Of a stretch of 64,000 nucleotides of DNA, positions 1-64,000 are shown piece after piece. Below the pieces are notes generated by a model. The model saw only the letters and a list, made by a program, of their open reading frames with translations. It was not told the origin of the DNA and did no database searches. The stretch spans positions 5,052 to 69,051 of the forward strand of contig JAIBAJ010000005.1 of assembly GCA_019695265.1 (NCBI GenBank), written 5' to 3'. Numbering within the stretch: the first letter of the stretch is position 1; each line of letters begins with the position of its first letter. The position numbers were made by a program, and so were the translations under genes. The stretch is from Bacteroidia bacterium (GTDB taxonomy: Bacteria; Bacteroidota; Bacteroidia; JAIBAJ01).

Positions 1-322
1 GACCAATGAAAACACAAACAAGAAGGACTTAAAAAAACAGAATGGGACATCTTCGATTAACAGCAAAAATTAATCGATAGAAAATCGCTATAGGATGCTA
101 AATTAACCTAGAGCAAAAAATGAACCATGAACTTTTGATTTTTATTACCAATCGTAACAAATAATAATAAGAGAAAATAAAAAGCTTCAACCATCCTATT
201 ACCTATTAGTAATTCAATTAATCAAGACCAATAAATCAATACAAGATGAATAAACAAGCAGTAAACAGATGATGCTATTTAGAAGCATTCTAAACAAAAT
301 ATATAAAACACAGGTTTAATCC

Positions 323-871
323 TTATAGGATGCTAATTTTCCTAATTCCTCCAATCTTACCGATAATAGCCGAACCCAAAAAGACATCTTGAGGTGAAAA
401 AATTTTATGACAAACCAAGGGGTAAAATCTAACGATATTATGAATCTCCAATTTGAAACCGGATTGAATTTTTCCGCCCACCGATTCAAGAACCAAAAAA
501 TGGCCATTTTTCAAATTTTGCAAGAGTAGGGACTTGGATGAAGGGAACTCAAGGATGAATTTTTGACCTTCTTTAAGGTCTTCCAAGTCAAGGAATGAGA
601 TTTCATCAGGACTATTGTTCGGCCCTTGCTCCTGGTAACAAAACTCATCCCATGACGGGTAACCCAAAAGCCGAGAAAGCTGATCAAGCGTGTACAGATG
701 TGGTCTGGCAGAAGGTGAACTAAAGCCAAAAAGGCGTTTAAGAGTGCTTGAACTAATATTACAATTATAATTCTCCCTTAAATCTTTTGAGAGAAAATCA
801 CAATCTTTAGGATACCGCAAAGGGTACCCAACTCGGGATTCAATAAGTTTTTTAAGTTTTTCAATAATCAT
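323..871 (-). CDS. Small conserved protein with an HTH-like motif, function unknown. It is a paralog of 14682-15263 and is read divergently from the signalling operon.
   Basis: 182-aa ORF. About 60-65% identical to the 193-aa ORF at 14682-15263, sharing RYPKDCE..SKDLRE.YNCNISSSTLKRLFGFS.PSA.PHLYTLD..S..LGY.SWD.FC. The NISSSTLKRLFG stretch resembles an AraC-type HTH recognition helix. No signal peptide. Confidence 0.55.
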   Translation of the reverse strand: MIIEKLKKLIESRVGYPLRYPKDCDFLSKDLRENYNCNISSSTLKRLFGFSSPSARPHLYTLDQLSRLLGYPSWDEFCYQEQGPNNSPDEISFLDLEDLKEGQKFILEFPSSKSLLLQNLKNGHFLVLESVGGKIQSGFKLEIHNIVRFYPLVCHKIFSPQDVFLGSAIIGKIGGIRKISIL

Positions 872-1127
872 GGCAGGAGGCGAACATATTATAAAAAAAA
901 AATTGAATGCTAACAGCTAAAAAAAGAATTTTTTGAATTTTTTGCCTGTGCCTACAAGACTGATTTTAAACTCTCTTTGCTTAAAAATAATACTCGATAA
1001 AGGTATTACTTTATTTTAAAATTCTTTTTACCGGAAGAAAAACAAAACCGAAAATTGGAAAAACCCTTTACCATTACCATGGTTTAAACAATTTCAAACT
1101 GAAAACAACATAACAACATAATTTTCA

Positions 1128-1745
1128 ATGTATTATGAACAAATGTCGAACATAGAAAATGTTGCCACTCATATCGATGAGCTGCATGCAATTTCGACGA
1201 ATGGTCCGTATTATGATATAATTTCCATATTATATTTAAACCCGAAAGAGCTTCTATTTTCATCAATTAGTTTTGTGGCAGGAGTACTTATTGCCGGCTT
1301 GCTTTTTTTTGTTTTAAACTGGATTTTACAACCCAGTTTAAAAATCCAACGACCATGTGTGGTATTAAAAGAAGGATTATTAGATAAAATAATTGTGCCA
1401 ATTGTAAACAAATCTCTATACTATTCTTTAAAAAATATTAAAATTGAGGGATATATATTATATGAAAATCAAAAATTTGATTTAAAATTAGATAACAATT
1501 TTATTAAATCTATAAAATCATTAAGTACGGATGAATATCAATATATAATAAATGTTGAAGGTATAATTGAATATAAAAACAGGAATAGTGACATATCTAC
1601 ATCACTAAAAGATTATTCATATATAATTAATTCTCCAAACTCAATTTTAAGAATAATAGTATATTGTGAGCATAGTTTAAGTGGTCTTAAACGAATTATT
1701 AAAAAGAATTATCGTAGAATTTTATATAATTATCAGGAAGTTTAA
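1128..1745 (+). CDS. Single-pass membrane protein of unknown function, first gene of the signalling operon (distant paralog of 15402-16142)
   Basis: 205-aa ORF with one hydrophobic helix (LLFSSISFVAGVLIAGLLFFVLNWIL). Its C-terminus IINSPNSILRIIVYCEHSLSGLKRIIKKNYRRILYNYQEV matches LLNSPNTILKIKVIAKHKMSGICLSIEKKYRKIIHNYYEI in the 15402-16142 ORF. Its stop is 2 nt before the kinase start codon. Very AT-rich. Confidence 0.5.
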   Translation: MYYEQMSNIENVATHIDELHAISTNGPYYDIISILYLNPKELLFSSISFVAGVLIAGLLFFVLNWILQPSLKIQRPCVVLKEGLLDKIIVPIVNKSLYYSLKNIKIEGYILYENQKFDLKLDNNFIKSIKSLSTDEYQYIINVEGIIEYKNRNSDISTSLKDYSYIINSPNSILRIIVYCEHSLSGLKRIIKKNYRRILYNYQEV

Positions 1746-1747
1746 TT

Positions 1748-3502
1748 ATGGATTTCCACAAACTATTATTTAGACAATACAAAAAGTATAATTTATCGGA
1801 AAATAACACACCTCCGGATTTTATTTCGGAGGTAAATAAAACCTATAATTCATTTGAAGAAAGAATACGGTTATTAGAAAATATTCTGGAGGTTAATCAA
1901 AAGGAGTTACTGAGAACGAACTCAGAATTAAAACGAGTACTGCTTGAACAAGAGCTCGAAATTGACAGGAACATCCATGAAATAAGAACTTCAAGGAATA
2001 ACCTGGAAGAATCAAAAACTCAATTGCTAGCTGTTTTTTCAGCCATTGATTCCGTTGTAATATCAACCAATGAAAGTGGAATTATAAAATTCGTAAGTCC
2101 TTCAATTAAAAAGCAGTTCGGACTGGAAATTCATCAAGTTGTAGGCCTAGACATTACTTCATTAGCAAGAAGAATTGGGTTAGCAATTAATCCATTTGAA
2201 ACACTAAAAAATGATCAAAGTCTCGAATTTACTTCAGAAAGTGGTGAAAAGCATTTCCAATTACGCTTAAATACCGATAATCCGGAAAGTAAAAACCTGG
2301 TTTACTCCATCATGGACATTACAAGTGACAAAAACTTACGCTTACAAGTTGAAGGGCAAAAGGAATTCTATGAAAGTATACTGGAGAATATACCGGCTGA
2401 TGTTGCACTATTTACAAAGGACCATCGGTATATTTATTTGAACTCTAAAGCCGTTAAGAATCCCGAATTAAGGCAATTAATAATTGGAAAAACGGATTTT
2501 GAATACTTTCAGGCTACAAATCGCAGCGTTGAGAAAGCCATTGAAAGAGAAGCAATTTTTCAGGAGGCCATACAAAAGAGAAGCTATGTTGAATTTGATG
2601 ACCGACTGGTAGATGCAAATGGGAAACAAAAGACACTAAAACGTCGCTTTACCCCTTTCTTAAAACCGGAATATCAGGAAGATTATGTGATGGGGTTCGG
2701 TATTGACGTTACAGAATTGTATGAGATACAAGCCCATTTGAAGGAAAATGAACAAAAAATAAAAGAACTGAACAACAGTTTGGAACAAAAGGTTATTGAA
2801 AGGACCCGGGAATTGCAGATTGCCAATAAGGAAATGGAATCCTTTTCCTATTCCGTTTCACATGACTTAAAATCACCACTTCGGGCTATTCAGGGGTATG
2901 CCAACATTTTAAATGAAGAATACAAACAATTCATTGATACAGAAGGGCACCGCTTTTTGGAAGAAGTAATAAAAAATGCGGATCGAATGACCCATTTAAT
3001 TGATTCTCTTTTGTCCTTTTCACGATTAGGTAAAAAAGAAGTACATAAGGTAATTTTCAGTTTAGACGAATTGGTAAGTTCAATGGTGGAGGAGGAAAAG
3101 CCATTTCCCAACCCAAATTCAGTTTTACAAATTGAACCCTTAGGAAATGCTTATGCAGACCCGGATTTATTGAGACAGGTATTGACAAATTTGATCAGCA
3201 ATGCATTAAAATATTCATCCAAGAAAGAAAAACCAACAGTCGAAATCAAGAGCATTGCGAATGGCGATGAACTTGAAGTTATTGTAAAAGACAATGGGGC
3301 CGGTTTCAATATGGATTATTACGATAAATTATTCGGTGTATTTCAACGCCTGCACTCCGACAAAGAGTTTCAAGGCACAGGTGTTGGACTGGCACTTACC
3401 CAAAAAATTATTACCAAACACGGAGGAAGAATCTGGGCAACATCCGAGCCCGGAAATGGCGCCGTATTTCATTTTACACTACCTCAAAAACAACAACAAT
3501 GA
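1748..3502 (+). CDS. Soluble sensor histidine kinase with coiled-coil, PAS, HisKA and HATPase_c domains
   Basis: 584 aa with no TM segment. H-box SHDLKSPLRAIQGY, N-box NLISNALKYS, G-boxes DNGAGF and GTGVGLAL. PAS-like segments in the N-terminal half. Overlaps the next gene by 4 nt (ATGA). Confidence 0.85.
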   Translation: MDFHKLLFRQYKKYNLSENNTPPDFISEVNKTYNSFEERIRLLENILEVNQKELLRTNSELKRVLLEQELEIDRNIHEIRTSRNNLEESKTQLLAVFSAIDSVVISTNESGIIKFVSPSIKKQFGLEIHQVVGLDITSLARRIGLAINPFETLKNDQSLEFTSESGEKHFQLRLNTDNPESKNLVYSIMDITSDKNLRLQVEGQKEFYESILENIPADVALFTKDHRYIYLNSKAVKNPELRQLIIGKTDFEYFQATNRSVEKAIEREAIFQEAIQKRSYVEFDDRLVDANGKQKTLKRRFTPFLKPEYQEDYVMGFGIDVTELYEIQAHLKENEQKIKELNNSLEQKVIERTRELQIANKEMESFSYSVSHDLKSPLRAIQGYANILNEEYKQFIDTEGHRFLEEVIKNADRMTHLIDSLLSFSRLGKKEVHKVIFSLDELVSSMVEEEKPFPNPNSVLQIEPLGNAYADPDLLRQVLTNLISNALKYSSKKEKPTVEIKSIANGDELEVIVKDNGAGFNMDYYDKLFGVFQRLHSDKEFQGTGVGLALTQKIITKHGGRIWATSEPGNGAVFHFTLPQKQQQ

Positions 3503-3945
3503 ATCAAATTGAAACCATAGATATTCTGCTAGTAGAAGATAATTTTAATGATGCAGAACTGGCACTAAGAGTTTTGAAAAAAAACTTTCCATCCAGAAAA
3601 TTAGTTCACCTAGAAGATGGTGAACAAGTGCTTGATTATTTTAATCTTAGACAGAATCAACCAAATACCTACCACCATTCCATACTACCGAAAGTAATTT
3701 TACTTGATTTAAAGATGCCCAAAATCGATGGACTTCAGGTTTTGGAAATCCTTAAAAAAGATAATGAATTAAAGAAAATTCCAATTGTTGTATTAACCTC
3801 ATCCAAAGAAGACCCGGACCTCAAACGCTGCTATGAACTTGGTGTTAACTCCTATATTGTTAAACCCGTTGAATTTAAAGAATTTATGCAAATTATTTCT
3901 CAAATAGGCGTGTATTGGGTAAACTATAACCAAAAGCCAAATTAA
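3499..3945 (+). CDS. Stand-alone CheY-like response regulator receiver domain
   Basis: 148 aa. ILLVEDNFNDAE ... ILLDLKMPKIDGL ... IVVLTSSKE ... YIVKP is a typical REC fold signature with no output domain. Confidence 0.85.
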   Translation: MNQIETIDILLVEDNFNDAELALRVLKKNFPSRKLVHLEDGEQVLDYFNLRQNQPNTYHHSILPKVILLDLKMPKIDGLQVLEILKKDNELKKIPIVVLTSSKEDPDLKRCYELGVNSYIVKPVEFKEFMQIISQIGVYWVNYNQKPN

Positions 3946-3950
3946 GAATT

Positions 3951-5933
3951 ATGAAGGTATTGCATATTGAAGATAACGAATCTGATTCCTTTTTCATAAA
4001 ACGTTTGCTCGCTGTACACTTTAGTGATTTGGATTACAAACTTGTTGAAGACCTGGATGAATTTAAAACAAGTCTTAATGATTTCCAACCCGATGTTGTT
4101 ATTTCCGATCATAAATTAAAGGGATTTACCTCCAAAGAAGTTTATGTTGCTTTTAAAGACAGCTGGCAAAAATGTCCATTTATACTGGTTACCAATGCTA
4201 TATCGGAGGAGTTTGCGGTAGAAACCTTGCGTAACGGAGTAGACGATTATATTCTAAAGGACCGTTTGGAACGTTTACCAAAATCCATTGAAAATCTATT
4301 AGCAAAATACCAATGGGTTGCAGAAAAAGATGAATATATCAAGCAAATTATTGAAAGTGAAATTCGGTACAAGGATTTACTTCATTCTACTTCGGAGTTA
4401 ATTCACAGTGCCGATGAAAATGGCAATATTCTATTTGTGAACGAAAGTTGGAAACGAGTATTAGGCTATACATTAAGGGAGGTGTTAGCAAAGAACATCT
4501 TTGACTTTCTTGAAAACAACTCGAAAATTTCTTGCCTTAGCAAATTTCAGCGCATCATGAAGGGGGAAAAGGTCGAAAATATGAGATTAAAGATGATTTC
4601 CAAGGATGGATCGGTGAAAATTTTGGAAGGAATGGGAGTGCCACGCTTGCTTGGAAATAACGTTATTGGATCCCATGCATTTTTTAAAGACGTCACCGAA
4701 AAAGAAAATATTCAGTCTGAACTGGAAAAAAGTGAAAAGCGCTATGCCCTGGCCATTGATGCAACTGCCGATGGAATAATTGATTTCAATATCAAGGAAA
4801 ATAGTTTTTACTTGTCGGTTCATAGTTTTGACATATTAAATCAAAACAACAGACAAATCTCACTTTCGAATTTGTCAGAAATTATTCCGCCTTCCTTTTA
4901 CCAATGGATTAAAGGTCTTTTGGAATCCGATAATAATTTACAAAAAAAATTAAGTTTCGATCAGGATATACAATTAAACATAAATTCGGACAAATGGATT
5001 AACATCAAAGCCGGATTTAACCCTTCAGACTTTCGAATAAATGGCTCTATAAGGGACATTACGGACAAAAAAATTCAGGAAATCGAAATTCAAAACCTGA
5101 ATAAAGAACTTGAACAAAAGGTTGAAATAAGAACCTTGGAATTAAAATCCGCCATTAAGTTATTAACCCATAAAAACAAGGAAATTCAGGATAGTATTGT
5201 TTATGCAAAACGAATCCACAATGCCTTATTAACCATTCCGGTAGACTTTAGTGAACTATTTCCTAATTCATTTATAATCAACCAGCCTAAAGAGCTTATT
5301 GGTGGGGATTTTGCTTGGTATCAACAATTAGATGATTGTAAATTTGTTGCTGCAGTAGATTGCACCGGACATGGTGTTCCCGGTGCCTTATTGTCGGTTG
5401 TGGCCACCATTCTTTTGGATGAAGCTGTAATTAAACAAAAAATTATCAACCCGTCCGAGATTCTGGGCTTTGTTAACAATCGACTAAACATCCTATTCAG
5501 AAACTCAGCCGAAGTTATTTCGGATGGTATGGATATTGCCCTCTGTACTATCTGTGAAAAGGAAAATCTGGTGCTATTTTCTGGTGCTCAAAGACCCATT
5601 TATCAGGAATCGAACGGGGTTATTACCAAGCGATTAGGAGATAAAATTTCGTTGGGCCAAACTGAAACACAAAAATCATTTGCAGTGCAGGAAATAAAGT
5701 ATTTGCCCGGTGATATGTTGTATTTGTTTTCAGATGGAATAACCAGTCAGTTTGGTGGTCCGGAAGGCAAAAAAATCAGGAGGCAACAGTTTATGGAAGA
5801 GCTGGAAAGTATTTCAGGCAAACCAAACAAGCAAGAATTAATAACGGATTTTTTTGAGAAATGGAAAGGCGATATGGAACAAACTGATGATGTGCTCATT
5901 CTGGGTATAAAACTTAACAAAGCGGTAATATGA
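3951..5933 (+). CDS. Response-regulator receiver, PAS and PP2C-type (SpoIIE/RsbU-like) serine phosphatase fusion
   Basis: 660 aa. N-terminal REC (MKVLHIEDNESD ... DVVISDHKL ... FILVTN). Central PAS and coiled-coil region. C-terminal PP2C signature GGDFAW..AAVDCTGHGVPGALLSVV, DGMDIAL, LFSDG and DDVLILGIK. About 65% identical to the 17045-19021 ORF. Confidence 0.85.
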   Translation: MKVLHIEDNESDSFFIKRLLAVHFSDLDYKLVEDLDEFKTSLNDFQPDVVISDHKLKGFTSKEVYVAFKDSWQKCPFILVTNAISEEFAVETLRNGVDDYILKDRLERLPKSIENLLAKYQWVAEKDEYIKQIIESEIRYKDLLHSTSELIHSADENGNILFVNESWKRVLGYTLREVLAKNIFDFLENNSKISCLSKFQRIMKGEKVENMRLKMISKDGSVKILEGMGVPRLLGNNVIGSHAFFKDVTEKENIQSELEKSEKRYALAIDATADGIIDFNIKENSFYLSVHSFDILNQNNRQISLSNLSEIIPPSFYQWIKGLLESDNNLQKKLSFDQDIQLNINSDKWINIKAGFNPSDFRINGSIRDITDKKIQEIEIQNLNKELEQKVEIRTLELKSAIKLLTHKNKEIQDSIVYAKRIHNALLTIPVDFSELFPNSFIINQPKELIGGDFAWYQQLDDCKFVAAVDCTGHGVPGALLSVVATILLDEAVIKQKIINPSEILGFVNNRLNILFRNSAEVISDGMDIALCTICEKENLVLFSGAQRPIYQESNGVITKRLGDKISLGQTETQKSFAVQEIKYLPGDMLYLFSDGITSQFGGPEGKKIRRQQFMEELESISGKPNKQELITDFFEKWKGDMEQTDDVLILGIKLNKAVI

Positions 5934-6537
5934 TAGGAGTAGTGTCTTTGTCGATGGTTAACAAGCATGAACCGTTTACATTCACCCCTATCTATCATTT
6001 GTGGAAAATACACCCCTAATCTTTGGCATTGTAATCAGTGTCGAATGAAATAGCCGTTTCAATATTACACATTTTCCTTGCCAAAATGCTATATTGTCAT
6101 GGCTGATTTTTCCAGAAATTTCCATGTAAAGTCCTTAATTATCAAGCGAAAATACATTCCCTCGCAACCCATTTTAAACCATTCGGCAGCTTACTTGGCC
6201 GAATTCATTTCCATCAACGACTATTCATTCTTCTAATCACACTAGCTATTACCACTTGGTCAGTCTGACTATTTTGGAAAAATGAATTCCTCTGCAATTT
6301 TGCAAAATTTCTCCCGACCAGCAATACCACTAATTTCGAATACCACCACTTAATAAAGCCTTTGGCAAATTCCTTTAGGTATTTGTTATTGGTTTCACCG
6401 ACCCCTAATTTTTAACTTAATCATTTCTTGAAATGGTAGCATTTGAACCAAGTTATGAAAGCACTAGAAAGCTTAGCCAGTAATTCTAACCTCACCGCAA
6501 CGACTCGATTAACAAGTTTGAATTTAAACCTATTATT

Positions 6538-6628
6538 CCAATGATATTTGAAATAGTCCAAAACCTATTTTGAAAATTATCGTAGTAAACGCCTATGCAA
6601 AAGCTGTTTAGGCCAATTATTGCCATGT
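6538..6628 (+). repeat. Repeat S copy 1 (about 90 nt, roughly 75% identical to 45718-45812, same orientation)
   Basis: CCAATGATATTTGAAATAGTCCAAAACCTATTTTGAAAATTATCGTAGTAAACGCCTATGCAAAAGCTGTTTAGGCCAATTATTGCCATG against CCAATGTTATTTGAAAAATATTCCAAGAACTAGTTTGAAAATTACAGTGGTAAATGCCGATGCAATAGCTGTTTGGCAGTTTTGGCATGCAT. Confidence 0.6.
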
Positions 6629-6750
6629 AAAATTGGACAATTAAAGATAAAACAAACATTTTCGCATCTTTACCACATGAACCTTTTAACGCTGCTATTC
6701 CAACTTGATTTATCCCAATCCATTGAGGAAAATTAGGAATACCTGGTGTT

Positions 6751-6925
6751 GCGGAGATTTCAATTGCTGCGAAAGCTATTAGAAAGCACCATGCTAATTA
6801 CCTGCACCGCCACGTATAGCTTGCACCCGGGTTAGGGATTGCAGTGGAAATCCTTTTTGTCGAGGTTACGAGCAAAAAGATTGGAACGGAAAGCCCGACC
6901 CGTTAGGGGAACCCCCAAAAAAAAC
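6751..6925 (+). repeat. Repeat R2 copy 1 (about 175 nt), near-identical inverted copy at 45950-46128
   Basis: The reverse complement of 6751-6925 matches 45950-46128 at about 95% identity (..CTTTCGCAGCAATTGAAATCTCCG at one end, GGGGTTCCCCTAACGGGTCGGGCTTTCCGTTCC at the other). The internal block TTGCACCCGGGTTAGGGATTGC resembles the R1 5' block TTGCACCCCGGGCAACGATTGAGG. Confidence 0.75.
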
Positions 6926-7170
6926 AGGATTAAACCTTATTCGGAAATAAGATAAACAGCCAAACTAGCAGATTTTGAAACTTAAACCAAGAGTATATAA
7001 ACGATATACCTCTACCCTTACTGATTAGTGGCTTTTAGGGTGCATCATGGCACCTGTTCCATTGGTTATGCTACTTGTTCACCTTTATTCCATTTCCAAT
7101 TCATAAATCCCATTCGTTACCCGTTAGAAATAACCGATTGAAACAGGGTTTAAAGTATATTCGCACGGCA

Positions 7171-8253
7171 ATGAAAAGTAAGCTGCTTATTCTGCTTTTG
7201 GGTTTGGTTTGGGCGAATATGCTCCACGGTCAAACCTATTCTAATTTGTCGCTGGCAGCAGGTGGCCATTGGGGATTTTTACTCTATCACCATAAAAATA
7301 TGCGAGGTATGGCAACTTCGCACATTAAGGCCATGGAACTGGAACTGGGCTTTCGCTGCGATGGGAAAAAAAATTGGCATCATTTGTATCGTTTTCCTCA
7401 GTATGGAGCCAGTCTAACCATTTTTAACCTGGGTAGTCCGGATTACCTGGGAACTGGTATTGCTTTGTATCCATTTATTAAATTTCCATTGGCCGGTGGC
7501 AAATTTTATCAGTTGCATTTTAGAACCGGAGCCGGTTTAGGATATGTGGAAAAAATTTTTGAAATAAACCAAAACAACAAAGCCACTGCCATAGGCTCTC
7601 ATTTAAATGCCTATATCAATTTACGCCTAAGCAGCTACATACGTCTTTACAAAAGCTTGGTTCTTGACTTCGGATTAGGCTTATCCCATTTTTCGAACGG
7701 TGGTAGCAAGAAACCTAATCGGGGGATTAATGTTCCAACGGTGAATTTAAGTTTGGTATATGAAGTAGGACATGGAAAGGAAGTAAAGAAAGATACCAGC
7801 CGGTATATTTTTCAAAAGCATAGAGTGTTTATGATACTCAGCGGTGGATTTGCCCAGCTTTCTAAACCTGGGGGAAGTACGTATGGCGCTGCCTCCCTGC
7901 AAACTTTTTATGATTTTAGACCAACCGTTAAATCCAGCTTTGGTGCAGGTTTGGATTTAATGTATTTCGAAGGCAACCGGGAAAAATTCCGCCGCGATTC
8001 GGTTCAGGTAGGCAGTCCCCTGGAGAATATTCAGGTGGGTGGAAAGGTGTTTTATCAATTTAACATGCACCGCTTGATGGTTCCGATTGAGTTTGGTTTT
8101 TATGCCTATTCTAAAAACAAATCGGTTGGTTTCATGTATCATCGAATTGGATTACGATACCAGGTTAGTAAGCACCTGCTGTTTAACCTTACACTAAAAA
8201 CCCATTTTGCAGTTGCTGAATACATTGAATGGGGATTGGGCTGGAAATTTTAA
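7171..8253 (+). CDS. Secreted outer-membrane protein, probably of the acyloxyacyl hydrolase / lipid A deacylase (PagL-like) family
   Basis: Signal peptide MKSKLLILLLGLVWANMLHGQ begins at the second in-frame ATG, so the upstream 32 codons of the ORF were trimmed. The motif GLGLSHFSNGG resembles the His/Ser catalytic motif of the PagL family. Beta-strand-rich composition. Confidence 0.45.
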   Translation: MKSKLLILLLGLVWANMLHGQTYSNLSLAAGGHWGFLLYHHKNMRGMATSHIKAMELELGFRCDGKKNWHHLYRFPQYGASLTIFNLGSPDYLGTGIALYPFIKFPLAGGKFYQLHFRTGAGLGYVEKIFEINQNNKATAIGSHLNAYINLRLSSYIRLYKSLVLDFGLGLSHFSNGGSKKPNRGINVPTVNLSLVYEVGHGKEVKKDTSRYIFQKHRVFMILSGGFAQLSKPGGSTYGAASLQTFYDFRPTVKSSFGAGLDLMYFEGNREKFRRDSVQVGSPLENIQVGGKVFYQFNMHRLMVPIEFGFYAYSKNKSVGFMYHRIGLRYQVSKHLLFNLTLKTHFAVAEYIEWGLGWKF

Positions 8254-8280
8254 AGTGTTCGACCATGCTTTTTTGTTTCT

Positions 8281-8955
8281 TTGTGCATGGTTGAAGCGGT
8301 TTTATACGATATGGATGGGCTTATTGCCGATACCGAACCATTGTGGCAAGAGTCGGAAATAAAAGTTTTTAATGCAATTGGGGTTCCCTTAACTCGCGAA
8401 CTTTGCCGCCAGGTAATGGGTCAACGCTTAGACGAAGTTGTAAAGTACTGGTATCAGCAATTTCCCTGGGATGGAAAGGACTTAAAAGCAGTGGAGAATG
8501 AGGTAATAGAGGAATTGCTTTGGTTAATTGAAACCAGGGCTGAATTATTACCCGGGGTTGCCAATTCATTGGAGTGGGTAGAAAAAATGGGATTGAAACG
8601 AGCTGTAGCTTCTTCCTCTTCCCTTCGTATTATTCAACAACTGCTTAAAAAGGTGGGAATACGTTCCAAGTTCGAAACCATTTGTTCGGCTGAATTTGAG
8701 CCTTATGGCAAACCTCACCCCGGTATTTTTTTAACTGCAGCCAAACAACTTGGGGTTTTACCTTCCAACTGTTTGGTATTGGAAGATAGTGTAAATGGCG
8801 TTATTGCAGGTAAAGCAGCCCGAATGAAGGTGTTTGCTGTTCCTGACCGTGAAATGGCAGCCGACCCCAGGTTTTGCCTTGCTGATGCTATTCTCCAAAA
8901 TTTGAATCAATTGGAAGAAACAGCTAGCCGGCTTTATGGGATTCGTCCTTCTTAG
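8281..8955 (+). CDS. hxpB: HAD-IA family sugar-phosphate phosphatase (HxpB/YniC-like)
   Basis: The DMDGLIADTEPLW motif I and a C-terminal LEDSVNGVIAGKAARMKVFAVP block match E. coli YniC/HxpB along the whole length. Confidence 0.8.
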   Translation: MCMVEAVLYDMDGLIADTEPLWQESEIKVFNAIGVPLTRELCRQVMGQRLDEVVKYWYQQFPWDGKDLKAVENEVIEELLWLIETRAELLPGVANSLEWVEKMGLKRAVASSSSLRIIQQLLKKVGIRSKFETICSAEFEPYGKPHPGIFLTAAKQLGVLPSNCLVLEDSVNGVIAGKAARMKVFAVPDREMAADPRFCLADAILQNLNQLEETASRLYGIRPS

Positions 8956-9154
8956 CTTGGTTGCCCAAACTTTTTTCAGCATTTTGTCTTTGCTTTTTCC
9001 GAACAGCATACATTACTCCTGCAATAAAAGTAAACACAAACAGGTACCAATTCCGTTCTATACCTGTTCGGGAGGATTCATAGGTTCCTAAAATCAAGCA
9101 TCCGATGGCTACTATGACCCACATGATTTCACTAATTCGCATCAATTTTAACAT
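8924..9154 (-). CDS. Small two-TM membrane protein (hypothetical)
   Basis: 76 aa with two hydrophobic helices (IMWVIVAIGCLILGTY and YLFVFTFIAGVMYAV) and a basic C-terminal tail. Overlaps the 3' end of the HAD gene convergently. Confidence 0.35.
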   Translation of the reverse strand: MLKLMRISEIMWVIVAIGCLILGTYESSRTGIERNWYLFVFTFIAGVMYAVRKKQRQNAEKSLGNQAKKDESHKAG

Positions 9155-9176
9155 GGCTTTTGGTTTTTGTTTGGAA

Positions 9177-9707
9177 TCATTCTTTTACAGCTATGGTTCC
9201 TTTGATGTTTTTTATTCGGTATTTGGTAAATTCTTGGTTAGACTCTAGTCCATCACCGTATAAAATTTCGTCCTTGGTAGTAATGGTAACAAACTCGTTG
9301 GTATAAATTCGTTTGGTTTGTTCTTCCCAAATGAGGTGTTCGGTTTTTAAGGTTTCTCCCTTGTTATTCACCACCACCACATTAATTCTGGCTTCCATTT
9401 TACCCTTTCCTTCATAGTTTACAGCATATCCGGAGGTCATTTCGGTCTCCGGTTTACCATCGGGACCTAAAAAACTAACATGGACCCCCTTGGGTAAAAC
9501 TTTCCGGGCATTAAATCCGGGGTAAGTATAAATAACAGGCGATTCCAGTTTCATCGTTACTTTTCCAGAATCGGTGTGGGTAATCGTAATATTTCGGGCT
9601 ATTTCAGATGGTTCATCGCTGCGTCGGGCAATTTTATTTACTTCATCCATACGGTTCTTGCATGCACTTAACAAGAGCAGGCAAGCAGTAAGTAAACGCC
9701 AAGGCAT
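9177..9707 (-). CDS. Lipoprotein, possibly LptC-like
   Basis: Start moved to the internal Met that gives a lipobox signal (MPWRLLTACLLLLSAC). This removes the overlap with the upstream OMP gene. About 175 aa. Lies downstream of coaX and an OMP gene on the same strand. Confidence 0.4.
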   Translation of the reverse strand: MPWRLLTACLLLLSACKNRMDEVNKIARRSDEPSEIARNITITHTDSGKVTMKLESPVIYTYPGFNARKVLPKGVHVSFLGPDGKPETEMTSGYAVNYEGKGKMEARINVVVVNNKGETLKTEHLIWEEQTKRIYTNEFVTITTKDEILYGDGLESNQEFTKYRIKNIKGTIAVKE

Positions 9708-9711
9708 TGCT

Positions 9712-11103
9712 TTAATCAAATTTACGCTTTTTGAACCAAAGGTCATTGATGGTAACATTCAAATACACCTTGGCAAAACGTTCTCTTATGCCTAATTGGT
9801 TCATGCTACCTCGTTCTGAAAGGTCCAATCCAATGTTTAGGATGGAAGGAGGAATGGTTTTAAAAGGTGGTTTTAGTCGAATACCTAAGCCTAAGGTTAC
9901 TCCATATTGTGCCACACTGATTCCATTAACCATGGTATTGTTAAAAGAATAATAAGCTCCAATACGGTAGGAAGTCGCATATAAAAGGACTTTACCTAAA
10001 TTGGGATCATTGTATTTGGAAATGTCCGGTGTATATTCAGCACCAAAAGAATACCGGGTATAATCGCGTAAGTTGCCTTGGTAACTGGATGATACTTTGG
10101 ACCAGCTTTGAGTATAATAATCAAAGGCAAATTGGTATTTTCCTTTGTTTACAAAACTAATACCGCCACCATAAGCCATCGGCAATTCGATGCTGGATTT
10201 GTTATTGCGTTCGTATAGGATGGTATCTCTTACCACTTCCAATTGGTCGGAGGTGAGTCGGTAATTGAAAAGGTAATGGGTGTGAGCATTGTTAAGTCTG
10301 GAAGCTAGTTCAAAAATTCCACCCAGTTTGATGGAGGTATTCGTTCCTACCGGAATTTCACCCAAAATCCCTCCTTTAAACTGAAATCCGGTGAAATTAT
10401 CCAGCACCTGATTGGTTATTTTAAGAAGCGACGAATCTAAATTAGGAATAAAGACCTGGTTTCGATCTAAATCACCCCAAATGTAAGAGGCACTTACTCC
10501 GATGGAAATACATTTCCAAGGTCGAACTCCAAAAGAAAGGAAAGCTGAATTTCCGCCTCCGGTTCCTTTAAATACGGTGGTGTCTTTCGAAGTGGTATCT
10601 GAAGTAACTATGTTATATCCTACCCTGCTCAAAGCCTTGTAACCAAATGCCATTCCCATCACATTGCTGGGTGTGTTATTCAATCGTTTTTTAGAGATTA
10701 GATTAAAACCTATAGCAAAATAGTCCAAATTAGCTTGAAACTGGGTATTGGATGCCGAAGGATTAGCAATATTATACCACTTAAAACTGGTACCCAAATC
10801 AATGGCAGAATGCATGTAACCGATGGAAGACAAGGCAGCCGGGTTTGCAAAATTAATGGAACGGTTAGGTTCAGCACCATCGTTGTTTTGACTGAGTGTT
10901 GTTCCACCCATACCTATGTTCCTAGCTTGTCCCGGATAATCAATTTCTCCAATTCCATACCTGGTAAGTGGAGATAAGCTTCCATTCTGGGCCATAATAT
11001 TTCCACTACTCAAAAGCATGAATACGGCCAACCACAAATAGGGTTGAACATTAAAGCTTATTGAAGTTGGATGTTTAGGCAATTCCTTGTTTATTTCCTG
11101 CAT
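9712..11103 (-). CDS. Outer-membrane beta-barrel protein (FadL/OmpP1-like?), unknown function
   Basis: 463 aa with a signal-like segment LWLAVFMLLSSGNIMAQ. Rich in G, Y, N and S with alternating hydrophobic beta-strand patterns, and ends ..FKKRKFD. Family assignment is tentative. Confidence 0.45.
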   Translation of the reverse strand: MQEINKELPKHPTSISFNVQPYLWLAVFMLLSSGNIMAQNGSLSPLTRYGIGEIDYPGQARNIGMGGTTLSQNNDGAEPNRSINFANPAALSSIGYMHSAIDLGTSFKWYNIANPSASNTQFQANLDYFAIGFNLISKKRLNNTPSNVMGMAFGYKALSRVGYNIVTSDTTSKDTTVFKGTGGGNSAFLSFGVRPWKCISIGVSASYIWGDLDRNQVFIPNLDSSLLKITNQVLDNFTGFQFKGGILGEIPVGTNTSIKLGGIFELASRLNNAHTHYLFNYRLTSDQLEVVRDTILYERNNKSSIELPMAYGGGISFVNKGKYQFAFDYYTQSWSKVSSSYQGNLRDYTRYSFGAEYTPDISKYNDPNLGKVLLYATSYRIGAYYSFNNTMVNGISVAQYGVTLGLGIRLKPPFKTIPPSILNIGLDLSERGSMNQLGIRERFAKVYLNVTINDLWFKKRKFD

Positions 11104-11821
11104 TGTAATCTAAAATGGCATTCAAGCCTTGTAGCACTAAATTGGGCGATGCAAAGATGGGAACTTTAAGTCGTTTTTCAAAAATTGTGGAGTCCCCGCC
11201 GGTCAATACTGTGTTAATTTTTCCAAACTGCTTTTCAAACAAGGAAATGGTCCCTAAAATTTCTTGTTCTATTCCTTGAACTACCCCCAAAACAATGGCT
11301 GACTCGGTGCTGTTACCATAAATGGCATTAAAATCTTTGAAGCCAAGCAAAGGAAGTTGGTCTGTATATCGGTTCAAGGCTTGAAAACGCATGGTCATTC
11401 CGGGTGAAATGTTACCTCCCAAATACCTTCCATCCCGATCAACAAAATCAAATTTGATGCATGTTCCCATATCAATTACCAAGGAATTTTGGTTTGGAAA
11501 CAAACTCCAAGCCCCAACCGTACCGGCCAACCTGTCTAAACCCAAGGTTTGGGGTGTGGAATAAGTATTCACTAAAGGGGTTTGGGTTAGGTGGGAAAAA
11601 TGTATCCAAACCGGGGCTTGTTTTACCCATTCATCCAATTCCAACCAAGGCTTTTTAACCGACGATACCAAAATAGCTTCCGACGTTTGAAACGGGGAAA
11701 GATCCAGGAGCAAATCTTCCAGGTTAGGACTCTCGGTTCGGCCTTGTCTTTTTAACTGACCATCTTCAAATACCGCCCATTTGGTAAAGGTATTGCCTCG
11801 GTCTATAATTAGATTAGCCAT
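11075..11821 (-). CDS. coaX: Type III pantothenate kinase
   Basis: MANLIIDRGNTFTKWAVFEDGQL N-terminal actin-fold motif, then ..GTVGAWSLFP and ..VIDMGTC... Start placed at the MANLIID Met rather than the ORF's first ATG. Confidence 0.85.
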   Translation of the reverse strand: MANLIIDRGNTFTKWAVFEDGQLKRQGRTESPNLEDLLLDLSPFQTSEAILVSSVKKPWLELDEWVKQAPVWIHFSHLTQTPLVNTYSTPQTLGLDRLAGTVGAWSLFPNQNSLVIDMGTCIKFDFVDRDGRYLGGNISPGMTMRFQALNRYTDQLPLLGFKDFNAIYGNSTESAIVLGVVQGIEQEILGTISLFEKQFGKINTVLTGGDSTIFEKRLKVPIFASPNLVLQGLNAILDYNAGNKQGIA

Positions 11822-11893
11822 GCTGAAAGGGAAGAATATTTCAAAAAAAATCCCCACCAAAACGGCAGGGATTTTTGAATAGTTCTTGTTGGA

Positions 11894-13213
11894 TTAGTAA
11901 CGGTAGTATTCTGGTTTGTAAGGACCTGCAACAGTTACTCCAATGTAGGAAGCTTGTTCTTCGCTCAATTCTTCCAATTGTACTCCAATTTTAGAAAGGT
12001 GCAAACGAGCTACTTTTTCATCCAAATGTTTTGGAAGGGTGTAAACTTTGTTCTCGTAGGCAGAACCGTTTGTCCACAACTCCAACTGAGCTAAAGTTTG
12101 GTTTGAAAAGGAGTTACTCATAACAAAGGAAGGGTGACCGGTAGCACAACCTAAATTTACCAAACGACCTTCAGCCAAGATGATAATATCCTTACCATCC
12201 ACGTTGTACAAGTCAACTTGAGGCTTAATGGTATCTTTAGTAGATCCATAATTGTCGTTTAACCAAGCCATATCAATTTCAATGTCGAAGTGGCCAATGT
12301 TACAAACGATGGTTTTATCCTTCATAGAACGGAAATGTTTCTCGGTAATAATGTCCTTATTTCCGGTAGCAGTAACAACGATATCCGCCTCTTTAACGGC
12401 ATCAATCATGCGTTTAACTTCGAATCCGTCCATAGCCGCTTGCAAGGCACAAATTGGGTCAATCTCGGTTACGATAACACGAGCCCCTGAACCGCGCAAT
12501 GATTCCGCTGAACCTTTTCCTACGTCACCGTATCCGGCAACAACAGCCACTTTACCGGCCATCATTACATCGGTTGCACGACGAATAGCATCTACCAAGG
12601 ATTCTTTACAACCATATTTGTTATCAAATTTAGATTTGGTAACGCTGTCGTTTACGTTGATGGCAGGAATTGGTAAAGTTCCATTTTTCATACGCTCATA
12701 CAAACGGTGAACGCCGGTAGTGGTTTCTTCGCTCAAACCTTTGATATCCTTAATCAACTCCGGATATTTGTCTAATACCATGTTGGTTAAGTCTCCACCA
12801 TCATCTAAAATCATGTTCAAACTTTTTCCGCCTTTAAAAGCAAATAAAGTTTGTTCAATGCACCAATCAAATTCTTCGGCAGTTTGACCTTTCCATGCAT
12901 AAACCGGAATTCCGGCAGCAGCTATTGCCGCAGCAGCATGATCCTGAGTTGAAAAAATGTTACATGACGACCAGGTTACATCGGCACCTAATTCTACTAA
13001 GGTTTCAATTAATACCGCAGTTTGAATAGTCATGTGTAAGCAACCTGCAATACGAGCACCGGTCAATGGTTTTTTAGGACCGTATTCTGCACGAATAGCC
13101 ATTAATCCTGGCATTTCAGCTTCGGCTAAACGGATCTCTTTACGACCCCAGGCAGCTAAGCTAATGTCTTTTACTTTGTAAGGAAGCACTTCTGTTTGTG
13201 TTAATGTTGACAT
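11894..13213 (-). CDS. ahcY: Adenosylhomocysteinase (S-adenosyl-L-homocysteine hydrolase)
   Basis: 439 aa. [28 protein letters not shown], an NAD-binding [15 protein letters not shown] motif and the conserved HFDIEID block. Confidence 0.95.
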
Positions 13214-13279
13214 AAAAAATAATTTGTTGTTGTTGTTGTTTTCTGGGCGGCAAAGATACTAATAAAATTTTGACAAAAA

Positions 13280-14059
13280 TTAAAGGATTTCTTCTCTTAA
13301 CTTTTTAAAGTAATTCGCAGCTTTCAGCATTCTTGAACCATACCACGAAAACATTTCTCCATCCACTAAAACCACCTTGGATTGCTTAAATCTCTCCTGA
13401 TATTGCCTTACATGCTTAATTCCAAACGGATAAGGTTCAGAGGATAAAAAAATAAAATCCGGCTTCAAATCATGTATCGCTTCTAAACTTAATTCCGGAT
13501 ACCGTCGCAAATGACTCAAACTATTTCTAAATCCGGCCCTTCTCATACAATCGTTGATGTAAGTTTCATTGCCCGCCCCCATCATAGGCTTGTCCCAAAT
13601 TAGATAAACCGAACTATGATTTGTAGTCCCGGGCAATTGCTCCATTGAACGTGCTATCTTGCTTACCAGTTCTCCGGCCTCCCCGGTTTTGCCGGTTAGT
13701 TGTCCAACCTGTTGTATCATTGCCAATCCCGATTCCACCGTGTTAATGTCTGTTACCCAAACCGGAAAAGATTGAGACAATTCCAGTATGTCTTCTTCCT
13801 TATTCTCTTCCTTGTTCGCTAAAATTAAATCAGGATTCAATTGTGCAATTACATCTAATTTGAGCTGTTTAGTGCCTCCAACTAATTTCTTGTTGCTTAG
13901 TAAATGCCGGGGATGAATACAAAATTTCGTGATGCCAACCAATTCCTGCTCCAACCCCAAATCAACCAATAGTTCAGTTTGAGATGGAACTAAACTAACA
14001 ATTCGTTTTGGCGGCTTGCTCAGGTTTATTGTTCGACCCAATTGGTCAGTAAACTCCAT
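13280..14059 (-). CDS. Periplasmic substrate-binding protein of the BtuF/TroA-like (cobalamin or siderophore ABC) class
   Basis: RIVSLVPSQTELLVDLGLEQELVGITKFC is characteristic of BtuF-like helical-backbone binding proteins. No ABC permease or ATPase gene is adjacent. Confidence 0.65.
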   Translation of the reverse strand: MEFTDQLGRTINLSKPPKRIVSLVPSQTELLVDLGLEQELVGITKFCIHPRHLLSNKKLVGGTKQLKLDVIAQLNPDLILANKEENKEEDILELSQSFPVWVTDINTVESGLAMIQQVGQLTGKTGEAGELVSKIARSMEQLPGTTNHSSVYLIWDKPMMGAGNETYINDCMRRAGFRNSLSHLRRYPELSLEAIHDLKPDFIFLSSEPYPFGIKHVRQYQERFKQSKVVLVDGEMFSWYGSRMLKAANYFKKLREEIL

Positions 14060-14681
14060 AAAGCAAAAATAGTCAGTTATTCCATGGAAAGTGCGGATAC
14101 AATGGCTGTTTTAACCAGACTATCAAAATTGGTTAAATAGGGTTTGCTAATACACATTCAATCGATTCATTATAAGCCATTTAAATAATTATTTGAATCA
14201 CATTGGTGCAAGATTTTGAATTAGATTTTCTAGATTTCCTTGCATCCATATTTTTTGAAGATTACTTTGGATTGTTAGTCAGAAATACAGCATCTGCTTC
14301 GTTGCCTGCGGTTCGCATTATTTAAGTATACAGCTTCACCTTGGCGCCTTGCATCTACTGCATTTCTGACTTTTTCAGCAGATCCTAAATAATTATCAAT
14401 CGGATGAGTGATTTTTATTATACCCTAAGCAAGCCCCTAGGCAGAAGCAAAGCGGTATCAATTAATTTTAACCTTAAACAAACAGCTATTCCGGTGAATT
14501 GGTAGGTTAGTTTTACTAAGTTTCTATTCCATTCTCAATCATCCTATCTAAATCTAACAACCAAGTTAATTGCCCAAGCTTCAAACTTCGTTCAGGAAAG
14601 AAATGGACAAAAGATTACCACTGAAATTTTGATAATCAAAATCTCCCCCCCCCCTCAATAAATTTTAAAGAGAAATTGCAA

Positions 14682-15263
14682 TTAAATGCCTTGAGGAACA
14701 AAATCCTCTCTAAGAATATTTATCCTCTTAATCCCTCCCACTTTACCAATAACAGTTGACCCTAGCGGAGTTCCTTCAGGACAGAAAATTTTATGACAAA
14801 CCAAAGGAAAACATTTTACAATGTTTTTAATCTCTAACGTGAATCCTGCTTTAATTTTAGCACTTATAATGGATTCCAAAACCAAAAAAGTACTATTGTT
14901 TAGGTATTCCAAAAGAAGCTTTTTCTCAGGTAAAAATTCAAGGATTAACTTTTGACCTTCCCTTAGTTCATTCAAATTGAGAAAGCAAATTTCATTCGGA
15001 TTGCAACTTCCAACCTCCTGACCTTCTTGGCAAAAGTTATCCCATGAGGTATAACCCAAAACATTAGATAGAAGATCCAAAGTATAAAGATGCGGTTTGG
15101 CTGAGGGAGTGCTAAATCCAAAAAGACGTTTAAGGGTACTGGAACTTATATTACAGTTGTATCCCTCCCTTAAATCCTTGGAAATAGTTTCGCAGTCCTT
15201 TGGATACCGTATGGTGTATCCCAATTTCAGTTCAATGTTTTTTTTAAGCCTTTTGATGTTCAT
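14682..15263 (-). CDS. Small conserved HTH-like protein (paralog of 323-871)
   Basis: 193 aa. Shares the RYPKDCE..SKDLRE.YNCNISSSTLKRLFGFS and LVLES....K..F.LEI.NIV..FPLVCHKIF blocks with the 323-871 ORF. Confidence 0.55.
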   Translation of the reverse strand: MNIKRLKKNIELKLGYTIRYPKDCETISKDLREGYNCNISSSTLKRLFGFSTPSAKPHLYTLDLLSNVLGYTSWDNFCQEGQEVGSCNPNEICFLNLNELREGQKLILEFLPEKKLLLEYLNNSTFLVLESIISAKIKAGFTLEIKNIVKCFPLVCHKIFCPEGTPLGSTVIGKVGGIKRINILREDFVPQGI

Positions 15264-15392
15264 GGTAGAAGGCGATTTTAGTATATTTTTTTGTTGTTTA
15301 TAATTTAACGACCTAAAAGAACTTTATGACCTTTTTGATTTTTTTGATAGATTGATAGAAAAAGAAAATAGAATCTCTTTGTACCAAATCCG

Positions 15393-15399
15393 GGGGGGC
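15393..15399. other. G7 homopolymer tract 3 nt upstream of the start codon at 15402
   Basis: CCGGGGGGGCAAATG. A simple-sequence tract at a translation start is a candidate slipped-strand switch. Confidence 0.3.
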
Positions 15400-15401
15400 A
15401 A

Positions 15402-16142
15402 ATGTGTAATATTTTCAACCAAAATACTCAAATTATCGACCAACTATCATTTTGCCATATTCCACTTGACAGTATTGGTCTTAAATTAAATTTTTTGCAT
15501 GGTCAAAAAGAGTTAGTGTCATTTTTACACTTAGTTCAATCCAACAAAGCTCTCTCCGAGGGTCAAAATCAACAAAAAAATATAATTAAAGAGTTTGTTA
15601 TCAATCACTTAAACTCAATTAGCGACTTTTCATTACTGGACTCCGGGCTTATTTCATCGGAGATCTTACCCTTTCTTTTAGTGGGCTCTCCTCTTTTACT
15701 TTTTCTATTATTATTATTAAAATTTAGACCAAAAATTTTAATTCAAAAACCTTACCTCGTTTTAGGAGAAAGTTCAATTGACCACCTATGCATTTCCATA
15801 GTAAACCTTTCCAAACAGCAAGATTCAATTGGCATAAAAACCGAAGCTGAAATAATCAATGATAATATTACCTATCGCCTAATCCTTGAAGAAGATGGAA
15901 TGGAGATACAATCTATGAGGAAAAGAAAAGTTGGAATTTTAAACATGATTGTCCGAAAAATTGATTTTGCACCAATTGATTTAAGGCCTAAACCCGTTTA
16001 CCTAAAAGACCTATCTCTATTACTAAATTCTCCAAATACCATTTTAAAAATCAAAGTTATAGCAAAACACAAAATGTCAGGTATATGTCTATCAATTGAA
16101 AAAAAATATAGAAAAATAATTCACAATTACTACGAAATATAA
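15402..16142 (+). CDS. Single-pass membrane protein (distant paralog of 1128-1745)
   Basis: 246 aa. TM helix ILPFLLVGSPLLLFLLLLLKF. Conserved C-terminal domain shared with the 1128-1745 ORF. Confidence 0.45.
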   Translation: MCNIFNQNTQIIDQLSFCHIPLDSIGLKLNFLHGQKELVSFLHLVQSNKALSEGQNQQKNIIKEFVINHLNSISDFSLLDSGLISSEILPFLLVGSPLLLFLLLLLKFRPKILIQKPYLVLGESSIDHLCISIVNLSKQQDSIGIKTEAEIINDNITYRLILEEDGMEIQSMRKRKVGILNMIVRKIDFAPIDLRPKPVYLKDLSLLLNSPNTILKIKVIAKHKMSGICLSIEKKYRKIIHNYYEI

Positions 16143-16465
16143 AATACAAATAATTTTAATTATAGTTTAATATTTAATATAAATCATCAAATATAAATCA
16201 ATTAACAAAACAAATTAATAAGAGAATAAATCCATATACCCAAACCTTCATAATAAGCTGTAAAAAATAAATAACCCAATGCCAAGTTAGGCAAAACCAA
16301 CTAAAAATCCTTAACTTCCTATAACCTATGCAAAAACATCATTCTACTTAAATCCCCGTGACCTTAAACCCAGAATAATTCACCAAATAACCTTATAACC
16401 TAGTAATTTCCATTAACATGCTTTTTGCTAAATAATCAGCACCGCTGTTACATAACGCTCTCCAT

Positions 16466-16990
16466 ATGGCTCAAATGATAGAATCGTTATTACACCTTTC
16501 AAAACTAGAAATAGGTAGGCTTAATATAAAATTGGTCGATTTGCATCAGTTGGCACTTCAGGTTTTAGAAGAAAACAAACCTTATCCCAATCCAAATTTG
16601 CATTGCACAATAGATAGTTTGCCACCAATTAATACAGATCCAATCTTACTGCATCATGTTCTATTTAAGCTGATAGAAAACGCAATAAAATTCTCTTCCA
16701 AAAGAGAATATCCAAAAATTAAAATTTCAAGTTTTCTTTCAAGCGCTGAAATACGAATTTCAATCAAAGACAATGGTGTTGGATTTGATATGGCTGAATA
16801 TGATAAACTCTTTGGCACTTTCAAACGACTTCAATCCGGTAACGAATATCAAGGAGATGGCTTAGGACTCGTCTATTGCAAAAATGCCATTTCCAAATTG
16901 GGAGGTCGAATATGGGCTCAATCAATACTAGAAGAAGGTTCTGAATTTTCTTTCACTTTACCATACTCCTGCATACCTTCCAGTAATTAA
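16466..16990 (+). pseudogene. 5'-truncated remnant of the PAS histidine kinase, retaining the HATPase_c domain only
   Basis: The 174-aa ORF aligns (about 45% identity) only to residues ~415-584 of the 1748-3502 kinase (MTHLIDSLLSFSRLGK.. against MAQMIESLLHLSKLEIGR..). The H-box and PAS region are absent. An in-frame stop lies 9 nt upstream, and 320 bp of very AT-rich non-coding DNA replaces the 5' part. Confidence 0.6.
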
Positions 16991-17044
16991 AAATAAATAA
17001 TTCAAACAACACTAAACCAATATAAATTTTTACGTTATCTAAAT

Positions 17045-19021
17045 ATGAGGATTTTACATATCGAAGACGATGCCAGCGACGCCCTTTTCATTCAAAGAAA
17101 ACTCGCAAGTACATATACTCATTTAGAATACCTTCGAGTACAATCATTAGAAGAACTCAAAACTTCAATCCCATCTTTTGAACCAGACGTAATACTATCC
17201 GACCATCAATTAAATGGCTTTACCTCTAAAGAAATTTTTCAAATTTTCAAAGACTCTTGGCACAATTGCCCTTTTATACTAATTACAGATACCGTTTCAG
17301 AAGACTTCGCTGCCGAAGCACTAAGAAATGGGATAGATGACTATATTGTAAAAAATCGTATTGACCGTTTACCAAAAGTTATTGATACTTTACTTCTTAA
17401 AAACCAACTCTTAAAAGAGAGAGATGAATACATCAATCAAATTATTGAAAGCGAAACCAGATACCGCGACTTATTGTATTCAACCACCGAACTAATCCAT
17501 AGCGCTGATTTACAAGGTAACCTGAATTTTGTAAACCAATCATGGAAACGCTTTCTTGGATACTCCAGTTCCGAAGTCATCAACCGAAACATCTTCGAAT
17601 TTATTGCAGATTCTTCCAAAAGATCCTGCGAAATCAAATTCCAACGATTAATGAAAGGCGAAAAAGTGGAAGATATGAAACTAGAAATGATTGCCAAAGA
17701 CGGCCAATTGAGAAAAATGGAAGGATTAGCCGTCCCTCGTTACATTGGGAATTATCTTATTGGATCTCATGCCTTTTTAAAGGATATTACCGAAAAAGAA
17801 GAAATCCAAAGCAAACTTATTGAAAGCGAAAAACGATACGCACTTGCAATTGCTGCAACTTCAGATGGTATCATTGACCTTAATATTAAAAACAAACAAT
17901 TTTACCTTTCAAACCATTGCTTTGAAATACTTGATCTAGCTCCCCAACCCATCTCAATCTCTAACCTTCATTCCATCGTACCTTCCGGGTTCTATCTCTG
18001 GGTGAAAAACCTGGTAAAAAACAATGGAAAAAAATTGAAAAATTCACTTTTCGATCAAGATATTGAAATTTTCTCCAACCCATCAAAATGGGTAAATATT
18101 AAAGCAATCTTCAACCATAAAGATTGCCGAATTAATGGCTCAATCCGGAATATTACCGAAAAAAAAATCCAAGAAATAAAAATTCAAAACTTTAATAAAA
18201 ATCTGGAAATTCGGGTAGATCTTAAAACTAAAGAGCTTAAAAAGGCTATATCTTTACTAACCAGCCGCAATAAAGAAATACAAGACAGTATTCATTACGC
18301 AAAAAGAATTCACGATGCCTTAACTTCCCATCCCAGAAACTTGGATGAAATATTTCCAAATTCCTTTATTCTTAACCTCCCCAAAGATGTAATTGGCGGC
18401 GACTTTGCTTGGTTTCAACAGGTGGGCAATACCAAGTTTATTGCAGCAGCCGATTGCACAGGCCATGGTGTTCCTGGTGCCTTGCTTTCGGTGGTTGCAA
18501 CCATTCTTCTTGATGAGGCAGTTCTTAAACAAGAAATAAACAATCCTTCCAAAATCCTTGAATTCGTAAATAAACGCCTTTTAAACCTACTTAATAACAC
18601 TGAAGATCTATTGTCGGATGGCCTTGACATCGCCCTTTGTGCAATCAATCCCAATTGCAGGAAAATCCTATTCTCAGGAGCAAATCGACCCATTTATTTC
18701 AAAACCAACAACCAAATTACAGTCCTTCATGGCGATAAAATATCGCTTGGCGAACCCGAAAAAAACCATGTATTTTCACTTCAAACTATTTCTTACATGC
18801 CTAATGACCAGCTCTTTATGCATTCAGATGGAATTACCAGTCAATTTGGAGGAAAATTCGGAAAAAAATTAAAACGACAACACTTACTGAACGAATTAGA
18901 ATTTGATATGCCGATGCCTCAGAAATACCGTTTTATTCGTGAACTATTTGATGAATGGAAAGGTGACTTGGAACAAACTGACGATGTGTTGGTAATCGGT
19001 ATCACTTTGCCTTCAACTTAG
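17045..19021 (+). CDS. REC, PAS and PP2C (SpoIIE-type) phosphatase response regulator (paralog of 3951-5933)
   Basis: 658 aa. REC N-terminus (MRILHIEDDASD ... DVILSDHQL). PP2C motifs GGDFAWFQQ..AAADCTGHGVPGALLSVV, DGLDIALC, MHSDG and DDVLVIGI. Confidence 0.85.
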   Translation: MRILHIEDDASDALFIQRKLASTYTHLEYLRVQSLEELKTSIPSFEPDVILSDHQLNGFTSKEIFQIFKDSWHNCPFILITDTVSEDFAAEALRNGIDDYIVKNRIDRLPKVIDTLLLKNQLLKERDEYINQIIESETRYRDLLYSTTELIHSADLQGNLNFVNQSWKRFLGYSSSEVINRNIFEFIADSSKRSCEIKFQRLMKGEKVEDMKLEMIAKDGQLRKMEGLAVPRYIGNYLIGSHAFLKDITEKEEIQSKLIESEKRYALAIAATSDGIIDLNIKNKQFYLSNHCFEILDLAPQPISISNLHSIVPSGFYLWVKNLVKNNGKKLKNSLFDQDIEIFSNPSKWVNIKAIFNHKDCRINGSIRNITEKKIQEIKIQNFNKNLEIRVDLKTKELKKAISLLTSRNKEIQDSIHYAKRIHDALTSHPRNLDEIFPNSFILNLPKDVIGGDFAWFQQVGNTKFIAAADCTGHGVPGALLSVVATILLDEAVLKQEINNPSKILEFVNKRLLNLLNNTEDLLSDGLDIALCAINPNCRKILFSGANRPIYFKTNNQITVLHGDKISLGEPEKNHVFSLQTISYMPNDQLFMHSDGITSQFGGKFGKKLKRQHLLNELEFDMPMPQKYRFIRELFDEWKGDLEQTDDVLVIGITLPST

Positions 19022-19027
19022 TTTTTT

Positions 19028-19170
19028 AAGTATTTGGCGGGCCCATTCGCACAACAATTTCACTTCGTCCGATAGTTCGTAAGGCTCATGGCCGGGCTAT
19101 CGCCGCTACTCCTCACCCGAAAGTATTCGGGTTGCGGGGTAGCATGCTCTATCCCTGCCCGAACGGAACC
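19028..19170 (-). repeat. Repeat R1 copy (minus orientation)
   Basis: The reverse complement reads ..CGGGCAGGGATAGAGCATGCTACC..GGCGATAGCC..GAATGGGCCCGCCAAATACTTAAAAAAC. It shares the 5' block, the GGCGATAGCC block and the 3' GGGCCCGCCAAATAC block with the other R1 copies. Begins 7 nt after the PP2C gene stop. Confidence 0.6.
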
Positions 19171-19560
19171 TCTACCTTTGGGTATATTGTTCTTGGCATT
19201 TATCTTAAAAAGGTCTGTTTCAAATCTCCTGCCAATACTTTGTTCTCAACCTCTATTTACATTAATGATGTTCGGGTATAAAGTTAGAAATGCAAAATGA
19301 TAAACTAACATGGCCAATCCCCTTTCTATATACTCCAAGTCAGGTTCAATGTAAATACCGCATTGCTAACTAACAAACCTGTTATACCAATCAATTGGGC
19401 TTAAAACGGGAATATTAAACCCTGCCAATCCCCTTGATTTCATTGGGTTTACCCAAACCGGGAACCTAATTTTAATACAATCCAAAAAAAAAATTATTCC
19501 ATCCGTTATGGAATCCGTCCAACTAGGCATCTAAATACTGAAACCAAAACCTTCTTTATC

Positions 19561-22500
19561 ATGCAACGATTTGGAAAATCCTTCTTGCCCATTGGCCTAT
19601 TCGTTTTGGCAGTGGCACTTATTCTGGCTTTAAATGCCAATTCTATCTTTAATCCAACTTCCATTCGACACCTGTTTCCGGCAGTTGAAAATGAATTGAT
19701 TCGAACCTTGAGGGAAAAACTCAATCGTTTGAATCAAACTCATCCGGAAGACCGCCTTTACCTGCAAACAGATAAAACATTTTATAGTCCGGGCGAAACC
19801 ATCTGGTTCTCCGCCTTCCTTCGAAAAGGATCCGACTTTAGTGCTTCCGATAAAAGTGAAGTGATCCACCTTGAATTTTTAAACCCTGCAGGTGCAGTAG
19901 CAAAAAAACTGGATCTTATTGCTATCAACGGCCAAAGCCGTGGCGATTTGCTTATTGAAGAAGAACTACCCGGCGGCATCTATACCCTCAAAGCTTTTTC
20001 CAATTGGATGAAAAACGACTCCTCTTTTTTCGAAAAGAAAATTACGGTTCAGGAATTGGTTCTTCCTCGACTCAAAATGAAACTAGATTTCGAACGAGAA
20101 GGATTTGCCCCCGGCGAAGAAGTAGTTGCTAAACTTATCCTTGAATCCAACGAAAATAAAGCCCTGTCTAATCACTCCTTCCGGTTTAGCGTTTCGCTCG
20201 GTGGCAAAGAATTCATGAACAACCTATCCTCTACCGGAAACAATGGGGAAATGTTCATTCGCTTTCATTTGCCCGCTAAACTAAAAACCGGAGATGGTTT
20301 GCTCCTAGTCTCCCTCGACTACGAAGGCCAATCAGAAAGCATTAGCCGAAGCATACCTATTGTCCTGAACCAAGTAAAACTGGAACTATTTCCAGAAGGT
20401 GGTGACCTTATCCAAAACCTCGAAAGCCGTGTGGCCTTCCGGGCCAGAAACCATCGAGGAAAACCCACCGATATTAAAGGTAGGGTGGTTGACCAAAACG
20501 GTAAGGAAATCACCTCTTTCACCAGTTTTGCCAAAGGTTTGGGACATTTTAACCTTATTCCTGAACCCGGTAGAACTTATTTTGCCCAAATTACCTCGCC
20601 GGCATGCGATGACCGGGTAGAATTGCCTTCCGCTTTGTCTCAAGGTTTTGTTTTAAAAACCGGGGAGGCCCAAAACCTGGATCTTCCTATCCAAATCCTA
20701 AGTACCATTCCAACCAAAGCATCCCTCGTGGCTACCGTAAGAGGAAAAATATATTGGGCAACTGAAGTAGCTCTTGCCTCCGGAAACAACCAGGTTATCA
20801 TGCCCCTTGATCAATTCCCGATGGGGGTTGCTCAAATAACCTTGTTCGATGCAAATGGAATTGAACGTTGTGAACGCCTGGCCTTTGTTAACCGCGACAA
20901 ACAGCTTCGCCTGCATATACAAACCGATAAGGAAAAATACCTCCCCCGTGAAAAAGTGAAAATGACCATCTCCACTACCGACGCTAGTGGACTACCGGTT
21001 GCCTCCCAACTGGGTATATCGGTGGTAAACGACCAATTGCTCGCTTTCGCCGACGACAAACAACAGCATTTGCTGGCATCACTCTGCCTTCAATATGATA
21101 TTAAAGAACCCATTGAAGAGCCTAATTTCTTCTTCGATACCAAAGAATCAAAAAGCCTTCGTGCCTTGGATTACCTCCTTCTAACCAGCGGTTGGAGGCG
21201 ATTCTCGTGGAAAGAAATTAGAACTGAAACAGTTCCTCAATTTGGGTTTGAAGGGGAAAAAGCAGAAATCTATGGTAAAATCTTGGATGCTTATACCGGT
21301 AAACCCATTCAGGCCGCCTTTGTAAAACTGGTAGGAACTAAAACCACTACCCGAAGCGATGAAAATGGAACCTTCCGAATCAAAAAAGCCGATATCTCCT
21401 CCTTTAACCAGCTTGAAATACGAATGACTGATTACCAGGTGCTTACTGCAAACCTTACCCATCTGAACGACCAGGGTGTTTTGTACCTGAACTCAAATCG
21501 CCCTGTTGCTTTAATTAAAATGGTTGAAGCATGTGCTAATGTACCTATGGCTTTGGTAAAGCAGGATGAAGTAGATGCAGGTTTTGCAGATTTTAACTGG
21601 GATGTGGTAGAGGAAAAGCAATTAGCCAAAGTTCCAAATAAAGAAAGACAACCCGCCAGGGCTAAACCAGCACCTAAAAGAGCACAAGCCGATTCAATAA
21701 TTTTCCGAAAAGGGGATGCTCTGGCCAAAAATAAAGCTAAAAAGGAATTTCAAAACGAGGATATGAAGGACATGGGAAAATGGTTCTTACCGCAAGAGGA
21801 GCCACCTATTCCTCAACAACCGGAATCCCACTTTGTCAGGGCCCGCCAATTCCCGGTTTCCAAACCCGAACCGCTTCAACCATCCGATGTAAGAACCGAT
21901 TTCCGTTCCACCCTTTTCTTCGATGGTATGCTTGAAACCGACCGAAGCGGCAAAAAAACAATCGAATTCTATACCTCCGATGAAATCACTTCCTTCCGGA
22001 TTACCGCCGAAGGTATCGGCGAAAACGGATTGCCCGGACGAACCGAACAAACCTTATTCACCCAGCTACCTCTCAGCATTTCAGCCAAAATCCCCACTAG
22101 CTGCATCCTGGGCGATGTGGTAGCTATCCCGGTTACCATTAAAAACAATTCCAACACCGGCTTGTCAGGCAAACTCAGCATTTCTGCACCCAAAGGCTTT
22201 AACATAAAGCATGAACCGGCCCTGACGCAAACCCTTGACGCAAACCAAGCCAAAACAATTTACCTTAACTACGAAGTAAGCGGCACCGCACAAACCGATA
22301 GCATCCGAATCTCCTTCCACTCTGCCTCCCATAGCGACCAACTTTGCCAAGCCATAAAAACCGAAGCCAAAGGTTTCCCAATGAGCTTAGCTTTCTCCGG
22401 CAAACAACTGGAAGCTGAACACGAGTTCGCCCTCTCCAACATCGTTTCGGGTAGCTTGCAAGTAAACCTCACCGCCTTCCCTTCCGTTGTTTCTGACCTG

Positions 22501-23961
22501 ATGAAAGGGGTGGAAAGCATCCTCAACGAACCTTCCGGATGCTTCGAACAAACCAGTATGAGCAGCTACCCCAATGCCATGGTGCTCGATTACCTGAAAA
22601 CCATTGATTCCCACGACGAAAAAATCCTTCAACGTGCAAACCAATTGCTCGACCAAGGCTATAAACGCCTCATCAGCTTCGAAACCAAACAAAAAGGCTA
22701 CGAATGGTTTGGCTCCTCTCCCGGCCACGAAGCCCTTACCGCTTACGGACTTATGCAATTTAACGACATGAAAAATGTGTATGCCTCGGTCGATAACAGC
22801 ATGGTTGACCGTACTGCAAATTGGCTCCTGGCTAAACGCAACGGTAAAGGTGGTTTTATGCGCAATGCCCAGGCACTCGATCAATTTGGCGCCGCAGACC
22901 AGGATATTACCGACGCCTACATCGTGTACGCCCTGTCCGAAGCAGGCTTCGCCAACCAACTAAAACTCGAATACCAAAAAAATGTAGAACATGCCATCAC
23001 CTCCAAAGACCCTTACCTCATGGGTATGATGACCATGGCTGCCGTACAATCCAACGACCGTACCAATGCCGATAAACTCGCTAAATTGCTTGTTAACTCC
23101 CAGGAAAAAGACGGTAGCTGGAATGCAAAAAAACACAGCATCACCCGTAGCGGCGGATTAGGCCTGCGCATCGAAACTACTTCCCTAGCAATCATGGCAC
23201 TTCTCGCCTACGACCAAGGCTTCAACGGCGAAATAAACAAAGCCGTGGAGTTTCTTATCAATAACCGAAATGCCTACGGTGGTTACGGAAGCAGCCAGGC
23301 AACCATACTTTCTCTAAAAGCGCTTACCCAATACGCCAAATTCAATAAAAAAGCCGGCGAAGACGGTACCATCGAACTCTTTGCCGACGGCCGCAAAATC
23401 GCCGAACAAGCCTATACCAAAAATACCAAAGATCCTATCCAATTCAAAAATCTGGAAAAGGAAATTAAACAAGGTAAAACCAAGTTTAAAATCAAGTACA
23501 AAGGTGTAAAAAATGCCTTGCCATATTCTCTCGCAATTACCTACCACTCCTCGCTTCCGGCCAGTAGCGACCAATGTGTTATCGGTATCGAAACATCCCT
23601 CGATGCCAAACAAATTTCCATGGGGCAAACCTGTCGTATGCACATCGAGTTGAGTAATCTTACCAACCAGGGTCAACCCAGTACCATGGCTATTATTGGT
23701 CTGCCAGCCGGTTTGTCGGCTCAACCCTGGCAATTAAAAGAGCTGATGGAAAAGCAAAGCTTCGACTACTATGAAATAAAAGGAAATAAGCTGTTTTTAT
23801 ACTATCGCCAAATGAAACCTAACGAGTCAAAATCCTTTAACCTAGACCTAAAAACCGAATTTCCCGGCACATTTTTGGCCCCGGCTTCCTCGGCGTATTT
23901 GTACTACACACCCGAGTTCAAATGCTGGAAAGCCCTAACTCCCATCACCATCATTCAATAG
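19561..23961 (+). CDS. Bacterial alpha-2-macroglobulin family protein (large, N-terminally anchored)
   Basis: 1466 aa. N-terminal signal or anchor (LPIGLFVLAVALILALNA). SGCFEQTSMSSYPNAMVLDYL resembles the thioester region CxEQ (E. coli YfhM has CLEQ). MG-domain-like repeats. GC is about 48%, higher than the flanks. Confidence 0.8.
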   Translation: MQRFGKSFLPIGLFVLAVALILALNANSIFNPTSIRHLFPAVENELIRTLREKLNRLNQTHPEDRLYLQTDKTFYSPGETIWFSAFLRKGSDFSASDKSEVIHLEFLNPAGAVAKKLDLIAINGQSRGDLLIEEELPGGIYTLKAFSNWMKNDSSFFEKKITVQELVLPRLKMKLDFEREGFAPGEEVVAKLILESNENKALSNHSFRFSVSLGGKEFMNNLSSTGNNGEMFIRFHLPAKLKTGDGLLLVSLDYEGQSESISRSIPIVLNQVKLELFPEGGDLIQNLESRVAFRARNHRGKPTDIKGRVVDQNGKEITSFTSFAKGLGHFNLIPEPGRTYFAQITSPACDDRVELPSALSQGFVLKTGEAQNLDLPIQILSTIPTKASLVATVRGKIYWATEVALASGNNQVIMPLDQFPMGVAQITLFDANGIERCERLAFVNRDKQLRLHIQTDKEKYLPREKVKMTISTTDASGLPVASQLGISVVNDQLLAFADDKQQHLLASLCLQYDIKEPIEEPNFFFDTKESKSLRALDYLLLTSGWRRFSWKEIRTETVPQFGFEGEKAEIYGKILDAYTGKPIQAAFVKLVGTKTTTRSDENGTFRIKKADISSFNQLEIRMTDYQVLTANLTHLNDQGVLYLNSNRPVALIKMVEACANVPMALVKQDEVDAGFADFNWDVVEEKQLAKVPNKERQPARAKPAPKRAQADSIIFRKGDALAKNKAKKEFQNEDMKDMGKWFLPQEEPPIPQQPESHFVRARQFPVSKPEPLQPSDVRTDFRSTLFFDGMLETDRSGKKTIEFYTSDEITSFRITAEGIGENGLPGRTEQTLFTQLPLSISAKIPTSCILGDVVAIPVTIKNNSNTGLSGKLSISAPKGFNIKHEPALTQTLDANQAKTIYLNYEVSGTAQTDSIRISFHSASHSDQLCQAIKTEAKGFPMSLAFSGKQLEAEHEFALSNIVSGSLQVNLTAFPSVVSDLMKGVESILNEPSGCFEQTSMSSYPNAMVLDYLKTIDSHDEKILQRANQLLDQGYKRLISFETKQKGYEWFGSSPGHEALTAYGLMQFNDMKNVYASVDNSMVDRTANWLLAKRNGKGGFMRNAQALDQFGAADQDITDAYIVYALSEAGFANQLKLEYQKNVEHAITSKDPYLMGMMTMAAVQSNDRTNADKLAKLLVNSQEKDGSWNAKKHSITRSGGLGLRIETTSLAIMALLAYDQGFNGEINKAVEFLINNRNAYGGYGSSQATILSLKALTQYAKFNKKAGEDGTIELFADGRKIAEQAYTKNTKDPIQFKNLEKEIKQGKTKFKIKYKGVKNALPYSLAITYHSSLPASSDQCVIGIETSLDAKQISMGQTCRMHIELSNLTNQGQPSTMAIIGLPAGLSAQPWQLKELMEKQSFDYYEIKGNKLFLYYRQMKPNESKSFNLDLKTEFPGTFLAPASSAYLYYTPEFKCWKALTPITIIQ

Positions 23962-23980
23962 CTGTCGTGCGGTTGGTAAA

Positions 23981-24020
23981 GGGGGCATTCGAAAGGATGT
24001 TCCCCTTTTTTGTTTTTTGA
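23981..24020 (+). terminator. Putative intrinsic terminator after the A2M gene
   Basis: GGGGGCA ttcgaaagga TGTTCCCC followed by TTTTTTGTTTTTTG. Confidence 0.5.
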
Positions 24021-24261
24021 AAACAATCGTTCATCCCCTGAAGAATCTCCTGCCCCGTTATCGCCCATAGTTTGCCGTAAAGGTGAATTGGTATTTCATT
24101 TTTTTATGGGTCGGCAAAGCTATTTGGCTCTACCGGGTTTAGCTTAATTTCTGTTTGCTTTCAAATAATCGGCATCAATTGCAGTCCCAGCCCTAGCTTC
24201 TTTTTCCCAATTCTTGCTAATTCTGTTTCCCGATTTAAAAAAAACTGGAATTTAGCCCCAA

Positions 24262-24762
24262 GTGTATGCTCGCTTTTCCATGGAAGAATTACTCCTAACC
24301 CAAACCGATAAAGAAAGCCGTTACCGGGAACTTTTACCCCAAATACAACACCTAATTGAGCCCGAAACCAACCTGGTGGCTAACCTAGCCAATGTGGCAG
24401 CAGCTCTTCACCAAGCTTTTCCTAATTGGTGGACCGGTTGGTACCTGGTTCACGATAACCAATTGGTGCTAGGACCCTTTCAAGGGCCAATTGCTTGCAC
24501 CCGAATTAATTTCGGAAAAGGTGTTTGCGGCTCTGCCTGGAAACGTGGCGAAACCATCCTGGTTCCCAATGTAGATGAATTCCCCGGCCACATTGCTTGT
24601 AGCAGCTTGAGCAAATCGGAAATAGTGGTTCCTGTTTTTAAAAACAACCGGGTGGTTGCTGTGCTGGATGTTGACAGTGCCGAACTAGCTGCCTACGACC
24701 ACATCGACGCCCTTTGGCTCGAAAAAATAGGCGAGCTAATAGCATCCAAATTTCCGGAATGA
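24262..24762 (+). CDS. msrC: Free methionine-(R)-sulfoxide reductase (GAF-domain, YebR/MsrC family)
   Basis: [37 protein letters not shown]...[21 protein letters not shown] aligns with E. coli YebR ([34 protein letters not shown]...HIACDAASNSEIVLPL) including the three Cys residues. Confidence 0.8.
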   Translation: [166 protein letters not shown]

Positions 24763-25703
24763 GAAACAGCATAAGCATTTTTCTTAGGCTAAGGTTTAAA
24801 CAAGGCCTCCGCGAATTGCAAGCCACCGGAGGCTTGGGAATAATCTTAGCTTTGGTTTTAACCCTTGGTGGATTTTATTGGTACACTCAAAAATTACAAG
24901 AGGCCTGGCATTATGCCCTACTTCCGGGCTTAATATTGCTTTCCTTGCATTTTTCTCGTTCCGACCACCGCTTTCTTCAAATCAATTTTCATCCATTCAA
25001 ATGTAAAATTTTACTTGCGGAATACCTCTTACTTTCACTACCGTTTGCCATAATTAACTTGGTTTATTACCTACCCGGGGCGTTAATTTTGCTTGTCTTA
25101 GCCGGTTTACTCCCTTTTATACCGCCACTCCCCAACCTTCGCACCCGATTTCACTTGCCCGGTATGCAATGGGTTCCAAATGCCTTTTTCGAATGGAAAT
25201 CCGGATTAAGGCAAAACCCCATTTCTTGGTTATTGGTTTTGGTCGTACCCTTTCTGATGGTGGTACATCCTGCCTTTCCTATACTTGCCTGGGTTCTGGA
25301 ACTATTAATCCTTACCTCCTTGTACAAAGAATGTGAAGATTGGCGCATGGTTCAACTGGACTATCAAAGTCCTTCCGCCTTGGTTTTTAAAAAATTCCTG
25401 CTTCATTTCTCCACTATTCTGGTTGTAAACCTTCCTTCCTTGCTTTTGTTTTCAATCCTTAACTCCGAGTATTACTGGGTTAGTTTAGTATTTACGGCCT
25501 TGTTGGCCTTTAACCTGTTTTATGGCTTGGTTTGCAAGTATGCCTTTTATCAACCCAATCGGGTGCAATCGCCTAATCAAATTTGGGTAAGCATCGGATT
25601 AATTTCCCTTTTGTTTCCACCGTTTTTGCCTTTACCTTTTATCATGTCCATTCGGTTCTACCGAAAAACCCTTTCCAACCTACAAATCTATTTCGATGCT
25701 TAG
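24759..25703 (+). CDS. Polytopic membrane protein, probable permease partner of the downstream ABC ATPase
   Basis: About 315 aa with at least 7 hydrophobic helices. Start moved to the internal Met (MRNSIS), giving an ATGA overlap with msrC. Its 3' end overlaps the ABC ATPase start. No recognisable family motif. Confidence 0.4.
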   Translation: MRNSISIFLRLRFKQGLRELQATGGLGIILALVLTLGGFYWYTQKLQEAWHYALLPGLILLSLHFSRSDHRFLQINFHPFKCKILLAEYLLLSLPFAIINLVYYLPGALILLVLAGLLPFIPPLPNLRTRFHLPGMQWVPNAFFEWKSGLRQNPISWLLVLVVPFLMVVHPAFPILAWVLELLILTSLYKECEDWRMVQLDYQSPSALVFKKFLLHFSTILVVNLPSLLLFSILNSEYYWVSLVFTALLAFNLFYGLVCKYAFYQPNRVQSPNQIWVSIGLISLLFPPFLPLPFIMSIRFYRKTLSNLQIYFDA

Positions 25704-26400
25704 TGTGCAATCTTTACAGTTTGCTTATGGCGAACATACAGTATTAAAAGGCATTAACCTGGAATTAGAAACCGGGAAAATTCATGGAATTGCCGGATTA
25801 AACGGAAGTGGAAAAACAACCCTCCTTCAGTTAATTTACGGCTTACTTACACCCGATTCGGGAGAGGTTCAATTTCAAGGCCAACCGGTATCAAAAAACA
25901 TCACCTCCTTTTTAGAAGCATCCAACTACTTCTACCACCGCCTAACCACCCGCGAAACCTTGGAATTATTTGCCATAGGAAATACAGGATTTGATGCAGC
26001 ACCATGGTTAAACCTGTTTTCTTTAACCGGCGAAGAATTTACCGAAGACCTTTCCACCGGGATGCGCAAAAAACTAGCTATTTTAGCGGTACTAGCCCAA
26101 CACAAAACCTTGCTGCTTTTAGATGAACCCTTCAATGGTTTAGATTTGGAAAGCGTTATGGTATTTAATCTGATTTTGGGCGAATTGCGCAAACAAGGAA
26201 AAACCATCCTAATTACTTCCCACATTTTAGACACCCTTATTGACAATTGCGATACCATCCATACCTGTTCAGATGGGGTTATTCTGCAATCGTATACACC
26301 GGAAGAATACGGCAAAATGAAGCAAGATTTTATAACCCAGGTTCAGGGTCAGGTAAAACACGACTTGGAAATTGTTTTTGGATCCGGAGCAGGCCGGTAG
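25696..26400 (+). CDS. ABC transporter ATP-binding protein
   Basis: Walker A GLNGSGKTTLLQ, degenerate signature LSTGMRKK, Walker B LLLLDEPFNGLD. Confidence 0.85.
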   Translation: MLSVQSLQFAYGEHTVLKGINLELETGKIHGIAGLNGSGKTTLLQLIYGLLTPDSGEVQFQGQPVSKNITSFLEASNYFYHRLTTRETLELFAIGNTGFDAAPWLNLFSLTGEEFTEDLSTGMRKKLAILAVLAQHKTLLLLDEPFNGLDLESVMVFNLILGELRKQGKTILITSHILDTLIDNCDTIHTCSDGVILQSYTPEEYGKMKQDFITQVQGQVKHDLEIVFGSGAGR

Positions 26401-26569
26401 CTATACATTATTATACAGCAAAAAAAGGAAGCCTTGCACCAATAGGATTCAAATAATTGCTTAAATAACTAATAATGGATAGATTGGGTGTATTTCGGCA
26501 GACCCTACTTAGTTGAAAAATCGCCTTGGCCTTTCGTTGCAAAGGAGACATTCGGTAAAAAAATAAAGA

Positions 26570-27223
26570 TCAAAATAGTCCGAGGTGTTTCACTTTTTCA
26601 AGAATATCCGGTGGCAACAGATGAGCTTCGGCCTGAGGATGAACCATATACCATTTATTAGAAACCACTTCCAGGCATTTAAAACGTTTGCGCATCAGGG
26701 CCCCTTTTCGAAAAATTCTGGGTGGCATTCCGAACAATTCCCCTTGGTTGACCATTTCAACGGTGCGAACAATTTTGGCATCATACCGCATCAAAACGGC
26801 ATGCAGGGTATCGTCGTTGCAACTGCTTGCGCTCGGATTCTGGAGATAAAGTTGAAAGGCTTGCAACACATCGTCGGGGAAAATTTCGGTGTTAAGGAAA
26901 GGTTTTGACACCTCGGCGAAGGCTTTTTTCCACTGTTCTCCATGAGGTAAAACCTTGTTTTTGTGTTTTTCCCAGGTAAGGAGGTGTGCAATTTCGTGCA
27001 AAAGTGTAATTAAAAATTGGTAGGAATTTAGATTGCCATTTACTGAAATTCGGTGGTAATTTGCTTTGCCAAAAGGCGAACGGTAATCGCCATATTTAGT
27101 GGTTCGCGGATTAGTAATTAGCAGACTGAAGCCATGTTTCTCTTGCAGGAGGATAATCAAGTCCAATGCGGGTTCTGGAACATGTTTTATTAATATTTTC
27201 CGACTGTTTTCTTTCCAATCCAT
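26570..27223 (-). CDS. SprT-like zinc metallopeptidase domain protein
   Basis: HEIAHLLTWEKH contains an HExxH motif in an SprT-like context, followed by a Cys/His-poor C-terminus. 217 aa. Confidence 0.6.
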   Translation of the reverse strand: MDWKENSRKILIKHVPEPALDLIILLQEKHGFSLLITNPRTTKYGDYRSPFGKANYHRISVNGNLNSYQFLITLLHEIAHLLTWEKHKNKVLPHGEQWKKAFAEVSKPFLNTEIFPDDVLQAFQLYLQNPSASSCNDDTLHAVLMRYDAKIVRTVEMVNQGELFGMPPRIFRKGALMRKRFKCLEVVSNKWYMVHPQAEAHLLPPDILEKVKHLGLF

Positions 27224-27436
27224 GGAGGTAAATCAACAAAGTTAGGTTCCACAAAATAAATGCAACAAAGTGGCGTTTACCACAGCGATGAGGACGGGCA
27301 AAATTCATAAAATTGTATTAGAAATGAAATTTTTCCATGTGAAATTTTTCCACAAACTCCGATACATTGAAAGGAAATTGTATTATTGCCGTCCTTTTTT
27401 AAATCTGCTTTAACTTTAATCTAAATTTTAAAAAAA

Positions 27437-28264
27437 ATGGCTAACGCTGCAACTCCACAAAAGAAAGGTTCATTCAGCTCAATTTTTTCAACGCTGGTTA
27501 TTCCTTTGGCTGTATTAACAGGTATTTTAATTTACATGTTTGTGATGGGAAATCCGTCCAACTTTGAGGACAATGATCCTACTAAACATCCGGTTCCAGA
27601 TGGAGTTGGTCACGTTTTGGGATTGATTTACAAAGGTGGTACCATCGTACCGATTTTGTTATCTTTGATTTTGATGAACATAACTTTTTCTATTGAGCGT
27701 TTTATTGCGATTGCTTTAGCGGGAGGTAAACAATCATCTGAAGCATTTGTACACAAAGTAAAATCTTTGTTACACGGTGGACAAATTGATCAAGCCATTG
27801 CTGCATGTGATTTGCAAAAAGGTTCTTTGGCCAATGTTATTAAATCCAGCTTGCTTCGTTACAAAGAAGTAGAGAAAGATACCACCATGGACAAAGAGCA
27901 AAAAGTAACGGCTATTAAGCAAGAGGTTGAAGAAGCAACTTCATTGGAATTGCCGGGATTAGAGAAAAACTTAAGCATCATTGCTACGATGGCATCGGTA
28001 TCAACTCTTATCGCTCTTTTGGGAACGGTATTAGGTATGATTCGTGCGTTCTCGGCTCTGGCAACTGCAGGTTCTCCTGACTCAGTAGCTCTTGCAAATG
28101 GTATCTCTGAGGCCCTTATCAATACGGCTCTTGGTATTGCCAATTCGGCTGTAGCGATTATTATGTACAACGTATTTACCAGTAAAATCGACGTTATTAC
28201 TTATACCATCGACGAGGCAGGTTTCAGCATTGTACAAACATTTGAAGCTTCGCACAACAAGTAA
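27437..28264 (+). CDS. exbB: MotA/TolQ/ExbB proton-channel protein
   Basis: 275 aa. N-terminal TM plus C-terminal helices LIALLGTVLGMIRAF and LGIANSAVAIIMYNVF, typical of ExbB. First gene of the exbB-exbD-exbD-tonB cluster. Confidence 0.9.
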   Translation: MANAATPQKKGSFSSIFSTLVIPLAVLTGILIYMFVMGNPSNFEDNDPTKHPVPDGVGHVLGLIYKGGTIVPILLSLILMNITFSIERFIAIALAGGKQSSEAFVHKVKSLLHGGQIDQAIAACDLQKGSLANVIKSSLLRYKEVEKDTTMDKEQKVTAIKQEVEEATSLELPGLEKNLSIIATMASVSTLIALLGTVLGMIRAFSALATAGSPDSVALANGISEALINTALGIANSAVAIIMYNVFTSKIDVITYTIDEAGFSIVQTFEASHNK

Positions 28265-28271
28265 TTGTTTA

Positions 28272-28304
28272 CCGGCCATCCGCAGCGGTGGCCGGCCATT
28301 TTTC
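28272..28304 (+). terminator. Possible attenuator or terminator hairpin between exbB and exbD
   Basis: CCGGCCA tccgcagcgg TGGCCGG followed by CCATTTTT. Confidence 0.35.
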
Positions 28305-28354
28305 CAATTAATTACTTATAAACCTTTGAAGAAAGGGTTTTAAACCAAGCAAAA

Positions 28355-28975
28355 ATGCCAAAAGTAAAAGTACCTCGTAAGAGCACTTCGGTGGACATGA
28401 CAGCGATGACGGACGTAGCGTTCCTGCTATTGACCTTCTTCATGTTGGCCACCAAGTTTAAGCCCGACGAGCCCATCATTGTGGATACCCCATCTTCAGT
28501 CTCCGAAATCGTACTTCCTGAACAGGATGTAATGATACTTTCGGTAGATGGAAATGGTAGGGTATTCTTTGGGATCGACGGACAATACAACCGGGAAGGA
28601 CTTATCCAAAAAATGGCAGCACAACGCGGAGTAAGTTTTACTCCGGAGGAAATTAAACAGTTTTCTCTTGTGGACCAATTTGGAGTTCCATTTAATCAGC
28701 TAAAACAATACTTGGCTTTGAATGCCGATCAACGTTCTAAATTCAATAAAACTAGTCCGGGTATCCCAATGGATTCCCTTAACAATGAATTGGGCGATTG
28801 GATTTGGCAAGCCAGGTTAACCAATAACAATATCCGTGTAGCAATTAAAGGCGATATGGACACCCAATATCCTGTTATCAAACGCATCATTGAAGTAGTG
28901 CAGGATAAGAAAGTGAACCGTTTCAACTTTATTACCAGCATGGAAGCTGATCCACGTAAAACCGGAAGCGAATAA
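28355..28975 (+). CDS. exbD: Biopolymer transport protein ExbD/TolR
   Basis: MTAMTDVAFLLLTFFMLATKF is the ExbD N-terminal TM signature. 206 aa. Confidence 0.85.
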   Translation: MPKVKVPRKSTSVDMTAMTDVAFLLLTFFMLATKFKPDEPIIVDTPSSVSEIVLPEQDVMILSVDGNGRVFFGIDGQYNREGLIQKMAAQRGVSFTPEEIKQFSLVDQFGVPFNQLKQYLALNADQRSKFNKTSPGIPMDSLNNELGDWIWQARLTNNNIRVAIKGDMDTQYPVIKRIIEVVQDKKVNRFNFITSMEADPRKTGSE

Positions 28976-29069
28976 AATTTTAGAGATTTTGTTACGTTGA
29001 TTTATGGAAATCAATTTCAACAAGCATCTCAAGTAAAAATAGTTTAATAACATTTAAAATCTAAATCCC

Positions 29070-29699
29070 ATGGCAGAAATAGACGGCGGCGGCGGTGGTC
29101 ACAAGAAAGGTGGCAAACCCCGTGGCAAGAAAATGAGCACCCGGGTGGACTTTACGCCCATGGTGGACCTTGGATTTCTTCTGATTACGTTTTTTATGCT
29201 TACCACTTCCATGAGTAAGCCTAAAACAATGGAGATTAACATGCCGGTAAAACCGGATAAACCATTGACAGAAGAAGAAACAACCAAATTTCCAAAAGAT
29301 AGGGCCTTAACCTTGATTCTTGGTCCCCAAGGAAATATTTTCTATTATTCCGGTTTACCTGATAATCTTACCTTTGAAACAACCAACTTTGGAAAAGATG
29401 GAATCCGTAAGGTTCTATTGGAAAAGAACAGAAAGATTCATGATGCTTGTACAACCTTGAGGAAAGATTTCCAGGAAGGTAAAATCAATGAAGAGGAATA
29501 CAAAAAAGGTATCAAAGAAGCAAAAGGTGATAAATCCGGTCCACTGGTTTTAATTAAACCTTCCGATAAATCGATTTACAAAAACATGATTGACATTCTC
29601 GATGAAATGCAGATCTGTGATATTGGGGTTTTTGCAGTGGTTGAGTTAAATGATATTGAAAAACAAGCTGTTGATGCAGCAGTACCAACTCAAAATTAA
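29070..29699 (+). CDS. exbD: Biopolymer transport protein ExbD/TolR (second paralog)
   Basis: FTPMVDLGFLLITFFMLTTSM, preceded by a Gly/Lys-rich N-terminus. 209 aa. Confidence 0.85.
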   Translation: MAEIDGGGGGHKKGGKPRGKKMSTRVDFTPMVDLGFLLITFFMLTTSMSKPKTMEINMPVKPDKPLTEEETTKFPKDRALTLILGPQGNIFYYSGLPDNLTFETTNFGKDGIRKVLLEKNRKIHDACTTLRKDFQEGKINEEEYKKGIKEAKGDKSGPLVLIKPSDKSIYKNMIDILDEMQICDIGVFAVVELNDIEKQAVDAAVPTQN

Positions 29700-29704
29700 G
29701 CACC

Positions 29705-30517
29705 ATGGCATCAAAAAATTCAATATTTTCCGACAACTGGGTTGATATCGTCTTTGAAGACCGCAACCAGGCTTACGGTGCTTATGAAATCCGTAAGAAA
29801 AATGGTAAAATTACAGGCCTAGCCTTACTTTTAGCCATCTTGTTCTTCACTTTTGTAGTGAGCTTGCCTGTTATTATTCGGGTTATCTCCGGCATTATTC
29901 CTGAAAAGCAGGATTTAAAAATGACCGAGGTTACTACCCTGGAAGAGCCACCACCCTTGGATAAAGAAGAACCACCACCACCACCGGCCGAACCACCACC
30001 TCCCCTTAAATCCACTGTACAATTTACCCCTCCGGTAATTGTTGAAGAAGTTCCTGAAGAAGAAACTCCTCCCACACAGGAAGAAATGAAGGAAGTGGAT
30101 GCCGGAACTACCACTCAGGAAGGTGATGAAACCGGGGTTGATTTGAGCCTCTTGGAAACAGGGAAAGGCAATGAAGTAGTAGAAGAACCGGCACCTGTAG
30201 AAACCTTTAAAATCGTTGAACAACCACCGGTATTTCCAGGCGGTGATGCAGAATTGATGAAATACATCATGAAGTCAATTAAGTATCCTCCAATCGCTAA
30301 AGAAAATGGAATTACAGGTACCGTGTACGTAGAATTTGTGGTTGACCAAAATGGTGAAGTTGTTGATGTTCGCGTAGCACGTGGTGCCCAATCCAAAGAC
30401 TTGGATACCGAAGCTGTACGTGTAATTAAATCACTTCCTAAATGGACTCCCGGTCGCCAAACCGGTAAAGCGGTTAGGGTGCAGTTTACCTTACCTATCC
30501 GTTTCGTACTTAACTAA
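29705..30517 (+). CDS. tonB: Energy transducer TonB
   Basis: N-terminal TM. Pro-rich spacer EPPPLDKEEPPPPPAEPPPP. C-terminal TonB domain PVFPGGDAELMKYI..GTVYVEFVVDQNGEVVDVRV. Confidence 0.85.
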   Translation: MASKNSIFSDNWVDIVFEDRNQAYGAYEIRKKNGKITGLALLLAILFFTFVVSLPVIIRVISGIIPEKQDLKMTEVTTLEEPPPLDKEEPPPPPAEPPPPLKSTVQFTPPVIVEEVPEEETPPTQEEMKEVDAGTTTQEGDETGVDLSLLETGKGNEVVEEPAPVETFKIVEQPPVFPGGDAELMKYIMKSIKYPPIAKENGITGTVYVEFVVDQNGEVVDVRVARGAQSKDLDTEAVRVIKSLPKWTPGRQTGKAVRVQFTLPIRFVLN

Positions 30518-30534
30518 TTCGTAACTGATATCGA

Positions 30535-30570
30535 GAAAAGCCTCCGAACTTCGGGGGCTTTTTTCTTTTA
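30535..30570 (+). terminator. Intrinsic terminator after tonB
   Basis: AGCCTCCGAA ctt CGGGGGCT followed by TTTTTCTTTT. Confidence 0.6.
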
Positions 30571-30594
30571 ATCAAACTCGTTACCTTCGCCTCT

Positions 30595-32193
30595 GTGAAT
30601 ACACGTTTGCTTCTTGGTATTGTTTTGCTCTGTTGTAGCCTTACAGCAAGTGCCCAGGAATTGTTTCTGCCACTTAATCACCAACTGTATTACCGTACCG
30701 AAGAATACCTAAACCTGATAAACGATAGTTCTAAGCAATTTTTTACTGCAATCAAACCCTATCGAATAGCAGATATGAATCGGGTAATGGATACCGATTC
30801 CATCCTGAGACGACGGTATAAACAATCCCGATTCGGTAAAACTTTTATCGGCCGTAAATTGCTTCACAAACATCTTTTGCAATTGGATTCTGCCAAGTTC
30901 AGTTTGGCGGTTTCTCCCTTGGTTAACTTGCAATATGGAAAGGATCTGGCGGTTAATCCTGCTCAAACCTATACCATCAACACTCGAGGATTGATGGTGC
31001 AAGGTACCATAGGAAAAACGGTTGCTTTCTACGCTGCTTATCTCGAAACCCAGTCTCAACTGTTCCCTTACCTGGCCGATTATGTTAAAAAATACCAGGT
31101 GGTTCCTAATTTTGGACGATACAAGCCTTTTAAAACCAATGGTTACGATTATGGTATAGCCTCCGGATATGTGAGTTGGTCTCCTATTCCCAAACTAAAT
31201 ATCCAGTTTGGAAATGACAAGAACTTCATAGGAGAAGGTTACCGCTCCTTTTTATTAAGTGACAATTCATTTAACTACCCCTTCTTAAAATTTACTGCCA
31301 ACCTTTGGAAGCTCAAATATTATGTATTAATGGCCCAATTGCAAGATGGAATTACACAAGCCGATCCTCAACAACCCTTTGCAAAAAAATTCTTAAGTGT
31401 TCATTACCTGGGTTTCAATTTGGGAAAGCGTATTCAGATAGGAATTTTTGAAGGAACCATTTGGGAAGGAAAGAGTTTAGCCAAAGTCAGTTACAACTTC
31501 GCTAATCCAATCCTGTTTTCTTCTTGGGCACAAAATGGATTGGCTGGTCGAAACAATACCAATTTAGGCTTAAATGTAAAATTAAAGGTATTTAACCGTA
31601 CCCATCTGTATGGTCAGTTTATGTTGGATGATTTAGGCGGTAGTACCCAACAAGATACGATACCAAGCTCTCCCAAATTTGCTTTTCAGGGCGGCTTAAA
31701 AATGTATGACTTCCTCTTTATTCGCAATTTCTTCTGGCAGGTAGAATTTAATCAATGTGCTCCGTATACCTATTCCTCCAATCGGGCAGGCAATGTTTGG
31801 AGCCATTACAATCAAAGTTTGACTCATCCGACAGGGGCAAATTTTAGAGAAGTGCTCAGCTTTTTATCTTATCGCTATGGCCGATTCTGGGTGGAAGCCA
31901 AAGGTTTATATTGCCAATATGGTAGAGATAGTATTGCCGGAATTAGTTTTGGACGTAGCATTTTTGATGGAGACCAGGGTGGAAAAGTTGGAAAGGCTTG
32001 GTTTCAAGGACAAAAGGCAAGTCTGGCCTATGCCGATTTCAGAATTGGATTTATTATTAATCCGGCCTATAACCTTAACATTCAAGTTGGAATTAATAAC
32101 CGCTGGGAAAGCTATGGCTCTACAAATTCCAAAATCCAGTATTTCTATGCAGGCATTCAAACCAGCTTGTATAACCTGGTACAGGATTTCTGA
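30595..32193 (+). CDS. Secreted or outer-membrane protein of unknown function (possibly a Wzi-like beta-barrel)
   Basis: 532 aa. Clear signal peptide MNTRLLLGIVLLCCSLTASAQ. Rich in G, Y, N and F with beta-strand-like periodicity. Family not recognisable by eye. Confidence 0.5.
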   Translation: MNTRLLLGIVLLCCSLTASAQELFLPLNHQLYYRTEEYLNLINDSSKQFFTAIKPYRIADMNRVMDTDSILRRRYKQSRFGKTFIGRKLLHKHLLQLDSAKFSLAVSPLVNLQYGKDLAVNPAQTYTINTRGLMVQGTIGKTVAFYAAYLETQSQLFPYLADYVKKYQVVPNFGRYKPFKTNGYDYGIASGYVSWSPIPKLNIQFGNDKNFIGEGYRSFLLSDNSFNYPFLKFTANLWKLKYYVLMAQLQDGITQADPQQPFAKKFLSVHYLGFNLGKRIQIGIFEGTIWEGKSLAKVSYNFANPILFSSWAQNGLAGRNNTNLGLNVKLKVFNRTHLYGQFMLDDLGGSTQQDTIPSSPKFAFQGGLKMYDFLFIRNFFWQVEFNQCAPYTYSSNRAGNVWSHYNQSLTHPTGANFREVLSFLSYRYGRFWVEAKGLYCQYGRDSIAGISFGRSIFDGDQGGKVGKAWFQGQKASLAYADFRIGFIINPAYNLNIQVGINNRWESYGSTNSKIQYFYAGIQTSLYNLVQDF

Positions 32194-32336
32194 TTAAAAT
32201 TATTTGTTAATTCGCTGCACTCCTTTTATAGCAAGACATTCAGCGCATATTTTTAGCAAAAATCGTATGGGTTTTAACAGCATGAAATAAAGTTTGGCAC
32301 GCGAATTGGCTAAGTCATTTCAAAACTTAGAAATCA

Positions 32337-33535
32337 TGAAACGATTTAGACTTTTAGCATTGGTTACCATCCTTACCGGAATACTTAGTTGGTGTCAGGT
32401 TGAAAAAACTCAAGCTCAATACAGCATCAATTTTCAAGTGTTTTATGACCAATTATCACCTTATGGCTATTGGATGCCTCACCCAAGTTATGGGTATGTT
32501 TGGATGCCACAGGCCGGACAAAACTTTAGACCCTATTATTCAGAAGGATATTGGATGTATACCGAAACCGGATGGTTCTGGAATTCAAATTATAACTGGG
32601 GTTGGGCAACCTTCCACTATGGTAGCTGGACCTACGACAACTATTACGGTTGGTTATGGATTCCAGGTTATGATTGGGCTCCGGCTTGGGTAGCCTGGGG
32701 AAGCTATGGTGGCAATTATGGTTGGGCACCCATGGGTCCTAATTATGGATACGCAACCAATTATTGTCCTCCGGTAAACTACTGGTGTTTTGTTCCTACA
32801 CGTTATATCGGACAAAGACATTGGCATAACCACCACCACTATGTAGGAAATGGAAACTCCATCTATATGGGCAACAATGTTACTGTTAACAATGTAACCA
32901 ACATTACCATTCTTAACAACAACTACTATAACAACAATACTAACAACACCTATTATGGTCACCGTTCAACACCGGTTGGACCTCCAAAAATGGAAGTGGA
33001 AAGAGCTAGTGGAGCTCGTATCAACACAGTTAGTGTAAGGGAAAGTACCCAACCCGGTCGTAGCAATGTTTCTCAAAACCAGGTGAGTATCTATAGACCA
33101 ACCGTTGCCAAAGCCCCAACCCAAACTCGCCCAAGCAGTGTGGTAAATTACCAAGGTAGCCGCAGTGCTACTCCGGGTAGCATAGGAGTAAGAGAAGCTA
33201 ACCAACAAAATACCCTTGCTTTACCTGCACAATCCAGAACTCAACAACCGGTTCAAGGTGCAGCTCCACAAGGAAGAATGGAAAATAACTACCAACGTCC
33301 TCAAAACACCCAAAACCTGGAAAGATCGAATGTGCAAGAAACACGTAAACCAAGCAACTCCAGAAATGCGGGTTACCAGGCTCCAAGCACTGTTCAAAGA
33401 CAACAACCAAGCCAAGCGGTAAGAACCGAACAGCCAAGGACTCAACCGGGAAGAAGCGGTGCTACCAAAATGCAAACAGCAACACCAACCGAACCAACCG
33501 GAGGTAGAACCAACAACACCAAAGTTAAAAGGTAA
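32337..33535 (+). CDS. YXWGXW-repeat secreted protein with a low-complexity Q/P/T/S-rich tail
   Basis: Signal MKRFRLLALVTILTGILSWCQ. The start was taken at MKRF, not the upstream ATG. Tandem aromatic repeats YGYWMP, YGYVWMP, YNWGWA, HYGSWT, YYGWLW, VAWGSY and NYGWAP. Followed by HNHHHY, an N-rich stretch and about 170 aa of Q/P/T/S/R low-complexity sequence. Confidence 0.6.
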
Positions 33536-33558
33536 ACCCCGGACATATATAACCGAAA

Positions 33559-33594
33559 GCGGGAACTGTGTTAAAACGCAGTTCCCGCTTTTAT
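33559..33594 (+). terminator. Intrinsic terminator after the YXWGXW gene
   Basis: GCGGGAACTG tgttaaaacg CAGTTCCCGC followed by TTTTATT. A perfect 10-bp stem. Confidence 0.7.
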
Positions 33595-33773
33595 TACCAA
33601 TGTTATTTAATACCGAATGGACATTATGTTTAGTCCAATTTTATGTATTAATTTTATTCTTAAATTTTATTGAAAAAAAATTGGACTCTACCTTAGGTCC
33701 AATAGGCATAATTTATACCGATTGCAAATCTGTAATAGTCAAAAGATACGATTGATAAAGAATAGAATGGTTG

Positions 33774-33940
33774 AGGTTGCGCCTCGGGCAACGATAGAGG
33801 CAAGTAGCCCACAGGCTCACGCGGCGCTAGCCAAGTGGGCCGAGGACTACAGCCGATAGCGTGACCCGAACGCCTGTGCAGGGTGGTTATAAATTTGCAA
33901 AATGGTAGTTAGGCGGAGGGGGCCCGCATACTAGGAATTT
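33774..33940 (+). repeat. Repeat R1 copy (plus orientation), reference copy
   Basis: GGTTGCGCCTCGGGCAACGATAGAGGCAAGTAGCCCACAGG..GGCGCTAGCC..GAGGACTACAGCCGATAGCGTGACCCGAACGCC..GGGGGCCCGCATACTAGGAATTTTAAAAAA. Lies in a convergent intergenic gap. Confidence 0.7.
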
Positions 33941-34059
33941 TAAAAAATAAACAATCCTTACCAAAGACTTAAGCGGAATAACCTAGTCAAGCTATGAACC
34001 CGGCTTTTGTTGACTTGGATAGGACTACCCGGTGGGTTAAGGAAAAAGACTCTTTCGAA

Positions 34060-36450
34060 TTAAAAACTATAAGTAATACCTAAGGTAGGAAGGATAGGCA
34101 ATTGGTTCACACGTTTGTACCGAATTCGATCGAAATAAAAGATGTTTTCCCGGTTATACAAGTTGGTGCAACCCAAGGTAATACCAAGTTGGGAGTCGTT
34201 TTTGAAGACAAAGCGACGTTTAATGTTAAAGTCTAATCGGTGGTACCAAGGAAGTCTTTTAGTATTTAATTCCCCGTAAAGTATACCCATTGAACCATTG
34301 GAGGTATTGAAATTGGTATTGATGCCGTTGCCGGAGTTCAAATTTTCAAAATAACCCTGAGTAGGAGTTGTTGGAAAACCTGAACCCAGGTTCCAGCGAA
34401 AATCGATTTCCCAGGCCAGATCTTTACCAAAGTTATAGGAAGTAACAAAGTTTACGTTGTGTCTGCGGTCGAAAAAGGGGTTGTAATCGGTACGGAATTC
34501 ATCGCTTCGTGTAACACGGCTTAGGCTATAACCTAACCAAACATACAAGCGTTTATACTCGTATTTGAATAATACGTCTAAACCATAGGCCTTACCGGTT
34601 TCAATGATAAAGTCTTTTTTCAATACATCCGGTTCGTCAGCATATACTTCGGTATCGTCAAATTGTTTGTCACGGTTTAAACTGGTAAGTTGGGTAAAGA
34701 GTTTGTAATAGCCTTCGATATTTAAGCTAACTCGTTCACCCAGATCAACTTCAAATCCGAAAATGTTGTGAATAGCTTTTTGCAGCCTTGATTTAATTTC
34801 TCTTCCTCTGTATTCGGAGGGCAAGTTATCACTACCGCTTAAGAAGCCATAAAACAAATTCACTACATCTCTATCGCTGTTGGCGCTGATTAAGTTTTGA
34901 GAATAAAAGCCGCCTGCATATTTAACCCTTAACCAATCGGTGATATTGTATTTGGCGCTAAGTCTGGGTTCCAAAGAAGCATTTCCGAGGGAGGCATAAT
35001 AATGGAAACGGAAACTTGGGTCTAAAACCAGTTTACGAATATTGATTCTGTATTTAACAAAGGCTGCAATTTCGGTGGTACTTTCCTTTTGCTGAATGAA
35101 ACGGTTTGCCGGAGTGAAATAGTTGAAATCGGTATTAAATCCTACCACTTCCAAGCCATATTTAATTTCGCTAGCCCGTTTAATTTGGGTAAAATTCAAA
35201 CCTACATTAAATCCACTTATTTGGCTGGATCGATTTTGCAGGGTGGTTTCTGTTAGGTTAATTTTGTAATTTGAATACGAAATATTTCCGCTAATCAACA
35301 CCGGTGCCGCTGCCGGAATCACTAAAAAGTCTGTTCCTGCACCATAGGAATTCCATTTAAAATTGGTTACTGCGCTGTAATTAACCTTATCGTTAAAAGA
35401 AAATCCATAGACATTGAACCTGGAACCATTGTTACTTTGGGTAGAAATTTTGGCATAGAAATCATTGAAACTATAGGGAATACCCAAACCGGTGGTGTCT
35501 TTACCTAAGTTAAAAGGTTTTGCCTTGGTATCATTAAAATTGTATTGGTACAAAAACTTAGAGGTTTGATCGAGGTAAGAGGTTTTAGCAGAAAGTAAAA
35601 AAGAGCTAAATCCGCTACCTTCTTTTTGTTTTTTAAAAGGGCCTTCAAACAATAATTTGGAGCCAAAGGTATTCACTGAAATCTTCCCACTTAGGTGTTT
35701 GCTATTACCATTCCGGGTGGTAATATCCATAATGGAAGAAATCCTACCTCCGTAATTGGCTGCAAAACCTCCCGTGTATACATCGGCATTGCGAATGATA
35801 TCCGCATCAAACACAGAAAACAAACCTATGCTGTGAAACGGGTTGTATATAATCATACCATCCAGCAGAACCTTATTCTGAACAGGTGAACCTCCCCGGA
35901 TATACAGTTGTCCGCCCTGATCACCAGTAAAGGTAACCCCCGGAAGAATTTGTAAATACTGAGCAAATTCAGGTTCTCCGCCAACAGAAGGCACTTTGGA
36001 AATTTCTTTTGGAGTGATTTTAGTAACCGAAACCTGGGTCAGAATTTTGGCATCCTGCTTTTCAGCACTTACCCTAATTTCTCCTAATTCTTTGGATTTA
36101 ACAACTAAATACAATTTGACTGTTTTCAATTCACCTGCCTTTAGTTCAATCTCCTGAACGATGTCTTCGAATCCCATCACCTTTAGCACCAAGGTGTATT
36201 TGCCAGGAGCTAACTTATTGATACTAAAGTTACCATAGTTATCGGTTACAGAATAAATAGCAGTTCCTTGAATTTGAACTGCAGCACCAATGTAAGTTTC
36301 GTTGGTGCTTTTTTCATAAACAATACCTCGGATGGTTCCGGTATTTTGAGCCCATCCAATCAAGGAAAGAACTAAGAAAGAGAGTAAAAAGGCTAGTTTG
36401 CGCAACACGTTCTTTTGCAATAAGTCGGCAAAGATAAACGGGTTTTCCAA
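34060..36450 (-). CDS. TonB-dependent outer-membrane receptor with an N-terminal carboxypeptidase-regulatory-like domain
   Basis: 796 aa. Signal peptide, a CarboxypepD_reg-like start (GTIRGIVYEKSTNETYIGAAVQIQGT), a plug region (NADVYTGGFAANYGGRISSIMDITTR) and a C-terminal barrel ending ..LGITYSF. Confidence 0.85.
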   Translation of the reverse strand: MENPFIFADLLQKNVLRKLAFLLSFLVLSLIGWAQNTGTIRGIVYEKSTNETYIGAAVQIQGTAIYSVTDNYGNFSINKLAPGKYTLVLKVMGFEDIVQEIELKAGELKTVKLYLVVKSKELGEIRVSAEKQDAKILTQVSVTKITPKEISKVPSVGGEPEFAQYLQILPGVTFTGDQGGQLYIRGGSPVQNKVLLDGMIIYNPFHSIGLFSVFDADIIRNADVYTGGFAANYGGRISSIMDITTRNGNSKHLSGKISVNTFGSKLLFEGPFKKQKEGSGFSSFLLSAKTSYLDQTSKFLYQYNFNDTKAKPFNLGKDTTGLGIPYSFNDFYAKISTQSNNGSRFNVYGFSFNDKVNYSAVTNFKWNSYGAGTDFLVIPAAAPVLISGNISYSNYKINLTETTLQNRSSQISGFNVGLNFTQIKRASEIKYGLEVVGFNTDFNYFTPANRFIQQKESTTEIAAFVKYRINIRKLVLDPSFRFHYYASLGNASLEPRLSAKYNITDWLRVKYAGGFYSQNLISANSDRDVVNLFYGFLSGSDNLPSEYRGREIKSRLQKAIHNIFGFEVDLGERVSLNIEGYYKLFTQLTSLNRDKQFDDTEVYADEPDVLKKDFIIETGKAYGLDVLFKYEYKRLYVWLGYSLSRVTRSDEFRTDYNPFFDRRHNVNFVTSYNFGKDLAWEIDFRWNLGSGFPTTPTQGYFENLNSGNGINTNFNTSNGSMGILYGELNTKRLPWYHRLDFNIKRRFVFKNDSQLGITLGCTNLYNRENIFYFDRIRYKRVNQLPILPTLGITYSF

Positions 36451-36640
36451 TCAGTCTTGTTAAAGTTTGGGCTATCCTTTCAGTTGCAAGAATTATCTCA
36501 ACAGCTTTTTCTACCTTGTTGCAGGATTCACATGGAGGATGGTGTTCCTGAAATACCGGCAAGTTTCTCTATTTCATAATTGTTCCCAAATTGAATGGTC
36601 ATGCGAACCTTCCGTTTATTTTTGTCAAAATTTGGAACAT

Positions 36641-37063
36641 ATGATTTGGTTTGACAACTATACCATTGAAATGATTAAACAATTTAAGGCGGAGGATATG
36701 AATACCCACCTGGGAATTGAGTTTACTGAATTAACTCCGGATTCAATTTCAGCCAAGATGCCGGTTGATCACCGAACTCGTCAGCCTTTTGGTATATTGC
36801 ACGGAGGGGCATCTGTTGTTTTAGCTGAAACTTTGGGAAGTACCGGAGCCGGACTGGTGGTGGATCCATTGAAATTTCGGTGTGTCGGACTTGAAATCAA
36901 TGCTAATCATATCCGATCGGTAAAGGAAGGTTTTGTACATGGTACAGCCAAACCCGTCCATCTTGGCAAATCAACTCATGTATGGGCAATAGAAATAAAA
37001 AACGAAGAAGGCAAATTGGTTTGTACCTCGCGAATAACTATGGCCATTTTACCAATTGCTTAG
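36641..37063 (+). CDS. PaaI/YdiI-family hotdog-fold thioesterase
   Basis: [15 protein letters not shown]...[28 protein letters not shown] aligns closely with E. coli YdiI (MIWKRKITLEALN...[28 protein letters not shown]). The start was trimmed from the ORF's upstream ATG. Confidence 0.8.
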   Translation: [140 protein letters not shown]

Positions 37064-38199
37064 TCTGATTCCGGTTTGGTTTTCAAATTTATTTTGGCCG
37101 AAATGGCGTGGTGGTCACTTAGTTCTTCCGGATGGGTTTCAAAAACAGTAGTTTCAAATTGAGGGTCATGTAAAATGAAATCAATCCGAAACGATGGAGC
37201 TGTGCCAACATAGGTTTGTCCTATACCTACCCCTTTTTGAATAAAAGCATCTTTTAAACCAGTCGATAGCCTGTTGTAAGTATAGGTGGTTGGGGAATCG
37301 TTAAAATCTCCGCAAACAATTACCGGATGCGGACTTTGAGCTATGTGGCTGGCAACAGTATCTGCTTCCCTTGCTCTAACCTTGGCAGCATTTCTTAATC
37401 TCCTGGCTAAATTCTTCCAGCCATTGGATTTTACATCAGATTTTCCATTGCCAACATCACTGATAAATTCGTAATCCTCTTTTTTCAATCGATTGCTTTC
37501 CAGGTGAAGGTTATAAACCCGAATGGTGTCTTCATTAATTAGTAAATCCGCAAAGCAAGCCGCATTCCCTCTCGAATCTTCAAACTCGAATCGACCTTTG
37601 TTAACAATAGGCCATCGACTGAAAACCATCATTCCATATCCGGTAAAAGGCTGTTTTAATACATACTTCTCAAAGTAGAAATGCTTGAGCCCATTTTGCT
37701 TCATAATCGAATCTAAGGTGATAAATTTGTCTTTGGGGCTATTAAAGAACTCCTGAAAACAAATGATATCAGGTTTTGCCGATTTTATCTGATCAAGTAT
37801 TTTGTTTCGCTTTTCCCAGGGGTTGCGCCAATTATACCAATCAAACAAATGCACATTATACGATAAGACATTAATTCCGGGTGCAGCCAGAATCTCCTCT
37901 TCGGTTGGCGGCAGCCTGAATTGGATTAATCGATTGAAATGAATTAAACTAATCGATAAGCAAAGAATAGGAATTAATAATGGCCAACGCAATACAATTA
38001 GCCAATAAAGCAATACCACCAACTCCAAACCTGCCAGAATCGAAAATGCGGTAGCCAAAAACCAGGCGGGCCAAAAACTTAAAGGACTGATATAGGAAGA
38101 TGCCATGGTCAACAACAATGCAGTGGAAATCAGCACACTGATAACCATCATAATTTTGTTGAATAAGGATAGCTTACGTTTCCCGGGGTTTTCTGACAT
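37060..38199 (-). CDS. Membrane-anchored endonuclease/exonuclease/phosphatase (EEP) family protein
   Basis: N-terminal TM helices followed by EEP motifs (LSYNVHL, DIICFQEF, VCGDFND, ..SDHHAISA). Confidence 0.75.
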   Translation of the reverse strand: MSENPGKRKLSLFNKIMMVISVLISTALLLTMASSYISPLSFWPAWFLATAFSILAGLELVVLLYWLIVLRWPLLIPILCLSISLIHFNRLIQFRLPPTEEEILAAPGINVLSYNVHLFDWYNWRNPWEKRNKILDQIKSAKPDIICFQEFFNSPKDKFITLDSIMKQNGLKHFYFEKYVLKQPFTGYGMMVFSRWPIVNKGRFEFEDSRGNAACFADLLINEDTIRVYNLHLESNRLKKEDYEFISDVGNGKSDVKSNGWKNLARRLRNAAKVRAREADTVASHIAQSPHPVIVCGDFNDSPTTYTYNRLSTGLKDAFIQKGVGIGQTYVGTAPSFRIDFILHDPQFETTVFETHPEELSDHHAISAKINLKTKPESD

Positions 38200-38452
38200 A
38201 CCTGCTTTCAGGCAACAAACATAGTTTATTTGTAGAAAACAACTTTTTCGAATTAAAACTTTCTGTCAACCTTGTTTCTGTTGGGAATTCTAAATTAATT
38301 CCCCTTGAATTTATTCTCCACCAACCTTAATCTAAGAGTCTTGATTTACCCAAAGTAGAAGGATTCCGTTTCCATGACTGGTATTTCCGCTTCGTTGTTA
38401 AATCATTTTTCAATCCAAGCCACGGACTTTCCTTTGCAGAAAATTTCCATAC

Positions 38453-39769
38453 ATGAAACATTGGATTTTGCTTATTTGGACGCTACTACTTACTACCTTT
38501 TCAGGAGTCGCACAAACCCGGCTCATCAGCCTGAAACAAACTTTGGACTTAGCTAAACAAAACAATCTGAACTTACAGTCGGCTCAAATTAGTGAACAAT
38601 TGGCCAAGGTAGACCAACTTCTTTCCATTTCACAAGTGATGCCTCGTCTGAGTGCGGGAGGTTCCTTCGATTACTATACCAAAATGCCTGCACAGGTTAT
38701 TCCAAATAAGCTTTTTGGAGGCGGAGAGGGTTATACGAAAGTGGCATTTGGATTGCCTTATGTAGCCTCAGGCAGTTTAGATTATTCCTGGCCATTGTTT
38801 CAAGCTGATAAATGGGCCGCTTTAAAAACAACCGCTCTAAAACGCAAACAGGCAGCTAATAATGCTGATTTGGCCTGGGAAAATGTAAAAATCAGTCTGA
38901 TTCGGCTTTGGTACCAAACCGAAATGATTCAACAACTAATGGATCTAAACCTAGAGAATCAAACTATTGCCAACGAATTGAAAAATGCTGCGGAATCCAA
39001 ATTCAAAAACGATGTAAGCAATCCTTCCGAATTTAATAGATCTTCTGTTCTGGTACTTGGCATCGAAGAAGCCTTGATAGCCAATCGCTTTGCACTGGGC
39101 AACAATTATGAAGCATTTAAATTGCTGCTTCATATTCCGGCTTCTGATTCAGTATTCCAGCAAAAGCCAGGCAAGGAGATTCAAACTTTACAAGCTACGG
39201 AAAGCCTGGGAAAAGATGCCGATCGCCCATTGCTTAAATTGAAAACCGTGGCTTACGAAGTTTCGAAAAGTCAATACCTGGAGCGACAACTTGCCAGACT
39301 GCCTAGGCTTTCAATCGGCGGTAGATATGTTTACCAGGCTCAAGATAGTAAGTTCTTTTCCAACAGCACCGTTTCTTTCGATTATAGTACCATCGGTTTG
39401 AAACTTGATTTCCCGATTTTTCAAGGTGGGGCTATACACCTGAGTGGACAAGCGGCAAAATGGCAAATACGAAGTGCAGAATTAGAAAAAGAAATAGCTT
39501 ACGACCAATTGCAAAAGGAGCATCAAGATTGGTCCAATGAACTTAAACAGGCCATTGAAAAAGAAGGTATTCTGAAAAAGAAAATGGAACTGGCGGCAGA
39601 GAACCTTCGAATTGCCCTCGTTCGATACCAAGAAGGCTTAATGGGAATTGATGAATACTTCAATATATTTTATGAAAATTCAACTGCCCGAATTAACTTT
39701 TGGCAAAACCATTACAACGGAATACTTTACTCCAATTTGTTACAACTTAATTCATTCGAAAACCAATGA
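38453..39769 (+). CDS. TolC-like outer-membrane efflux protein
   Basis: 438 aa. Signal MKHWILLIWTLLLTTFSGVAQ. Two-repeat alpha/beta architecture typical of OEP/TolC. First gene of the efflux operon, with an overlapping stop/start to the next gene. Confidence 0.75.
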   Translation: MKHWILLIWTLLLTTFSGVAQTRLISLKQTLDLAKQNNLNLQSAQISEQLAKVDQLLSISQVMPRLSAGGSFDYYTKMPAQVIPNKLFGGGEGYTKVAFGLPYVASGSLDYSWPLFQADKWAALKTTALKRKQAANNADLAWENVKISLIRLWYQTEMIQQLMDLNLENQTIANELKNAAESKFKNDVSNPSEFNRSSVLVLGIEEALIANRFALGNNYEAFKLLLHIPASDSVFQQKPGKEIQTLQATESLGKDADRPLLKLKTVAYEVSKSQYLERQLARLPRLSIGGRYVYQAQDSKFFSNSTVSFDYSTIGLKLDFPIFQGGAIHLSGQAAKWQIRSAELEKEIAYDQLQKEHQDWSNELKQAIEKEGILKKKMELAAENLRIALVRYQEGLMGIDEYFNIFYENSTARINFWQNHYNGILYSNLLQLNSFENQ

Positions 39770-40863
39770 ATACTAAATACCATCTGATTTGGTTGTCCTT
39801 TCTCGGACTTGCTGCTTGCAAAAACAAAAACCAAACCATTCGCCCTCAATTTCAACCTTTAACCGAAGCGGTGTATGCCTCCGGCGCACTGTATCCGGAA
39901 CATGAATACAAAGTGCTGGCCAATATTGACGGCTACCTCGAACAAGCCTTTGTGGTGGAAGGGGATAGCATCTCCAAAGGACAAACCTTGTTTAAATTGA
40001 GTTCCCATACCCGTGATGCGCAACAAAATGCTTCAGCCAATATTTACCGAATTACCCAAGAAAACGCCAAGGAAAACGCTCCGGTATTTATGGATTTGAA
40101 ATATAAAATTCAAACAGCTAAAACAAAACTATCCAACGATAGTGTTCAATACCTTCGCTATAAAAACCTCCTGGCCCAAAATGCCATTTCCAAAGCTGAA
40201 TTCGAACGAATAGAACTCCAATTCAAAGCCTCCTCAAACGATTTAAATTCCTTAAAAGAACAATGGGCTCGTTTGAAAAATTCTACCTTCCTTGAACTTC
40301 AACAAGCTGAAAGCAATTACAAAGTTATAAGCCTTCAACAAGGCGATGAACAAGTAAAAAGCTTTATCCATGGTTTGGTATTCGAAATCTATAAACAAGT
40401 TGGAGATGCCATTAAACCCAACGAACCTATCGCATTGGTTGGTGAAAAAGATAAGTTTATGGCCAAATTAAGTGTGGATGAAAGTGATTTCGAAAAAATT
40501 AAAATTGGTCAAACAGCTTTCATCTCCCTCGATGCCTTTCCGGGGAAGGTGTATCAAGCCAAAGTGAATAAAATCTTTCCTAAACTGAACAAAGTAGAAC
40601 AATCCTTTCGGGTGGATGTGGTATTTATTGACCCCTTGCCGGTAAAAATTTATGGGCTCAACCTGGAAGCCAACATTGTTGTTAATCAGGCTGAAAAGGT
40701 TCTAACCTTACCCAAGAAAGCCATACTTCCCGGCGATTCGGTACTGGTTCTTCAAGGCAAAGAGAAAAAAATGGTGAAAATTAAAAAAGGACTGGAAAAC
40801 ATGGAGTTTGTTCAAATACTCGAAGGCCTTAGTCCGGAAACCGATGTGGTGATTAATCAATAA
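39766..40863 (+). CDS. HlyD-family periplasmic adaptor (membrane fusion protein)
   Basis: 365 aa. Lipobox LGLAAC. Coiled-coil middle and a beta-barrel C-terminus (..KIGQTAFISLDAFPGKVYQAKV..). Confidence 0.75.
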   Translation: MNTKYHLIWLSFLGLAACKNKNQTIRPQFQPLTEAVYASGALYPEHEYKVLANIDGYLEQAFVVEGDSISKGQTLFKLSSHTRDAQQNASANIYRITQENAKENAPVFMDLKYKIQTAKTKLSNDSVQYLRYKNLLAQNAISKAEFERIELQFKASSNDLNSLKEQWARLKNSTFLELQQAESNYKVISLQQGDEQVKSFIHGLVFEIYKQVGDAIKPNEPIALVGEKDKFMAKLSVDESDFEKIKIGQTAFISLDAFPGKVYQAKVNKIFPKLNKVEQSFRVDVVFIDPLPVKIYGLNLEANIVVNQAEKVLTLPKKAILPGDSVLVLQGKEKKMVKIKKGLENMEFVQILEGLSPETDVVINQ

Positions 40864-40872
40864 CAGGAAAAT

Positions 40873-42138
40873 ATGAGCTTAGCCCTATCCTTTTCGATTG
40901 CCAAAACCCACCTGCTTGCCCGTAAAAAGCAAAGCATTGTGGCTATGCTGGGTGTAACCTTTGGGATTTCTATGTTCCTGGTAATGATTAGCTTCATGAC
41001 CGGAGTAAACCACTTTTTAAACGATTTAGCCTTGGACGGCTCTCCGCATATTCGACTTTACAACCCTGTAAAAACCGATAGGGTGGCAATTTTGGAAGAG
41101 CTTCAGAGAAAACAAGGTAAAACCAATGAATTGGTAGTGGTTCATCATCAACGACCCAAGAACGAATTACCTAAAATCTATAAGGGTATTCAAATTGCCA
41201 AAATCATTGAAAAAATGCCCAATGTGTATGGCGTTTCTCCACAGGTAACAACCCAGGTTTTCTATAACAACGGTCCTATTCAGATATCCGGAATGATCTG
41301 TGGTACCGATATCCTTAAAGAAAACAAACTCTATAACCTAACCAATAAAATGGAAACCGGATCCATCGAAGGACTACTCTTCAATCCGGAAGGAATCATT
41401 TTAGGAACCGGACTGGCAAAAAAAGTAAATGCAAAAATTGGTGACCGCATTAGCATCACCACTCCTTTCGGAAACACCTTGCTCCTAAAGGTTGTTGGAA
41501 CATTTAGTTTTGGAATTGCCACGGTTGACGATACCCGAAGTTATGCTTCCCTCGCTACTGTGCAAAAAATCCTGCAACGCGATCCGGGTTATGTGACCGA
41601 TATTCACTTAAAAATGAAAGATTATACCCAAGCCAAACCTTTTGCCAAACAACTCGAAAATATGTTTGGGTACAAAGCAGAAGATTGGGAAACAGCCAAC
41701 GCTGCTTTCTTTGCCGGTGATAAGATTCGAAATGTTATGACCGCTGTAGTTTCTATTACCCTCCTGGTAGTTGCCGGTTTCGGTATCTACAACATCATGA
41801 ATATGCATATCATCAATAAAATGAAAGATATTGCCATTTTAAAAGCTACCGGTTTCGAAGGACGCGACATAGTTACCATATTTTTACTCCAATCGATCAT
41901 CATCGGTGTGTTGGGTGGAATTCTTGGTATTAGTATCGGCTACTTCTTTTGCTACCTCATCTCCATTACTCCTTTCCCGGAAGGCAGTATTCTGAAAATT
42001 GAAACCTTCCCGGTTAATTTCGACCCCATGTTTTATGCAGCAGGCGTATTTTTTGGATTCCTTACAACCCTCTTTGCCGGTTACTTCCCTTCCATCAAGG
42101 CAAGCAAAATCGATCCGGTTGAAATCTTAAGAGGTTAA
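40873..42138 (+). CDS. ABC transporter permease, FtsX/MacB family
   Basis: 421 aa. N-terminal TM, a large periplasmic domain, and a C-terminal FtsX 3-TM bundle (..AILKATGFEGRDIVTIFLLQSIIIGVLGGILG..). Confidence 0.85.
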   Translation: MSLALSFSIAKTHLLARKKQSIVAMLGVTFGISMFLVMISFMTGVNHFLNDLALDGSPHIRLYNPVKTDRVAILEELQRKQGKTNELVVVHHQRPKNELPKIYKGIQIAKIIEKMPNVYGVSPQVTTQVFYNNGPIQISGMICGTDILKENKLYNLTNKMETGSIEGLLFNPEGIILGTGLAKKVNAKIGDRISITTPFGNTLLLKVVGTFSFGIATVDDTRSYASLATVQKILQRDPGYVTDIHLKMKDYTQAKPFAKQLENMFGYKAEDWETANAAFFAGDKIRNVMTAVVSITLLVVAGFGIYNIMNMHIINKMKDIAILKATGFEGRDIVTIFLLQSIIIGVLGGILGISIGYFFCYLISITPFPEGSILKIETFPVNFDPMFYAAGVFFGFLTTLFAGYFPSIKASKIDPVEILRG

Positions 42139-42148
42139 CCTATTTACC

Positions 42149-42820
42149 ATGGTACTTCAAGCTAACTCTATCATCAAATACTTCCATGAACCGGAAGACT
42201 TCCAGGTACTAAAAGGTATTTCGTTCGGTATCGAAAAAGGAACCTTTACCTCCATAGTCGGTAAATCAGGATGCGGTAAGTCAACGCTACTCTATATCCT
42301 GTCTACCATGGACACCGATTACCAAGGACAATTAGAAATTAATGGAAAAGTAGTTACCGGACTTAGTCAAAACGAACTTTCCCGATTTCGAAACCAACAC
42401 CTGGGATTCGTTTTCCAATTTCATTACCTGTTACCCGAATTCTCCGCACTTAAAAATGTCATGATTCCTGCCCTAAAACTCGGAAAGTTTAGCACGGAAG
42501 AAATTGAATCACAAGCCATCGAAAAACTGCGAATGGTGGGCATGGACGAATTTGCATTGAAACAATCCAGTAAACTCTCCGGCGGACAACAACAACGGGT
42601 AGCCATTGCCAGGGCTCTTATCAATAACCCAACCATTATCATGGCTGATGAACCAACCGGAAATCTGGATAAAAAAAATTCAACCAAGGTTTTTGATATC
42701 TTTATGGAATTGACCCAAAATAACAATCAAACCATCATTGCCGTTACCCACGACAATGAGTTTGCTGAAAAAGGCCACCGCATTATCGAAATGAGTGATG
42801 GTTTGATTATTCGCCAATGA
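42149..42820 (+). CDS. ABC transporter ATP-binding protein (MacB/LolD-type)
   Basis: Walker [13 protein letters not shown]-loop, signature [15 protein letters not shown], Walker [13 protein letters not shown]. Confidence 0.9.
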
Positions 42821-43860
42821 AATTAGACCGTAAATATTACCCCTACATCGGAATTTTCTTGCTCTGCCTGATGGTAACTTTAATTCGGATTGCAATTTTT
42901 TTGCATTACCCTATTTTTAGTCGCTTCCCGGCTTATATCATGTTGATTGGCTTGCCCATACAATTTGTAGTTATGTCTGTGATTTGGAATGTGGTTCAAT
43001 GGATCAACAAACAGCTATCTCGAATATTACCTTTCGAGAATCGCCCAGTGATGAGAGTTTTAACTCAAGTGGTTGTATCTACCACCTTGTTTATGCCTAT
43101 TTTCATTGTTAGCGCACAACTAACCAAACCCTATGCTCCGGTAGAAATTACCCCTCCATTGTATATTCTGGGTCTGACCCTCGTTTTCATGATGCTGCTT
43201 CTGATGAATTTCGCTTTTTATGCTTTCGAATTCTTTACCCATTGGCAAGCGGCTACTGAAGAAAAAACCCGACTGAAATTACAAGCACATGCCCTCGCAG
43301 TGGAAAAATCCGAAATGCAATTTCACCACCTGCAAAATCAAGTAAATCCACATTTTCTTTTCAATGCATTGGCTTCGCTCGATAGCCTAATTCATAATAA
43401 CCCCCAATTAGCTACCCAATTCCTGGGACATCTTTCCAAGGTGTATCGCTATGTTCTGCAAAATAGCTCCAATAACCAGGTAAGCCTTCAGACCGAATTG
43501 GAATTCGTTGAACATTATGTTTCCTTACTCCATATTCGGTATGGCTTAGCCCTGCAAATTCAATTTGATATTCCTCCTTCTTGCCTCGATAAACTCATCG
43601 CTCCGGTTACCTTGCAAATGCTAATAGATAATGCTATTAAGCATAACGAAATCCACAAAGAGTATCCGTTACGTATTGAAATTCAAGCTAACGAATCCTA
43701 TTTATCGGTTCGTAACAATAAACAGAAGAGACAAGGTTTGACCGATAGCAATGGAGTAGGTCTTAACCAATTGCGAGAATTGTATTCCTATCTGGTGCCG
43801 GATGCCACCATTCAAATTGATGAAAGTAATCAGAATTTCGAAGTAAAAATTCCGTTTTGA
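42817..43860 (+). CDS. LytS/YehU-family sensor histidine kinase (membrane), with no cognate LytTR regulator nearby
   Basis: 347 aa. N-terminal multi-TM region. His_kinase motif NPHFLFNALASLDSLIH. HATPase motifs LIDNAIKHN and ..SNGVGLNQL. Overlaps the ABC ATPase stop by 4 nt (ATGA). Confidence 0.8.
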   Translation: MKLDRKYYPYIGIFLLCLMVTLIRIAIFLHYPIFSRFPAYIMLIGLPIQFVVMSVIWNVVQWINKQLSRILPFENRPVMRVLTQVVVSTTLFMPIFIVSAQLTKPYAPVEITPPLYILGLTLVFMMLLLMNFAFYAFEFFTHWQAATEEKTRLKLQAHALAVEKSEMQFHHLQNQVNPHFLFNALASLDSLIHNNPQLATQFLGHLSKVYRYVLQNSSNNQVSLQTELEFVEHYVSLLHIRYGLALQIQFDIPPSCLDKLIAPVTLQMLIDNAIKHNEIHKEYPLRIEIQANESYLSVRNNKQKRQGLTDSNGVGLNQLRELYSYLVPDATIQIDESNQNFEVKIPF

Positions 43861-43940
43861 TTTGCGCGCCTGACAACAAGTTCACAAATTCACTGGAAGT
43901 ATTTCCAATCAATTCGCATTTCAATTGATTGTTTTTGGTT

Positions 43941-44855
43941 TTAGTTTTTCCACTTCAGGGTTGTAATCGCTTCGTTTACAGTTAATTGTACAGGCAAACC
44001 CAGTGCTAATGGCAAATTCCGGAATATATGTCCGGCCTCCAAACCAAATGCCACCGGATAACCATACTCGCCCACAGCTTCCCGAACAATCTCTTCAACC
44101 GTTCGCCCAAATGGCTCTGCATTGTCCTTCATCTCACTCATCCCTCCAACTACCAGTCCTGCCAACCCTTTCAATTTCCCTGCCCGTTTCAGTTGCCAAA
44201 GCATACGATCAATATGATACAGGTACTCATCCAGATCTTCCAGGAATAGAATTTTTCCATCCAGGTCCAATTCTGAATCGGATCCCGAAATGGAATAAAG
44301 TATTGACAAATTCCCGCCAACCAATACCCCTTCTGAACTTCCAAACCGGTTGTTGGAATGGGGTTTAGCTATCATCGCTTCCAATCCTTTACCTTCCCAA
44401 AAATCTTTTAATCGTTGTAATGCCTCTACATCTACCGAATTGGGCTGAAAATTCAGCGACATTGGCGAATGTAAACTAGGTAATCCAACTTGTTGATGAA
44501 CATGGGCATGTAATACAGTAATATCGCTAAAGCCACATAACCATTTGGGATTGTTTTTAAATCCATCCCAACTCAATCCATCTACTATTCGCACAGTGCC
44601 GTATCCACCTTTTGCAAACAACACCGCTTTTATTTCCGGGTCATCCAGGAAAGCCTGTAAATCATGGGTTCGTTGGGTGTCATTGCCTCCAAACTGACGG
44701 TCTTTTTCAAAAATATACTTGCCCAATACTACCTCAAAACCCCATTCTTCCAAGGTATTCAAGCAGGGTTGAATGGCTTCCTTAGTAACAAATCGAGCAG
44801 TGCAACAAATGCCAATTTTATCCCCTTTTTTTAGGGAAGGTATCAAATGGTACAT
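43941..44855 (-). CDS. LD-carboxypeptidase (peptidase S66, LdcA/MccF family)
   Basis: 304 aa. LKKGDKIGICCTARFV N-terminus, then the conserved ..GFSDITVLH.. and ..LEAGHIFRNLPL.. S66 blocks. Confidence 0.8.
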   Translation of the reverse strand: MYHLIPSLKKGDKIGICCTARFVTKEAIQPCLNTLEEWGFEVVLGKYIFEKDRQFGGNDTQRTHDLQAFLDDPEIKAVLFAKGGYGTVRIVDGLSWDGFKNNPKWLCGFSDITVLHAHVHQQVGLPSLHSPMSLNFQPNSVDVEALQRLKDFWEGKGLEAMIAKPHSNNRFGSSEGVLVGGNLSILYSISGSDSELDLDGKILFLEDLDEYLYHIDRMLWQLKRAGKLKGLAGLVVGGMSEMKDNAEPFGRTVEEIVREAVGEYGYPVAFGLEAGHIFRNLPLALGLPVQLTVNEAITTLKWKN

Positions 44856-44860
44856 GGTAG

Positions 44861-45622
44861 TCAGGGCTGTTTAAAATACGGATCATTGGTTAAAAGCTCT
44901 TGTTCTAGTTGAGCATAAACCCTTTGTTTCAAAATCGGTACATCAGCTTCGGTTAAACCTAGCACCGAAATAGGTTCCAAAAATTTAACATGAATAGTAC
45001 CCGGACCTTGAATAAGCAAGGTGGGGTGTGGCATCAGGGTGCGAACATTAAATAGTACCACCGGCAACAAAGGAACCTGCATTTCTATTGCAATCCTAAA
45101 AGCCCCTTCTTTAAAAGGTCCCAGGGGATTAGGTCCGGTATTTCGGGTTCCTTCGGGCATAATTAATATGGAAAACCCTTGTTGAAGTTCTCGCTTTACC
45201 TGTTCCACGCTTTTTTTACGACTTTCTGCATCGTTTCTATCCACATTGACACAGCCTACCTTAAACAAAAAACCCATCACCGGTATATTACTTAACTCCT
45301 TCTTAGCCATCGCTTTAAACGGTATTGGTATGCCGGATGCCATCGCAAAAATATCCAAGGACGAGGAATGATTTCCTACCACTATATAATCTTTGCGTTG
45401 TTTAAAATACTCCAATCCTTCCACTTTCAGTTTCATCCCCATCAAAAAAATCCAGGCATTGCTCCAAGCCTGGTACCATGGAAAAAGCTTAAAAAAACTA
45501 CGTTTCCCATAAATCCAATATGCCACCAATGCCAGCGGGTAGGAGGTAGCTACAAAGGCAATAAATATGAAAAGACCCCAAAAGGTATACAGGAAACGAA
45601 GAAAATTCTTTACTGGTTGCAT
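44861..45622 (-). CDS. 1-acyl-sn-glycerol-3-phosphate acyltransferase (PlsC-like)
   Basis: N-terminal TM. HX4D motif VVGNHSSSLD. FKEGAFRIAIEMQVPLLPV matches acyltransferase block III/IV. Confidence 0.8.
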   Translation of the reverse strand: MQPVKNFLRFLYTFWGLFIFIAFVATSYPLALVAYWIYGKRSFFKLFPWYQAWSNAWIFLMGMKLKVEGLEYFKQRKDYIVVGNHSSSLDIFAMASGIPIPFKAMAKKELSNIPVMGFLFKVGCVNVDRNDAESRKKSVEQVKRELQQGFSILIMPEGTRNTGPNPLGPFKEGAFRIAIEMQVPLLPVVLFNVRTLMPHPTLLIQGPGTIHVKFLEPISVLGLTEADVPILKQRVYAQLEQELLTNDPYFKQP

Positions 45623-45717
45623 AACTATTATCTAGCAATAATACATAAATTCAGTCATACCATACAGCCTTGCTTCAGGAGTAAGAATAAGTAATTTGCT
45701 TTTTATACTCCTGTTTA

Positions 45718-45812
45718 CCAATGTTATTTGAAAAATATTCCAAGAACTAGTTTGAAAATTACAGTGGTAAATGCCGATGCAATAGCTGTTTGGCAGTTTT
45801 GGCATGCATCAT
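45718..45812 (+). repeat. Repeat S copy 2
   Basis: See 6538-6628. Same orientation, about 75% identity. Confidence 0.6.
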
Positions 45813-45949
45813 TGGCCTATTGCAGATTGGCAATCGGTATTAAATCCAAATTCAGCACAATCAGGTGGGTAATTAAGCCTTAAGTCTATTTTTTTCAAAA
45901 CCCACCGGATCCGATGTTTACATTCAAATTATGGCAGGTTCAAGTTGGT

Positions 45950-46128
45950 GCTTTTTTGGGGGGTTCCCCTAACGGGTCGGGCTTTCCGTTCCAATCTTTT
46001 TGCTCGTGCCTCGACAAAAAGGATTTCCACTGCAATCCCTAACCCGGGTGCAAGCTATACGTGGTGGTGCAGGTAATTAGCATGGTGCTTTCTAATAGCT
46101 TTCGCAGCAATTGAAATCTCCGATTGGC
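45950..46128 (-). repeat. Repeat R2 copy 2 (inverted relative to 6751-6925)
   Basis: Near-identical reverse complement of 6751-6925. Confidence 0.75.
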
Positions 46129-46242
46129 ATTAAAAAACGCCTTTCTCCATTGCCACCGCTGCAAACAAGGCCAAGTGGAAGTAAACCTCCCCCAAAAAAC
46201 CACGTTCATTCACCATCCCAAGCCCATTTCATAGTTACACCG

Positions 46243-46410
46243 GTTGGGTTTGCACCCCGGGCAACGATTGAGGCAAGTAGCCCACAGGACACCTACGGCG
46301 ATAGCCTAGGGGGACGAGGACTACAGCCGAAAGCGTGACCCGAACGCCATTTGCCTGTACATTGGTTGTGCAGGTAGTTGGTAGGCGTGAAGGGGGCCCG
46401 CCAACATACA
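46243..46410 (+). repeat. Repeat R1 copy (plus orientation)
   Basis: GGTTGGGTTTGCACCCCGGGCAACGATTGAGGCAAGTAGCCCACAGG..GGCGATAGCC..GAGGACTACAGCCGAAAGCGTGACCCGAACGCC..GGGGGCCCGCCAACATAC. Confidence 0.7.
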
Positions 46411-46451
46411 ATTAAAGAAAAATAAAGTGAGCGAATTTGTGTTGTTTCAGA

Positions 46452-49400
46452 CTAAAAATCCATACTAAGAGAAAGGTAAAATATGGGTTTTAGAATAATG
46501 CCATCCACTGCACCCCAGGCATAATCGGCTCGAATAAAGTAGCCTAAAATTTTAGTTCGTGCACCGAAACCAAAGCCATAAACCAAGGGGTCGGTCGTGT
46601 TTTTTAACTTAATGGTGAGTGATCCGTCCTGAATAATTTTGGTATTAAAGGTATTTCGATCAGAGTAGGGGGTTAATCCGTTCCAAGCCGTTCCAACATC
46701 GCCAAACCCAATCAATTGAAAATTGTTGATGAAGTCGGATTTGATAGGCCTATTAACCAAATAACGGAAAATTGGCCAGCGAATTTCGGAATTGATAACT
46801 GCAAAATTGGTTCCATTTCGAATATTTTGGTAGAAACCTCTCATATTGGTAGCAATGGCCTGGTATTGGTAATTTTCGGTTTGGGACACCGGAATAGAAT
46901 TGTCATACTTGGTACCTAACCAATTGTCTACTCCGCCCAGGTAATACAGCAGTTTTTCATTTCCCAGGCTTGAACTTCCGGCTACCCGGTTAGCCCAAAT
47001 CAAATCTCGGTGAATGCGGGTATAGTGTCTGAAATCGGCACCAACCACAGCGAAATAATTGGTATTGTTGAGGTGGTGATAGAACTCCCCAAAAATTTTG
47101 TAACGTGCCCCTTGGTAAAGGTTTAGGCCTCTTGAAATGGTATTATCGAAAATATATTCCAGTTTTACACCACCCAAATAGCTATTGTCGTTCGGTTTGC
47201 GCAAATTGGCTTCATCTACACTCAGGTAGGCAACCCTGTCGTGGCGACCCAGAATGGTGGCTTTAACTGCCGAATTCTCAGTAAATGGGTAACGCAAGAT
47301 ATAGCTTAGGGTGTGAGACTGAACCTTGTTAGGGTAATTGGCTGCGGGGTTTGAAAAGGCCTGGCGATGGAAAAACACCTGTTTATCGAGGCGTTTTTTG
47401 AGATTTTGCCAACTTAGAAAAAATTCATTGGAATTTAGATTGGCGGCCAGTCTAAAACCACCAACAATTTTATAGTCTTCGAACAGGTCGCTTGCACCTA
47501 ACTTAAACAATCCGTTGATTCCCGGATTAAAATAAACGGCGCCTCCACCGGTGTAACGCTGATAGGAGCTGGAGGTAAAAGAATTGTCTAATTGGGTTAC
47601 CACATAGTCGGTTGAGAACCGGATTTCATAGGGGCGTTGTTTAGCTAATTTAAAGGTGATGGTATCTTCTGCAAGTCCGGAGGCTCCGTGTTTTTGTTTA
47701 TCTTTTTCTTTGCGTTTAGACAACCTGTCTCCGCTGCCTGCCGGGTTATTGGTTTGGTTAACGGCATTGATGGAGTCGCGGATTAGTTCCACACCGGCCT
47801 TTTTCTTTGGGGCATAGGTTTCATTGGTAAAAACGTAATTGTCTATATCAATTTCATCGGGATTGGACTTAGTTTTGGGTGGTTCAATTTTGGGTTTTTC
47901 AACCGGGGTGGGTTTGGCTTGAACCTTTTCTTTTTTCTTGGTTTCCCGTTTAGAATCTTTTTCTTGCTTGGATCGAAAGAAGTTGGAACTTAGTTTTACT
48001 TCTTCTTTTTTATCGCTCGAAATGGGTTTGGTAAACAATTTATAGCGACCGTTTTCAAAGTATACTTCACCCAACACATTGGCTTTGGGGGCAGCATCCA
48101 TTTGCAAGAGGTTGCGTTGGTAATTGGTGATAGGGTAGGAGGTGGTGAACCAACGGTAATGGGTTATGGTATCTATAAAGGCAATGGTGCTGTCGATTCG
48201 GGCTAAATAGCGGTTTTGAATTCCGTTGGCATCGCTGATGTAGGCAAAGTGGGAGGTGTCGTAAGCAATAGGCATTATTTCATCGGCGAATTTGGTTGAA
48301 GAAACCCGCTTTAAAACCTGGCTTTTGGTTTTGTAGTCATAAATGAATAAATCGAGGTTGGCATCGCGGTGAACAATAGACGAATCTTTTGGTTTTATAG
48401 TATCATTCACCCGGTTGGAGCTAAATACTACTTCACGACTTTTATTGATAAACCTTGGATACAAATCATCCCAGGAATCTTTGGTAACCTGGAGATAGGT
48501 ATTGGAAATAATGTCGTAGATGAATATGTCACTTTGGCCAAATTGAACAGCCGAAAAGGCAAACTTTTTACCATCGTCCGAATAGGAGTAATCCAGTATT
48601 TTATCGAAGTTATGCAAGGGGCGAGTATCAATTTCTCGGGTATCAACATTGTACATCGAAAGCAGAATTTTACCTTTTTTCTCCGTAATCCAGCTTAGTA
48701 GTTGTCCACTTGGATGCCAGGCTAAAAGTGGATAGCTGTAATCGGTTTTTTGTACACTTCGGTATTCTTGTTTCAGTAACTTTTTCTGGCGTTTTTTAGA
48801 ATCCAGATTCTTTATGAAAATCCGGTACAAACCCATGTCATTCACTACATACGCCGCTTTTTGTCCATCCGGACTCAATTTCAAATTCTGATAAACCCTA
48901 CCTTTCCTGAAGCGTTTCAAAACCAGGTTGCCCTGAGGAGTTTCCAATTTTTTTAATGGCTCGATGTATTGTTTTTTGTAATACTCTTGCCATTGTTCTA
49001 CCAGGGTTTTCAATTGAACGCCCAAAACGAAGTTAAATCCATTTTCCACATTCCGGCTCACTCTGGTCATGTAAAGGATATCGGAAATAACCGATTTTCC
49101 GTAACTATCGGCAATAAAGCTCCACAAGGAATGCCCGGCATAGGTGGCCTGATCCCCGCTTAAACGATTCAGTTTGTTAAACTTTCCGGAAACGATTCCG
49201 TCTTTGACCTGGTTTTCTATATCGGCATTCCAGTCTTTTGAAATATACGATATCAACCCATTCATATACCACTCGGGAAGGTTTAAAAAGGCTGAGTTTC
49301 GGATAACATCTTTAATACTGCCACCATACATCATTTGTCCAATCATTACCTGAGCAATTCCGGCCCTGATTTGTTCTTCCAAATGCCGGTGGTCCCCATC

Positions 49401-49799
49401 GAAATACAGAACCATTTTACCGTCTACCAGGTGGGTGAGGCCGCCGGTATTATAGGTAACATCGGTATTTAGACCCAAATTGCTTTGCCTCAGGTCGGAG
49501 AGTTTGTTGTAAACAATAAATTGCAAGCGTTCGTCAATGGTATAATCAAAGCGTTTTTGAATTTCCACCATTGATTTTTCGGCGGTTTTGGCCGTATAAA
49601 TGGCCAATTCTTTACCACCCAAATAGAAGTAAATATCGTAATGTTCGTACCGGTAAAATTGCCAGAGAAATTCATTAAACTGGAGGCGGTTCTTACCAAA
49701 AGTCATTTGCGACCCGTTGTAAAACTGGGCATTGGCCTGCAGGCTGAGCAAACCTAATAAACTAGCATAAAAAAATCGACCAAGCAGTTTCACACGCAA
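46452..49799 (-). CDS. Large secreted protein with a TolB-like beta-propeller region and a C-terminal beta-barrel (hypothetical)
   Basis: 1115 aa. Signal MRVKLLGRFFYASLLGLLSLQANAQ. The middle region has PD40/WD40-like repeats (..YSDDGKKFAFSAVQFGQSDIFIYD..). The C-terminal ~330 aa have alternating hydrophobic beta-strands and end ..YLSLSMDF (terminal Phe). Confidence 0.5.
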   Translation of the reverse strand: MRVKLLGRFFYASLLGLLSLQANAQFYNGSQMTFGKNRLQFNEFLWQFYRYEHYDIYFYLGGKELAIYTAKTAEKSMVEIQKRFDYTIDERLQFIVYNKLSDLRQSNLGLNTDVTYNTGGLTHLVDGKMVLYFDGDHRHLEEQIRAGIAQVMIGQMMYGGSIKDVIRNSAFLNLPEWYMNGLISYISKDWNADIENQVKDGIVSGKFNKLNRLSGDQATYAGHSLWSFIADSYGKSVISDILYMTRVSRNVENGFNFVLGVQLKTLVEQWQEYYKKQYIEPLKKLETPQGNLVLKRFRKGRVYQNLKLSPDGQKAAYVVNDMGLYRIFIKNLDSKKRQKKLLKQEYRSVQKTDYSYPLLAWHPSGQLLSWITEKKGKILLSMYNVDTREIDTRPLHNFDKILDYSYSDDGKKFAFSAVQFGQSDIFIYDIISNTYLQVTKDSWDDLYPRFINKSREVVFSSNRVNDTIKPKDSSIVHRDANLDLFIYDYKTKSQVLKRVSSTKFADEIMPIAYDTSHFAYISDANGIQNRYLARIDSTIAFIDTITHYRWFTTSYPITNYQRNLLQMDAAPKANVLGEVYFENGRYKLFTKPISSDKKEEVKLSSNFFRSKQEKDSKRETKKKEKVQAKPTPVEKPKIEPPKTKSNPDEIDIDNYVFTNETYAPKKKAGVELIRDSINAVNQTNNPAGSGDRLSKRKEKDKQKHGASGLAEDTITFKLAKQRPYEIRFSTDYVVTQLDNSFTSSSYQRYTGGGAVYFNPGINGLFKLGASDLFEDYKIVGGFRLAANLNSNEFFLSWQNLKKRLDKQVFFHRQAFSNPAANYPNKVQSHTLSYILRYPFTENSAVKATILGRHDRVAYLSVDEANLRKPNDNSYLGGVKLEYIFDNTISRGLNLYQGARYKIFGEFYHHLNNTNYFAVVGADFRHYTRIHRDLIWANRVAGSSSLGNEKLLYYLGGVDNWLGTKYDNSIPVSQTENYQYQAIATNMRGFYQNIRNGTNFAVINSEIRWPIFRYLVNRPIKSDFINNFQLIGFGDVGTAWNGLTPYSDRNTFNTKIIQDGSLTIKLKNTTDPLVYGFGFGARTKILGYFIRADYAWGAVDGIILKPIFYLSLSMDF

Positions 49800-49896
49800 G
49801 ATAAAAGGAGGCTAAGGTAATAAATTTTGGAATTGCCTTTCCTGCTGTTGGTTTGAACAATCAAGGTTTTGCTCGTTTTCAGATTTCTTAACAGGT

Positions 49897-50070
49897 TTTT
49901 TGGTTTGTTGCTTTGGCGGGCTGCCTTTTGCCCAAAAAAAATCGCTGAACCCCAAAGCTTTCCACCAGGGCAAAAGTCACCGGGCTTTCGGCTGTAGTCC
50001 TCGCCCCCCAAGGCTAGCGCCGTTGGGGTTCTGTGGGCTACTTGCCTCTATCCCTGCCCGATGGTGCAAA
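49897..50070 (-). repeat. Repeat R1 copy (minus orientation), forming an inverted pair with 46243-46410 around the 1115-aa gene
   Basis: Reverse complement: GGGTTTGCACCATCGGGCAGGGATAGAGGCAAGTAGCCCACAG..GGCGCTAGCC..GAGGACTACAGCCGAAAGCC..GGCAAAAGGCAGCCCGCCAAAGC. Confidence 0.7.
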
Positions 50071-50108
50071 CCCATACTGCCGTCTTTCAAACCAATTGTT
50101 GCCGCTTA

Positions 50109-51878
50109 TCACTCCAATAATTCCCAACTTTCAAGCTCGTTCTTGATATGCTTTAATACCATATCGCTCACTGTATTACCAAGTACTCCAAATCCCAGGT
50201 TAATAGCTACTTTTACAAACAATCCCGGATCAAAAGCCGCGTAAGTTGCCGTTTTCAGTCGCTTTTTAATTTGTGGTTTTATCCGGTAAATATCCTTGCA
50301 AAAGTCAATTTTCTTCCATTCCGGTTGTTTTACCTCCATTTTATTTTGTTCTTCTGCCCTGCTGTATTTGGTATCAGGAATTATTGGAACATACCACTTT
50401 CCTTCATTAAACACTTTATAGCGTTCAACCGCTTCCTTTTTTCCGCTATATCCCGATAAAACTAGTTGATAATAATCATTCTCAAACAGATTCGGATTCG
50501 TATGATACTCATCTTTCCATTCTACCACAAAGTACTTTTGCAAAAAGCGCTGGCAATTTCTTCTTCCCAAAAAGAAATCATGCTGCCTGAAATCTCTGCT
50601 CAGTAAACCGCCAAAACCACCCAAACTTCCACAGGCAATGGCTTTGTTACCAACGATTGTTTGGGCATTCTTATCTTTTCGGGTTGGAGAAATCAGGTAA
50701 AGTGGTCGATTGTTCTGACTTTCTCTATAAAATTCATTTCCCTTGGTGGAGGAATAAAGCAGTTGCTCTTGCATAGCATTAACCAAAGCCGGAATTATTC
50801 CCATTAAACCGGGGTCAAAATTGGGCTTGCTCTCATTTTCTTCTTCTGTTGGAAAAGGATCTACCATGAGTATGGCCGCATTCCGAAGTGGTTCAGACAG
50901 GTAATCCTCCGATTTGTTTCCCAAACGGCGTTTATTAAGCAAGCGGATAGCCATTTTATAGGGTTCGTTATTTATAGCTCCACCATCTACCATCAAGGCA
51001 TTGTGAGTTTGATCCTTCCCTACTTCCAGGGGAATTGAAGGGTCGAGATTGATCCATGGATTGTCCTTGATATACTGCACTTTGCGCTTGACCTCCCGGT
51101 AGCTCAAACCCACAGGAAAAGCACCGGTTGCCATAGCACATTGCCGTAAAGTGTTTAAATCCTGCGGATCAGGTGCCCCAAAATCAATCGGTATTCTACC
51201 ATCGTTGGCATAGCTATTCTTACCTATTACAAAATTACCATAATCAGCATGCTTAACCACTTTATACACCCCTGACATTTGGGTAGAACTAGTTGAAGTA
51301 GGATTAAACTTCTCCACAAACTTAAATCCCTGAATATTGGTTAAGGTTAACAACAATTCCAAATCTTTTGGAACAAAACCGGCCGGTGTATGATTGCTTG
51401 CCGAATTTGGGATATGCTTATTGGCAATATTCTCAATAAAACTGGAATTAAACAATGACTTCAACTTGCTGTAATATGGAATTTTCTCATATCGCTGTAA
51501 GTCTTTTAATGACAATAACTGATCCAACATCACCGGAGAACCAACCGATTCAGTAAGGTTTACCCAACAGTCGTACAAAATATTGGAAGAGTTCTCTTCT
51601 AGTTTTAATTCTCTTTCTACCGGTTTTGTTTCCTGATATAATGCCTTTGCTATCATTACCGCCGTCATTCCGCCGGCAGAAGCGCCTGTTATTACCGGGA
51701 TTTCTACTTCATGTGAAGGCATATCAGCTTGTTTGCCCTTCACTTCTTCCCAGCGTTGCAGCGTTTCTAATAAATAGTCAATTACTCCTGCGGTATAAGC
51801 TCCGGCACTGATGGCACCGGCCATGGTTAATCCAATCTGGAATTTTTTCCCAGGCTGTTGAGGGTTTGTTTCGGACAT
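50109..51878 (-). CDS. Cytoplasmic patatin-like phospholipase with an ~250-aa C-terminal extension
   Basis: 589 aa with no signal peptide. Gly-rich oxyanion region GLTMAGAISAGAYTAGV. GxSxG in ITGASAGGMTAV. Catalytic Asp motif MVDGGAINNEP. Confidence 0.8.
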   Translation of the reverse strand: MSETNPQQPGKKFQIGLTMAGAISAGAYTAGVIDYLLETLQRWEEVKGKQADMPSHEVEIPVITGASAGGMTAVMIAKALYQETKPVERELKLEENSSNILYDCWVNLTESVGSPVMLDQLLSLKDLQRYEKIPYYSKLKSLFNSSFIENIANKHIPNSASNHTPAGFVPKDLELLLTLTNIQGFKFVEKFNPTSTSSTQMSGVYKVVKHADYGNFVIGKNSYANDGRIPIDFGAPDPQDLNTLRQCAMATGAFPVGLSYREVKRKVQYIKDNPWINLDPSIPLEVGKDQTHNALMVDGGAINNEPYKMAIRLLNKRRLGNKSEDYLSEPLRNAAILMVDPFPTEEENESKPNFDPGLMGIIPALVNAMQEQLLYSSTKGNEFYRESQNNRPLYLISPTRKDKNAQTIVGNKAIACGSLGGFGGLLSRDFRQHDFFLGRRNCQRFLQKYFVVEWKDEYHTNPNLFENDYYQLVLSGYSGKKEAVERYKVFNEGKWYVPIIPDTKYSRAEEQNKMEVKQPEWKKIDFCKDIYRIKPQIKKRLKTATYAAFDPGLFVKVAINLGFGVLGNTVSDMVLKHIKNELESWELLE

Positions 51879-52115
51879 AGCTAATGGTTATTAATAGGGT
51901 TTAATAGAAAGAAAGCAGAGTTTTGTCTGCAAATCGGGCATTAAGTTAGCCATTTCGTTACATTTTACAAGTACTTTTTTTTGCTTCCTTTTATACAGAT
52001 TTAGTATCGGTATTTATCTCATGGTATTTGATTATTTCCAAATTAAGCTATTGGAGGCTTTTTAATCCGAACTACTTGATTTAGTTGGGTTTACCCCTCC
52101 CGAATAAATTTCGGG

Positions 52116-52164
52116 AAAGAAGTTGTTATCAATTTGGACAAACAAATTGATAACAACTTCTTTA
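52116..52164. promoter_or_regulatory. Perfect 20-bp inverted repeat (candidate operator) in the patatin gene's upstream region
   Basis: AAAGAAGTTGTTATCAATTT ggacaaac AAATTGATAACAACTTCTTT, about 240 nt upstream of the patatin start. Preceded by a small hairpin CCCGAAtaaaTTCGGG. Confidence 0.5.
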
Positions 52165-52221
52165 CTCGTTTATGCATTTCTAATGCGTAATCCGGAATAA
52201 AATGGTTTTATTTTGGTTAAT

Positions 52222-52264
52222 TCCCAAAAAAAAACCCGGTGAAGGACTTCACCGGGTTTTTTTG
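52222..52264 (-). terminator. Bidirectional intrinsic terminator after the M43 protease gene
   Basis: AAAAAAAA CCCGGTGAAG gac TTCACCGGG TTTTTTTG, a perfect 10-bp stem flanked by A and T runs. Confidence 0.8.
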
Positions 52265-52280
52265 ATAAGGAAATGCAAGA

Positions 52281-54209
52281 TTATTCTACGATCAATTTTT
52301 TGATAGTTTTGGTTTCACCATGATTTACTTCAACAAAGTAAATTCCTTTGGCTTGACCTTGCAAATCCAGGTTGAAATTGTTTTCCCCTTTAGTTGAGTT
52401 AAAACGGCCGGTATAGATGGTTTTTCCGGTAATATCGTTTACCCGGATATTCACATCGTTTTCGTTATCGCTTAGAATAGTTACAATAAAGTTACCATTG
52501 TTAGGGTTAGGATATAAACTTACTTCGTCCATAGCAACCACATCCATGGATTCTTCATCAGCATTTTCGATGGTACGGAAAGAAGAACTGCTCACATTAA
52601 CACGCAAACGGTAGCATGAATTGGCGTTGTAGGCGCTGCTGTAGCCATACACTTGAACATAATAAGTTCCGGTGCTGGTGGTATTTCGAATAATGGTTTC
52701 AGCAGTGGTGCTGGTGTTTTGAGAAACGCCTAATTGTGTTCCACTGTTGTTGAATAGTTTCAAATCGTAATCGGCAGGAAGTTGGTCTAACACCACTTTG
52801 ATGTTTTTGGCAGCGGTGGTGGTGGTGAATTTAAACCAGTCTTTATCTGTACTGGTACCAATTTTAGCAAAAATATCGGTATTGGTTGAAATGGTTTTTC
52901 CGGCAGTTCTGGTTTCGTTGGCTTCGTAATTATCGGTGCAGGTTGTAGTTGTACTTGCTGTGGTGAAGCCGGTTGCAGCGCTATAGGAGCCTGATTGGCT
53001 GGAGCAAACTGCTTGCACTTGGAATTGGTAAGATGTTGCAGCGCTTAATCCGGAAAGGGCGTAAGTTGTAGCGGTGGTTGAAACGGTAGTCCAGGTAGTT
53101 GCTGCAGTAGTTTTGTATTGTACATTATAACTAACTGCACCTGAAACTCCGGTCCAGGAAAGGCTGGCTGAAGTGGTTGTTAGGCTACCAGCGGCTAGGG
53201 AAGAAGGAGTTCCGCAACCGGTAGTTGTTGGAGCGGAGCAGCCGTTTGAGCTAACCAAACCAATACGAGCACCACCGGTAGCAAACAAAGCTGCCATGCG
53301 GGTTGATTGCCCGGAGGTAAACATATTCATGCAAGCATCATCGGTATAATCCATGTAGTTCATAAACATATCGCCATTTGCTCCATTGCTGCAGGTAACA
53401 TGCGGGAAAGTTGGGCAACCGTAATTGGAAGTTTGCTGAGTTGGAGTATCGCTCACCTGGTCGTTACCGCAATTGGCATCACCCCAAATGTGACGAAGGT
53501 TTAACCAGTGACCAACTTCGTGAGTAGCTGTACGGCCATAATTATAGGGTGTTGCGCTACCCGGTGTAGTTAAACTACCAACGGAAGAATACAGCAATAC
53601 TACCCCGTCGGTAGCTGCTGCACCGCCCGGAAATTGAGCATAACCTAACAAACCACCACCCAGGTTACAAACCCAGATATTAAAGTATTTGGTAGCATCC
53701 CAGGCATTGTCACCTCCTTGAGCTGTATATTTTACAGCATCATTGCTGGAGAAGGAAGTAACGGTAGTGGATTTACGAACGATACCGGTTGTTGCATTGC
53801 CACTTGGGTCGCGCTGAGCCATGCAAAACTGTATATTGGTGTTTACAGCCAAACTTTGAAAAGCGCTTGGAGTGCTTCCTGCATCGGAATTTAAACGAGC
53901 ATAGTCTTTGTTTAATTGATCTAACTGAGCCAAAATTAAGGCGTCGGAAATGTTTTGAGCAGAGGTATTATATACCACGTGAAAAACTACCGGAATGGTA
54001 ACAATGGCTTTAGCGGTTCCTTGGTTAGAGGCAATAAACTGATTGGTAAAATGTTCAATTTCCTGCATTTTTTCTGACAATGCCGGATCGTTTTGCATTT
54101 GGTACTCCAAATATTCCATGGTACCACAATTACGGACTTGTTGAGCCCATACTGCCGTAGTGCTAAGCACACTTAAAATAGAGGCTACGAGTAATTTTTT
54201 TACTTTCAT
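52281..54209 (-). CDS. Secreted zinc metalloprotease (M43 pappalysin/ulilysin-like) with an FN3-like domain and a type IX secretion C-terminal sorting domain
   Basis: Signal MKVKKLLVASILSVLSTTAVWAQ. Zinc motif HEVGHWLNLRH (HExxHxxxxxH). Thr/Ser-rich FN3-like segment. C-terminal ~80 aa typical T9SS CTD (..KGIYFVEVNHGETKTIKKLIVE). Confidence 0.75.
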   Translation of the reverse strand: MKVKKLLVASILSVLSTTAVWAQQVRNCGTMEYLEYQMQNDPALSEKMQEIEHFTNQFIASNQGTAKAIVTIPVVFHVVYNTSAQNISDALILAQLDQLNKDYARLNSDAGSTPSAFQSLAVNTNIQFCMAQRDPSGNATTGIVRKSTTVTSFSSNDAVKYTAQGGDNAWDATKYFNIWVCNLGGGLLGYAQFPGGAAATDGVVLLYSSVGSLTTPGSATPYNYGRTATHEVGHWLNLRHIWGDANCGNDQVSDTPTQQTSNYGCPTFPHVTCSNGANGDMFMNYMDYTDDACMNMFTSGQSTRMAALFATGGARIGLVSSNGCSAPTTTGCGTPSSLAAGSLTTTSASLSWTGVSGAVSYNVQYKTTAATTWTTVSTTATTYALSGLSAATSYQFQVQAVCSSQSGSYSAATGFTTASTTTTCTDNYEANETRTAGKTISTNTDIFAKIGTSTDKDWFKFTTTTAAKNIKVVLDQLPADYDLKLFNNSGTQLGVSQNTSTTAETIIRNTTSTGTYYVQVYGYSSAYNANSCYRLRVNVSSSSFRTIENADEESMDVVAMDEVSLYPNPNNGNFIVTILSDNENDVNIRVNDITGKTIYTGRFNSTKGENNFNLDLQGQAKGIYFVEVNHGETKTIKKLIVE

Positions 54210-54569
54210 TGAATCGGGGATTTAATTAAATTTTTGTCTTTAAAAACCATACTGAATAATACTATCATTCAAGTATTAGCTAATCAAATATAAGTACATT
54301 CCATTAGTCTAGCAAGCAAAGTTAAAAAACTTGTTAAAATGGCATTTAAACTATTGTTTAGCAATTGTTTATAAATTTAATTCAGAAGAGATTTCTGTTT
54401 ACACAAAATCACGGAATTAAGAGTTTGGAACTTCCTGTCAGGCGGTAAATAGGGAAAAGATATGGGCGTTTTGTTCGAACTGAGTTTGACAATAAATCGG
54501 GAAAAACCTTTTAGAAAATTTATTAAACAATGGGAGAGAACAAGAAGAAATAAAACTTGTATGAGCGGG

Positions 54570-54760
54570 ATGGTTGTAAAGAGTGCGAAAGTTGGGGCTA
54601 AGGTCGGGCAACGATTGGAGCAAGTAGCTCTGCTGAAGCCGCAGCGGTAGCGGAGGTGGAGGCAGACTACTGCGGAAAGCGTGACCTTTTTGCCCCTGAC
54701 AATTCCCAATGGAATTTGGTTGCCGGTAATGGGGGCAAAAAGGGGCCCGCCAAATACTAA
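54570..54760 (+). repeat. Repeat R1 copy (plus orientation)
   Basis: ..GTCGGGCAACGATTGGAGCAAGTAGC..GCGGTAGCGG..GACTACTGCGGAAAGCGTGACC..GGGGGCAAAAAGGGGCCCGCCAAATACTAAAAAT. Confidence 0.65.
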
Positions 54761-54853
54761 AAATGATTAGAAAAAGGCTAAAAACAAAACAAGTCGGGGC
54801 AAGTCTCCGTTGAATTATACTTTTATTATTCAGATAATTAGCACTTTTGCAGC

Positions 54854-56719
54854 ATGCGGTTTGACCCTAACCCAAATTCCAATTCAAGCCTTTCGGTAGA
54901 AAAGCGAATGAGCATTGATTTGGAATTGTATCTGGAAAAGGCGAAAAGGGCAGAGCTGGATAGGCATTACTATTTAGCCGGAGAGTTTTATATGCAGGCC
55001 GGTTACATTCGAAAAGAGTTGGGATATGCGAATTTGGCCATTCTGGATTTTGAACAAGCCTCCTTAAATTATAAAAAGGAGGAAGATTGGAGAAACTATT
55101 TGAAAGCCAATGATGAGCAAATTTTCCTTTATAAAGAACAGGAGTTAACAGACAGTGCCATCCGGACTCAAATTGCCAGTTTGAGTGTGGTGAAAAGACT
55201 GAAGGATCTGGAACAAGAGTTTAAAATTCAATTTGAAATTGGTCAGAATTTTCAGGTTTTGATGGATTTTGAATCGGCCTTAAAGCAGTATCAAACCAGT
55301 TTAACCCTGGCCGAACAACTACACGACAAAAGTAAGATCAACTTATCGGTATTTAATCTGGGTAATATCTATAATTGGCTTAATAAATATGAGCTTGCCG
55401 AAGAATTACTGTTAAAAGGGATAAATACCTTAGATTTGGGTGATGACCTAAAAACCAAGCTATATTTTTATGGAAGTTATGGCATTTTACTTTCTAAGTT
55501 AAGAAAACTGGAAGATGCCGAATACTGGTTTTTAAAGGTGTTGAAGGAGGTGGAAGGGAAGGAGGATTTTGATAATCTGAAATTCAATATTCTAAAAAGC
55601 AAGGGAATATTGTATTTCAATTGGAAAAGGTATGAAGATGCAATTTCTGCTTTGAAGGAAGCTGAGGAATTTGGCAAGAACATTCGAGCCTATAGTATTC
55701 ACTCGTTGGTATATGAGTTTTTGTCCAAATCTTATGAGGAATTAGGTGATTATAAAAGCAGTGTTATCTACTTTAAGAAGCATTTTGAACTTCATCAGCG
55801 CACTACCCAACAAAGCATCAATGTGAGGGAAAAAAACATTATGCTTCGGTATGAAATGGAAGATGCCAAAAAGGATACTGAGTTGTTTAGGTTAAAGAAC
55901 ATTGACTTAGCTCTGGCATACAAGGAAATTGAAACCCAAAAAGAAGAGATTGAGCAAAAAAATAAGAACATCACGGAAAGTATTGAATATGCCCGAAACA
56001 TACAAGAAGGGATTTTGCCTGATTTAAGACAATTTCAGATATTTAAGGAAAGCTTTGTGTTATATCGCCCCAAAGACATTATTGGAGGTGATTTTTACTG
56101 GCTTGCCAACAAAGGTTCATTGTCTATTTTAGCCGTTGCCGATTGCACCGGTCATGGTGTTCCCGGAGCCTTGATGTCTATGATTGGTCATAACTTGCTC
56201 AATCAGGCAGTGAATGAAAAGGAACTTGTTGATCCGGGTGAGATATTGTATTTTCTCCACGAAGGCATACATCGGATTTTTAATCAAAACCGCGCTAACC
56301 GGAGAACGTATGACGGCATGGATATTTCCTTGATTACGATAGACCGAGCAACCAAAAACCTTTTTTATGCAGGCGCTATGCGTCCTATGTATTATGTTCG
56401 GCAGGGAGAGTTGAACAGGCTTGATCCAAATAAAAACCCAATTGGTGGAATAGAAGGTGAAGAAGCCGTTTTCTCTACCCAGGTTTTAGCGTATTTGGCT
56501 GATGATACTTTTTACCTGTTTTCGGACGGATATGCAGACCAGTTTGGAGGGCCCAATGGAAGGAAATTTATGATGAAACGGTTTAAAGAAACCTTGTTGG
56601 AAGTGGCTCAATATCCCTTAACCAGGCAAATGGAATTGTTGGAGCATGAGTTAAACGATTGGAAGGGATTTTTGGAACAGGTGGACGATATACTAATAAT
56701 CGGAATCAAAATAGACTAA
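54854..56719 (+). CDS. TPR-repeat and PP2C (SpoIIE-type) serine phosphatase
   Basis: 621 aa. N-terminal TPR-like repeats, a coiled-coil linker, and PP2C motifs GGDFYWL..AVADCTGHGVPGALMSMIG, DGMDISLI, LFSDGYADQFGG and DDILIIGIK. Confidence 0.85.
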   Translation: MRFDPNPNSNSSLSVEKRMSIDLELYLEKAKRAELDRHYYLAGEFYMQAGYIRKELGYANLAILDFEQASLNYKKEEDWRNYLKANDEQIFLYKEQELTDSAIRTQIASLSVVKRLKDLEQEFKIQFEIGQNFQVLMDFESALKQYQTSLTLAEQLHDKSKINLSVFNLGNIYNWLNKYELAEELLLKGINTLDLGDDLKTKLYFYGSYGILLSKLRKLEDAEYWFLKVLKEVEGKEDFDNLKFNILKSKGILYFNWKRYEDAISALKEAEEFGKNIRAYSIHSLVYEFLSKSYEELGDYKSSVIYFKKHFELHQRTTQQSINVREKNIMLRYEMEDAKKDTELFRLKNIDLALAYKEIETQKEEIEQKNKNITESIEYARNIQEGILPDLRQFQIFKESFVLYRPKDIIGGDFYWLANKGSLSILAVADCTGHGVPGALMSMIGHNLLNQAVNEKELVDPGEILYFLHEGIHRIFNQNRANRRTYDGMDISLITIDRATKNLFYAGAMRPMYYVRQGELNRLDPNKNPIGGIEGEEAVFSTQVLAYLADDTFYLFSDGYADQFGGPNGRKFMMKRFKETLLEVAQYPLTRQMELLEHELNDWKGFLEQVDDILIIGIKID

Positions 56720-56826
56720 TACGAATTGGTAATCGCAAGTATACTATTTGGATTCCGATTATAAAATCCTGGCCTAAATAGAGTTTCGGGGAAAAATAGG
56801 CCGGGGGCAAACAGCCTTGGATATTC

Positions 56827-57780
56827 TTAATAGGAGAGCACCACACTATTGGAGTTTCCATTTACGTCCCAAGCAACTTTGTAGCCATAGGCACAAGTGT
56901 AGGGAGTTGGATTTCCGGATTGGTCAACACCTAAGGTTAGAGTAAATTCACCTTGAGGCAAATTGTGCACCAATTCTCCGGCATTAAATCTCCAAAGTCC
57001 GCAGTAAGTATTGGAAACAATAGGAGTGTTGTAATAAGTGGTAAAATTGTCGCCGTAGCGGTTAATGCCCCAATTGTCAACATTGGTAAAGCCATTCATG
57101 GCAGTATCACCCGAGGCAGTAAAATTGATTTTAGAACTGCTGGGCACATAAGACCATTCGGTGATTCTAGCGCTGTTCCAGGTAGCCGAAAGGTTATTAT
57201 CGAAGGTAACGGCCATGTTAAACATACGTTCTTGGTATTTTAGGTTGGAAATACCCAAAATAAAGCCGTACCAATTGTTTCCATTAATATTTTTAAGGGT
57301 TTTTTCTCCGTTAAAAGTGATGGATTTATTGTCGAACAGGCGGGTGATTTTGTAATTGATGAAAGTTTCTTTTAAAACGGCACCTGCTTGGCTCCAGTTT
57401 GTTCCATTTATCAATTCTACTTTGATTTGTCCGGAACGAGTGCTTGAAGGGCTAAAGCAAGGGGTTACTCCATCGAAATTAAAGTACAGAATTTTTTGAG
57501 CAATTTGGGAAGAGTCGATTGTACAACCGCAAAGTGGAGAAGAAAGGATGTTTTCAGCACCATCGGTTTTCCCGAAGGAAGGGATATCGCCCAGGGCATT
57601 GTTGATATCGTTATCGGTTTGGTCTAAACCTCCCTTCATGTTGTTAGCATCGGTGTTGTGCTGGCTAACATTGGAATTTAGGGTTGCGTTTTCATTTTTT
57701 TGAAGCAACTTTTTGCAGGAAGTGCTGAAGCCGAGCAAAACGGAACAAGCAGCGATAGTGAGGTGAAGTGGAAGTTTCAT
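56827..57780 (-). CDS. Lipoprotein of unknown function
   Basis: Lipobox MKLPLHLTIAACSVLLGFSTSC. 317 aa, N- and T-rich. No recognisable motif. Confidence 0.55.
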   Translation of the reverse strand: MKLPLHLTIAACSVLLGFSTSCKKLLQKNENATLNSNVSQHNTDANNMKGGLDQTDNDINNALGDIPSFGKTDGAENILSSPLCGCTIDSSQIAQKILYFNFDGVTPCFSPSSTRSGQIKVELINGTNWSQAGAVLKETFINYKITRLFDNKSITFNGEKTLKNINGNNWYGFILGISNLKYQERMFNMAVTFDNNLSATWNSARITEWSYVPSSSKINFTASGDTAMNGFTNVDNWGINRYGDNFTTYYNTPIVSNTYCGLWRFNAGELVHNLPQGEFTLTLGVDQSGNPTPYTCAYGYKVAWDVNGNSNSVVLSY

Positions 57781-57833
57781 TTTTTGAAAATTATGGTTAG
57801 AGAACTTCTAATGAAATCGTAGGGTAAAGATAA

Positions 57834-59189
57834 TTATTGTGTTACAGGGGCAGATACCAGCATTAAGGGATTTTTTTCGCCGTGTTTTGGATCGGAAATT
57901 TTATCAGGATGAAGCACATGGTATTCGAATTCGGCTCTAAAATGACGAATGGCACTACCAACAGGCCATGCTGCAGCATCACCAAGTGGACAAATGGTAT
58001 TGCCTTCAATTTTTTTAGCAACGTCAACCAATAGATCAATATCCGACATTTTGCCGTGGCCGTGTTCAATGCGGTGAAGTACTTTTTCCATCCATCCGGT
58101 ACCTTCGCGGCAAGGACTGCATTGTCCGCAACTTTCGTGGTGGTAGAAACGGGTGAAGTTCCAAAGGTTTCGAACTATGCAGGCCGTTTCGTCATAAACG
58201 ATAAACCCACCTGAACCCAGCATGGTACCTGTAGCGAAACCGCCATCGGAAAGACTTTCATAAGACATCAATCGAGGTTCTCCTTTGGCAGTTGTGGTAA
58301 TCAGATGAGCAGGCAAAATTGGAACGGATGATCCACCGGCTACCACAGCTTTTAATTGGCGGCCTTTCCAAATACCTCCACAGTACTCGTCGGAGTATAA
58401 AAACTCTTCTACCGGCAGTCCAAGCTCAATTTCATAAACACCGGGTTTATTGATATGTCCTGAAGCCGAAATTAGTTTTGTTCCGGTGCTGCGTCCGATA
58501 CCGATTTTAGCGTATTCGTCCCCTCCCATATTAACGATATGAGGAACCGCCGAAATGGTTTCAACATTATTTACAACGGTTGGACAGCCGTACAATCCTG
58601 CAATAGCAGGGAAAGGTGGCTTTAACCTTGGGTTACCGCGTTTGCCTTCCAAGGATTCAATTAGGGCAGTTTCTTCCCCACAAATGTAGGCCCCTCCACC
58701 GGGTTGCACATACAGGTCAAGGTCAAATCCGGTGCCGAGAATATTTTTACCTAAAAATCCTGCAGCATAAGCTTCTGCAATTGCTTTTTCTAGAATTTTT
58801 GCTACAAAAATCAGTTCACCCCGGATGTAAATATAGGCAGTGTTAGCTCCAAGAGCAAACGAGGAAACAATCATACCTTCTACCAATCCATGCGGATTTT
58901 TCTGCATGTACCAGCGGTCTTTGAATGTACCAGGTTCACTTTCGTCGGCATTGCAAACCAGGTAACGGGGGTTTCCAGATTTCTTATCAATAAAACTCCA
59001 TTTCATACCGGTGGGGAAACCTGCTCCTCCCCGGCCTCTTAATCCGGATTTTTTTACCTCTTCCACTACATCGTCAGGATTCATGCGCAAAGCTTTTTCC
59101 AAACTGGAATAGCCGCCATGTTGACGAAATACTTCGATGGTTTCAATACCTGGAACCTCAATATGTTGGGTAAGAATTTTTCTTGCCAT
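57834..59189 (-). CDS. nuoF: NADH-quinone oxidoreductase subunit F (51-kDa FMN/NADH-binding subunit) homolog
   Basis: GLRGRGGAGFPTGMKWSF FMN site, NADH-binding Gly-rich segment, 4Fe-4S motif ESCGQCSPCREG. Confidence 0.9.
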   Translation of the reverse strand: MARKILTQHIEVPGIETIEVFRQHGGYSSLEKALRMNPDDVVEEVKKSGLRGRGGAGFPTGMKWSFIDKKSGNPRYLVCNADESEPGTFKDRWYMQKNPHGLVEGMIVSSFALGANTAYIYIRGELIFVAKILEKAIAEAYAAGFLGKNILGTGFDLDLYVQPGGGAYICGEETALIESLEGKRGNPRLKPPFPAIAGLYGCPTVVNNVETISAVPHIVNMGGDEYAKIGIGRSTGTKLISASGHINKPGVYEIELGLPVEEFLYSDEYCGGIWKGRQLKAVVAGGSSVPILPAHLITTTAKGEPRLMSYESLSDGGFATGTMLGSGGFIVYDETACIVRNLWNFTRFYHHESCGQCSPCREGTGWMEKVLHRIEHGHGKMSDIDLLVDVAKKIEGNTICPLGDAAAWPVGSAIRHFRAEFEYHVLHPDKISDPKHGEKNPLMLVSAPVTQ

Positions 59190-59226
59190 AGCAATTAAAT
59201 TACCTTCGTTCTAAATTCGGGATGGG

Positions 59227-59754
59227 TTAAACAATGTTACGAACCGGTGGTGGATTTTTACGGAATTCTTCCAATAATCCATCTACCTTTTCGGTAGTTA
59301 ATTCTTCAAAATAGTGGTCACCACATTGGAACATAGGACCGGTACCACAAGCGGCCATGCATTCAACCGTTTTAAGGGTAAACATGCCATCGGAAGTTGT
59401 TTCGCCTTCCTTAATGCCTAGTTTGTTTTCAAGGTGCTTAACAATATCTTCGGCACCTCGTAACCAGCAAGGTCCGGTTCGGCAAACTTCAATAAGGCAT
59501 TTACCAACCGGCTTCAGGTTATACATGGTATAAAAGGATGCTACCTCGTATACTTCAATAGGTTGAATATTCAGAATAGATGCCACATAGTCCATGGTTT
59601 GAGGACTAAGCCAACCTCCAAACTCAGCCTGAGCCAAGTGTAAAATTGGAAGTAGGGCCGATTTTTGGCGTCCTTCAGGATAACGGGCAATAATTCGTTT
59701 ACAGATTTCCAGACTCTCTGGCGAAAACTGGATTGGATTTGTTTCGGTCGACAT
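59227..59754 (-). CDS. nuoE: NADH-quinone oxidoreductase subunit E (24-kDa 2Fe-2S subunit) homolog
   Basis: Thioredoxin-like 2Fe-2S Cys motifs CLIEVCRTGPC and CMAACGTGPM. Confidence 0.9.
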   Translation of the reverse strand: MSTETNPIQFSPESLEICKRIIARYPEGRQKSALLPILHLAQAEFGGWLSPQTMDYVASILNIQPIEVYEVASFYTMYNLKPVGKCLIEVCRTGPCWLRGAEDIVKHLENKLGIKEGETTSDGMFTLKTVECMAACGTGPMFQCGDHYFEELTTEKVDGLLEEFRKNPPPVRNIV

Positions 59755-60208
59755 GCAGATTAACGCTTTCGAAAAAAGTGTGCGAAGGTACGAAAGAAAG
59801 GCAGATAGAACTAATTAAACGCAAATTTATCAAGAGGGTAACTTGGAAGTCAGTAAAAGAAGTCGAACTTGTTTGTTTTCTGTTAATTTGATTTGAGTTA
59901 ATTTATTGAAAATCAATAATTTGTACTTTAGGTTATAGCAATTGTATTTGGAATACAAACCGGAAATCCTTACCTAAAATTCCTTACCGGATTCCCCGAT
60001 TTGTTTTGTAACTATTAGTTTAAACGGGTTGATTTCCAGTGAAATACCTGAAGTACTATGGTTTTACTTCGTGTTTTATTCTGTTGGGTCTTTTGATGGG
60101 TGCATACAGATTTGAAAATATTTGGAAAAACCAATGGACTATTTCTTGCCGACCTATGGTAATTTCTTTCCCTGAAATACTACCTTTGCGCCCCTAAAAT
60201 TTAAACAA

Positions 60209-61306
60209 ATGGCCTTGCAATGTGGAATTGTTGGTTTGCCCAATGTTGGAAAATCAACCTTATTTAATTGTTTATCAAATGCAAAAGCCCAAGCGGCCAA
60301 TTTCCCTTTTTGCACCATTGAACCCAATGTCGGTGTTATTACAGTTCCCGATGATCGTTTAAACAAATTGTCGGAACTGGTTAAGCCGGAACGCATTGTG
60401 CCAACCACCATTGAAATTGTTGATATTGCAGGTTTGGTAAAAGGGGCGTCCAAAGGGGAAGGCCTAGGTAATAAATTTTTGGCCAATATCCGCGAAACCG
60501 ATGCCATTATTCATGTGTTGCGTTGTTTTGAAGATGGAAATATTGTCCATGTGGATGGATCAGTGAATCCCCTGCGCGACAAAGAAACCATCGACTTTGA
60601 ATTACAAATGAAGGATTTGGAAAGTGTGGAAGCGAAACTAGCCAAGGTTACTCGTGCAGCCAATACAGGTGACAAAGAGGCTAAAAAGGCTTTTGAGGTT
60701 CTTACTATTTATAAGAATCATCTTGAAAAGGGTTTAAACGCCCGTTCAGCTCCGGTGGAAGAGGAGGATAAGCGACATGTAGCAGATATTTTCCTCTTAA
60801 CTTCCAAGCCGGTTTTATATGTGTGTAATGTGGATGAAGGCAGTGTGATTAGCGGAAATAAATTTTCAGAATTGGTGAAGGATGCTGTAAAAGATGAAAA
60901 GGCAGAGGTTTTGTTGATTTCGGCCGCTATTGAAGCAGATATTGCTCAATTGGATAGCCTGGAAGATCGCATGAGTTTTCTAGCTGATTTAGGATTAAAT
61001 GAACCTGGCGTGAATAAACTTATTCAGGCTGCTTACCGCTTGTTAAGCCTGCAAACGTATTTTACTGCCGGGGTAAAAGAAGTAAGAGCCTGGACCATTC
61101 ATCACGGAGATACGGCTCCACAAGCTGCGGGAGTAATTCACAGCGATTTTGAAAAAGGATTTATCAGAGCGGAAGTAATTAAATATGCCGACTTTTTGAA
61201 ATATGGTTCTGAAGTTGCCTGCAAAGAGGCCGGTAAAATGTCGGTAGAAGGAAAAGAATACATCGTGAATGACGGAGACATTATGCATTTCCGATTCAAT
61301 GTTTAA
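60209..61306 (+). CDS. ychF: Ribosome-binding ATPase YchF (Obg-like ATPase)
   Basis: MALQCGIVGLPNVGKSTLFN, NxxD (FLANIRETDAIIHVL) and a C-terminal TGS domain. 365 aa. Confidence 0.95.
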   Translation: MALQCGIVGLPNVGKSTLFNCLSNAKAQAANFPFCTIEPNVGVITVPDDRLNKLSELVKPERIVPTTIEIVDIAGLVKGASKGEGLGNKFLANIRETDAIIHVLRCFEDGNIVHVDGSVNPLRDKETIDFELQMKDLESVEAKLAKVTRAANTGDKEAKKAFEVLTIYKNHLEKGLNARSAPVEEEDKRHVADIFLLTSKPVLYVCNVDEGSVISGNKFSELVKDAVKDEKAEVLLISAAIEADIAQLDSLEDRMSFLADLGLNEPGVNKLIQAAYRLLSLQTYFTAGVKEVRAWTIHHGDTAPQAAGVIHSDFEKGFIRAEVIKYADFLKYGSEVACKEAGKMSVEGKEYIVNDGDIMHFRFNV

Positions 61307-61421
61307 CACTGGCTTTTAAATTGAAAATTTGAATAAACGGAATTATCAAGTTGTTGAATGGAAAGACTTTATCGAATCTTCAAACCCTAAACATAAAAAA
61401 ATTAAAGTCTAAACCCTATAT

Positions 61422-62180
61422 TTGTCCCATTCAATCATGATTTATTCTCAACTGGTTCAACGGAAAAAGGAAGGAAAGAAATCCTTTGCTTTACTTATTG
61501 ACCCGGACAAACCCAAGAAGGACGAGCTTTTACAGTTGATTAAACTGGCCAATGAAGAAGGTGTAGATTATTTTTTTGTTGGTGGAAGTTTGTTGACCAA
61601 TGGAAGCCTGGAAGATTGTATTGTTACAATTAAGGCCAATAGTACTATTCCGGTGGTGTTGTTTCCCGGTAATGGTTTAATGGTTAATAAAAATGCAGAT
61701 GCGATTCTGTTGTTATCGGTGATTTCCGGACGTAATCCTGAAATGCTGATTGGTAAACATGTGGAAGCTGCGCCATCCTTGCGCAGAAGTAAATTAGAAA
61801 TTATTCCAACCGGATATATGCTGATAGAAAGCGGAAAGCCAACTTCTGCTTCTTATATGAGCAATACCACTCCTATCCCTGCCGATAAAGCAGACATTGC
61901 GGCTTGCACAGCCATGGCAGGTGAAATGTTGGGTCTGAAATGTATCTTTATGGACGGAGGAAGTGGGGCTCACCAGTCCGTTACTCCGGAAATGATTCAG
62001 TTGGTTTCATCCAATATCGATGTTCCATTAATTGTTGGTGGGGGAATAAAAAACGCCGATATGGCCCAGGAAAAACTCCGGTCAGGCGCCGATTTAATCG
62101 TGGTTGGAAATGCCGTGGAGAAGGATGCCGGACTAATTTCAACTATATCAAAAACCGTAAAATCTTATTCTAAGTCTTAG
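61422..62180 (+). CDS. PcrB-family glycerol-1-phosphate prenyltransferase (GGGP/heptaprenylglyceryl phosphate synthase-like)
   Basis: 252 aa TIM-barrel. ..YFFVGGSLLTNG.., ..DAILLLSVISGRNPEMLIGKHVEAA.. and ..FMDGGSGA.. resemble PcrB/GGGPS blocks. Confidence 0.7.
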   Translation: MSHSIMIYSQLVQRKKEGKKSFALLIDPDKPKKDELLQLIKLANEEGVDYFFVGGSLLTNGSLEDCIVTIKANSTIPVVLFPGNGLMVNKNADAILLLSVISGRNPEMLIGKHVEAAPSLRRSKLEIIPTGYMLIESGKPTSASYMSNTTPIPADKADIAACTAMAGEMLGLKCIFMDGGSGAHQSVTPEMIQLVSSNIDVPLIVGGGIKNADMAQEKLRSGADLIVVGNAVEKDAGLISTISKTVKSYSKS

Positions 62181-62809
62181 TGAAAATTATCATTATTTCA
62201 CCACCCAGTCGAATCAAAGGGGAACCGGAAGTTGTAACTGAAATGTTTAAGCAGGGTTTGATGTACTTTCATTTGAAAAAACCCGGCTTTTCAGAAGATG
62301 TAATGATTGATTATTTGTTACGAATTCCTGAAGAGTTTCATCCCCGAATTTTTATTCATAACAACTATAGCTTAGTTACAAAATTTAACCTGGCCGGAAT
62401 TCATCTTAATAAAAAAAGCAGAAAACCGGGGTGGTATCAACAGTTGCGTTTGGCCTACCTTAGGTATAAACGTAAGGATATTAAAGTTACTGCTTCTTAT
62501 AGTAAACTGGCTAATTTATACTTTGATCCTCCTATTTATGAATATGCATTTTTAAGTCCCATATTTGAAAGCCTTAGTGAAGGTAAGTATCACCCGGCAT
62601 TTAAAGAACGAGGATTGATGGAGGCCTTGCAAAAATCAAAAAATCCTATCATTGCTTATGGTGGAGTTGAAATGGATAAAATTGAAAAGGTAATTGATTT
62701 GGGATTTCAAGGAATGGCCTTGTTGGGCGTAGTTTGGAATGATAGTCATCCGTTAGCCGCTTTTCAGGAAATCCAAATCAAGGTAAAAGCTTATTCAGGC
62801 AATAGCTAA
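62180..62809 (+). CDS. Thiamine-phosphate synthase (ThiE/TenI)-like protein
   Basis: 209 aa. GTG start overlapping the previous stop. IISPPSRIKGE..FHLKKP..NLAGIHL.. resembles ThiE-fold proteins. Assignment is tentative. Confidence 0.5.
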   Translation: MKIIIISPPSRIKGEPEVVTEMFKQGLMYFHLKKPGFSEDVMIDYLLRIPEEFHPRIFIHNNYSLVTKFNLAGIHLNKKSRKPGWYQQLRLAYLRYKRKDIKVTASYSKLANLYFDPPIYEYAFLSPIFESLSEGKYHPAFKERGLMEALQKSKNPIIAYGGVEMDKIEKVIDLGFQGMALLGVVWNDSHPLAAFQEIQIKVKAYSGNS

Positions 62810-62813
62810 TCCC

Positions 62814-63401
62814 ATGCAGCCTGATTACCTCGAAATAGCATTATCGCCCAATTCCATTCAATTTTATGCCATTATTACCGGTGTAATTACCGTCTTTTTA
62901 ACCGCTCGACGAAATATATGGTGCTGGCCGGTTGGGATTGTAAGCACCATTTTAGCTGCCTATGTTTACTTGTTTCAGCAATTGCCTTATGAGGCCTTAC
63001 TGCAAGTGTTTTATTTGATTATGGCAATTTATGGTTGGATTAACTGGTATAAATCAAGCGAAAGTAAGGGTTTAGTTGTTGAATATACCAGCATAAAACA
63101 GCATATTTGGCTTTGCACCACTGCCGCAGTGGTAGGTTTGGGATTAGGGTATTTTTCATTCCTTCATTACCATTCCTATTTAAGCTTTCTGGATGCTTTG
63201 CTTACAACCTTTAGTTTGGCCGCCAATTGGTTAGCCGCTAAGCGTAAAATCGAAAATTGGTGGTACTGGATAGTGATCGATTCCATTTCTGTTGGTTTAT
63301 ACCATTATAAAGGAATGGATATGTTTGCTCTTTTGTTCATATTTTATACCTTGTTGGCCATTAGAGGATTAGGGGAATGGAAAGAAGGTTTTCAAGAATA
63401 A
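62814..63401 (+). CDS. pnuC: Nicotinamide riboside transporter PnuC
   Basis: 195 aa, multi-TM. ..WCWPVGIVSTILAAYVYLFQ.. and ..IMAIYGWINW.. are PnuC signatures. Confidence 0.8.
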   Translation: MQPDYLEIALSPNSIQFYAIITGVITVFLTARRNIWCWPVGIVSTILAAYVYLFQQLPYEALLQVFYLIMAIYGWINWYKSSESKGLVVEYTSIKQHIWLCTTAAVVGLGLGYFSFLHYHSYLSFLDALLTTFSLAANWLAAKRKIENWWYWIVIDSISVGLYHYKGMDMFALLFIFYTLLAIRGLGEWKEGFQE

Positions 63402-63874
63402 AACGCATAGCCATTACAGGTCCGGAATGCAGTGGAAAAACCACCTTAGCCAGGCATTTGAAAAAAGTTTGGAATGCAGCATTAGCTGAAGAGTTTGCAC
63501 GGGAATACTTAGAAAAAATCGATTCTTACAGGTTCGAAGATTTGGATGCTATCCTAGAAGGTCAGCTGGAGAATGAACGAAAAGCAGAGGCAGAAGGCAA
63601 AAGCATTGTAGTTTGCGATACCGATGTACTGGTGATTAAAATTTGGAGTGAAGTAAAATTCGGTAAGGTGTCGCCCTTGGTCCAAACCTATTATGAACAA
63701 ACTCATTACGACCTAACCATTTTATGCAAGCCAATTTACCAATGGGAATTCGATCCATTGCGTGAAGCCCCCGATGAAAATGATCGACTGAGGTTATACC
63801 AACTGTATTATCAGGCATTACAGCAAGAAGGTCGCTTGTTTCTTTGCCTTGAACCGGAGTTAGACCAGCCCTAA
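63377..63874 (+). CDS. P-loop kinase, NadR C-terminal (ribosylnicotinamide kinase)-like
   Basis: Walker A IAITGPECSGKTTLARHL. Overlaps the pnuC 3' end. The pnuC-plus-kinase pairing is the classic NR salvage arrangement. Confidence 0.6.
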   Translation: MERRFSRIKRIAITGPECSGKTTLARHLKKVWNAALAEEFAREYLEKIDSYRFEDLDAILEGQLENERKAEAEGKSIVVCDTDVLVIKIWSEVKFGKVSPLVQTYYEQTHYDLTILCKPIYQWEFDPLREAPDENDRLRLYQLYYQALQQEGRLFLCLEPELDQP

Positions 63875-63974
63875 ATTAGGCATTCATACCTGGTTAAACC
63901 CAAACGCTGTATTAGATATCGTAATGAAGCATTCAAATGCAAGTTGGATTAAACAGAATGTATCCGCTCTTTTT

Positions 63975-64000
63975 TTTTAAATTCCTATTATGCGGGCCCC
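63975..64000 (-). repeat. Partial R1 copy truncated by the window end
   Basis: The window ends ..AAATTCCTATTATGCGGGCCCC, which is the reverse complement of the R1 3' end GGGGCCCGCATA(C/A)TAGGAATTT seen at 33921-33945. Confidence 0.6.

Follow-up and report, generated by a model that had tools for sequence, protein, structure and literature searches.

The question raised by this locus is whether five neighbouring genes form one dedicated signalling system, or a two-component pathway of familiar type with two further genes beside it. We analysed the whole 64,000-nt stretch of DNA in which they lie (the window). ORF calling recovered the same five genes that a first-pass annotation had grouped together:

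323-871, minus strand: p182 gene, 182 aa, divergent from the operon
1128-1745, plus strand: p205 gene, 205 aa, first gene of the operon
1748-3502, plus strand: kinase gene, 584 aa (Pfam, hydropathy, motif positions)
3499-3945, plus strand: free REC gene, 148 aa (Pfam REC, PDB matches, residues)
3951-5933, plus strand: REC-PAS-PP2C gene, 660 aa (Pfam, NCBIfam, PDB, residues)

Spacing on the plus strand is as tight as had been reported, with 2 nt between p205 and the kinase (TAA-tt-ATG), a 4-nt overlap between the kinase and the free REC (ATGA) and 5 nt before the PP2C gene (TAA-gaatt-ATG). HMM searches with the five proteins found Pfam domains in the kinase, the REC and the PP2C protein; p182 and p205 matched nothing in Pfam, NCBIfam, PHROGs or PADLOC. 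The kinase, free REC and REC-PAS-PP2C genes are a co-transcribed unit in which the phospho-acceptor and catalytic residues are all intact. A scan for sigma-70 promoters and terminators, a method ill-suited to Bacteroidota promoters, gave results no better than those from shuffled sequence.

The signalling core and its putative phosphatase output

The kinase consists of a coiled coil, two PAS domains, HisKA and HATPase_c, identified in Pfam as PAS, PAS_4, HisKA (4e-14) and HATPase_c (1.2e-28). Judged by its motifs, it is a HisKA-type sensor histidine kinase, with a DHp domain carrying the H-box histidine (SHDLKSP; phospho-acceptor His372) and a HATPase_c domain carrying the N, G1 and G2 boxes at about aa 485, 515 and 543. 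Its description as soluble is borne out by hydropathy, since the maximum 19-residue Kyte-Doolittle value is 1.17 and there is no TM segment.

The free REC (Pfam REC, 2.9e-18) retains the acidic pocket E13/D14, Asp70, Thr100 and Lys122. Its PDB matches include 5brj (2.7e-36), Rcp1 1i3c (3.7e-22) and 1k68 (4.2e-21), along with bacteriophytochrome regulators, and by this similarity it is a single-domain response regulator of the phytochrome-associated Rcp1/RcpA/RcpB type. The likeness to the Cph1-Rcp1 and bacteriophytochrome systems lies in this resemblance to Rcp1, RcpA and RcpB (about 1e-22) and in the overlap of the REC gene with the stop codon of the kinase. In contrast to those systems, the kinase here is PAS-only, and Pfam detects no phytochrome/PHY or GAF domain in it.

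In the 660-aa protein, Pfam identified REC (1e-8), PAS (9e-11) and SpoIIE/PP2C (6.3e-17) domains, arranged in the order REC (Asp53), PAS, a second PAS-like region, a helical linker and PP2C/SpoIIE. The metal-binding aspartates D453, D470, D595 and D646/647 of the PP2C domain are present both in this protein and in the paralogue described below. On these features the protein is a SpoIIE/RsbU-type PP2C/PPM response regulator with a putative phosphatase output. Its C-terminal 276 aa (aa 380-655) match the NCBIfam SiaA model (NF038263) at 2.7e-46, with a score of 158.4 bits that lies far under the curated cut-off of 700 bits for the SiaA equivalog. The closest solved relative of the PP2C domain is PDB 6k4e (9.8e-31), labelled 'putative serine phosphatase', which we take to be SiaA. 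When metagenomes were scanned with the PP2C alignment, PAS-level matches alone came back. The REC domain also matches P. aeruginosa RssB weakly (NCBIfam 1.7e-11; PDB 3eq2, 1e-7), as it might in an RssB-like adaptor or scaffold that is not a phosphatase. We consider such a role very improbable: all four SpoIIE/RsbU-type metal-binding Asp motifs are kept in both paralogues, and the phosphatase domain is much nearer to 6k4e.

In the pathway that we propose, an intracellular cue would lead the cytoplasmic PAS-PAS kinase to autophosphorylate at His372, and the phosphate would pass to two co-translated receivers, Asp70 of the free REC and Asp53 in the REC domain of the PP2C protein, a pairing that we infer. 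The Rcp1-type free REC could serve as a phosphate sink or adaptor. Phosphorylation of the other REC, tuned by the PAS domains, would presumably be relayed by the helical linker and activate a PP2C dimer. The dimer would then dephosphorylate a phospho-Ser/Thr partner-switching protein, putatively STAS- or SiaC-like and encoded at another genomic site. In the scanned ORFs of the window, all 100 aa or longer, Pfam found no STAS, DUF1987, RsbW/HATPase_c_2, SiaC or sigma-factor domain, in agreement with the first-pass annotation, which had noted no STAS, RsbW or sigma gene in the window.

By analogy, the core is RsbK/RsbY-like or SiaA-like. As in the RsbK-RsbY system of Bacillus cereus, which activates sigma-B via RsbV/RsbW, a kinase gene lies beside a REC-PP2C gene; there, phosphotransfer from RsbK to RsbY has been described (PMC9912610), followed by phosphatase activation (PMC9912610, PMC4574943). 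The present system differs in several respects: its kinase is of a soluble PAS type with no fused receiver, PAS domains separate REC from PP2C in the phosphatase, there is an additional Rcp1-type REC, the neighbourhood lacks genes for RsbV, RsbW or a sigma factor, and the phylum is Bacteroidota. The likeness to SiaA (SiaABCD, Pseudomonas aeruginosa) is in the linker and PP2C domain, to which SiaA is closest among NCBIfam models and solved structures. However, the window holds no SiaB, SiaC or SiaD gene, and the N-terminus of SiaA is membrane/HAMP, not REC-PAS. With the RsbP/RsbU-type PPM phosphatases, whose common N-terminal regulators include REC and PAS (PMC12143880), the 660-aa protein shares the plan of sensor domain(s), helical or coiled-coil linker and PPM domain. 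None of the characterised examples, however, unites a REC and two PAS-like domains in one protein that is accompanied by its own kinase and a further REC. The signalling core is one more two-component system with a PP2C output, here in Bacteroidota. To our knowledge, next to no work has been done in this phylum on pathways of this kind or on their substrates.

A decayed second copy and the linkage of the five genes

A decayed paralogous copy of the cassette at 14682-19021, overlooked by the first-pass annotation, was found by tblastn with its gene order kept:

14682-15263, minus strand: p182 paralogue, 193 aa, 65% identity (tblastn, ORF)
15402-16142, plus strand: p205 paralogue (p246b), 246 aa, TM segment and β-sandwich 33% identical, N-tail longer
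16466-16990, plus strand: kinase remnant, 174 aa, end of DHp plus HATPase_c
17045-19021, plus strand: REC-PAS-PP2C paralogue, 658 aa, 60% identity, key residues all kept

The kinase remnant starts within the last DHp helix, is 45% identical to aa 407-579 of the kinase and has intact N, G1 and G2 boxes; its H-box and PAS domains are absent, and the 323 nt upstream are stop-rich in frame translations. No free REC gene adjoins the PP2C paralogue. We ruled out an RsbW-type anti-sigma kinase as the identity of this HATPase-only ORF, as its similarity is to the CA domain of the kinase and its only Pfam match is HATPase_c (PF02518, 6e-23). These comparisons indicate an ancient duplication of the entire cassette, with loss of the kinase sensor, the H-box and the free REC from the second copy. 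As dS between the paralogues is saturated, no date can be put on this event. Both copies have a GC content of 27-38%, compared with 40-50% for the housekeeping genes that separate and flank them.

The 205-aa protein has an acidic N-tail, one TM helix at aa 49-67 (Kyte-Doolittle 2.49), in keeping with its earlier description as single-pass, and a C-terminal β-sandwich of generic Ig-like fold. By the positive-inside rule alone, the Ig-like domain probably faces the cytoplasm. Between strains, dN/dS is 0.83, which is almost neutral. Word-index searches of 5.8 billion proteins with p205 and p246b returned near-identical sequences only, a scan of JGI metagenomes with the p205 alignment gave no relatives outside the lineage, and the family was found in three loci only. 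These results point to a single-pass membrane protein that evolves fast and is confined to this lineage. It may act on the kinase as a tether or modulator, adjacency being the sole ground for this. That adjacency occurs at two paralogous loci only, with the kinase truncated in one, while a third locus ends with its contig.

The first-pass annotation had likened the genes to a three-component arrangement, with the single-pass p205 feeding the soluble kinase. Extended to one dedicated, co-evolving system in which p182 is the regulator and p205 a membrane sensor, this reading can draw on several observations: the order of divergent p182, p205, kinase and PP2C genes is found two times in the window, with the proteins 33-65% identical, a divergent p182/p205-like pair is also kept at a third locus (L002) up to the end of its contig, the gap between p205 and the kinase is just 2 nt, and the p205 β-sandwich is predicted to lie on the same side of the membrane as the kinase. 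The two window copies are not independent evidence, however, because they go back to a single duplication. Conservation of the linkage had been set beforehand as the check on a dedicated system, and the five genes fail it at the loci compared. At the orthologous locus in one relative (L001), where p182 has 80% identity and the same downstream FIST gene 82-83%, the p205, kinase, REC and PP2C genes are all absent; a transposase gene lies near this locus. At 11 more distant genome loci with p182 relatives, none had a detectable kinase, REC, PP2C or p205 homologue within the fetched flanks of up to 10 kb. The second copy in the window retains p246b although its kinase has lost the sensor and H-box, and the almost neutral evolution of p205 and its confinement to the lineage also count against the proposal. 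A dedicated five-gene system is not supported and is unlikely, and the claimed arrangement is a lineage-specific juxtaposition. We prefer, at a probability of roughly 0.65, the reading in which the core is an ordinary branched two-component pathway of an uncultured Bacteroidia bacterium, p182 and p205 are not dedicated parts of it, and the cassette is anciently duplicated.

p182 and its family

The predicted model of p182 has two domains: five N-terminal helices (aa 1-80) form an HTH-like unit, and the C-terminal part (aa 100-182) is a small β-barrel. The stretch NISSSTLKRLFGF, the best conserved of the p182 family, had been taken for an AraC-like recognition helix. Structure prediction upholds an HTH-like helical domain; the AraC assignment found no support in any test, and AraC/XylS membership (HTH_18/HTH_AraC, MarA/Rob fold) was rejected, the domain resembling XRE/Cro-type folds instead. 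The best structural matches of the N-terminal domain are the XRE/Cro-C1 proteins SinR, ComR, DdrO and HipB. PDB profile searches with alignments of 7 and 76 p182 sequences returned nothing significant, so that neither these nor Pfam gave profile similarity to HTH_3 or HTH_31. An hhalign comparison of the family with five approximate XRE HTH sequences gave an 18-column match at a probability of 1.3%. Because these sequence-level HTH tests gave nothing, p182 is at most XRE-like by predicted fold.

The likeness to the XRE/Cro-C1 regulators extends from the predicted five-helix domain to a variable C-terminal domain and a gene that is usually divergent from its neighbour. The differences are the lack of detectable profile similarity, a longer first HTH helix and a C-terminal small β-barrel that is no known XRE partner domain. 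Helix 2 of the model (aa 21-35) has a length of about 15 residues, more than in canonical XRE domains. Helix length and the failed profile tests would also suit a protein- or RNA-binding adaptor, built from a helical bundle and an Sm/SH3-like barrel and divergently placed by chance, and the best Foldseek hits of the C-terminal domain against the PDB, all non-significant, were Sm/LSm barrels. We regard this adaptor role as rather unlikely. p182 is a probable local one-component transcription regulator.

The family comprises 3174 representatives (clusters at 50% identity), found here in Bacteroidota only, and has no Pfam or NCBIfam model. Other members join the N-terminal domain to Kelch propellers or to a coiled coil. 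By our own ORF calling, at least 10 of 13 non-redundant loci have a divergent upstream neighbour, and these neighbours vary: Por_Secre_tail (T9SS), MORN_2, p205-like or unannotated proteins. Genes of the p182 family probably control whichever gene adjoins them, which here would be the p205-kinase operon. Since the family is large and model-less, with a confidently predicted two-domain fold and consistent divergence beside secreted or envelope genes, it can reasonably be proposed as a candidate new family of local regulators. It is a more useful by-product of this analysis than the signalling core, and neither the operon nor the family overturns current understanding.

The divergent intergenic region contains a conserved block, which is also present in the second copy:

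922-944, plus strand: conserved 23-nt block AAAAGAATTTTTTGAATTTTTTG with 9-nt GAATTTTTT repeats, intergenic, candidate promoter/operator
15315-15337, plus strand: the same block in the second copy, AAAAGAACTTTATGACCTTTTTG

The block is conserved in an equivalent position ahead of the p182 homologues in the second copy, L001, L002 and L003/L004, and L001 retains it though the operon is absent there. By this conservation it is a candidate promoter or operator that moves together with the p182 gene. The number of 9-nt repeats differs among strains, with two copies in some and three in others. It is tempting, if speculative and on balance improbable, to see in the family a Bacteroidota-wide class of one-component regulators, in which an HTH-like N-terminal module with exchangeable C-terminal domains (small β-barrel, Kelch propeller or coiled coil) would control divergent cell-surface, T9SS-cargo or membrane genes, the repeats would act as a phase-variation-like switch, and one member would be wired here to a p205-tethered kinase-PP2C pathway. 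Some of the related contigs come from activated-sludge metagenomes.

The signalling core of copy 1

All five ORFs of copy 1 were recovered at exactly the coordinates proposed in the first-pass annotation, as was its tight spacing, with a TAA-tt-ATG junction at 1745/1748, an ATGA overlap at 3499-3502 and a TAA-gaatt-ATG junction at 3945/3951.

Genes of copy 1, with Pfam domains where found
323-871, minus strand: p182, a 182-aa HTH-like protein
1128-1745, plus strand: p205, a 205-aa single-pass membrane protein
1748-3502, plus strand: kinase of 584 aa (PAS, PAS_4, HisKA, HATPase_c)
3499-3945, plus strand: free REC of 148 aa (REC)
3951-5933, plus strand: phosphatase of 660 aa (REC, PAS, SpoIIE/PP2C)

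In the source record (contig of 72.9 kb, MAG of an uncultured Bacteroidia bacterium, locus tags from K1X82_01650 on), p182 and p205 are both annotated as 'hypothetical' and the other three as 'PAS domain-containing protein', 'response regulator' and 'PAS domain S-box protein'. We found the kinase to be without a TM segment (Kyte-Doolittle maximum 1.17) and p205 to have one clear TM helix (aa 49-67, Kyte-Doolittle value 2.49), in agreement with the earlier description of a soluble kinase encoded next to a single-pass protein. Functional residues were all kept in the kinase (His372 and the N, G1 and G2 boxes, by motif position), the free REC (E13/D14, D70, T100 and K122), the phosphatase REC (E7/D8, D53, T81 and K103) and the PP2C domain (D453, D470, D595 and D646/647). 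At the level of sequence, the operon was shown to encode a soluble PAS kinase, an Rcp1-type REC and a REC-PAS-PP2C protein with complete catalytic residues.

The free REC groups with Rcp1, RcpA and RcpB, single-domain regulators associated with phytochromes (1i3c, 3.7e-22; best match 5brj, 2.7e-36). Pfam, however, detected neither PHY or phytochrome nor GAF domains in the kinase of this operon. The linker and PP2C domain of the phosphatase are closest to PDB 6k4e (9.8e-31) and to the NCBIfam SiaA model, against which the protein scored 158 bits, far under the 700-bit cut-off. N-terminal REC, PAS, GAF or HAMP domains that regulate PPM phosphatases through a dimeric helical linker are common architectures (PMC12143880), and transfer from a kinase to a REC-PP2C protein is established for RsbK/RsbY (PMC9912610, PMC4574943), with HsbR and SiaA as additional precedents (PMC6482189, PMC7647112). 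The operon core is a fresh example of an already known kind of pathway. The original interpretation is partly supported as regards the kinase-REC-PP2C core; the conserved five-gene frame in which this core was placed is not supported.

The absence of a partner-switching substrate set, also remarked on in the first-pass annotation, was borne out when window ORFs of at least 100 aa were scanned for STAS, SiaC/DUF1987, RsbW-type kinase and sigma factor genes. The locus differs in this respect from partner-switching systems, and its substrate must be encoded elsewhere. From knowledge of these families, the kinase would pass phosphate to both receivers, with the single-domain REC acting as a sink or adaptor. 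Phospho-REC and PAS domains would then work through the helical linker (about aa 370-430) to give an active PP2C dimer, and the target to be dephosphorylated would be a STAS- or SiaC-like protein encoded outside the locus.

A third PP2C protein in the window, the TPR-SpoIIE protein at 54854-56719, is unrelated and is 38% identical to the PP2C of the operon over the catalytic domain. The 1.1-kb ORF-free stretch 3' of the copy-1 PP2C gene contains a match to Flavo-1 RNA (RF01705) at 6814-6904 on the plus strand, and another is found at 45971-46060 on the minus strand (61.4 bits each versus a gathering score of 42). Both matches lie within a 175-bp inverted repeat (6752-6926 versus 45949-46122, 97% identical); an additional 113-bp stretch (6538-6648 versus 45718-45827) is 77% identical. 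Five sizeable ORFs of the window (9712-11103, 24714-25703, 30595-32193, 46452-49799 and 56827-57780; 317-1115 aa) had no Pfam match at E <= 0.01.

A second, partly decayed cassette

A tblastn search of the window with the five proteins identified a paralogous cassette at 14682-19021, missed in the first reading, in which the gene order is the same as in copy 1.

Genes of copy 2, with identity to copy 1
p182 paralogue, minus strand: 193 aa, 65% identity
p205 paralogue: 246 aa, 33% identity over the TM and C-terminal part
Kinase remnant: 174-aa ORF, 45% identity to the C-terminal 173 kinase residues
REC-PAS-PP2C paralogue: 658 aa, 60% identity

A free REC gene is missing from this copy. The truncated kinase begins within the last DHp helix. 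It has N, G1 and G2 boxes but neither an H-box nor any PAS domain, and the 323 nt 5' of it are closed in all three frames. The copy-2 PP2C protein has an intact receiver and no cognate kinase; as a speculation, the copy-1 kinase may serve as its phosphate donor. Since dS between the paralogues is saturated, the duplication is old. Housekeeping genes separate the two copies (PagL-like outer-membrane protein, HAD hydrolase, LptC, pantothenate kinase, AdoHcy hydrolase and periplasmic binding protein). The GC content of both cassettes is 27-38% compared with 40-50% in the surroundings, which suggests accessory DNA. Directly after copy 2, at 19561-23961, is the gene for a 1466-aa bacterial alpha-2-macroglobulin-like protein with MG2, A2M, TED and receptor-binding domains.

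Gene linkage and the p182 family

The first-pass annotation treated the five genes as one arrangement and did not recognise it as a known system. The same five genes are present in two near-identical strains, L003 and L004. Locus L002 has a p182 homologue (49-56% identical) and, divergent from it, a gene of the p205 family whose product is 48% identical to the copy-2 protein; the contig stops at this gene. Among the loci that bear on this linkage, the decisive case is L001, in a relative. Its p182 homologue is 80% identical and the FIST-domain gene 3' of it is 82-83% identical to its L003/L004 counterpart, so we regard the locus as orthologous. On the other side of p182 it has no p205, kinase, REC or PP2C gene; the position of the operon is occupied by a DDE transposase gene (L001:1-630) and about 900 nt in which no gene was called (L001:631-1546). 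Nor was a homologue of the kinase, REC, PP2C or p205 detected in 11 further p182-family loci with flanks fetched up to 10 kb (GTDB species representatives, all Bacteroidota, 31-49% identity). A conserved five-gene system is not supported by these loci. The FIST gene follows p182 on the same strand after about 590 nt and lies beyond the left end of the window, as seen in L003 and L004 (L003:7094-7648, L004:5649-6404); its linkage to p182 is kept in L001, that of the operon is not.

A word-index search returned only eight relatives of p182. With an alignment of these eight as the query, a full HMM scan gave 3174 cluster representatives at E <= 1e-3 (1307 at E <= 1e-10), so the family is large; members are mostly 180-190 aa and match end to end. 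No sequence match in Pfam, NCBIfam, PHROG or PDB was obtained, even when 76 members were scanned at E <= 1. The family is unnamed and is a modestly interesting by-product of the operon analysis.

The AlphaFold2 model of p182 is confident (mean pLDDT 84.8, 7-sequence alignment), with five helices at aa 2-79, a disordered linker and a small β-domain of eight strands at aa 104-181. In this model the conserved motif SSTLKRLFGF maps to helix 3, the recognition-helix position. Foldseek returned nothing significant, the best matches being Sm-like barrels that match the C-domain (E about 0.05), and hhalign against five XRE sequences aligned the expected helix-4 region, but at 1.3% probability. Because the support is modest and at the level of fold only, the predicted N-domain is labelled 'HTH-like, closest to XRE' and is not placed in the XRE family itself. 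The HTH-like nature proposed earlier for p182 is partly supported; the AraC type is not.

In three loci of other Bacteroidota, Kelch propellers take the place of the small barrel as the fusion partner of the N-domain (L010:729-1574, L011:4282-5562 and L014:3573-4427; N-domain identity 41-49% over about 75-97 aa), and in one protein a coiled coil does so. By our own ORF calls, at least 10 of the 13 non-redundant loci have a divergent neighbour upstream of p182. The type of neighbour varies: T9SS cargo with Por_Secre_tail in L005, L008 and L012/13, a MORN_2-repeat protein in L007/9 and L015, and other proteins at the remaining loci. A conserved N-module, an exchangeable C-domain and divergent, varied neighbours are the signature of a local one-component regulator, not of a dedicated part of a phosphorelay.

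p205 and the shared intergenic region

Among 5.8 billion proteins and the JGI metagenomes, the only relatives of p205 were sequences almost identical to it, its copy-2 paralogue and the L002 fragment. Comparison of the window with strain L003 gave p205 a dN/dS of 0.83, on a small sample of 13 substitutions, against 0.14 to 0.38 for the other four genes; consistent with this high value, p205 is the most diverged paralogue pair. It is a real gene, but weakly constrained and lineage-restricted. Both paralogues have 3-4 K/R residues clustered directly behind the TM helix and 0-1 in front of it, so that by the positive-inside rule the β-sandwich of p205 would be cytoplasmic. p205 may act on the kinase as a tether or modulator, a role for which the only support is the spacing of 2 nt and the adjacency seen in both copies.

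A 23-nt A/T-rich block with 9-nt repeats precedes the start of p182 by about 50-70 nt in copy 1 (922-944), copy 2 (15315-15337), L002 and L001. L001 keeps it though it has no operon, and we consider the block a candidate operator or promoter belonging to p182, which probably controls transcription from the shared intergenic region. The 9-nt unit GAATTTTTT occurs twice in the window (927-944) and three times in L003 (c. 5886-5917), a strain in which the five proteins share 96-99% identity with those of the window; this difference in repeat number may be a switch in the promoter or operator. At the equivalent place in the block, L001 has GACTTTTTT-type repeats.

Follow-up and report, generated by a model that had tools for sequence, protein, structure and literature searches.

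A 39-kb-spaced inverted repeat pair in a Bacteroidia contig as members of the Flavo-1 structured-RNA family, with a candidate CCA-tailed three-way junction

Two near-identical intergenic repeats in inverted orientation, R2a and R2b, within the 64,000-nucleotide stretch of Bacteroidia DNA analysed here (hereafter, the window) are new members of a known structured-RNA family, Flavo-1 (RF01705). We estimate at roughly three in four the probability that the two are recent duplicates of a multicopy structured-RNA element that is matured at a short closing stem (P0) and at the encoded CCA after it. The first-pass annotation of this DNA had described R2 as an inverted repeat pair with a companion repeat and missed the membership in RF01705, which both copies match at 61.4 bits. 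As ordinary members of a dispersed family, the two copies no longer make a case for programmed inversion of the 39 kb between them.

Flavo-1 was found in 2010 by comparative genomics as a probable non-coding RNA of Bacteroidetes with 239 instances, displaying covariation, stems of variable length and conserved nucleotides, and was judged not to be cis-regulatory (Weinberg et al. 2010, PMC2864571). For Flavobacterium psychrophilum, a transcriptome study lists 128 occurrences, which lie sense or antisense to transcribed regions and often are not transcribed, many being silent on their own strand (PMC9723704, supplement); this suits a DNA-level repeat no less than an RNA. The motif is among the most abundant orphan RNA motifs of bacteria.

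The R2 pair and its Flavo-1 core

Comparison of the window with itself by blastn aligned R2a with the minus strand of R2b (46122-45949) at 97.1% identity over 175 aligned columns (E=2e-78) [Table 1]. The inverted pair reported by the first-pass annotation, with ends at 6751-6925 and 45950-46128, is thus borne out, the ends being right to within 1-6 nt; its identity was rightly described as high, the figure of about 95% being slightly low. In the output of a repeat finder, an indel divides the pair into one arm of 114 nt (99%) and another of 59 nt (97%); the longest exact tracts are 57, 56 and 49 nt. The two copies differ at five positions and each has its own unique flanks; identity ends abruptly on either side, beyond which the flanks are no more similar than shuffled sequences. 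No terminal inverted repeats were found at the edges of R2, whose ends (CGGAGATTTC... and ...CCCCCAAAAAAAACA) are not inverted repeats of each other, and no target-site duplication is common to the flanks at the two loci, so that R2 differs in both respects from MITEs and Correia-like elements.

Exactly two Rfam matches reach gathering thresholds in the 64 kb, and both are to Flavo-1, whose gathering score is 42 bits; they coincide with the cores of R2a and R2b. R2 has in common with Flavo-1 an interrupted hairpin with conserved loop bases (GAUUG..AG..GG and ..CG.AAAGC), a Bacteroidetes host and a multicopy, intergenic distribution. The closest locus belongs to a Bacteroidetes metagenome-assembled genome (MAG; 75% amino acid identity), and a T9SS Por_Secre_tail domain occurs among the window genes. 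R2 departs from the Flavo-1 model by a 13-nt insertion and by a private leader of 77 nt. This leader has a homologue in none of 44 metagenome loci (described below), and the closest relative, L036, covers only R2 positions 75-173; since similarity to L036 starts at position 75, the first 74-77 nt of R2 are best regarded as private. The leader reads AATTGCTGCGAAAGC...CACCGCCA and gives the tentative impression of the 3' half of another, truncated family member upstream, but a covariance model of the family gave no match there. A ACCTGCACC box is common to the R2 leader and to the leaders of class-C metagenome elements (L028, L029, L046, L053, L055).

As to their surroundings, R2a lies 245 nt upstream of, and co-oriented with, a gene for a PagL-like lipid A deacylase (7171; interval 6926-7171), and R2b lies 327 nt upstream of, and co-oriented with, a gene for a PlsC-type acyltransferase (45622; interval 45622-45949). 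The placement of R2 upstream of two lipid acyl-chain genes could be a coincidence.

Table 1. Positions of R2, R1 and S features in the window, and of one element on a viral contig
Feature	Position	Strand	Remarks
R2a, entire repeated unit	6752-6926	+	175 nt; 97.1% identical to R2b
R2b, entire repeated unit	45949-46122	-	from blastn, Rfam and the P0/P1 reading
R2a leader	6752-6828	+	5' extension specific to R2; one mismatch against R2b
R2a, Flavo-1 match	6814-6904	+	61.4 bits, E=6e-11, full model 1-76
R2b, Flavo-1 match	45971-46060	-	61.4 bits
R2a, putative P0 5' strand (GGGTT)	6829-6833	+	predicted to pair with AACCC at 6910-6914
R2a, P1	6835-6896	+	Flavo-1 hairpin with conserved purine-rich internal loops
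R2a, putative P2	6899-6908	+	mini-hairpin CCC-GTTA-GGG; a hairpin of variable length stands here in every family member
R2a, putative P0 3' strand (AACCC), then CCA	6910-6917	+	CCA at 6915-6917; A-run to 6924
R2b, putative P0	46045-46041 / 45965-45961	-	
R2b, P1	46039-45979	-	
R1a	33785-33929	+	cmsearch; tail GCCCG then CAT, CCA degenerate
R1b	46258-46403	+	cmsearch, 122 bits; predicted three-way junction, P0 CGGGC/GCCCG then CCA
R1c	49914-50060	-	cmsearch
R1d	54605-54752	+	cmsearch
R1e (seventh copy)	19035-19161	-	cmsearch, 38.9 bits, E=1.8e-9, match 19076-19179; P0 and CCA
Possible eighth copy, degenerate relative	24054-24136	-	cmsearch, 12.9 bits, E=0.06
S, copy a	6507-6648		direct repeat of copy b, about 75-78%, frameshifting indels
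S, copy b	45685-45827		direct repeat of copy a
L080, Flavo-1-type element	8423-8444		IMG/VR UViG_2775507289_000001; viral-contig pattern match

A predicted three-way junction with a CCA tail

The Rfam model of Flavo-1 is a hairpin only. It takes in neither P0 nor a second hairpin (P2) nor the CCA tail, all of which are present in the elements studied here and again in sequence flanking the 2010 alignment. Their arrangement was read from 30 members printed with flanks. A 5-mer stands just 5' of the hairpin (P1), with a conserved A between, and its complement follows a second, variable hairpin; this 3' strand of P0 is almost always succeeded by CCA and an A-rich stretch. In R2, a core of 89 nt, preceded by the 77-nt leader, would fold on the Flavo-1 strand into a three-way junction composed of a 5-bp closing stem (GGGUU/AACCC), a long P1 hairpin with G/A-rich internal loops and a small P2 hairpin, with a single-stranded CCA and A-run directly 3' of P0.

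Two tests bear on P0. With members anchored on GATWG, the 5-mer at -8 to -4 was compared with the downstream sequence for a Watson-Crick or G-U complement followed by CC. A perfect complement was present in 24 of 33 members, where shuffling of the downstream sequence predicts 4.3, and foreign 5-mers taken from other members found one at a rate of 12.5% (Fisher 4e-12). The bases after P0 in the 24 perfect cases are CCAA in 18, CCAT in two and CCCA in two. With CCA as the anchor, a member's own complement precedes 26% of downstream CCA sites compared to 1.3% for foreign 5-mers; such a site is present in 22 of 32 members, and a further five reach four of the five pairs. Nine P0 sequence classes covary: GGGUU/AACCC (R2, L036 and others), GGGUG/CACCC, GGGCA/UGCCC, GGGCC/GGCCC, GGAC/GUCC, CGGGC/GCCCG (all R1 copies) and, in the flanks of the Flavobacteria of the 2010 alignment (Flavobacterium johnsoniae, Gramella forsetii and others), GCGUG/CACGC, GCGUU/AACGC and GCGCU/AGCGC, each of the last three followed by CCA.

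The sequence tests thus point to the two features of a tRNA acceptor-like end, a helix joining the ends of the element and a single-stranded (N)CCA after it, and suggest that R2, R1 and many of their relatives form three-way junctions of P0, P1 and P2 with a 3' CCA. The abundant F. psychrophilum-type subtype with 'UAGCC' directly before P1, read from a sequence of that species and like the Rfam consensus, has no obvious P0 or CCA, and the three-way junction is therefore common but not universal. It also counts against the structured-RNA reading that the minimum free energy fold of the whole of R2 is no better than those of shuffles (z = -0.66). As far as our literature searches showed, a CCA-tailed three-way junction has not been described for these elements, and this may be the only new part of the present description.

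A stem directly before an encoded CCA is a hallmark of the substrates of RNase P and 3' trimming, among them 4.5S RNA, tmRNA and C4 RNA. The likeness of R2 and its relatives to the 4.5S RNA precursor, tmRNA and the C4 RNA of phages P1 and P7 resides in the end-joining helix with an encoded CCA next to it, and the likeness to non-tRNA substrates of RNase P in general extends to the variable, unconserved upstream leader and the lack of an intrinsic terminator. They differ from such substrates in that P0 is only 5 bp long, P2 has no T-loop and the copy number is far higher. We infer from the stem-then-CCA signature, and from the lack of a hairpin with a U-run, that the ends of the RNA are probably made by processing; the copies would multiply by duplication or transposition of a discrete unit. 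The inverted arrangement of the R2 pair would then follow from family copies landing or persisting in either orientation.

An RNA acting on the Flavo-1 strand is favoured by the strand-asymmetric conservation with purine-rich loops, by the stem followed by CCA and by the unconserved leaders, together with the lack of a terminator in R2, the -7-like boxes of several relatives and one same-strand terminator. Boxes resembling the -7 element of Bacteroidetes lie upstream of some relatives (e.g., TAAATTTG in L046), and the L027 element has a hairpin and T-run at its end on the same strand. Against such an RNA, a sigma-70 scan of both loci complemented by inspection by eye revealed no promoter in or just upstream of R2 itself, with nothing beyond shuffle expectation, and no Bacteroidetes TAnnTTTG box was seen by eye in R2. 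Likewise, no hairpin with a U-run is present in R2, and a terminator scan of both loci stayed at shuffle expectation; the organism does use canonical intrinsic terminators (e.g., 52228-52263). ARAGORN found no tRNA genes in the window.

A bolder and decidedly speculative proposal is that most Flavo-1 elements, including R1 and R2, may not be simple hairpin sRNAs but CCA-tailed three-way-junction RNAs, in which the closing stem with its CCA mimics the acceptor end of tRNA. If this were so, the RNAs would be cut from any sense transcript by RNase P and 3' trimming, which would account for leaders that are not conserved and for the absence of promoters and terminators. Spread through an RNA intermediate, in the manner of tRNA-derived SINEs, would also become possible and would explain why the sharp-edged, 97% identical R2 copies end in an A-run. 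The proposal would give a testable biogenesis to a motif that has been an orphan for 16 years and has more than 100 copies in some Flavobacteria. More generally, experimental handles on Flavo-1 are the covarying closing stem with the second hairpin and encoded CCA common to many members, the R1 elements missed by Rfam, and a density of up to about one copy per 9 kb.

Family members in the window and elsewhere

R2 is accompanied in the window by a second repeat family, R1. The two align across the Flavo-1 core, where they have invariant loop bases (GAT[T/A]G, ..G..., GA.T....C.GA[A/T]AGC..G) and differing stems, and RNAalifold places the six R1 and R2 sequences in the Flavo-1 topology with 16 pairs, five of which carry compensatory double changes. 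The kinship of R1 and R2, which had been suggested from a block of shared sequence, is borne out by this block, by the shared loop bases and by the compensatory stem changes, both families being of Flavo-1 type. A covariance model built from the R1 and R2 alignment (six inputs) was used to search the window with filters off and returned seven copies with E<=2e-9, the six inputs among them, and a further, doubtful one [Table 1]. R1 accordingly has five copies instead of four, R1e being absent from the repeat finder's R1 list, and each copy is some 50-60 nt longer at its 3' end than the repeat finder shows, the additional sequence comprising a second hairpin and the tail GCCCG followed by CCAAA. 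The Rfam Flavo-1 model gave no match to R1 at E<=5 in the window or at E<=10 in a 261-nt slice, and R1 is a divergent Flavo-1-like subfamily that this model misses. The doubtful copy at 24054-24136, just downstream of an A2M-like gene, forms an interrupted hairpin, CCCGGTAGAGCCAAATAGCTTTGCCG...CGGCAAACTATGGGCGATAACGGGG, in which the loops are spaced much as in Flavo-1 and GATTG is lacking; it may be a decayed member of the family.

All family copies in the window are intergenic and occur in either orientation, at about one per 9 kb. Of these copies, five point in the direction of one or both neighbouring genes; the other three, including the doubtful one, are antisense to both neighbours. R1b and R2b adjoin each other on opposite strands, 136 nt apart.

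Scanning metagenomes with a degenerate core pattern returned 44 loci; about 28 hold true relatives, which belong to several lineages, and the remainder are false positives in coding sequence. Among 24 distinct relatives the modelled hairpin has 83.8% of its cells paired, compared to 28-56% when the partners are slid; 38 cells are double-changed, and the covariation score was reached by none of 500 shuffles. An interrupted hairpin with conserved loops and covariation, as in Flavo-1, is thus found in R1, R2 and the 24 relatives. At four class-C loci (L029, L046, L053, L055) the element seems, from the printed sequences judged by eye, much better conserved than its flanks. No element was found in 15.6 kb of the nearest species representative, a Bacteroidetes MAG with 75% amino acid identity, or at eleven more distant loci. 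A pattern scan of viral contigs gave 61 loci, all but four of which are one phage coding sequence matching by chance; L080 is the sole true element among them, and a phage link for Flavo-1-type elements was rejected.

The S repeat, the 39-kb segment and alternative readings

S is a direct repeat that accompanies R2 at both loci. It was detected by blastn between 6538-6648 and 45718-45827 (77.9% over 113 nt, E=8e-15) and extended by gapped local alignment to 6507-6648 and 45685-45827, with identity near 75% and five indels, each of 1-3 nt; its similarity, like that of R2, is far beyond chance. The existence of S and its position to the left of R2 at both loci had been correctly noted, the gap, 103 nt at locus a and 121 nt at locus b, being somewhat below the 120-140 nt first claimed. 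No third copy was found by nhmmer in the window or in 118 fetched loci. S was rejected as coding, given that its minus-strand ORFs of 55 and 57 amino acids are broken by the 1-3-nt indels between copies, and as a structured RNA, given that the folds differ between the copies, the z-scores are inconsistent and the sole Rfam match is noise. A tblastn search with all window ORFs against both intergenic regions returned nothing except matches of sequences to themselves or inside the repeats. The idea that S and R2 form part of one larger duplication was likewise rejected: in either orientation, the spacers and the outer flanks have scores equal to the mean of shuffles.

With S about 77% and R2 97% identical, the two are separate units that differ in age, and S is most probably an unrelated, older piece of duplicated intergenic DNA. 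The claim that R2 has flipped relative to S holds insofar as R2 has opposite orientations at the two loci; it does not extend to an inversion event, the spacers and flanks being unrelated in either orientation, and the layout is accounted for equally well if a discrete 175-nt unit arrived independently at each locus, in one orientation or the other. The position of the S copies about 110 nt from R2 may reflect a preference of the element for certain targets, or an old duplication in which the spacer has since been replaced.

Two short-read contigs of the same organism, independent of the assembly and 100% identical to the window over the compared ends, stop at or near these repeats. L058 (ENA ERZ27268160) corresponds to window positions 6931-8909 and begins 5 nt past the edge of R2a; L001 (ENA ERZ27268172) corresponds to about 43922-45654 and stops 31 nt before S. 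This suggests that R2 and S break assemblies and, as regards the contig ending just outside S, that S may have further copies in the genome.

The two faces of the preferred reading, RNA function and selfish multiplication, are compatible. Selfish multiplication is favoured by the high copy number, by an orientation independent of genes, by adjacent copies in opposite orientation, by the sharp-edged 97% pair and by short-read contigs that start 5 nt past R2a or end 31 nt before S. The same observations can be read as those of a purely DNA-level selfish repeat of the REP/BIME, ERIC or MITE-like kind, in which the hairpin would act in single-stranded DNA or as a cruciform for a transposase or nucleoid protein and RNA would be incidental. 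A density of 7-8 copies per 64 kb here and of 128 per F. psychrophilum genome, many of the latter untranscribed on their own strand, an orientation unrelated to neighbouring genes (5 sense, 3 antisense), the unrelated flanks of the R2 pair, the opposed R2b and R1b and contigs that end at or near repeats would all fit. Indeed, ERIC/IRU, pneumococcal BOX, Neisseria Correia and REP/BIME/REPIN elements likewise occur in tens to hundreds of intergenic copies per genome in either orientation, with stable secondary structure and sometimes in clusters. We nevertheless consider a purely DNA-level repeat rather unlikely. R2 has no terminal inverted repeats or target-site duplication at its edges, and no transposase family is among the Pfam matches listed for the window. 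The elements, of 90-150 nt and not simple palindromes, are much longer and more elaborate than the 20-40-nt palindromes of REP/REPIN, and no RAYT-type gene was seen. Moreover, unlike in the structured intergenic repeats cited, the conserved bases lie in unpaired loops and the CCA tail instead of at the ends of the element; such strand-asymmetric conservation, with purine-rich loops and the RNA-processing signature of a stem and CCA, and class-C elements (L029, L046, L053, L055) that seem better conserved than their flanks argue for an RNA.

The pair had also been proposed as a substrate for homologous inversion of the 39 kb between its copies. The exact tracts of 57, 56 and 49 nt bear this out to the extent that tracts of 49-57 nt would in principle suffice for RecA-dependent exchange, and inversion remains a mere possibility. 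A working inversion system, in which recombination between the arms flips the segment and alters gene expression, is a different matter. Exchange would swap the partners of the two R2 copies, the PagL-like gene at 7171 and the acyltransferase gene at 45622, and leave an R2 upstream of both. Two near-identical inverted sequences bracketing a segment are also the layout of fimS, of the invertible promoters of Bacteroides and of shufflons. In those switches, however, the inverted repeats are short and specific, the segments span 0.2-5 kb and a dedicated recombinase lies close by, whereas the segment here is 39 kb long, no recombinase is among the Pfam matches listed and each arm is an ordinary copy from a dispersed family. 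With at least seven such elements scattered over the window, the R2 pair does not look like a dedicated inversion device. R2 contains no short inverted-repeat core typical of site-specific switches, and neither recombinase, invertase nor transposase families figure among the Pfam matches listed for the window genes (25 of 52 families). GC skew, which is noisy and uninformative, shows no step at either R2 site (6.9 and 45.9 kb), and no alternative junction was found, two public contigs stopping at the repeats. A programmed 39-kb inversion system is thus unlikely, and a working one that alters gene expression highly improbable; occasional rearrangement, or assembly ambiguity, of the 39-kb segment is possible.

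It is improbable, too, that R2 serves as a cis-acting leader or co-transcribed RNA regulating the envelope-lipid genes that follow it (pagL-like and plsC-like). Each copy does have a lipid acyl-chain remodelling gene downstream in the same direction, at 245 and 327 nt, and R1c and R1d stand about 100-115 nt upstream of co-oriented genes; two out of two makes for weak statistics, no co-oriented gene follows R1a, R1b or R1e, and Flavo-1 was classed in 2010 as not cis-regulatory (PMC2864571). We give hardly any credence to an assembly artefact in which the repeat has been collapsed or duplicated, or the 39-kb segment arbitrarily oriented. A 175-nt repeat is indeed longer than the usual k-mer, and short-read contigs from this organism are interrupted at the edge of R2, but the copies differ at five positions and their unique flanks match independent contigs at 100%. 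For these last two reasons the R2 repeats themselves are taken to be real; the orientation of the 39-kb segment, which is not secured in a short-read assembly, calls for caution.

Several other features of the window were observed. An AT-rich inverted intergenic pair (14134-14212, plus strand, and 26433-26511, minus strand; 78% over 79 nt), of sequence TAGGGTYTGC...AATTATTTGAATC..ATTGGTGCAAG, is unrelated to R1, R2 and S. Paralogous modules with 66-68% DNA identity were found at 340-883 and 14726-15275 and at 4104-5603 and 17198-18697, with a further one at 54854-56719. They include two genes for response regulator/PAS/SpoIIE phosphatase proteins (3951-5933 and 17045-19021), each with a similar small gene upstream, and a third SpoIIE-type protein with TPR repeats in the paralogous set (54854-56719). 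The Flavo-1-like R1e and R1d adjoin two of these three SpoIIE genes, and R2a lies about 820 nt downstream of the remaining one. The intrinsic terminator at 52228-52263 (A8-CCCGGTGAAGGACTTCACCGGG-T7) is bidirectional and is located between genes for a patatin-like protein and an M43/T9SS peptidase, and a 48-nt palindrome with perfect arms maps to 52116-52163. Finally, 46452-49799 on the minus strand encodes a protein of 1115 amino acids without a Pfam domain at E<=1e-5, which is 40-75% identical to proteins of Bacteroidales and Rikenellaceae MAGs and is bordered on both sides by Flavo-1-like elements.

Follow-up and report, generated by a model that had tools for sequence, protein, structure and literature searches.

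The 64-kb window (the whole stretch of DNA analysed, 64,000 nucleotides from a Bacteroidia bacterium) carries two paralogous signalling modules. The complete reference copy, module A (323-5933), encodes a small protein on the minus strand (323-871) and, on the plus strand, a membrane protein (1128-1745), a 584-residue kinase with the Pfam architecture PAS-HisKA-HATPase_c (1748-3502), a free receiver (REC) protein (3499-3945) and a REC-PAS-PP2C protein (3951-5933). Strain copies of this module (L003 and L004) are 98% identical. Module B (14682-19021) comprises a small-protein gene on the minus strand (14682-15263, 193 aa) and, on the plus strand, a gene for a single-pass membrane protein (15402-16142, 246 aa), an AT-rich non-coding spacer (16143-16465), an ORF limited to the catalytic (CA) end of a kinase (16466-16990, 174 aa) and a gene for a REC-PAS-coiled coil-PP2C phosphatase of the SpoIIE family (17045-19021, 658 aa; Pfam Response_reg, PAS and SpoIIE). 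The initial annotation had paired these ORFs with their namesakes in 323-5933, and both its coordinates and its pairings stand, with BLASTP matches significant for every pair. Its identity estimate of about 65% holds for the small protein (120/185 residues, 65%, E 1e-84) but not for the phosphatase, which measured 60% (396/655, E 0). The membrane protein is, as it had said, much less similar (33% over 146 aa, E 2e-17), the match covering the transmembrane helix and the C-terminal domain. Module B was also said to lack a free REC, and no second free REC gene was found.

The small protein of module B is predicted to fold into a five-helix N-domain and a beta-barrel C-domain (AF2 model, pLDDT 82); it matched no Pfam or NCBIfam entry and no known family, and the model gave no significant PDB fold match. 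The membrane protein has one hydrophobic helix (residues ~82-110) and only 12 relatives, all weak, among 1.84 billion representatives. Orthologs of both are found on a contig of sample SRR11524805 (L005), which carries small- and membrane-protein genes of the B type, the latter 48% identical. Between these divergent genes, the intergenic region of module B contains a tandem 9-10-bp motif, TGAnnTTTTTGAnTTTTTTG (15327-15346, plus strand), that is conserved in A, B, L002 and L005. Its module A counterpart lies at 925-944, and the window holds these two matches only, versus 0.01 expected. The A site has two copies of GAATTTTTT in the window and three in strain L003. We regard the tandem motif as a candidate shared promoter or operator.

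The receiver of the module B phosphatase (PF00072, E 1.8e-9) keeps the acidic pair, phospho-acceptor Asp, Thr and Lys in the motifs IEDD, SDH (D53), ITD and IVK, with equivalents in module A, in the B-type sequences of a second lineage (SRR11524805, hereafter S6) and in the related loci L007 and L008. Likewise, the PP2C domain (PF07228, E 1.5e-15) has the metal-binding Asp motifs, with GGDF, DCTGHGVPGAL, SDGITSQFGG and TDDVL invariant in five sequences. A module that retains these receiver residues yet has no H-box needs a kinase in trans, so its phosphoryl input must come from one encoded elsewhere. As first suggested, kinase A may control the phosphatase in this way. Helix alpha-1 of the receiver, however, has a B-type signature, IQRKLxSTY, conserved in two lineages, versus IKRxLxxxF in A, L007 and L008, a difference that is no argument for kinase A simply being shared. 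Among the Pfam-scanned ORFs of the window (ORFs outside 60209-63874), we found no HisKA or HPt partner without a catalytic domain of its own, no STAS domain (all free-standing ORFs of 70-150 aa included) and no PP2C substrate or sigma-factor/STAS partner.

Survival of only the C-terminal part of the kinase, as first described, was borne out. The CA-only ORF aligned with residues 414-579 of the 584 in kinase A (46% identity, E 8e-47, BLASTP) and consists of a complete HATPase_c catalytic domain preceded by the final ~16 residues of DHp helix alpha-2. Kinase homology begins at 16445, or kinase A residue 407 (tblastn), and the frame upstream of the ORF is closed by an in-frame TAA at 16433-16435. 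Pfam recognized PF02518 (HATPase_c, E 6e-23) alone, versus PAS, HisKA and HATPase_c in kinase A. The alignment columns of the H-box (SHDLKSPL in kinase A, L007 and L008), which holds the phospho-acceptor His, are missing from the ORF, with none in other frames; no HisKA and no sensor or input domain were detected by Pfam, although kinase A has PAS domains. A complete autophosphorylating HisKA-type kinase was therefore rejected for this ORF, and the protein is presumably incapable of autophosphorylation. The N, G1, F and G2 boxes are intact (NAxKFS, DNGVGF, FxxFxRL, GDGLGL, GGRIWA). In a 51-sequence CA alignment, the ORF retains 17/17 invariant columns, while 4 of the 18 near-invariant family positions are altered; judged by these residues, ATP binding is probably retained. 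The AF2 model is that of a canonical histidine-kinase CA domain, matching WalK and HK853 (TM 0.79-0.82). Membership in the RsbW/RsbT/SpoIIAB subfamily was rejected, since the ORF hit PF02518 only, not PF13581 (HATPase_c_2), and no such protein was among its PDB sequence matches or its top 50 fold matches.

Upstream of this ORF, the spacer occupies the place expected for the kinase sensor and DHp coding sequence. Initially put at 320 bp, it measures 323 bp, with a GC content of 0.27 over 16001-16500. No remnant of kinase residues 1-406 was found in any frame of 14000-19600, where the best stray matches (E > 0.1) fell in the part of the PP2C gene that encodes PAS, and copy A excepted, kinase N-terminal sequence is absent from the rest of the window. 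The spacer sequence is unique: neither the remainder of the window nor the related loci hold a second copy. With no kinase coding trace left in the spacer, the deletion event appears to be old. The source is a metagenome-assembled genome and AT-rich spacers are assembly-prone, so the kinase could in principle be full length, its 5′ part lost to misassembly or lying in another frame. We consider this extremely improbable: the junction from membrane-protein gene through spacer and CA-only ORF to PP2C gene is 100% identical in an independent 1.1-kb ENA contig (L001), two further samples (L047 and L048) yield it again from a sister strain, with strain-specific spacer SNPs and indels, and the frame searches above recovered no N-terminal half. 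The junction is genuine, not a misassembly.

Related loci give this junction a history. An HK-REC-PP2C core like that of module A is present in L007 (complete genome GCA_965284645.1), L008 and one JGI contig, and the ancestral operon was of the form PAS-kinase / free REC / REC-PAS-PP2C. In SRR11524805, a second contig (L006) carries a CA ORF 53% identical to that of module B, followed after 78 bp by a PP2C gene 65% identical to the B gene, without a REC; the contig begins 4 codons before the shared Met of the CA ORF and covers nothing further upstream. The intergenic DNA downstream of the PP2C gene is also similar between the two loci. Loss of the REC gene is thus older than the split from the SRR11524805 lineage. 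In a neighbour-joining tree of PP2C sequences, B and S6 grouped with 100% bootstrap, and A, B and S6 with 64.5%. Together, the A-like distant relatives, this grouping and the REC-less CA-PP2C junction in a second lineage support the earlier proposal that module B is a paralog of A that arose by an old segmental duplication and then lost the kinase N-terminus and the free REC.

The accompanying description of module B as decaying finds no support in these comparisons. All four B ORFs are intact, and between the two B-type lineages pN (CA 0.32, PP2C 0.21, small protein 0.26, membrane protein 0.34) is far below a saturated pS of 0.74-0.83. The sister strain (98.5% DNA identity; L047 and L048) has the same layout and the same truncation. 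Across CA codons 1-168, all seven substitutions between the strains are at third positions, five of them synonymous and two conservative (D50E and E127D), with no change at positions 1 and 2 (position 3 versus 1+2, Fisher P 4e-4); pN/pS is 0.11 (binomial P 0.007), from only seven substitutions and effectively one strain pair. Between these two strains, intact kinase A has accumulated 20 synonymous and 19 non-synonymous changes. The spacer is the most variable stretch between the strains (14 differences including 3 indel nucleotides, 4.3%) and behaves like neutral DNA. These codon-level comparisons show purifying selection on the four surviving B ORFs, including the 168-174-aa CA-only ORF after its truncation.

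Even so, several features would suit a decaying pseudogene, with the CA-only ORF as non-functional deletion debris left open through recency or chance. The ORF has neither H-box nor sensor domains, and its C-terminal tail is polymorphic for a stop (C169* in L047 and L048, giving 168 aa). Relative to PP2C, the CA domain evolves about twice as fast as in canonical operons, and sites invariant among A, L007 and L008 are changed in B and/or S6 at 51% in CA versus 33% in PP2C; by this measure, the CA fragment is under weaker constraint than canonical kinases. Moreover, the Met with which the ORF opens is the conserved one of DHp alpha-2, and gene callers pick that residue as a restart in plainly broken kinases too. 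Other CA-only ORFs in databases (171-173 aa) adjoin sensor-only ORFs and look like broken kinases, so that a CA-only ORF from this Met is also a default product of gene damage. We nonetheless consider debris unlikely, and rejected a neutrally decaying pseudogene, for which pN/pS should be near 1 and frameshifts or stops should build up once the gene is inactive. The truncation is common to both strains, and core changes since then are confined to third positions, against 4.3% divergence and indels in a spacer whose lack of any kinase trace points to an old event. Furthermore, a lineage saturated at synonymous sites has kept its orthologous CA ORF open, divergence from canonical kinases is symmetric (10 B-only and 10 S6-only changes at 108 canonical-invariant sites), and the ATP-binding residues are all intact.

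For the CA-only protein itself, the role that we prefer is an inferred one. By analogy with split kinases, it may act in trans on the DHp of another protein, donating kinase activity or modulating that kinase; taken on its own, we hold this tentatively, as possible but doubtful. The ORF has the defining feature of such systems, a catalytic-domain polypeptide without a phospho-acceptor His. A further reading, which we think quite unlikely, is that deletion freed the CA domain to take up a new role as an independent, ATP-dependent protein: either it would partner the SpoIIE-type phosphatase next door, as an activator or Ser/Thr kinase in the manner of RsbT/RsbW, or it would modulate the paralogous kinase A in trans. 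Partner switching proper, in which a pair derived from a histidine kinase would work in RsbT/RsbW-like fashion, the CA domain activating the neighbouring phosphatase or phosphorylating its Ser/Thr substrate, strikes us as very unlikely. A small HATPase_c-only gene followed by a SpoIIE-family PP2C does mimic rsbT-rsbU, where RsbT switches RsbU on by attaching to the N-terminal domain and linker of the phosphatase (PMC12143880), the pair without a free REC is conserved in two lineages, its ATP-binding residues are under selection, and a partial NCBIfam match likens the PP2C domain to SiaA-type partner-switching phosphatases. Against this, the CA domain is of the HisKA type (PF02518 only), its PDB sequence matches and top 50 Foldseek matches are without exception canonical histidine kinases, SpoIIAB, RsbW and RsbT being absent, the scanned window ORFs include no STAS-domain substrate, and the phosphatase begins with REC-PAS rather than an RsbU-type N-domain.

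Overall, we favour, with a probability of roughly 0.6, the reading that module B is an old paralog of A, remodelled by two deletions and now kept by selection rather than decaying. In this lineage, the HK-REC-PP2C operon gained two genes, a divergent one for the small protein and one for the single-pass membrane protein, and was then duplicated. Copy B went on to lose its free REC as well as kinase residues 1-406, which hold the PAS sensors and the phospho-acceptor H-box. The membrane-protein gene, CA-only ORF and PP2C gene would be co-transcribed from a promoter region common to the small-protein gene; no terminator was found in the spacer or anywhere between the membrane-protein and PP2C genes, and the TAnnTTTG promoter motif was not found on the plus strand of the spacer. 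The phosphatase would be switched through phosphorylation of its receiver Asp and through its PAS domain, with a full-length kinase from elsewhere supplying the phosphoryl group. The most evident source would be kinase A, though divergence has set in at the receiver specificity helix.

Duplicated two-component systems usually either keep and insulate both partners or decay. In module B, the sensing and phosphotransfer half of the kinase is lost, and the ATP-binding half is under purifying selection beside an intact response-regulator phosphatase. If active, the CA-only protein would exemplify in nature a catalytic domain that works in trans; such a split or "orphan CA" architecture is familiar mainly from kinases of the CheA type and from EnvZ experiments in vitro. 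It would also provide a concrete paralogous module pair in which cross-regulation is testable. The phosphatase-partner reading, if true, would describe a natural partner-switching-like kinase/phosphatase pair born from a two-component operon, and an inactive protein would make this an ordinary duplication with partial loss. Annotation pipelines call such ORFs "hypothetical protein" or fragments, and the strain-level codon-position test is a cheap separator of maintained remnants from debris.

Two-component operons whose output is a response-regulator PP2C (REC- or PAS-regulated PPM/SpoIIE phosphatases such as RsbU, RsbP and RssB relatives; PMC12143880) are one close parallel. Module A, L007 and L008 have the order HK / REC / REC-PAS-coiled coil-PP2C, and the B phosphatase shares with these systems its domain order, receiver residues, PP2C metal motifs and a helical linker before PP2C. 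In contrast, module B has no cognate full-length kinase or free REC, and no substrate or sigma/STAS partner nearby. Duplicated two-component pathways that diverge in specificity (PMC9208753) are mirrored in the signature that the B-type receiver alpha-1 acquired after duplication. There, however, both paralogs keep a kinase, whereas B has lost the phosphotransfer domain, which leaves kinase-receiver co-evolution unreadable.

Split kinases, such as CheA3/CheA4 of Rhodobacter sphaeroides, Hik36/Hik43 of Synechocystis and the EnvZ domains in vitro (PMC3591291, PMC7656254), likewise have a catalytic domain on a polypeptide without the phospho-acceptor His, so any kinase activity must target a His supplied in trans. 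In those systems the His-bearing partner is identified and the complex shown, whereas for module B the scanned window ORFs include no HisKA-only partner, and its split arose by deletion in a paralog, not by gene fission. A survey of split kinases counted HisKA proteins without a HATPase domain (PMC3591291); module B is the reciprocal case, HATPase without HisKA. Broken histidine-kinase genes (P0014, P0061 and P0068, ~172-aa HATPase_c-only ORFs) resemble the CA-only ORF in length and in their first residue, the conserved DHp alpha-2 Met. In P0014 and P0068, however, the sensor half survives upstream as an ORF of its own, which gives two of these three genes a frameshifted or interrupted look, whereas module B has wholly lost that half and its remnant has been under purifying selection since the truncation.

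The two copies of the signalling module are clear paralogs. Module A (323-5933) carries a small-protein gene and a single-pass membrane-protein gene, followed by three genes whose products were assigned with Pfam: kinase A (1748-3502), a soluble PAS-PAS-HisKA-HATPase_c protein of 584 aa, a free single-domain receiver (REC, 3499-3945) and a REC-PAS-SpoIIE (PP2C) protein (3951-5933). Module B (14682-19021) comprises a small-protein gene (14682-15263, minus strand), a membrane-protein gene (15402-16142, plus strand), an ORF in which Pfam recognizes only the HATPase_c catalytic (CA) domain (16466-16990, plus strand; annotated as a hypothetical protein under the MAG's K1X82_ locus tags), and a phosphatase gene (17045-19021, plus strand) with the REC-PAS-SpoIIE architecture of module A. 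All ORFs of the initial annotation lie where it had placed them, and BLASTP found every proposed pair to be significantly similar (E 2e-17 or better). The small proteins are 65% identical (120/185, E 1e-84), as estimated; the phosphatases, also put at about 65%, proved to be 60% identical (396/655, E 0), and the membrane proteins are, as anticipated, far more divergent than these two pairs (33% over 146 aa, E 2e-17). Since the housekeeping genes PagL, HAD, LptC, PanK-III, AdoHcy hydrolase and periplasmic binding protein separate the modules, the duplication is dispersed and not tandem.

Several neighbouring features were also recorded. A 1466-aa bacterial alpha-2-macroglobulin gene (19561-23961, plus strand) lies immediately downstream of module B. 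A third SpoIIE-family phosphatase gene (54854-56719, plus strand) has an N-terminal TPR array in place of REC-PAS and a PP2C domain that shares 36-38% identity with its module A and B counterparts, and a 347-aa LytS-type His_kinase (PF06580) protein (42817-43860, plus strand) is encoded after an ABC/MacB efflux operon. A 175-bp segment occurs in two inverted copies, 97% identical and 39 kb apart (6752-6926, plus; 45949-46122, minus), each containing a Flavo-1 RNA motif (Rfam RF01705, 61.4 bits), and near them is another stretch of about 110 bp with 77% similarity (6538-6648 versus 45718-45827).

As proposed, module B retains only the C-terminal part of the kinase, matching kinase A residues 414-579 (46% identity, E 8e-47), and tblastn found no second free REC. 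Kinase homology begins at 16445 (kinase A residue 407, tblastn), and the CA ORF frame ends upstream at an in-frame TAA (16433-16435), 10 codons above its ATG. When three full-length kinases (kinase A and those of L007 and L008, two distant HK-REC-PP2C loci) and three free RECs were searched against all six frames of 14000-19600 at relaxed settings, no remnant of either the kinase N-terminus or the free REC was recovered, so that the missing N-terminus is not encoded there in another frame. The AT-rich spacer between the membrane-protein gene and the CA ORF (16143-16465, 323 bp) has no copy, as an IS or MITE remnant might, in the window or in any collected locus.

Comparison with related genomes identifies module A as the copy closer to the ancestral state. 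Three distant relatives, L007 (a complete genome), L008 and one JGI contig, encode a PAS-kinase (700-730 aa), a REC (148 aa) and a REC-PAS-PP2C protein (655 aa) without small or membrane genes, which is the core kept in module A. A second lineage, sample SRR11524805, is represented by three relevant contigs. L002 carries an A-type small gene (80% identical). Before it, in place of the membrane/kinase operon, L002:1-630 has an IS4-like DDE transposase gene, of which the contig includes the 3′ end, stopping inside this IS element. L005 carries B-type small (56%) and membrane (48%) genes. L006 has a CA ORF with 53% identity to the B fragment; a phosphatase gene (65% to B) comes 78 bp after it, leaving no REC in between, and intergenic similarity to the window continues downstream of the phosphatase gene. 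In a neighbor-joining tree of phosphatases, B pairs with its L006 counterpart (100% bootstrap), A joins this pair at 64.5%, and L007, L008 and relatives form the sister group of all three. Together with saturated synonymous sites between the two lineages (pS 0.74-0.85), the REC-less junction and the tree bear out the proposed history of an old segmental duplication with later partial loss, and they place the duplication, along with the REC deletion at the minimum, before the split of the window and SRR11524805 lineages. A genome-contig scan with the B phosphatase as sole query found no relative, and a word-indexed search for homologs of the CA fragment was unfit for finding orthologs, returning only matches of at most 43% identity and missing kinase A itself.

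There are also hints, by inference and not proof, that the kinase truncation itself was already present in this common ancestor. L006 begins 12 nt upstream of the Met aligned with the B start codon, and L005 ends 41 codons short of the membrane-gene end; with a full-length kinase there, the assembly would not be expected to break precisely where B does, and an AT-rich spacer in the SRR11524805 lineage would account for it. The symmetric, accelerated divergence of the two CA fragments points the same way.

The initial annotation described module B as decaying, which is contradicted by deep pN, by strain-level codon changes, by intact motifs and by the predicted CA structure. Against the SRR11524805 orthologs, pN is 0.32 for the CA ORF, 0.21 for PP2C, 0.26 for the small protein and 0.34 for the membrane protein. 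Of 108 sites that do not vary among three canonical kinases, 10 are changed privately in B and 10 in its L006 ortholog, 17 carry shared-derived changes and at 18 both differ; the equal private counts indicate that B has drifted no further than its ortholog. Deep dN/dS was unusable as a selection test because pS is saturated, and a strain-level comparison was used instead. L047 and L048, from two other samples, share 98.5-99.3% DNA identity across 10.3 kb and have an identical mem-spacer-CA-PP2C layout, so the truncation is older than the strain split. Over codons 1-168 of the CA ORF, all seven substitutions fall at third positions (Fisher P 4e-4 versus positions 1+2), five being synonymous and the others D50E and E127D (pS 0.046, pN 0.005, pN/pS 0.11; binomial P 0.007 for at least 5/7 synonymous). 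The adjacent spacer differs at 14 nucleotides, including 3 indel nucleotides (4.3%), a rate equal to that of CA third positions. Although it rests on few substitutions, we regard this codon-level signal as the decisive line against decay.

Constraint on the CA fragment is nevertheless relaxed relative to canonical kinases, with 51% of canonical-invariant sites changed in B and/or its L006 ortholog (33% for the phosphatase by the same measure) and 4/18 near-invariant CA family positions altered in B. The sister strain carries C169*, so the last six residues of the CA ORF are dispensable. Relative to L047, neutral-like sites of the spacer and CA third positions (16143-16990) diverge by ~4-5% and the flanking membrane and PP2C genes by about 0.3-0.4% overall; this local patch of raised divergence is possibly a recombination mosaic. 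On the A side of the same strain pair, where L003 is the strain copy, the intact kinase A shows by comparison 20 synonymous changes against 19 non-synonymous ones, and the membrane protein (1128-1745) 3 against 9, which suggests relaxed or diversifying selection on the accessory and sensor proteins of module A. Overall, the paralogy first noticed is real and the duplication-and-loss history right, but "decaying" is wrong.

What selection preserves in the CA-only protein appears to be ATP binding. Boxes N, G1 (DNGVGF), F and G2 (GDGLGL) and the GGRIWA motif are intact in B and L006, and all 17 columns that are invariant among 51 aligned CA sequences are retained in B. In the AF2 model, pLDDT is >90 over the domain, the ATP lid is floppy, and the N-terminal helix, which corresponds to the orphan end of DHp alpha-2, is of low confidence; the model fits WalK and HK853 with TM 0.79-0.82. 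Lacking the H-box, the protein is unable to autophosphorylate. Our preferred reading, at a probability of roughly 0.3, is that it acts in trans on another protein's DHp, the domain with the phospho-acceptor His, in the manner of split kinases, and would either donate kinase activity to a DHp-bearing kinase or modulate one. A more novel but unlikely role, resembling that of RsbT/RsbW toward the adjacent phosphatase, sits poorly with a canonical HisKA-type CA domain by sequence and predicted fold, and the window ORFs that were scanned include no STAS or anti-sigma partner. Databases contain many CA-only ORFs of 171-173 aa with the same conserved Met as start; of three inspected, two have a sensor-only ORF for a neighbour, in one case with a gap in addition, and these look like broken kinases. 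ORF length and start alone are therefore no evidence of function, whereas the selection signal that postdates the truncation is.

In the B phosphatase, the receiver retains its acidic pair, D53, Thr and Lys, and the PP2C metal-binding motifs and the helical linker ahead of the PP2C domain are also kept; the protein would still be a phosphorylation- and PAS-controlled PPM phosphatase, a type reviewed in PMC12143880. With no phospho-acceptor histidine encoded in module B, a kinase from elsewhere must supply the phosphoryl group, and kinase A would be the obvious candidate, as had been proposed. Receiver helix alpha-1 is the classical specificity surface, and it reads IQRKLxSTY in B and its L006 ortholog and IKRxLxxxF in A, L007 and L008. 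This conserved B-specific signature is as expected after paralog divergence, comparable to that in PMC9208753. Trans-control by kinase A is thus plausible, but the only readable feature, being B-specific, does not favour it.

The small and membrane genes are, by their distribution, lineage-specific additions to the signalling operon. Each membrane protein has a single hydrophobic helix followed by a ~135-aa domain, and a profile searched against 1.84 billion representative proteins matched only the two window proteins and, weakly, 12 others, making the family almost unique. The small protein has no match in Pfam, NCBIfam or PDB sequences; its AF2 model (pLDDT 82) combines a five-helix N-domain with a beta-barrel, and a fold search with it gave no significant match. 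About 30 further Bacteroidota loci (L011-L043) carry distant homologs (28-39% identity), none with a kinase, PP2C or other signalling gene alongside, so they are uninformative about the module. Their neighbourhoods are variable and mobile-element-like in appearance; many have a recurring upstream divergent ORF with an N-terminal hydrophobic, signal-peptide-like start, and part of these ORFs have a YYD...K...EY...G.KNG.YK.YSEYGG-like sequence close to the N-terminus.

Between the membrane gene and the CA ORF, scans for terminators, sigma-70 promoters and the Bacteroidetes -7 motif TAnnTTTG found none, so the membrane gene, CA ORF and PP2C gene probably form one transcript. The divergent small/mem intergenic regions share a tandem motif, TGAnnTTTTTGAnTTTTTTG, at 925-944 (A) and 15327-15346 (B), its only two matches in the window (0.01 expected), and the motif is present in L002 and L005 as well. 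The 9-bp unit GAnTTTTTT is repeated in 2-3 copies at these sites, the module A site having two copies in the window and three in L003. The motif is a candidate shared operator or promoter, and its presence in both modules suggests that they are co-regulated.

Split kinases have been documented in CheA3/CheA4 and Hik36/Hik43, the two halves of EnvZ show complementation in vitro, and a survey tallied HisKA proteins without a HATPase domain (PMC3591291, PMC7656254). The CA-only protein of module B is the reciprocal of the surveyed proteins, a CA domain without HisKA, and differs from the known split kinases in that its split came from deletion in a paralog.

Follow-up and report, generated by a model that had tools for sequence, protein, structure and literature searches.

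A dispersed three-way-junction repeat of Bacteroidota related to the Flavo-1 motif

What kind of element is a structured, intergenic sequence that recurs several times within a few tens of kilobases of a Bacteroidia genome? The sequence studied here occupies positions 33774-33936 (plus strand) of the window, by which we mean the whole 64,000-nt stretch of contig JAIBAJ010000005.1 that was analysed. A first-pass annotation, made from the letters alone, had grouped this sequence with further copies into a repeat family, R1, and had offered two candidates for its nature, a genome-specific REP/MITE-like element or a family of small structured RNAs.

Copies of the repeat in the window

Copy coordinates were taken from a covariance model built here and were unchanged with filters off. 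The window contains five full R1 copies, a sixth that is truncated where the window ends and perhaps a further, degenerate one, and the matches to the model bear out the family and the locations first given for copies A to E. The copy under study, copy B (cmsearch 131.9 bits, E 1.8e-37), is a full element with a short leader, a three-way junction and a tail. The others are copy C (46247-46410, plus strand, 122.7 bits), copy D (49907-50071, minus strand, 117.4 bits), copy E (54594-54759, plus strand, 123.1 bits), which starts about 24 nt later than had been claimed, and the divergent copy A (19028-19172, minus strand, 62.5 bits). Of copy F (63972-64000, minus strand), likewise confirmed at its stated place, only the 3' end (GGGGCCCGCAUAAUAGG...) is present before the window ends; its complementarity to the end of copy B (33919-33947) is 93%. 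Beyond copy F, the flanking protein was matched only on one 786-nt public contig.

The copies have a GC content of 56-60%, compared with a window average of 40%, and their pairwise identity is only 44-72%. Among the sequence blocks previously read as conserved, the 5' block GGGCANNGATNGNNGCAAGTAGC occurs four times, with 0.01 occurrences expected by chance. The 33-nt block GAGGACTACAGCCGAAAGCGTGACCCGAACGCC, said to be present in three copies, is exact only in copy C; copy B carries it with one mismatch, and copy D shares only its first ~21 nt. The 3' block GGGCCCGCCAAATAC gives four matches at three or fewer mismatches (two of them exact, in copies A and E) with 1.6 expected, and by itself is not significant. 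In every copy most frames are interrupted by stop codons, the length differences between copies are not multiples of three, and translations of related copies shift frame, all of which upholds the earlier view that the element is non-coding and that the open reading frames called across it are artefacts.

Fold of the element and its relation to Flavo-1

RNAalifold, run on a plain MAFFT alignment, under-called one hairpin (P3) and mis-set the closing helix (P1); a hand-set structure with realignment to the model was used instead. The resulting architecture, which is shared by the family, is a three-way junction of P1, which closes the element with 5 bp, P2, a long hairpin whose internal loops are symmetric and rich in purines, and the variable hairpin P3; a single-stranded CCAAA tail follows. 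In the minimum-free-energy fold of copy B, the 5' strand of P1 (CGGGC, 33785-33789) pairs with GCCCG at 33922-33926. P2, which folds and model alignment identify as the counterpart of the Rfam Flavo-1 motif, spans 33791-33862 and also carries a small distal hairpin. P3 (CCCGAACGCC ... GGCGGAGGG) spans 33865-33921 and has a large loop, and the 3' strand of P1 together with the single-stranded tail occupies 33922-33931, as read from the fold and the flank listing (all on the plus strand). The tail sequence is CAUAC in copy B and CCAAA in most copies.

P2 conserves the pieces ACG-A-UA-GAG-GC-AAG-UAGCC along its 5' strand and GGACUAC-A-GCC-GA-UA-G-CGU along its 3' strand, and the conserved nucleotides of the element are located in the loops of this helix, not at the junction. 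Inside P2, GUAG is paired with CUAC, replaced in some copies by CUAC/GUAG (the flipped form seen in copy A) or GUAC/GUAC, while the base of the helix swaps between ACG/CGU, GGG/CCC and GCG/CGC. Across the family, P1 alternates between CGGGC/GCCCG and GCGUG/CACGC, with all five pairs changed on both sides, and the same holds for all ten modelled pairs of P3. The complementary segments that had been pointed out early on, CCCAC..GTGGG in one copy and CCCCAA..TTGGGG in another, are real and sit in the distal part of P2. Two pseudoknots proposed by eye on the alignments, one between the 5' leader and the P3 loop and one between the CCAAA tail and UUUGG in P3, were dropped as inconsistent across subfamilies; an outer helix GUUGG/CCAAC is present in copy C and is not general.

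The possible degenerate copy (24010-24152, minus strand) is a weak match, with 12.6 bits and an E-value of 0.026 when the whole window is searched with filters off. A P2-like hairpin is discernible (CCG-G-UA-GAG-CC-AAAUAG ... CUAU-GG-GCGA-UA-A-CGG), and P1 and P3 are not recognisable. A distance of 49 nt separates it from the stop of gene 19561-23961, which is convergent to it.

The window and the loci fetched from related sequences yielded 101 matches to the R1 model, 92 of them distinct. Across these 92 relatives, compensatory, two-sided changes occur at 33 of the 36 base pairs, which confirms the conserved secondary structure suspected by the first-pass annotation. Paired cells make up 89.7%, compared with 64.3% in shuffles, and the covariation score is 0.416, compared with 0.105 in shuffles, none of 500 attaining the observed value, and 0.035-0.067 in slid controls.

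We further asked which nucleic acid the pairing statistics point to. One-sided changes are almost absent in paired positions. In this alignment, collected with an exact core pattern, G·U and U·G together account for 28 cells and A·C and C·A for 29, beside 2528 Watson-Crick cells. Folded with RNA parameters, 53 of 90 copies are more stable as the R1 strand than as the complement, which amounts to no advantage; with DNA parameters this holds for 79 of 90, with a small difference of about 2 kcal/mol. The conserved G·A/A·G positions identify the R1 strand as the structured strand. That G·U is as rare as A·C tells against ordinary selection at the level of RNA and hints that the fold forms in single-stranded DNA, although the scarcity of G·U could also be explained if both strands must fold. 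Based on the missing wobble preference, the near absence of one-sided changes and the strand advantage under DNA parameters, we infer that the folded molecule is more likely DNA than RNA.

The Flavo-1 motif was described in 2010 and judged not to be cis-regulatory (Weinberg et al., PMC2864571); Rfam, which has listed it since 2010, types it as 'Gene; sRNA' and assigns it no function. Two short Flavo-1-type copies lie in the window, each scoring 61.4 bits with the Rfam model, whose gathering score is 42 bits; neither they nor the possible degenerate copy figured in the first-pass annotation. The first (6752-6926, plus strand; Rfam match at 6814-6904) is composed of P1 (GGGUU/AACCC), P2, a mini P3 (CCCGUUAGGG) and a CCAAAAAAAA tail, with a duplicated leader of about 66 nt in front. 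The second (45949-46122, minus strand; Rfam match at 45971-46060) is its inverted twin and 99% identical to it. The R1 model covers both loci over its positions 1-165, with P1, P3 and tail included, at 37.3 bits (6818-6924) and 32 bits, respectively. Since a model built from R1 thus matches both Rfam-certified loci end to end, R1 is a long-form variant of Flavo-1 (RF01705), in a form so far uncatalogued. Furthermore, a metagenome instance found by the R1 core pattern passes the Rfam Flavo-1 threshold (48.2 bits), and the original Flavo-1 seed alignment includes rows such as GCGUGAGGGAUAG...CGGAUAGCCCGACC.

The two forms occur in the same phylum and share the same hairpin with repeated GAU(A/U)G...G(A/G)A(A/U)AGC internal loops, as well as the GCGUGAGGGAUAG start of the seed rows. 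The hallmark of Flavo-1, two successive symmetric internal loops with GAU(U/A)G(N)AG on the 5' side and G(G/C)GA(A/U)AGC on the 3' side, is present in R1, where covariation supports the pairs. In contrast to Flavo-1, the distal helix of R1 is AAGUAGCC/GGACUAC in place of GGAAAUCC/GAUUG, an extra distal hairpin is added, P3 is long with a loop of 30-40 nt, and the element measures ~160 nt, compared with 76 positions in the Rfam model. That model describes the P2 arm only, and P1, P3 and tail fall outside it. Copies B, C and D give no Flavo-1 match even at E<=10, and no R1 copy reaches the Rfam gathering threshold when the whole window is searched. The search against Rfam that the first-pass annotation had proposed covered all families at gathering and permissive thresholds and was applied to the window as a whole, to the R1 copies and to 20 loci related to them; it returned only Flavo-1, and at none of the R1 copies. 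The first-pass annotation had not recognised R1 as a known RNA family; the Rfam Flavo-1 model does miss R1, yet R1 is a long-form relative of that motif. The published Flavo-1 motif is thus a single arm of a larger three-way-junction element, whose long-form subfamily is missed entirely by current Rfam annotation, so that its GC-rich islands are called as spurious ORFs.

Distribution, gene context and history of the copies

As far as seen, the R1 family is restricted to Bacteroidota among the matches found. Genome matches fall in an uncultured Bacteroidia MAG and in one sequence binned as Sediminibacterium sp., identical to one MAG locus, and the neighbouring proteins of matches are named as those of Flavobacteriales or Bacteroidetes MAGs, with T9SS sorting domains in seven neighbours. 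The viral contigs and plasmids searched gave no R1 match. With members in many Bacteroidota genomes and metagenomes, the family is not genome-specific as had been supposed. Its density is high, with 7-8 copies per 64 kb here and second copies on many short contigs.

All copies are intergenic, as previously noted, and flanked by unrelated housekeeping genes. In 40 of 59 cases, the tail faces the stop codon of a convergent gene, at a median gap of 25 nt, and only 19 of the 59 copies have a co-directional downstream gene; both orientations relative to genes occur. More specifically, the convergent gene 17045-19021 has its stop codon 7 nt from the end of the copy A tail, and 42 nt separate the tail of copy C from the stop codon of the convergent gene 46452-49799. 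Copy D lies 108 nt upstream of the latter gene on the same strand, and copy E 95 nt upstream of the gene 54854-56719, whose product combines TPR and SpoIIE phosphatase domains. Where copies are short and GC-rich, they take up all the space between two genes, and in the bin03 genome divergent R1 pairs are found 90-900 nt apart. An all-against-all BLAST of 355 flanking ORFs revealed no conserved neighbour gene, and 148 neighbour ORFs map to 143 Pfam families.

The earlier finding that no transposase adjoins the copies was confirmed for the neighbours in the window, by motif scan and by a Pfam survey, in which no recurrent transposase, recombinase or reverse transcriptase appeared among the 148 neighbour ORFs. 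A scan for the HUH...Y motif found no HUH/Y1-like ORF in 658 kb of loci. Judged from their translations, the ORFs between paired copies at two loci resemble ordinary small genes rather than transposases. Consensus scans placed the Bacteroidota -7 box TAnnTTTG near 2 of 32 copies, where 2.6 are expected, and found no sigma-70-like promoter or intrinsic terminator at the copies. The first-pass annotation had suggested looking for target-site duplications at the copy ends; none was found in the flanks of 90 copies or of the identical twin pair. The only inverted termini of R1 are the 5-bp P1 strands, and its 5' end is not crisp. A separate, true MITE (R2) in the same genomes shows what MITE ends look like. 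For MITEs in Flavobacteria, none of the titles and abstracts listed was relevant.

Presence of the copies varies between relatives. L089 and L090 lack copy C at the orthologous site. In two relatives, whose neighbour protein is 84-86% identical, 12-13 nt separate the 1115-aa gene from PagL, which comes next; in the lineage of the window, this spacer is occupied by copy C, by a Flavo-1-type copy and by additional DNA. Filled and empty sites differ by ~740 nt, not by one clean element, and so do not demonstrate single-element insertion at the copy C site. Copy D has an orthologue in L089 (L089:1-152, 66.8 bits), from which it differs by compensatory changes in the alignment, and is absent in L090, L091 and L093. 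The window's own old segmental duplication, used as an empty-site test, shows no homology past the stop codons.

In comparison with related genomes, the inverted twins at 6752-6926 and 45949-46122 mark the exact endpoints of a 39-kb inversion, which points to recombination between element copies. The best R1-type pairs within a genome are ~88% identical. Given this ceiling and the 44-72% identity in the window, the R1-type copies are old and show no sign of recent bursts, except for the Flavo-1-type twins, whose identity could stem from gene conversion. The Flavo-1/R1 family behaves as a dispersed repeat that is gained and lost, with pairing statistics that are DNA-like rather than RNA-like.

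Nature of the element and comparison with known systems

To the question raised at the outset, our preferred answer, to which we give about an even chance, is that R1 is a non-coding dispersed repeat of the REP/BIME or ERIC type rather than an sRNA gene or a riboswitch, and that an enzyme handles its fold, the likelier folded molecule being DNA. The fold would form in single-stranded nucleic acid of the R1 strand, and the folded element would serve as the recognition structure for an enzyme that is encoded elsewhere in the genome and copies or moves it, which would make mobility the mechanism of gain. HUH/Y1 handling of REP sequences and of IS200/IS605 ends provides the model for such an action, in which the CCAAA tail may be the junction or cleavage site. 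Several observations count against this reading. No mobilising enzyme was found in the 658 kb of loci or among the neighbour ORFs, and terminal inverted repeats, target-site duplications and a crisp 5' end are missing; the R1-type copies are old, the copy C site differs from the empty sites by more than one clean element, the strand advantage under DNA parameters is small, and the scarcity of G·U has the alternative explanation given above. For want of terminal inverted repeats and target-site duplications R1 is not a classical MITE; the REP/MITE-like label was nevertheless the better of the two originally offered, the other being weakened by the lack of promoter and terminator, the occurrence in both orientations and the absence of a preference for G·U over A·C.

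Alternatively, R1 might act as RNA within read-through transcripts, as an intergenic or 3'-UTR module under locus-level selection whose dispersal is ancient and secondary; an exonuclease barrier, a processing site or a protein-binding site are the roles envisaged. Roles of this kind have been shown for some REP and ERIC elements. We regard this as possible but doubtful. The fold is maintained at the low identities given above, several relatives have kept copies upstream of PaaZ, copies adjoin stop codons, and the conserved two-fold symmetric purine loops (GGAUAG, both arms) resemble a protein-dimer site. Judged from the alignments, the keeping of the fold in such diverged copies and the compensatory differences between copy D and its L089 orthologue look as though selection acts on every resident copy. 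Such selection would suit a function for the host, possibly in RNA, and would be needless for a purely selfish element. However, the missing wobble preference and the lack of a stability advantage for the RNA strand argue against an RNA module, as do the absence of a terminator-like U tract and an orientation such that in 40 of 59 cases the neighbour's mRNA would carry the complement of the structured R1 strand. In Flavobacterium psychrophilum, furthermore, Flavo-1 matches occur in sense or antisense orientation with respect to transcribed regions, many of them being untranscribed (PMC9723704).

The remaining readings fare less well. That the copies form a family of trans-acting small-RNA genes, every one under a promoter of its own, agrees with the Rfam label, with the 2010 verdict against cis-regulation and with the discrete, structured and intergenic character of the copies, but it seems very unlikely in view of the promoter and terminator scans, a density far above that of sRNA families and the lack of both a wobble signal and any conserved single-stranded seed other than CCAAA. 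We give similarly little credence to R1 as a guide-RNA scaffold (TnpB/IscB omega RNA or bridge RNA), in which the variable flank beside the conserved tail would serve as guide or target, or as a non-autonomous end of the IS200/IS605 type. A conserved scaffold that stops sharply at a short tail with unrelated sequence beyond, the missing target-site duplications, as in IS200/IS605, and a high copy number with no transposase in cis would suit it, whereas Rfam shows no omega-RNA/HEARO or IS605-orfB match, neither the 148 neighbour ORFs nor the motif scan contain a TnpB, IscB, TnpA or IS110 gene, copies that fill an intergenic gap leave no room for a second transposon end, and the copies are old and diverged. 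A cis-regulatory leader, either a riboswitch or a protein-binding 5' UTR of downstream genes, has the least probability of all. Copies D and E and those upstream of PaaZ lie 40-200 nt before a same-strand gene, and the three-way junction is a common riboswitch architecture; the gene contexts nevertheless largely refute this reading, the co-directional downstream genes being functionally unrelated, and the conserved nucleotides avoid the junction, with no expression platform or terminator in sight.

Returning to the preferred reading of a REP- or ERIC-type repeat, a bolder version, which we rate as unlikely, is that Flavo-1/R1 may be the substrate of a Bacteroidota-wide single-stranded-DNA three-way-junction system, not a set of RNA genes. 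Its enzyme, new or unassigned, would recognise the two-fold symmetric G·A-rich loops and the CCAAA junction, spread the element with neither inverted repeats nor duplications, and drive large inversions in these genomes. It would amount to a REP-like system whose structured substrate is of a novel type.

Among known systems, integron attC sites resemble R1 as folded single strands of variable sequence with kept pairing that directly follow the stop codon of a gene. Where attC sites form co-oriented arrays, R1 copies lie dispersed in either orientation, and no integrase was found; attC identity was rejected since the attC-like boxes (RYYYAAC/GTTRRRY) are not at the proper ends. IS200/IS605 ends, PATEs and TnpB omega RNAs share with R1 a short conserved junction and the lack of duplications and, on the reading proposed here, structured ends read as single-stranded DNA and mobilisation in trans, but R1 has no second end, no TnpA/TnpB gene and no match to an IS605-associated RNA in Rfam.

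The ERIC/IRU elements of enterobacteria are non-coding imperfect palindromes of ~130-170 nt that are intergenic, vary between strains, show compensatory changes and have no known transposase. R1 resembles them in length class, intergenic location, variable presence and compensatory evolution. ERIC folds as one long hairpin, and its transcription is established, while R1 is found in another phylum, has another sequence and folds into a three-way junction.

REP/BIME/REPIN elements and their RAYT (TnpA-REP) enzymes complete the comparison. The 'atypical REPs' of the Bacteroidetes RAYT subclass 2.6 were considered and set aside; their published list lacks the R1 core and holds different, short hairpins. 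REP sequences are hairpins of 20-40 nt with an unpaired GTAG 5' foot, whereas R1 is a three-way junction of ~150 nt with GUAG within a helix and no unpaired GT[AG]G foot, and no RAYT gene was found beside any R1 copy. REP stems often show G·T (PMC3733652), and the pairs of R1 have no excess of G·T/G·U. On the other hand, both are high-copy extragenic structured repeats at convergent or post-gene sites, often a few nucleotides from stop codons, and R1 shows the abundance and 3'-end bias typical of REP sequences (7-8 copies per 64 kb; 40 of 59). Inverted pairs are frequent, GTAG/CTAC occurs in both, target-site duplications are absent and a fold of single-stranded DNA is plausible. If this likeness holds, the Flavo-1 'RNA family' would become a REP-like genomic element of Bacteroidota, a phylum poorly described for such elements, which would improve annotation, raise awareness of repeat-mediated inversions and misassemblies, and provide a concrete structure with which to find the binding enzyme.

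R1 copies in the window and their shared fold

The repeat that the first-pass annotation had reported is real. The window has four occurrences of its 23-nt degenerate 5' block (GGGCANNGATNGNNGCAAGTAGC), where chance would give 0.01, and a covariance model built in this analysis called five full R1 copies: A (19028-19172, minus strand, 62.5 bits), B (33774-33936, plus, 131.9 bits), C (46247-46410, plus, 122.7 bits), D (49907-50071, minus, 117.4 bits) and E (54594-54759, plus, 123.1 bits). Of a sixth copy, F, only the 3' end is present, in the final 29 bases (63972-64000, minus). G+C content is 56-60% in the copies against 39.8% for the window, and pairwise identity between copies is only 44-72%. 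The block claims fared unevenly: the 33-nt middle block is exact in C, has one mismatch in B and retains only about its first third in D, and the proposed 3' conserved block has no significance by itself.

As had been proposed, the copies are intergenic. They lie between unrelated genes, including those for a response-regulator/PAS/SpoIIE phosphatase, an alpha-2-macroglobulin-like protein, DUF6600, a TonB-dependent receptor, a patatin-like protein and an M43 peptidase with a T9SS sorting domain, among others. The ORFs crossing them are artefacts of GC-rich DNA within an AT-rich genome: most frames contain stops, lengths are out of register and related translations are frame-shifted. A model search with filters off gave seven strong matches (at least 32 bits), cleanly separated from noise with the exception of a weak match at 24010-24152, which keeps a hairpin resembling P2 (see below) and may be a decayed R1 copy. 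The density is high, at 7-8 family copies in 64 kb. Immediately upstream of copy B lies an AT-rich imperfect hairpin (33610-33709; arms 33610-33642 and 33677-33709, 76% complementary), for which Rfam returned only miRNA-like matches at chance level.

Folded as single sequences, copies B and C adopt an identical architecture, consisting of a closing helix P1 (CGGGC/GCCCG), a long hairpin P2, a second, variable hairpin P3 and an unpaired tail, mostly CCAAA. The conserved segments of P2 read ACG-A-UU-GNA-GC-AAG-UAGCC ... GGACUAC-N-GC-GGA-AA-G-CGU, and the similar purine-rich triplets on its two arms (GNA opposite GGA) give it a two-fold symmetric look; its tip frequently repeats GC-GNA-[mini hairpin]-GNA-GC. 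The window copies retain this fold despite their divergence.

To assess covariation, the structure was set by hand on an 18-sequence alignment, and the resulting model was used to realign 101 matches from the window and the fetched loci (92 distinct). Among the distinct sequences, in an alignment fitted to the model, 89.7% of pair cells are standard pairs, compared with 64.3% in shuffles and 31.1-43.1% in slid controls; the covariation score is 0.416, compared with 0.105 in shuffles (0 of 500 reach the observed value) and 0.035-0.067 in slid controls. Structure-preserving changes on both sides, as the annotation had anticipated, occur at 33 of 36 pairs, many of them supplied by the two main subfamilies. 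More specifically, P1 alternates between CGGGC/GCCCG and GCGUG/CACGC, the base of P2 between ACG/CGU, GGG/CCC and GCG/CGC, and variation is seen at every P3 pair. Even the usually invariant GUAG/CUAC helix changes, to CUAC/GUAG in copy A and to GUAC/GUAC in one copy on a fetched contig (L016). The conserved core is not itself evidence, because an exact core pattern was used to gather the metagenome set.

Relation to Flavo-1 and distribution in Bacteroidota

Neither gathering thresholds nor a cut-off of E<=10 gave an Rfam family at R1. Rfam places Flavo-1 (RF01705) twice elsewhere in the window, at 6814-6904 (plus) and 45971-46060 (minus), each with 61.4 bits. The R1 model spans both of these loci at full length (37.3 and 32 bits), taking in three features beyond the Rfam model: a P1 (GGGUU/AACCC), a mini P3 and a CCAAAAAA tail. 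Furthermore, a metagenome locus found by the R1 core string (L077) scores above the Rfam Flavo-1 threshold with 48.2 bits, and rows of the original seed alignment start with GCGUGAGGGAUAG and finish with CGGAUAGCCCGACC. Together, these sequence matches indicate that R1 is a long-form variant of the Flavo-1 element, of which the Rfam model describes the P2 arm only. The repeat had initially not been recognised as a known RNA family; it groups with Flavo-1, as a superfamily member invisible to the current Rfam model. Flavo-1, which has no known function, was listed as a likely RNA that is not cis-regulatory, with 239 members (Weinberg et al. 2010, PMC2864571). In the Flavobacterium psychrophilum transcriptome, its matches lie sense or antisense to transcribed regions, and many are untranscribed (PMC9723704).

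R1 is also not specific to this genome. Among the species-representative genomes scanned, a 4.43-Mb uncultured Bacteroidia MAG (OZ260106.1) has 14 loci, and one Sediminibacterium-binned sequence is identical to one of these; the other matches appear to be at chance level, and the window itself is not among the loci. An identical R1 pair is shared by L008 (Sediminibacterium sp. bin07) and L017 (Bacteroidia bin03), contigs placed in two MAG bins from one sample, and is most likely a binning duplicate and not a transfer. A metagenome scan with the P2 core (GCAAGTAGC N25-55 ACTACNGCNGAWAGC) yielded 62 loci and revealed a shorter, GC-rich form, GCGUGAGGGAUAGGAGCAAGUAGCCC...GGACUACUGCGGAUAGCCCGAC-[short P3]-GGCACGCCCAAA. 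Proteins adjoining this short form are 85-90% identical to MAG proteins labelled 'Flavobacteriales bacterium' or 'Bacteroidetes bacterium', and T9SS sorting domains recur among the neighbours; all observed copies are therefore assigned to Bacteroidota. The viral contigs and plasmids searched contained no match. In related contigs (L029, L046/L060/L085 and L047), a short GC-rich copy lies upstream of the phenylacetate-degradation gene paaZ; its core is shared, but the tips of P2 and the P3 hairpins differ between contigs. In this example the copy has been kept at one locus and its variable arms replaced.

New here are the complete three-way-junction architecture with its tail, and the long-form and GC-rich short-form subfamilies. 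The stop-codon-proximal, orientation-biased placement, the lineage-specific gain, the repeat-bounded inversion and the absent wobble signal are likewise new.

Placement, gain and recombination

Placement was counted for 59 copies with a called gene on either side. In 40 of the 59, the CCAAA end points toward a convergent gene's stop codon, at a median distance of 25 nt and in many cases 0-15 nt away; in the other 19 it points toward a gene start (median gap 108 nt). Where the neighbouring genes are in tandem, the element runs antisense to them in 18 cases and sense in 9. Several short metagenome contigs carry a second copy, and the Bacteroidia MAG frequently contains divergent copy pairs 90-900 nt apart, each tail abutting the end of its flanking gene.

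Close homologues of the 1115-aa gene between copies C and D (46452-49799, minus) were found on public contigs. The protein has no Pfam match in our scan and is widely conserved in Bacteroidota, where homologues are annotated as Tricorn_N/Tricorn_2nd, PD40-type. In the relatives L089 and L090 (86% and 84% protein identity), PagL starts 12-13 nt after the gene's stop codon, and a HAD hydrolase gene comes next. In the window, PagL and HAD lie 39 kb away on the opposite strand (7171-8934), and the breakpoints of this inversion coincide exactly with the two short copies of the Flavo-1 type, at 6752-6926 (plus) and 45949-46122 (minus), which form 99% identical inverted repeats. Undoing the inversion brings the adjacency back with a spacer of ~750 nt instead of 13 nt, made up of copy C, one Flavo-1-type copy and other DNA. 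Either these spacer copies were gained in the window lineage or both relatives lost them tracelessly, the latter seeming unlikely with a spacer of 13 nt. The restored adjacency with breakpoints at repeats suggests that family copies act as substrates of homologous recombination. Alternatively, the apparent inversion could stem from an assembly flip at the repeat.

L089 carries an orthologue of copy D in the same place and orientation (66.8 bits), which differs from D by several compensatory changes. The corresponding sites in L090, L091/L092 and L093 hold no copy, and the upstream gene there is also different. Within one genome, R1-type copies are at most ~88% identical, which gives no sign of a recent burst. 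Their similarity starts ~9 nt before P1 and stops at the tail, so that the R1 unit is ~158 nt.

The window also contains an old segmental duplication (323-5933 and 14682-19021; blocks 71-85% identical, spacing ~13.1-14.4 kb) that includes two paralogous response-regulator/PAS/SpoIIE genes. Copy A starts 7 nt beyond the second duplicate; beyond the first there is neither R1 nor homology. Between the HAD and GAF genes, L089 and L090 lack ~15 kb (window ~9000-24200) that holds the duplicated segment, copy A and an alpha-2-macroglobulin-like gene, with the weak match at 24010-24152 at its right edge.

Nature of the fold and candidate roles

In functional RNAs, G·U is normally far better tolerated than A·C, and in Rfam-type alignments it usually makes up several percent of pairs. 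The 92-sequence alignment holds 2528 Watson-Crick cells, 28 G·U/U·G and 29 A·C/C·A, and one-sided pair changes are almost absent. A further 192 cells are A·G or G·A at fixed positions; on the complement these become C·T/T·C, which indicates that it is the R1 strand that is structured, rather than both strands equally. Predicted stability favours the R1 strand over its complement in 53 of 90 copies with RNA parameters (mean difference -0.3 kcal/mol) and in 79 of 90 with DNA parameters (-2.1 kcal/mol), values that agree weakly with a DNA reading. The R1 strand is also mostly not the strand carried in the neighbouring gene's mRNA. Together, the missing G·U preference, the energies and the strand placement point, on statistical grounds, to a fold used as single-stranded DNA.

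We rank first the reading of R1 as a structured, dispersed Flavo-1-family element that resembles REP/BIME or ERIC repeats, the REP-like half of an earlier REP/MITE-like proposal. An enzyme encoded at another place in the genome, most plausibly one specific for single-stranded DNA, would recognise its fold. No enzyme was found, a point against this reading, and, as first annotated, no transposase lies near the copies. The lack of clean filled and empty sites and the old age of R1-type copies also count against it, as does the persistence of the fold in very diverged and orthologous copies, which suggests selection on resident copies. That same persistence sustains the main rival, a role at the RNA level within read-through transcripts as a stabiliser, processing site or protein-binding site. 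Under either reading, a dimeric binding protein would fit the two-fold symmetry of the purine loops.

Other readings were set aside. A leader of particular genes would place recurrent protein families beside R1; none recurs, and 148 neighbouring ORFs match 143 Pfam families. By consensus scans, the suggested small structured RNA does not hold as a promoter-driven sRNA gene: TAnnTTTG, the Bacteroidota -7 box, lies near 2 of 32 copies where 2.6 would be expected, and neither sigma-70-like promoters nor intrinsic terminators were found at the copies. Each of three readings, as an sRNA gene, a riboswitch or a guide RNA, conflicts with a feature that was tested. The MITE half of the earlier proposal fails in its classical form, as R1 has no terminal inverted repeats and no target-site duplications were seen at copy ends.

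A true MITE from the same genomes provides the contrast to R1, which has no ends of this type. This second, unrelated repeat, R2, is ~195 nt long with terminal inverted repeats of ~30 nt (AACCCAGATTACGCATTAGAAATCG ... GATTTCTAATGCTGAATTTGGGTT). Three nearly identical copies lie in the Bacteroidia MAG (L002:6780-6975, L009:2700-2895 and L010:7547-7742; two are 100% identical over 106 nt). R2 often lies within a few nucleotides of an R1 tail, and a related half copy occupies window ~63885-63960 (plus), between the gene at 63377-63874 and copy F.

The finding would gain interest if R1 were the substrate of an unrecognised single-stranded-DNA system in Bacteroidota. RAYT enzymes are linked to R1 by analogy only, and the published REPs of the Bacteroidetes-specific RAYT subclass are short hairpins, different from the R1 fold.
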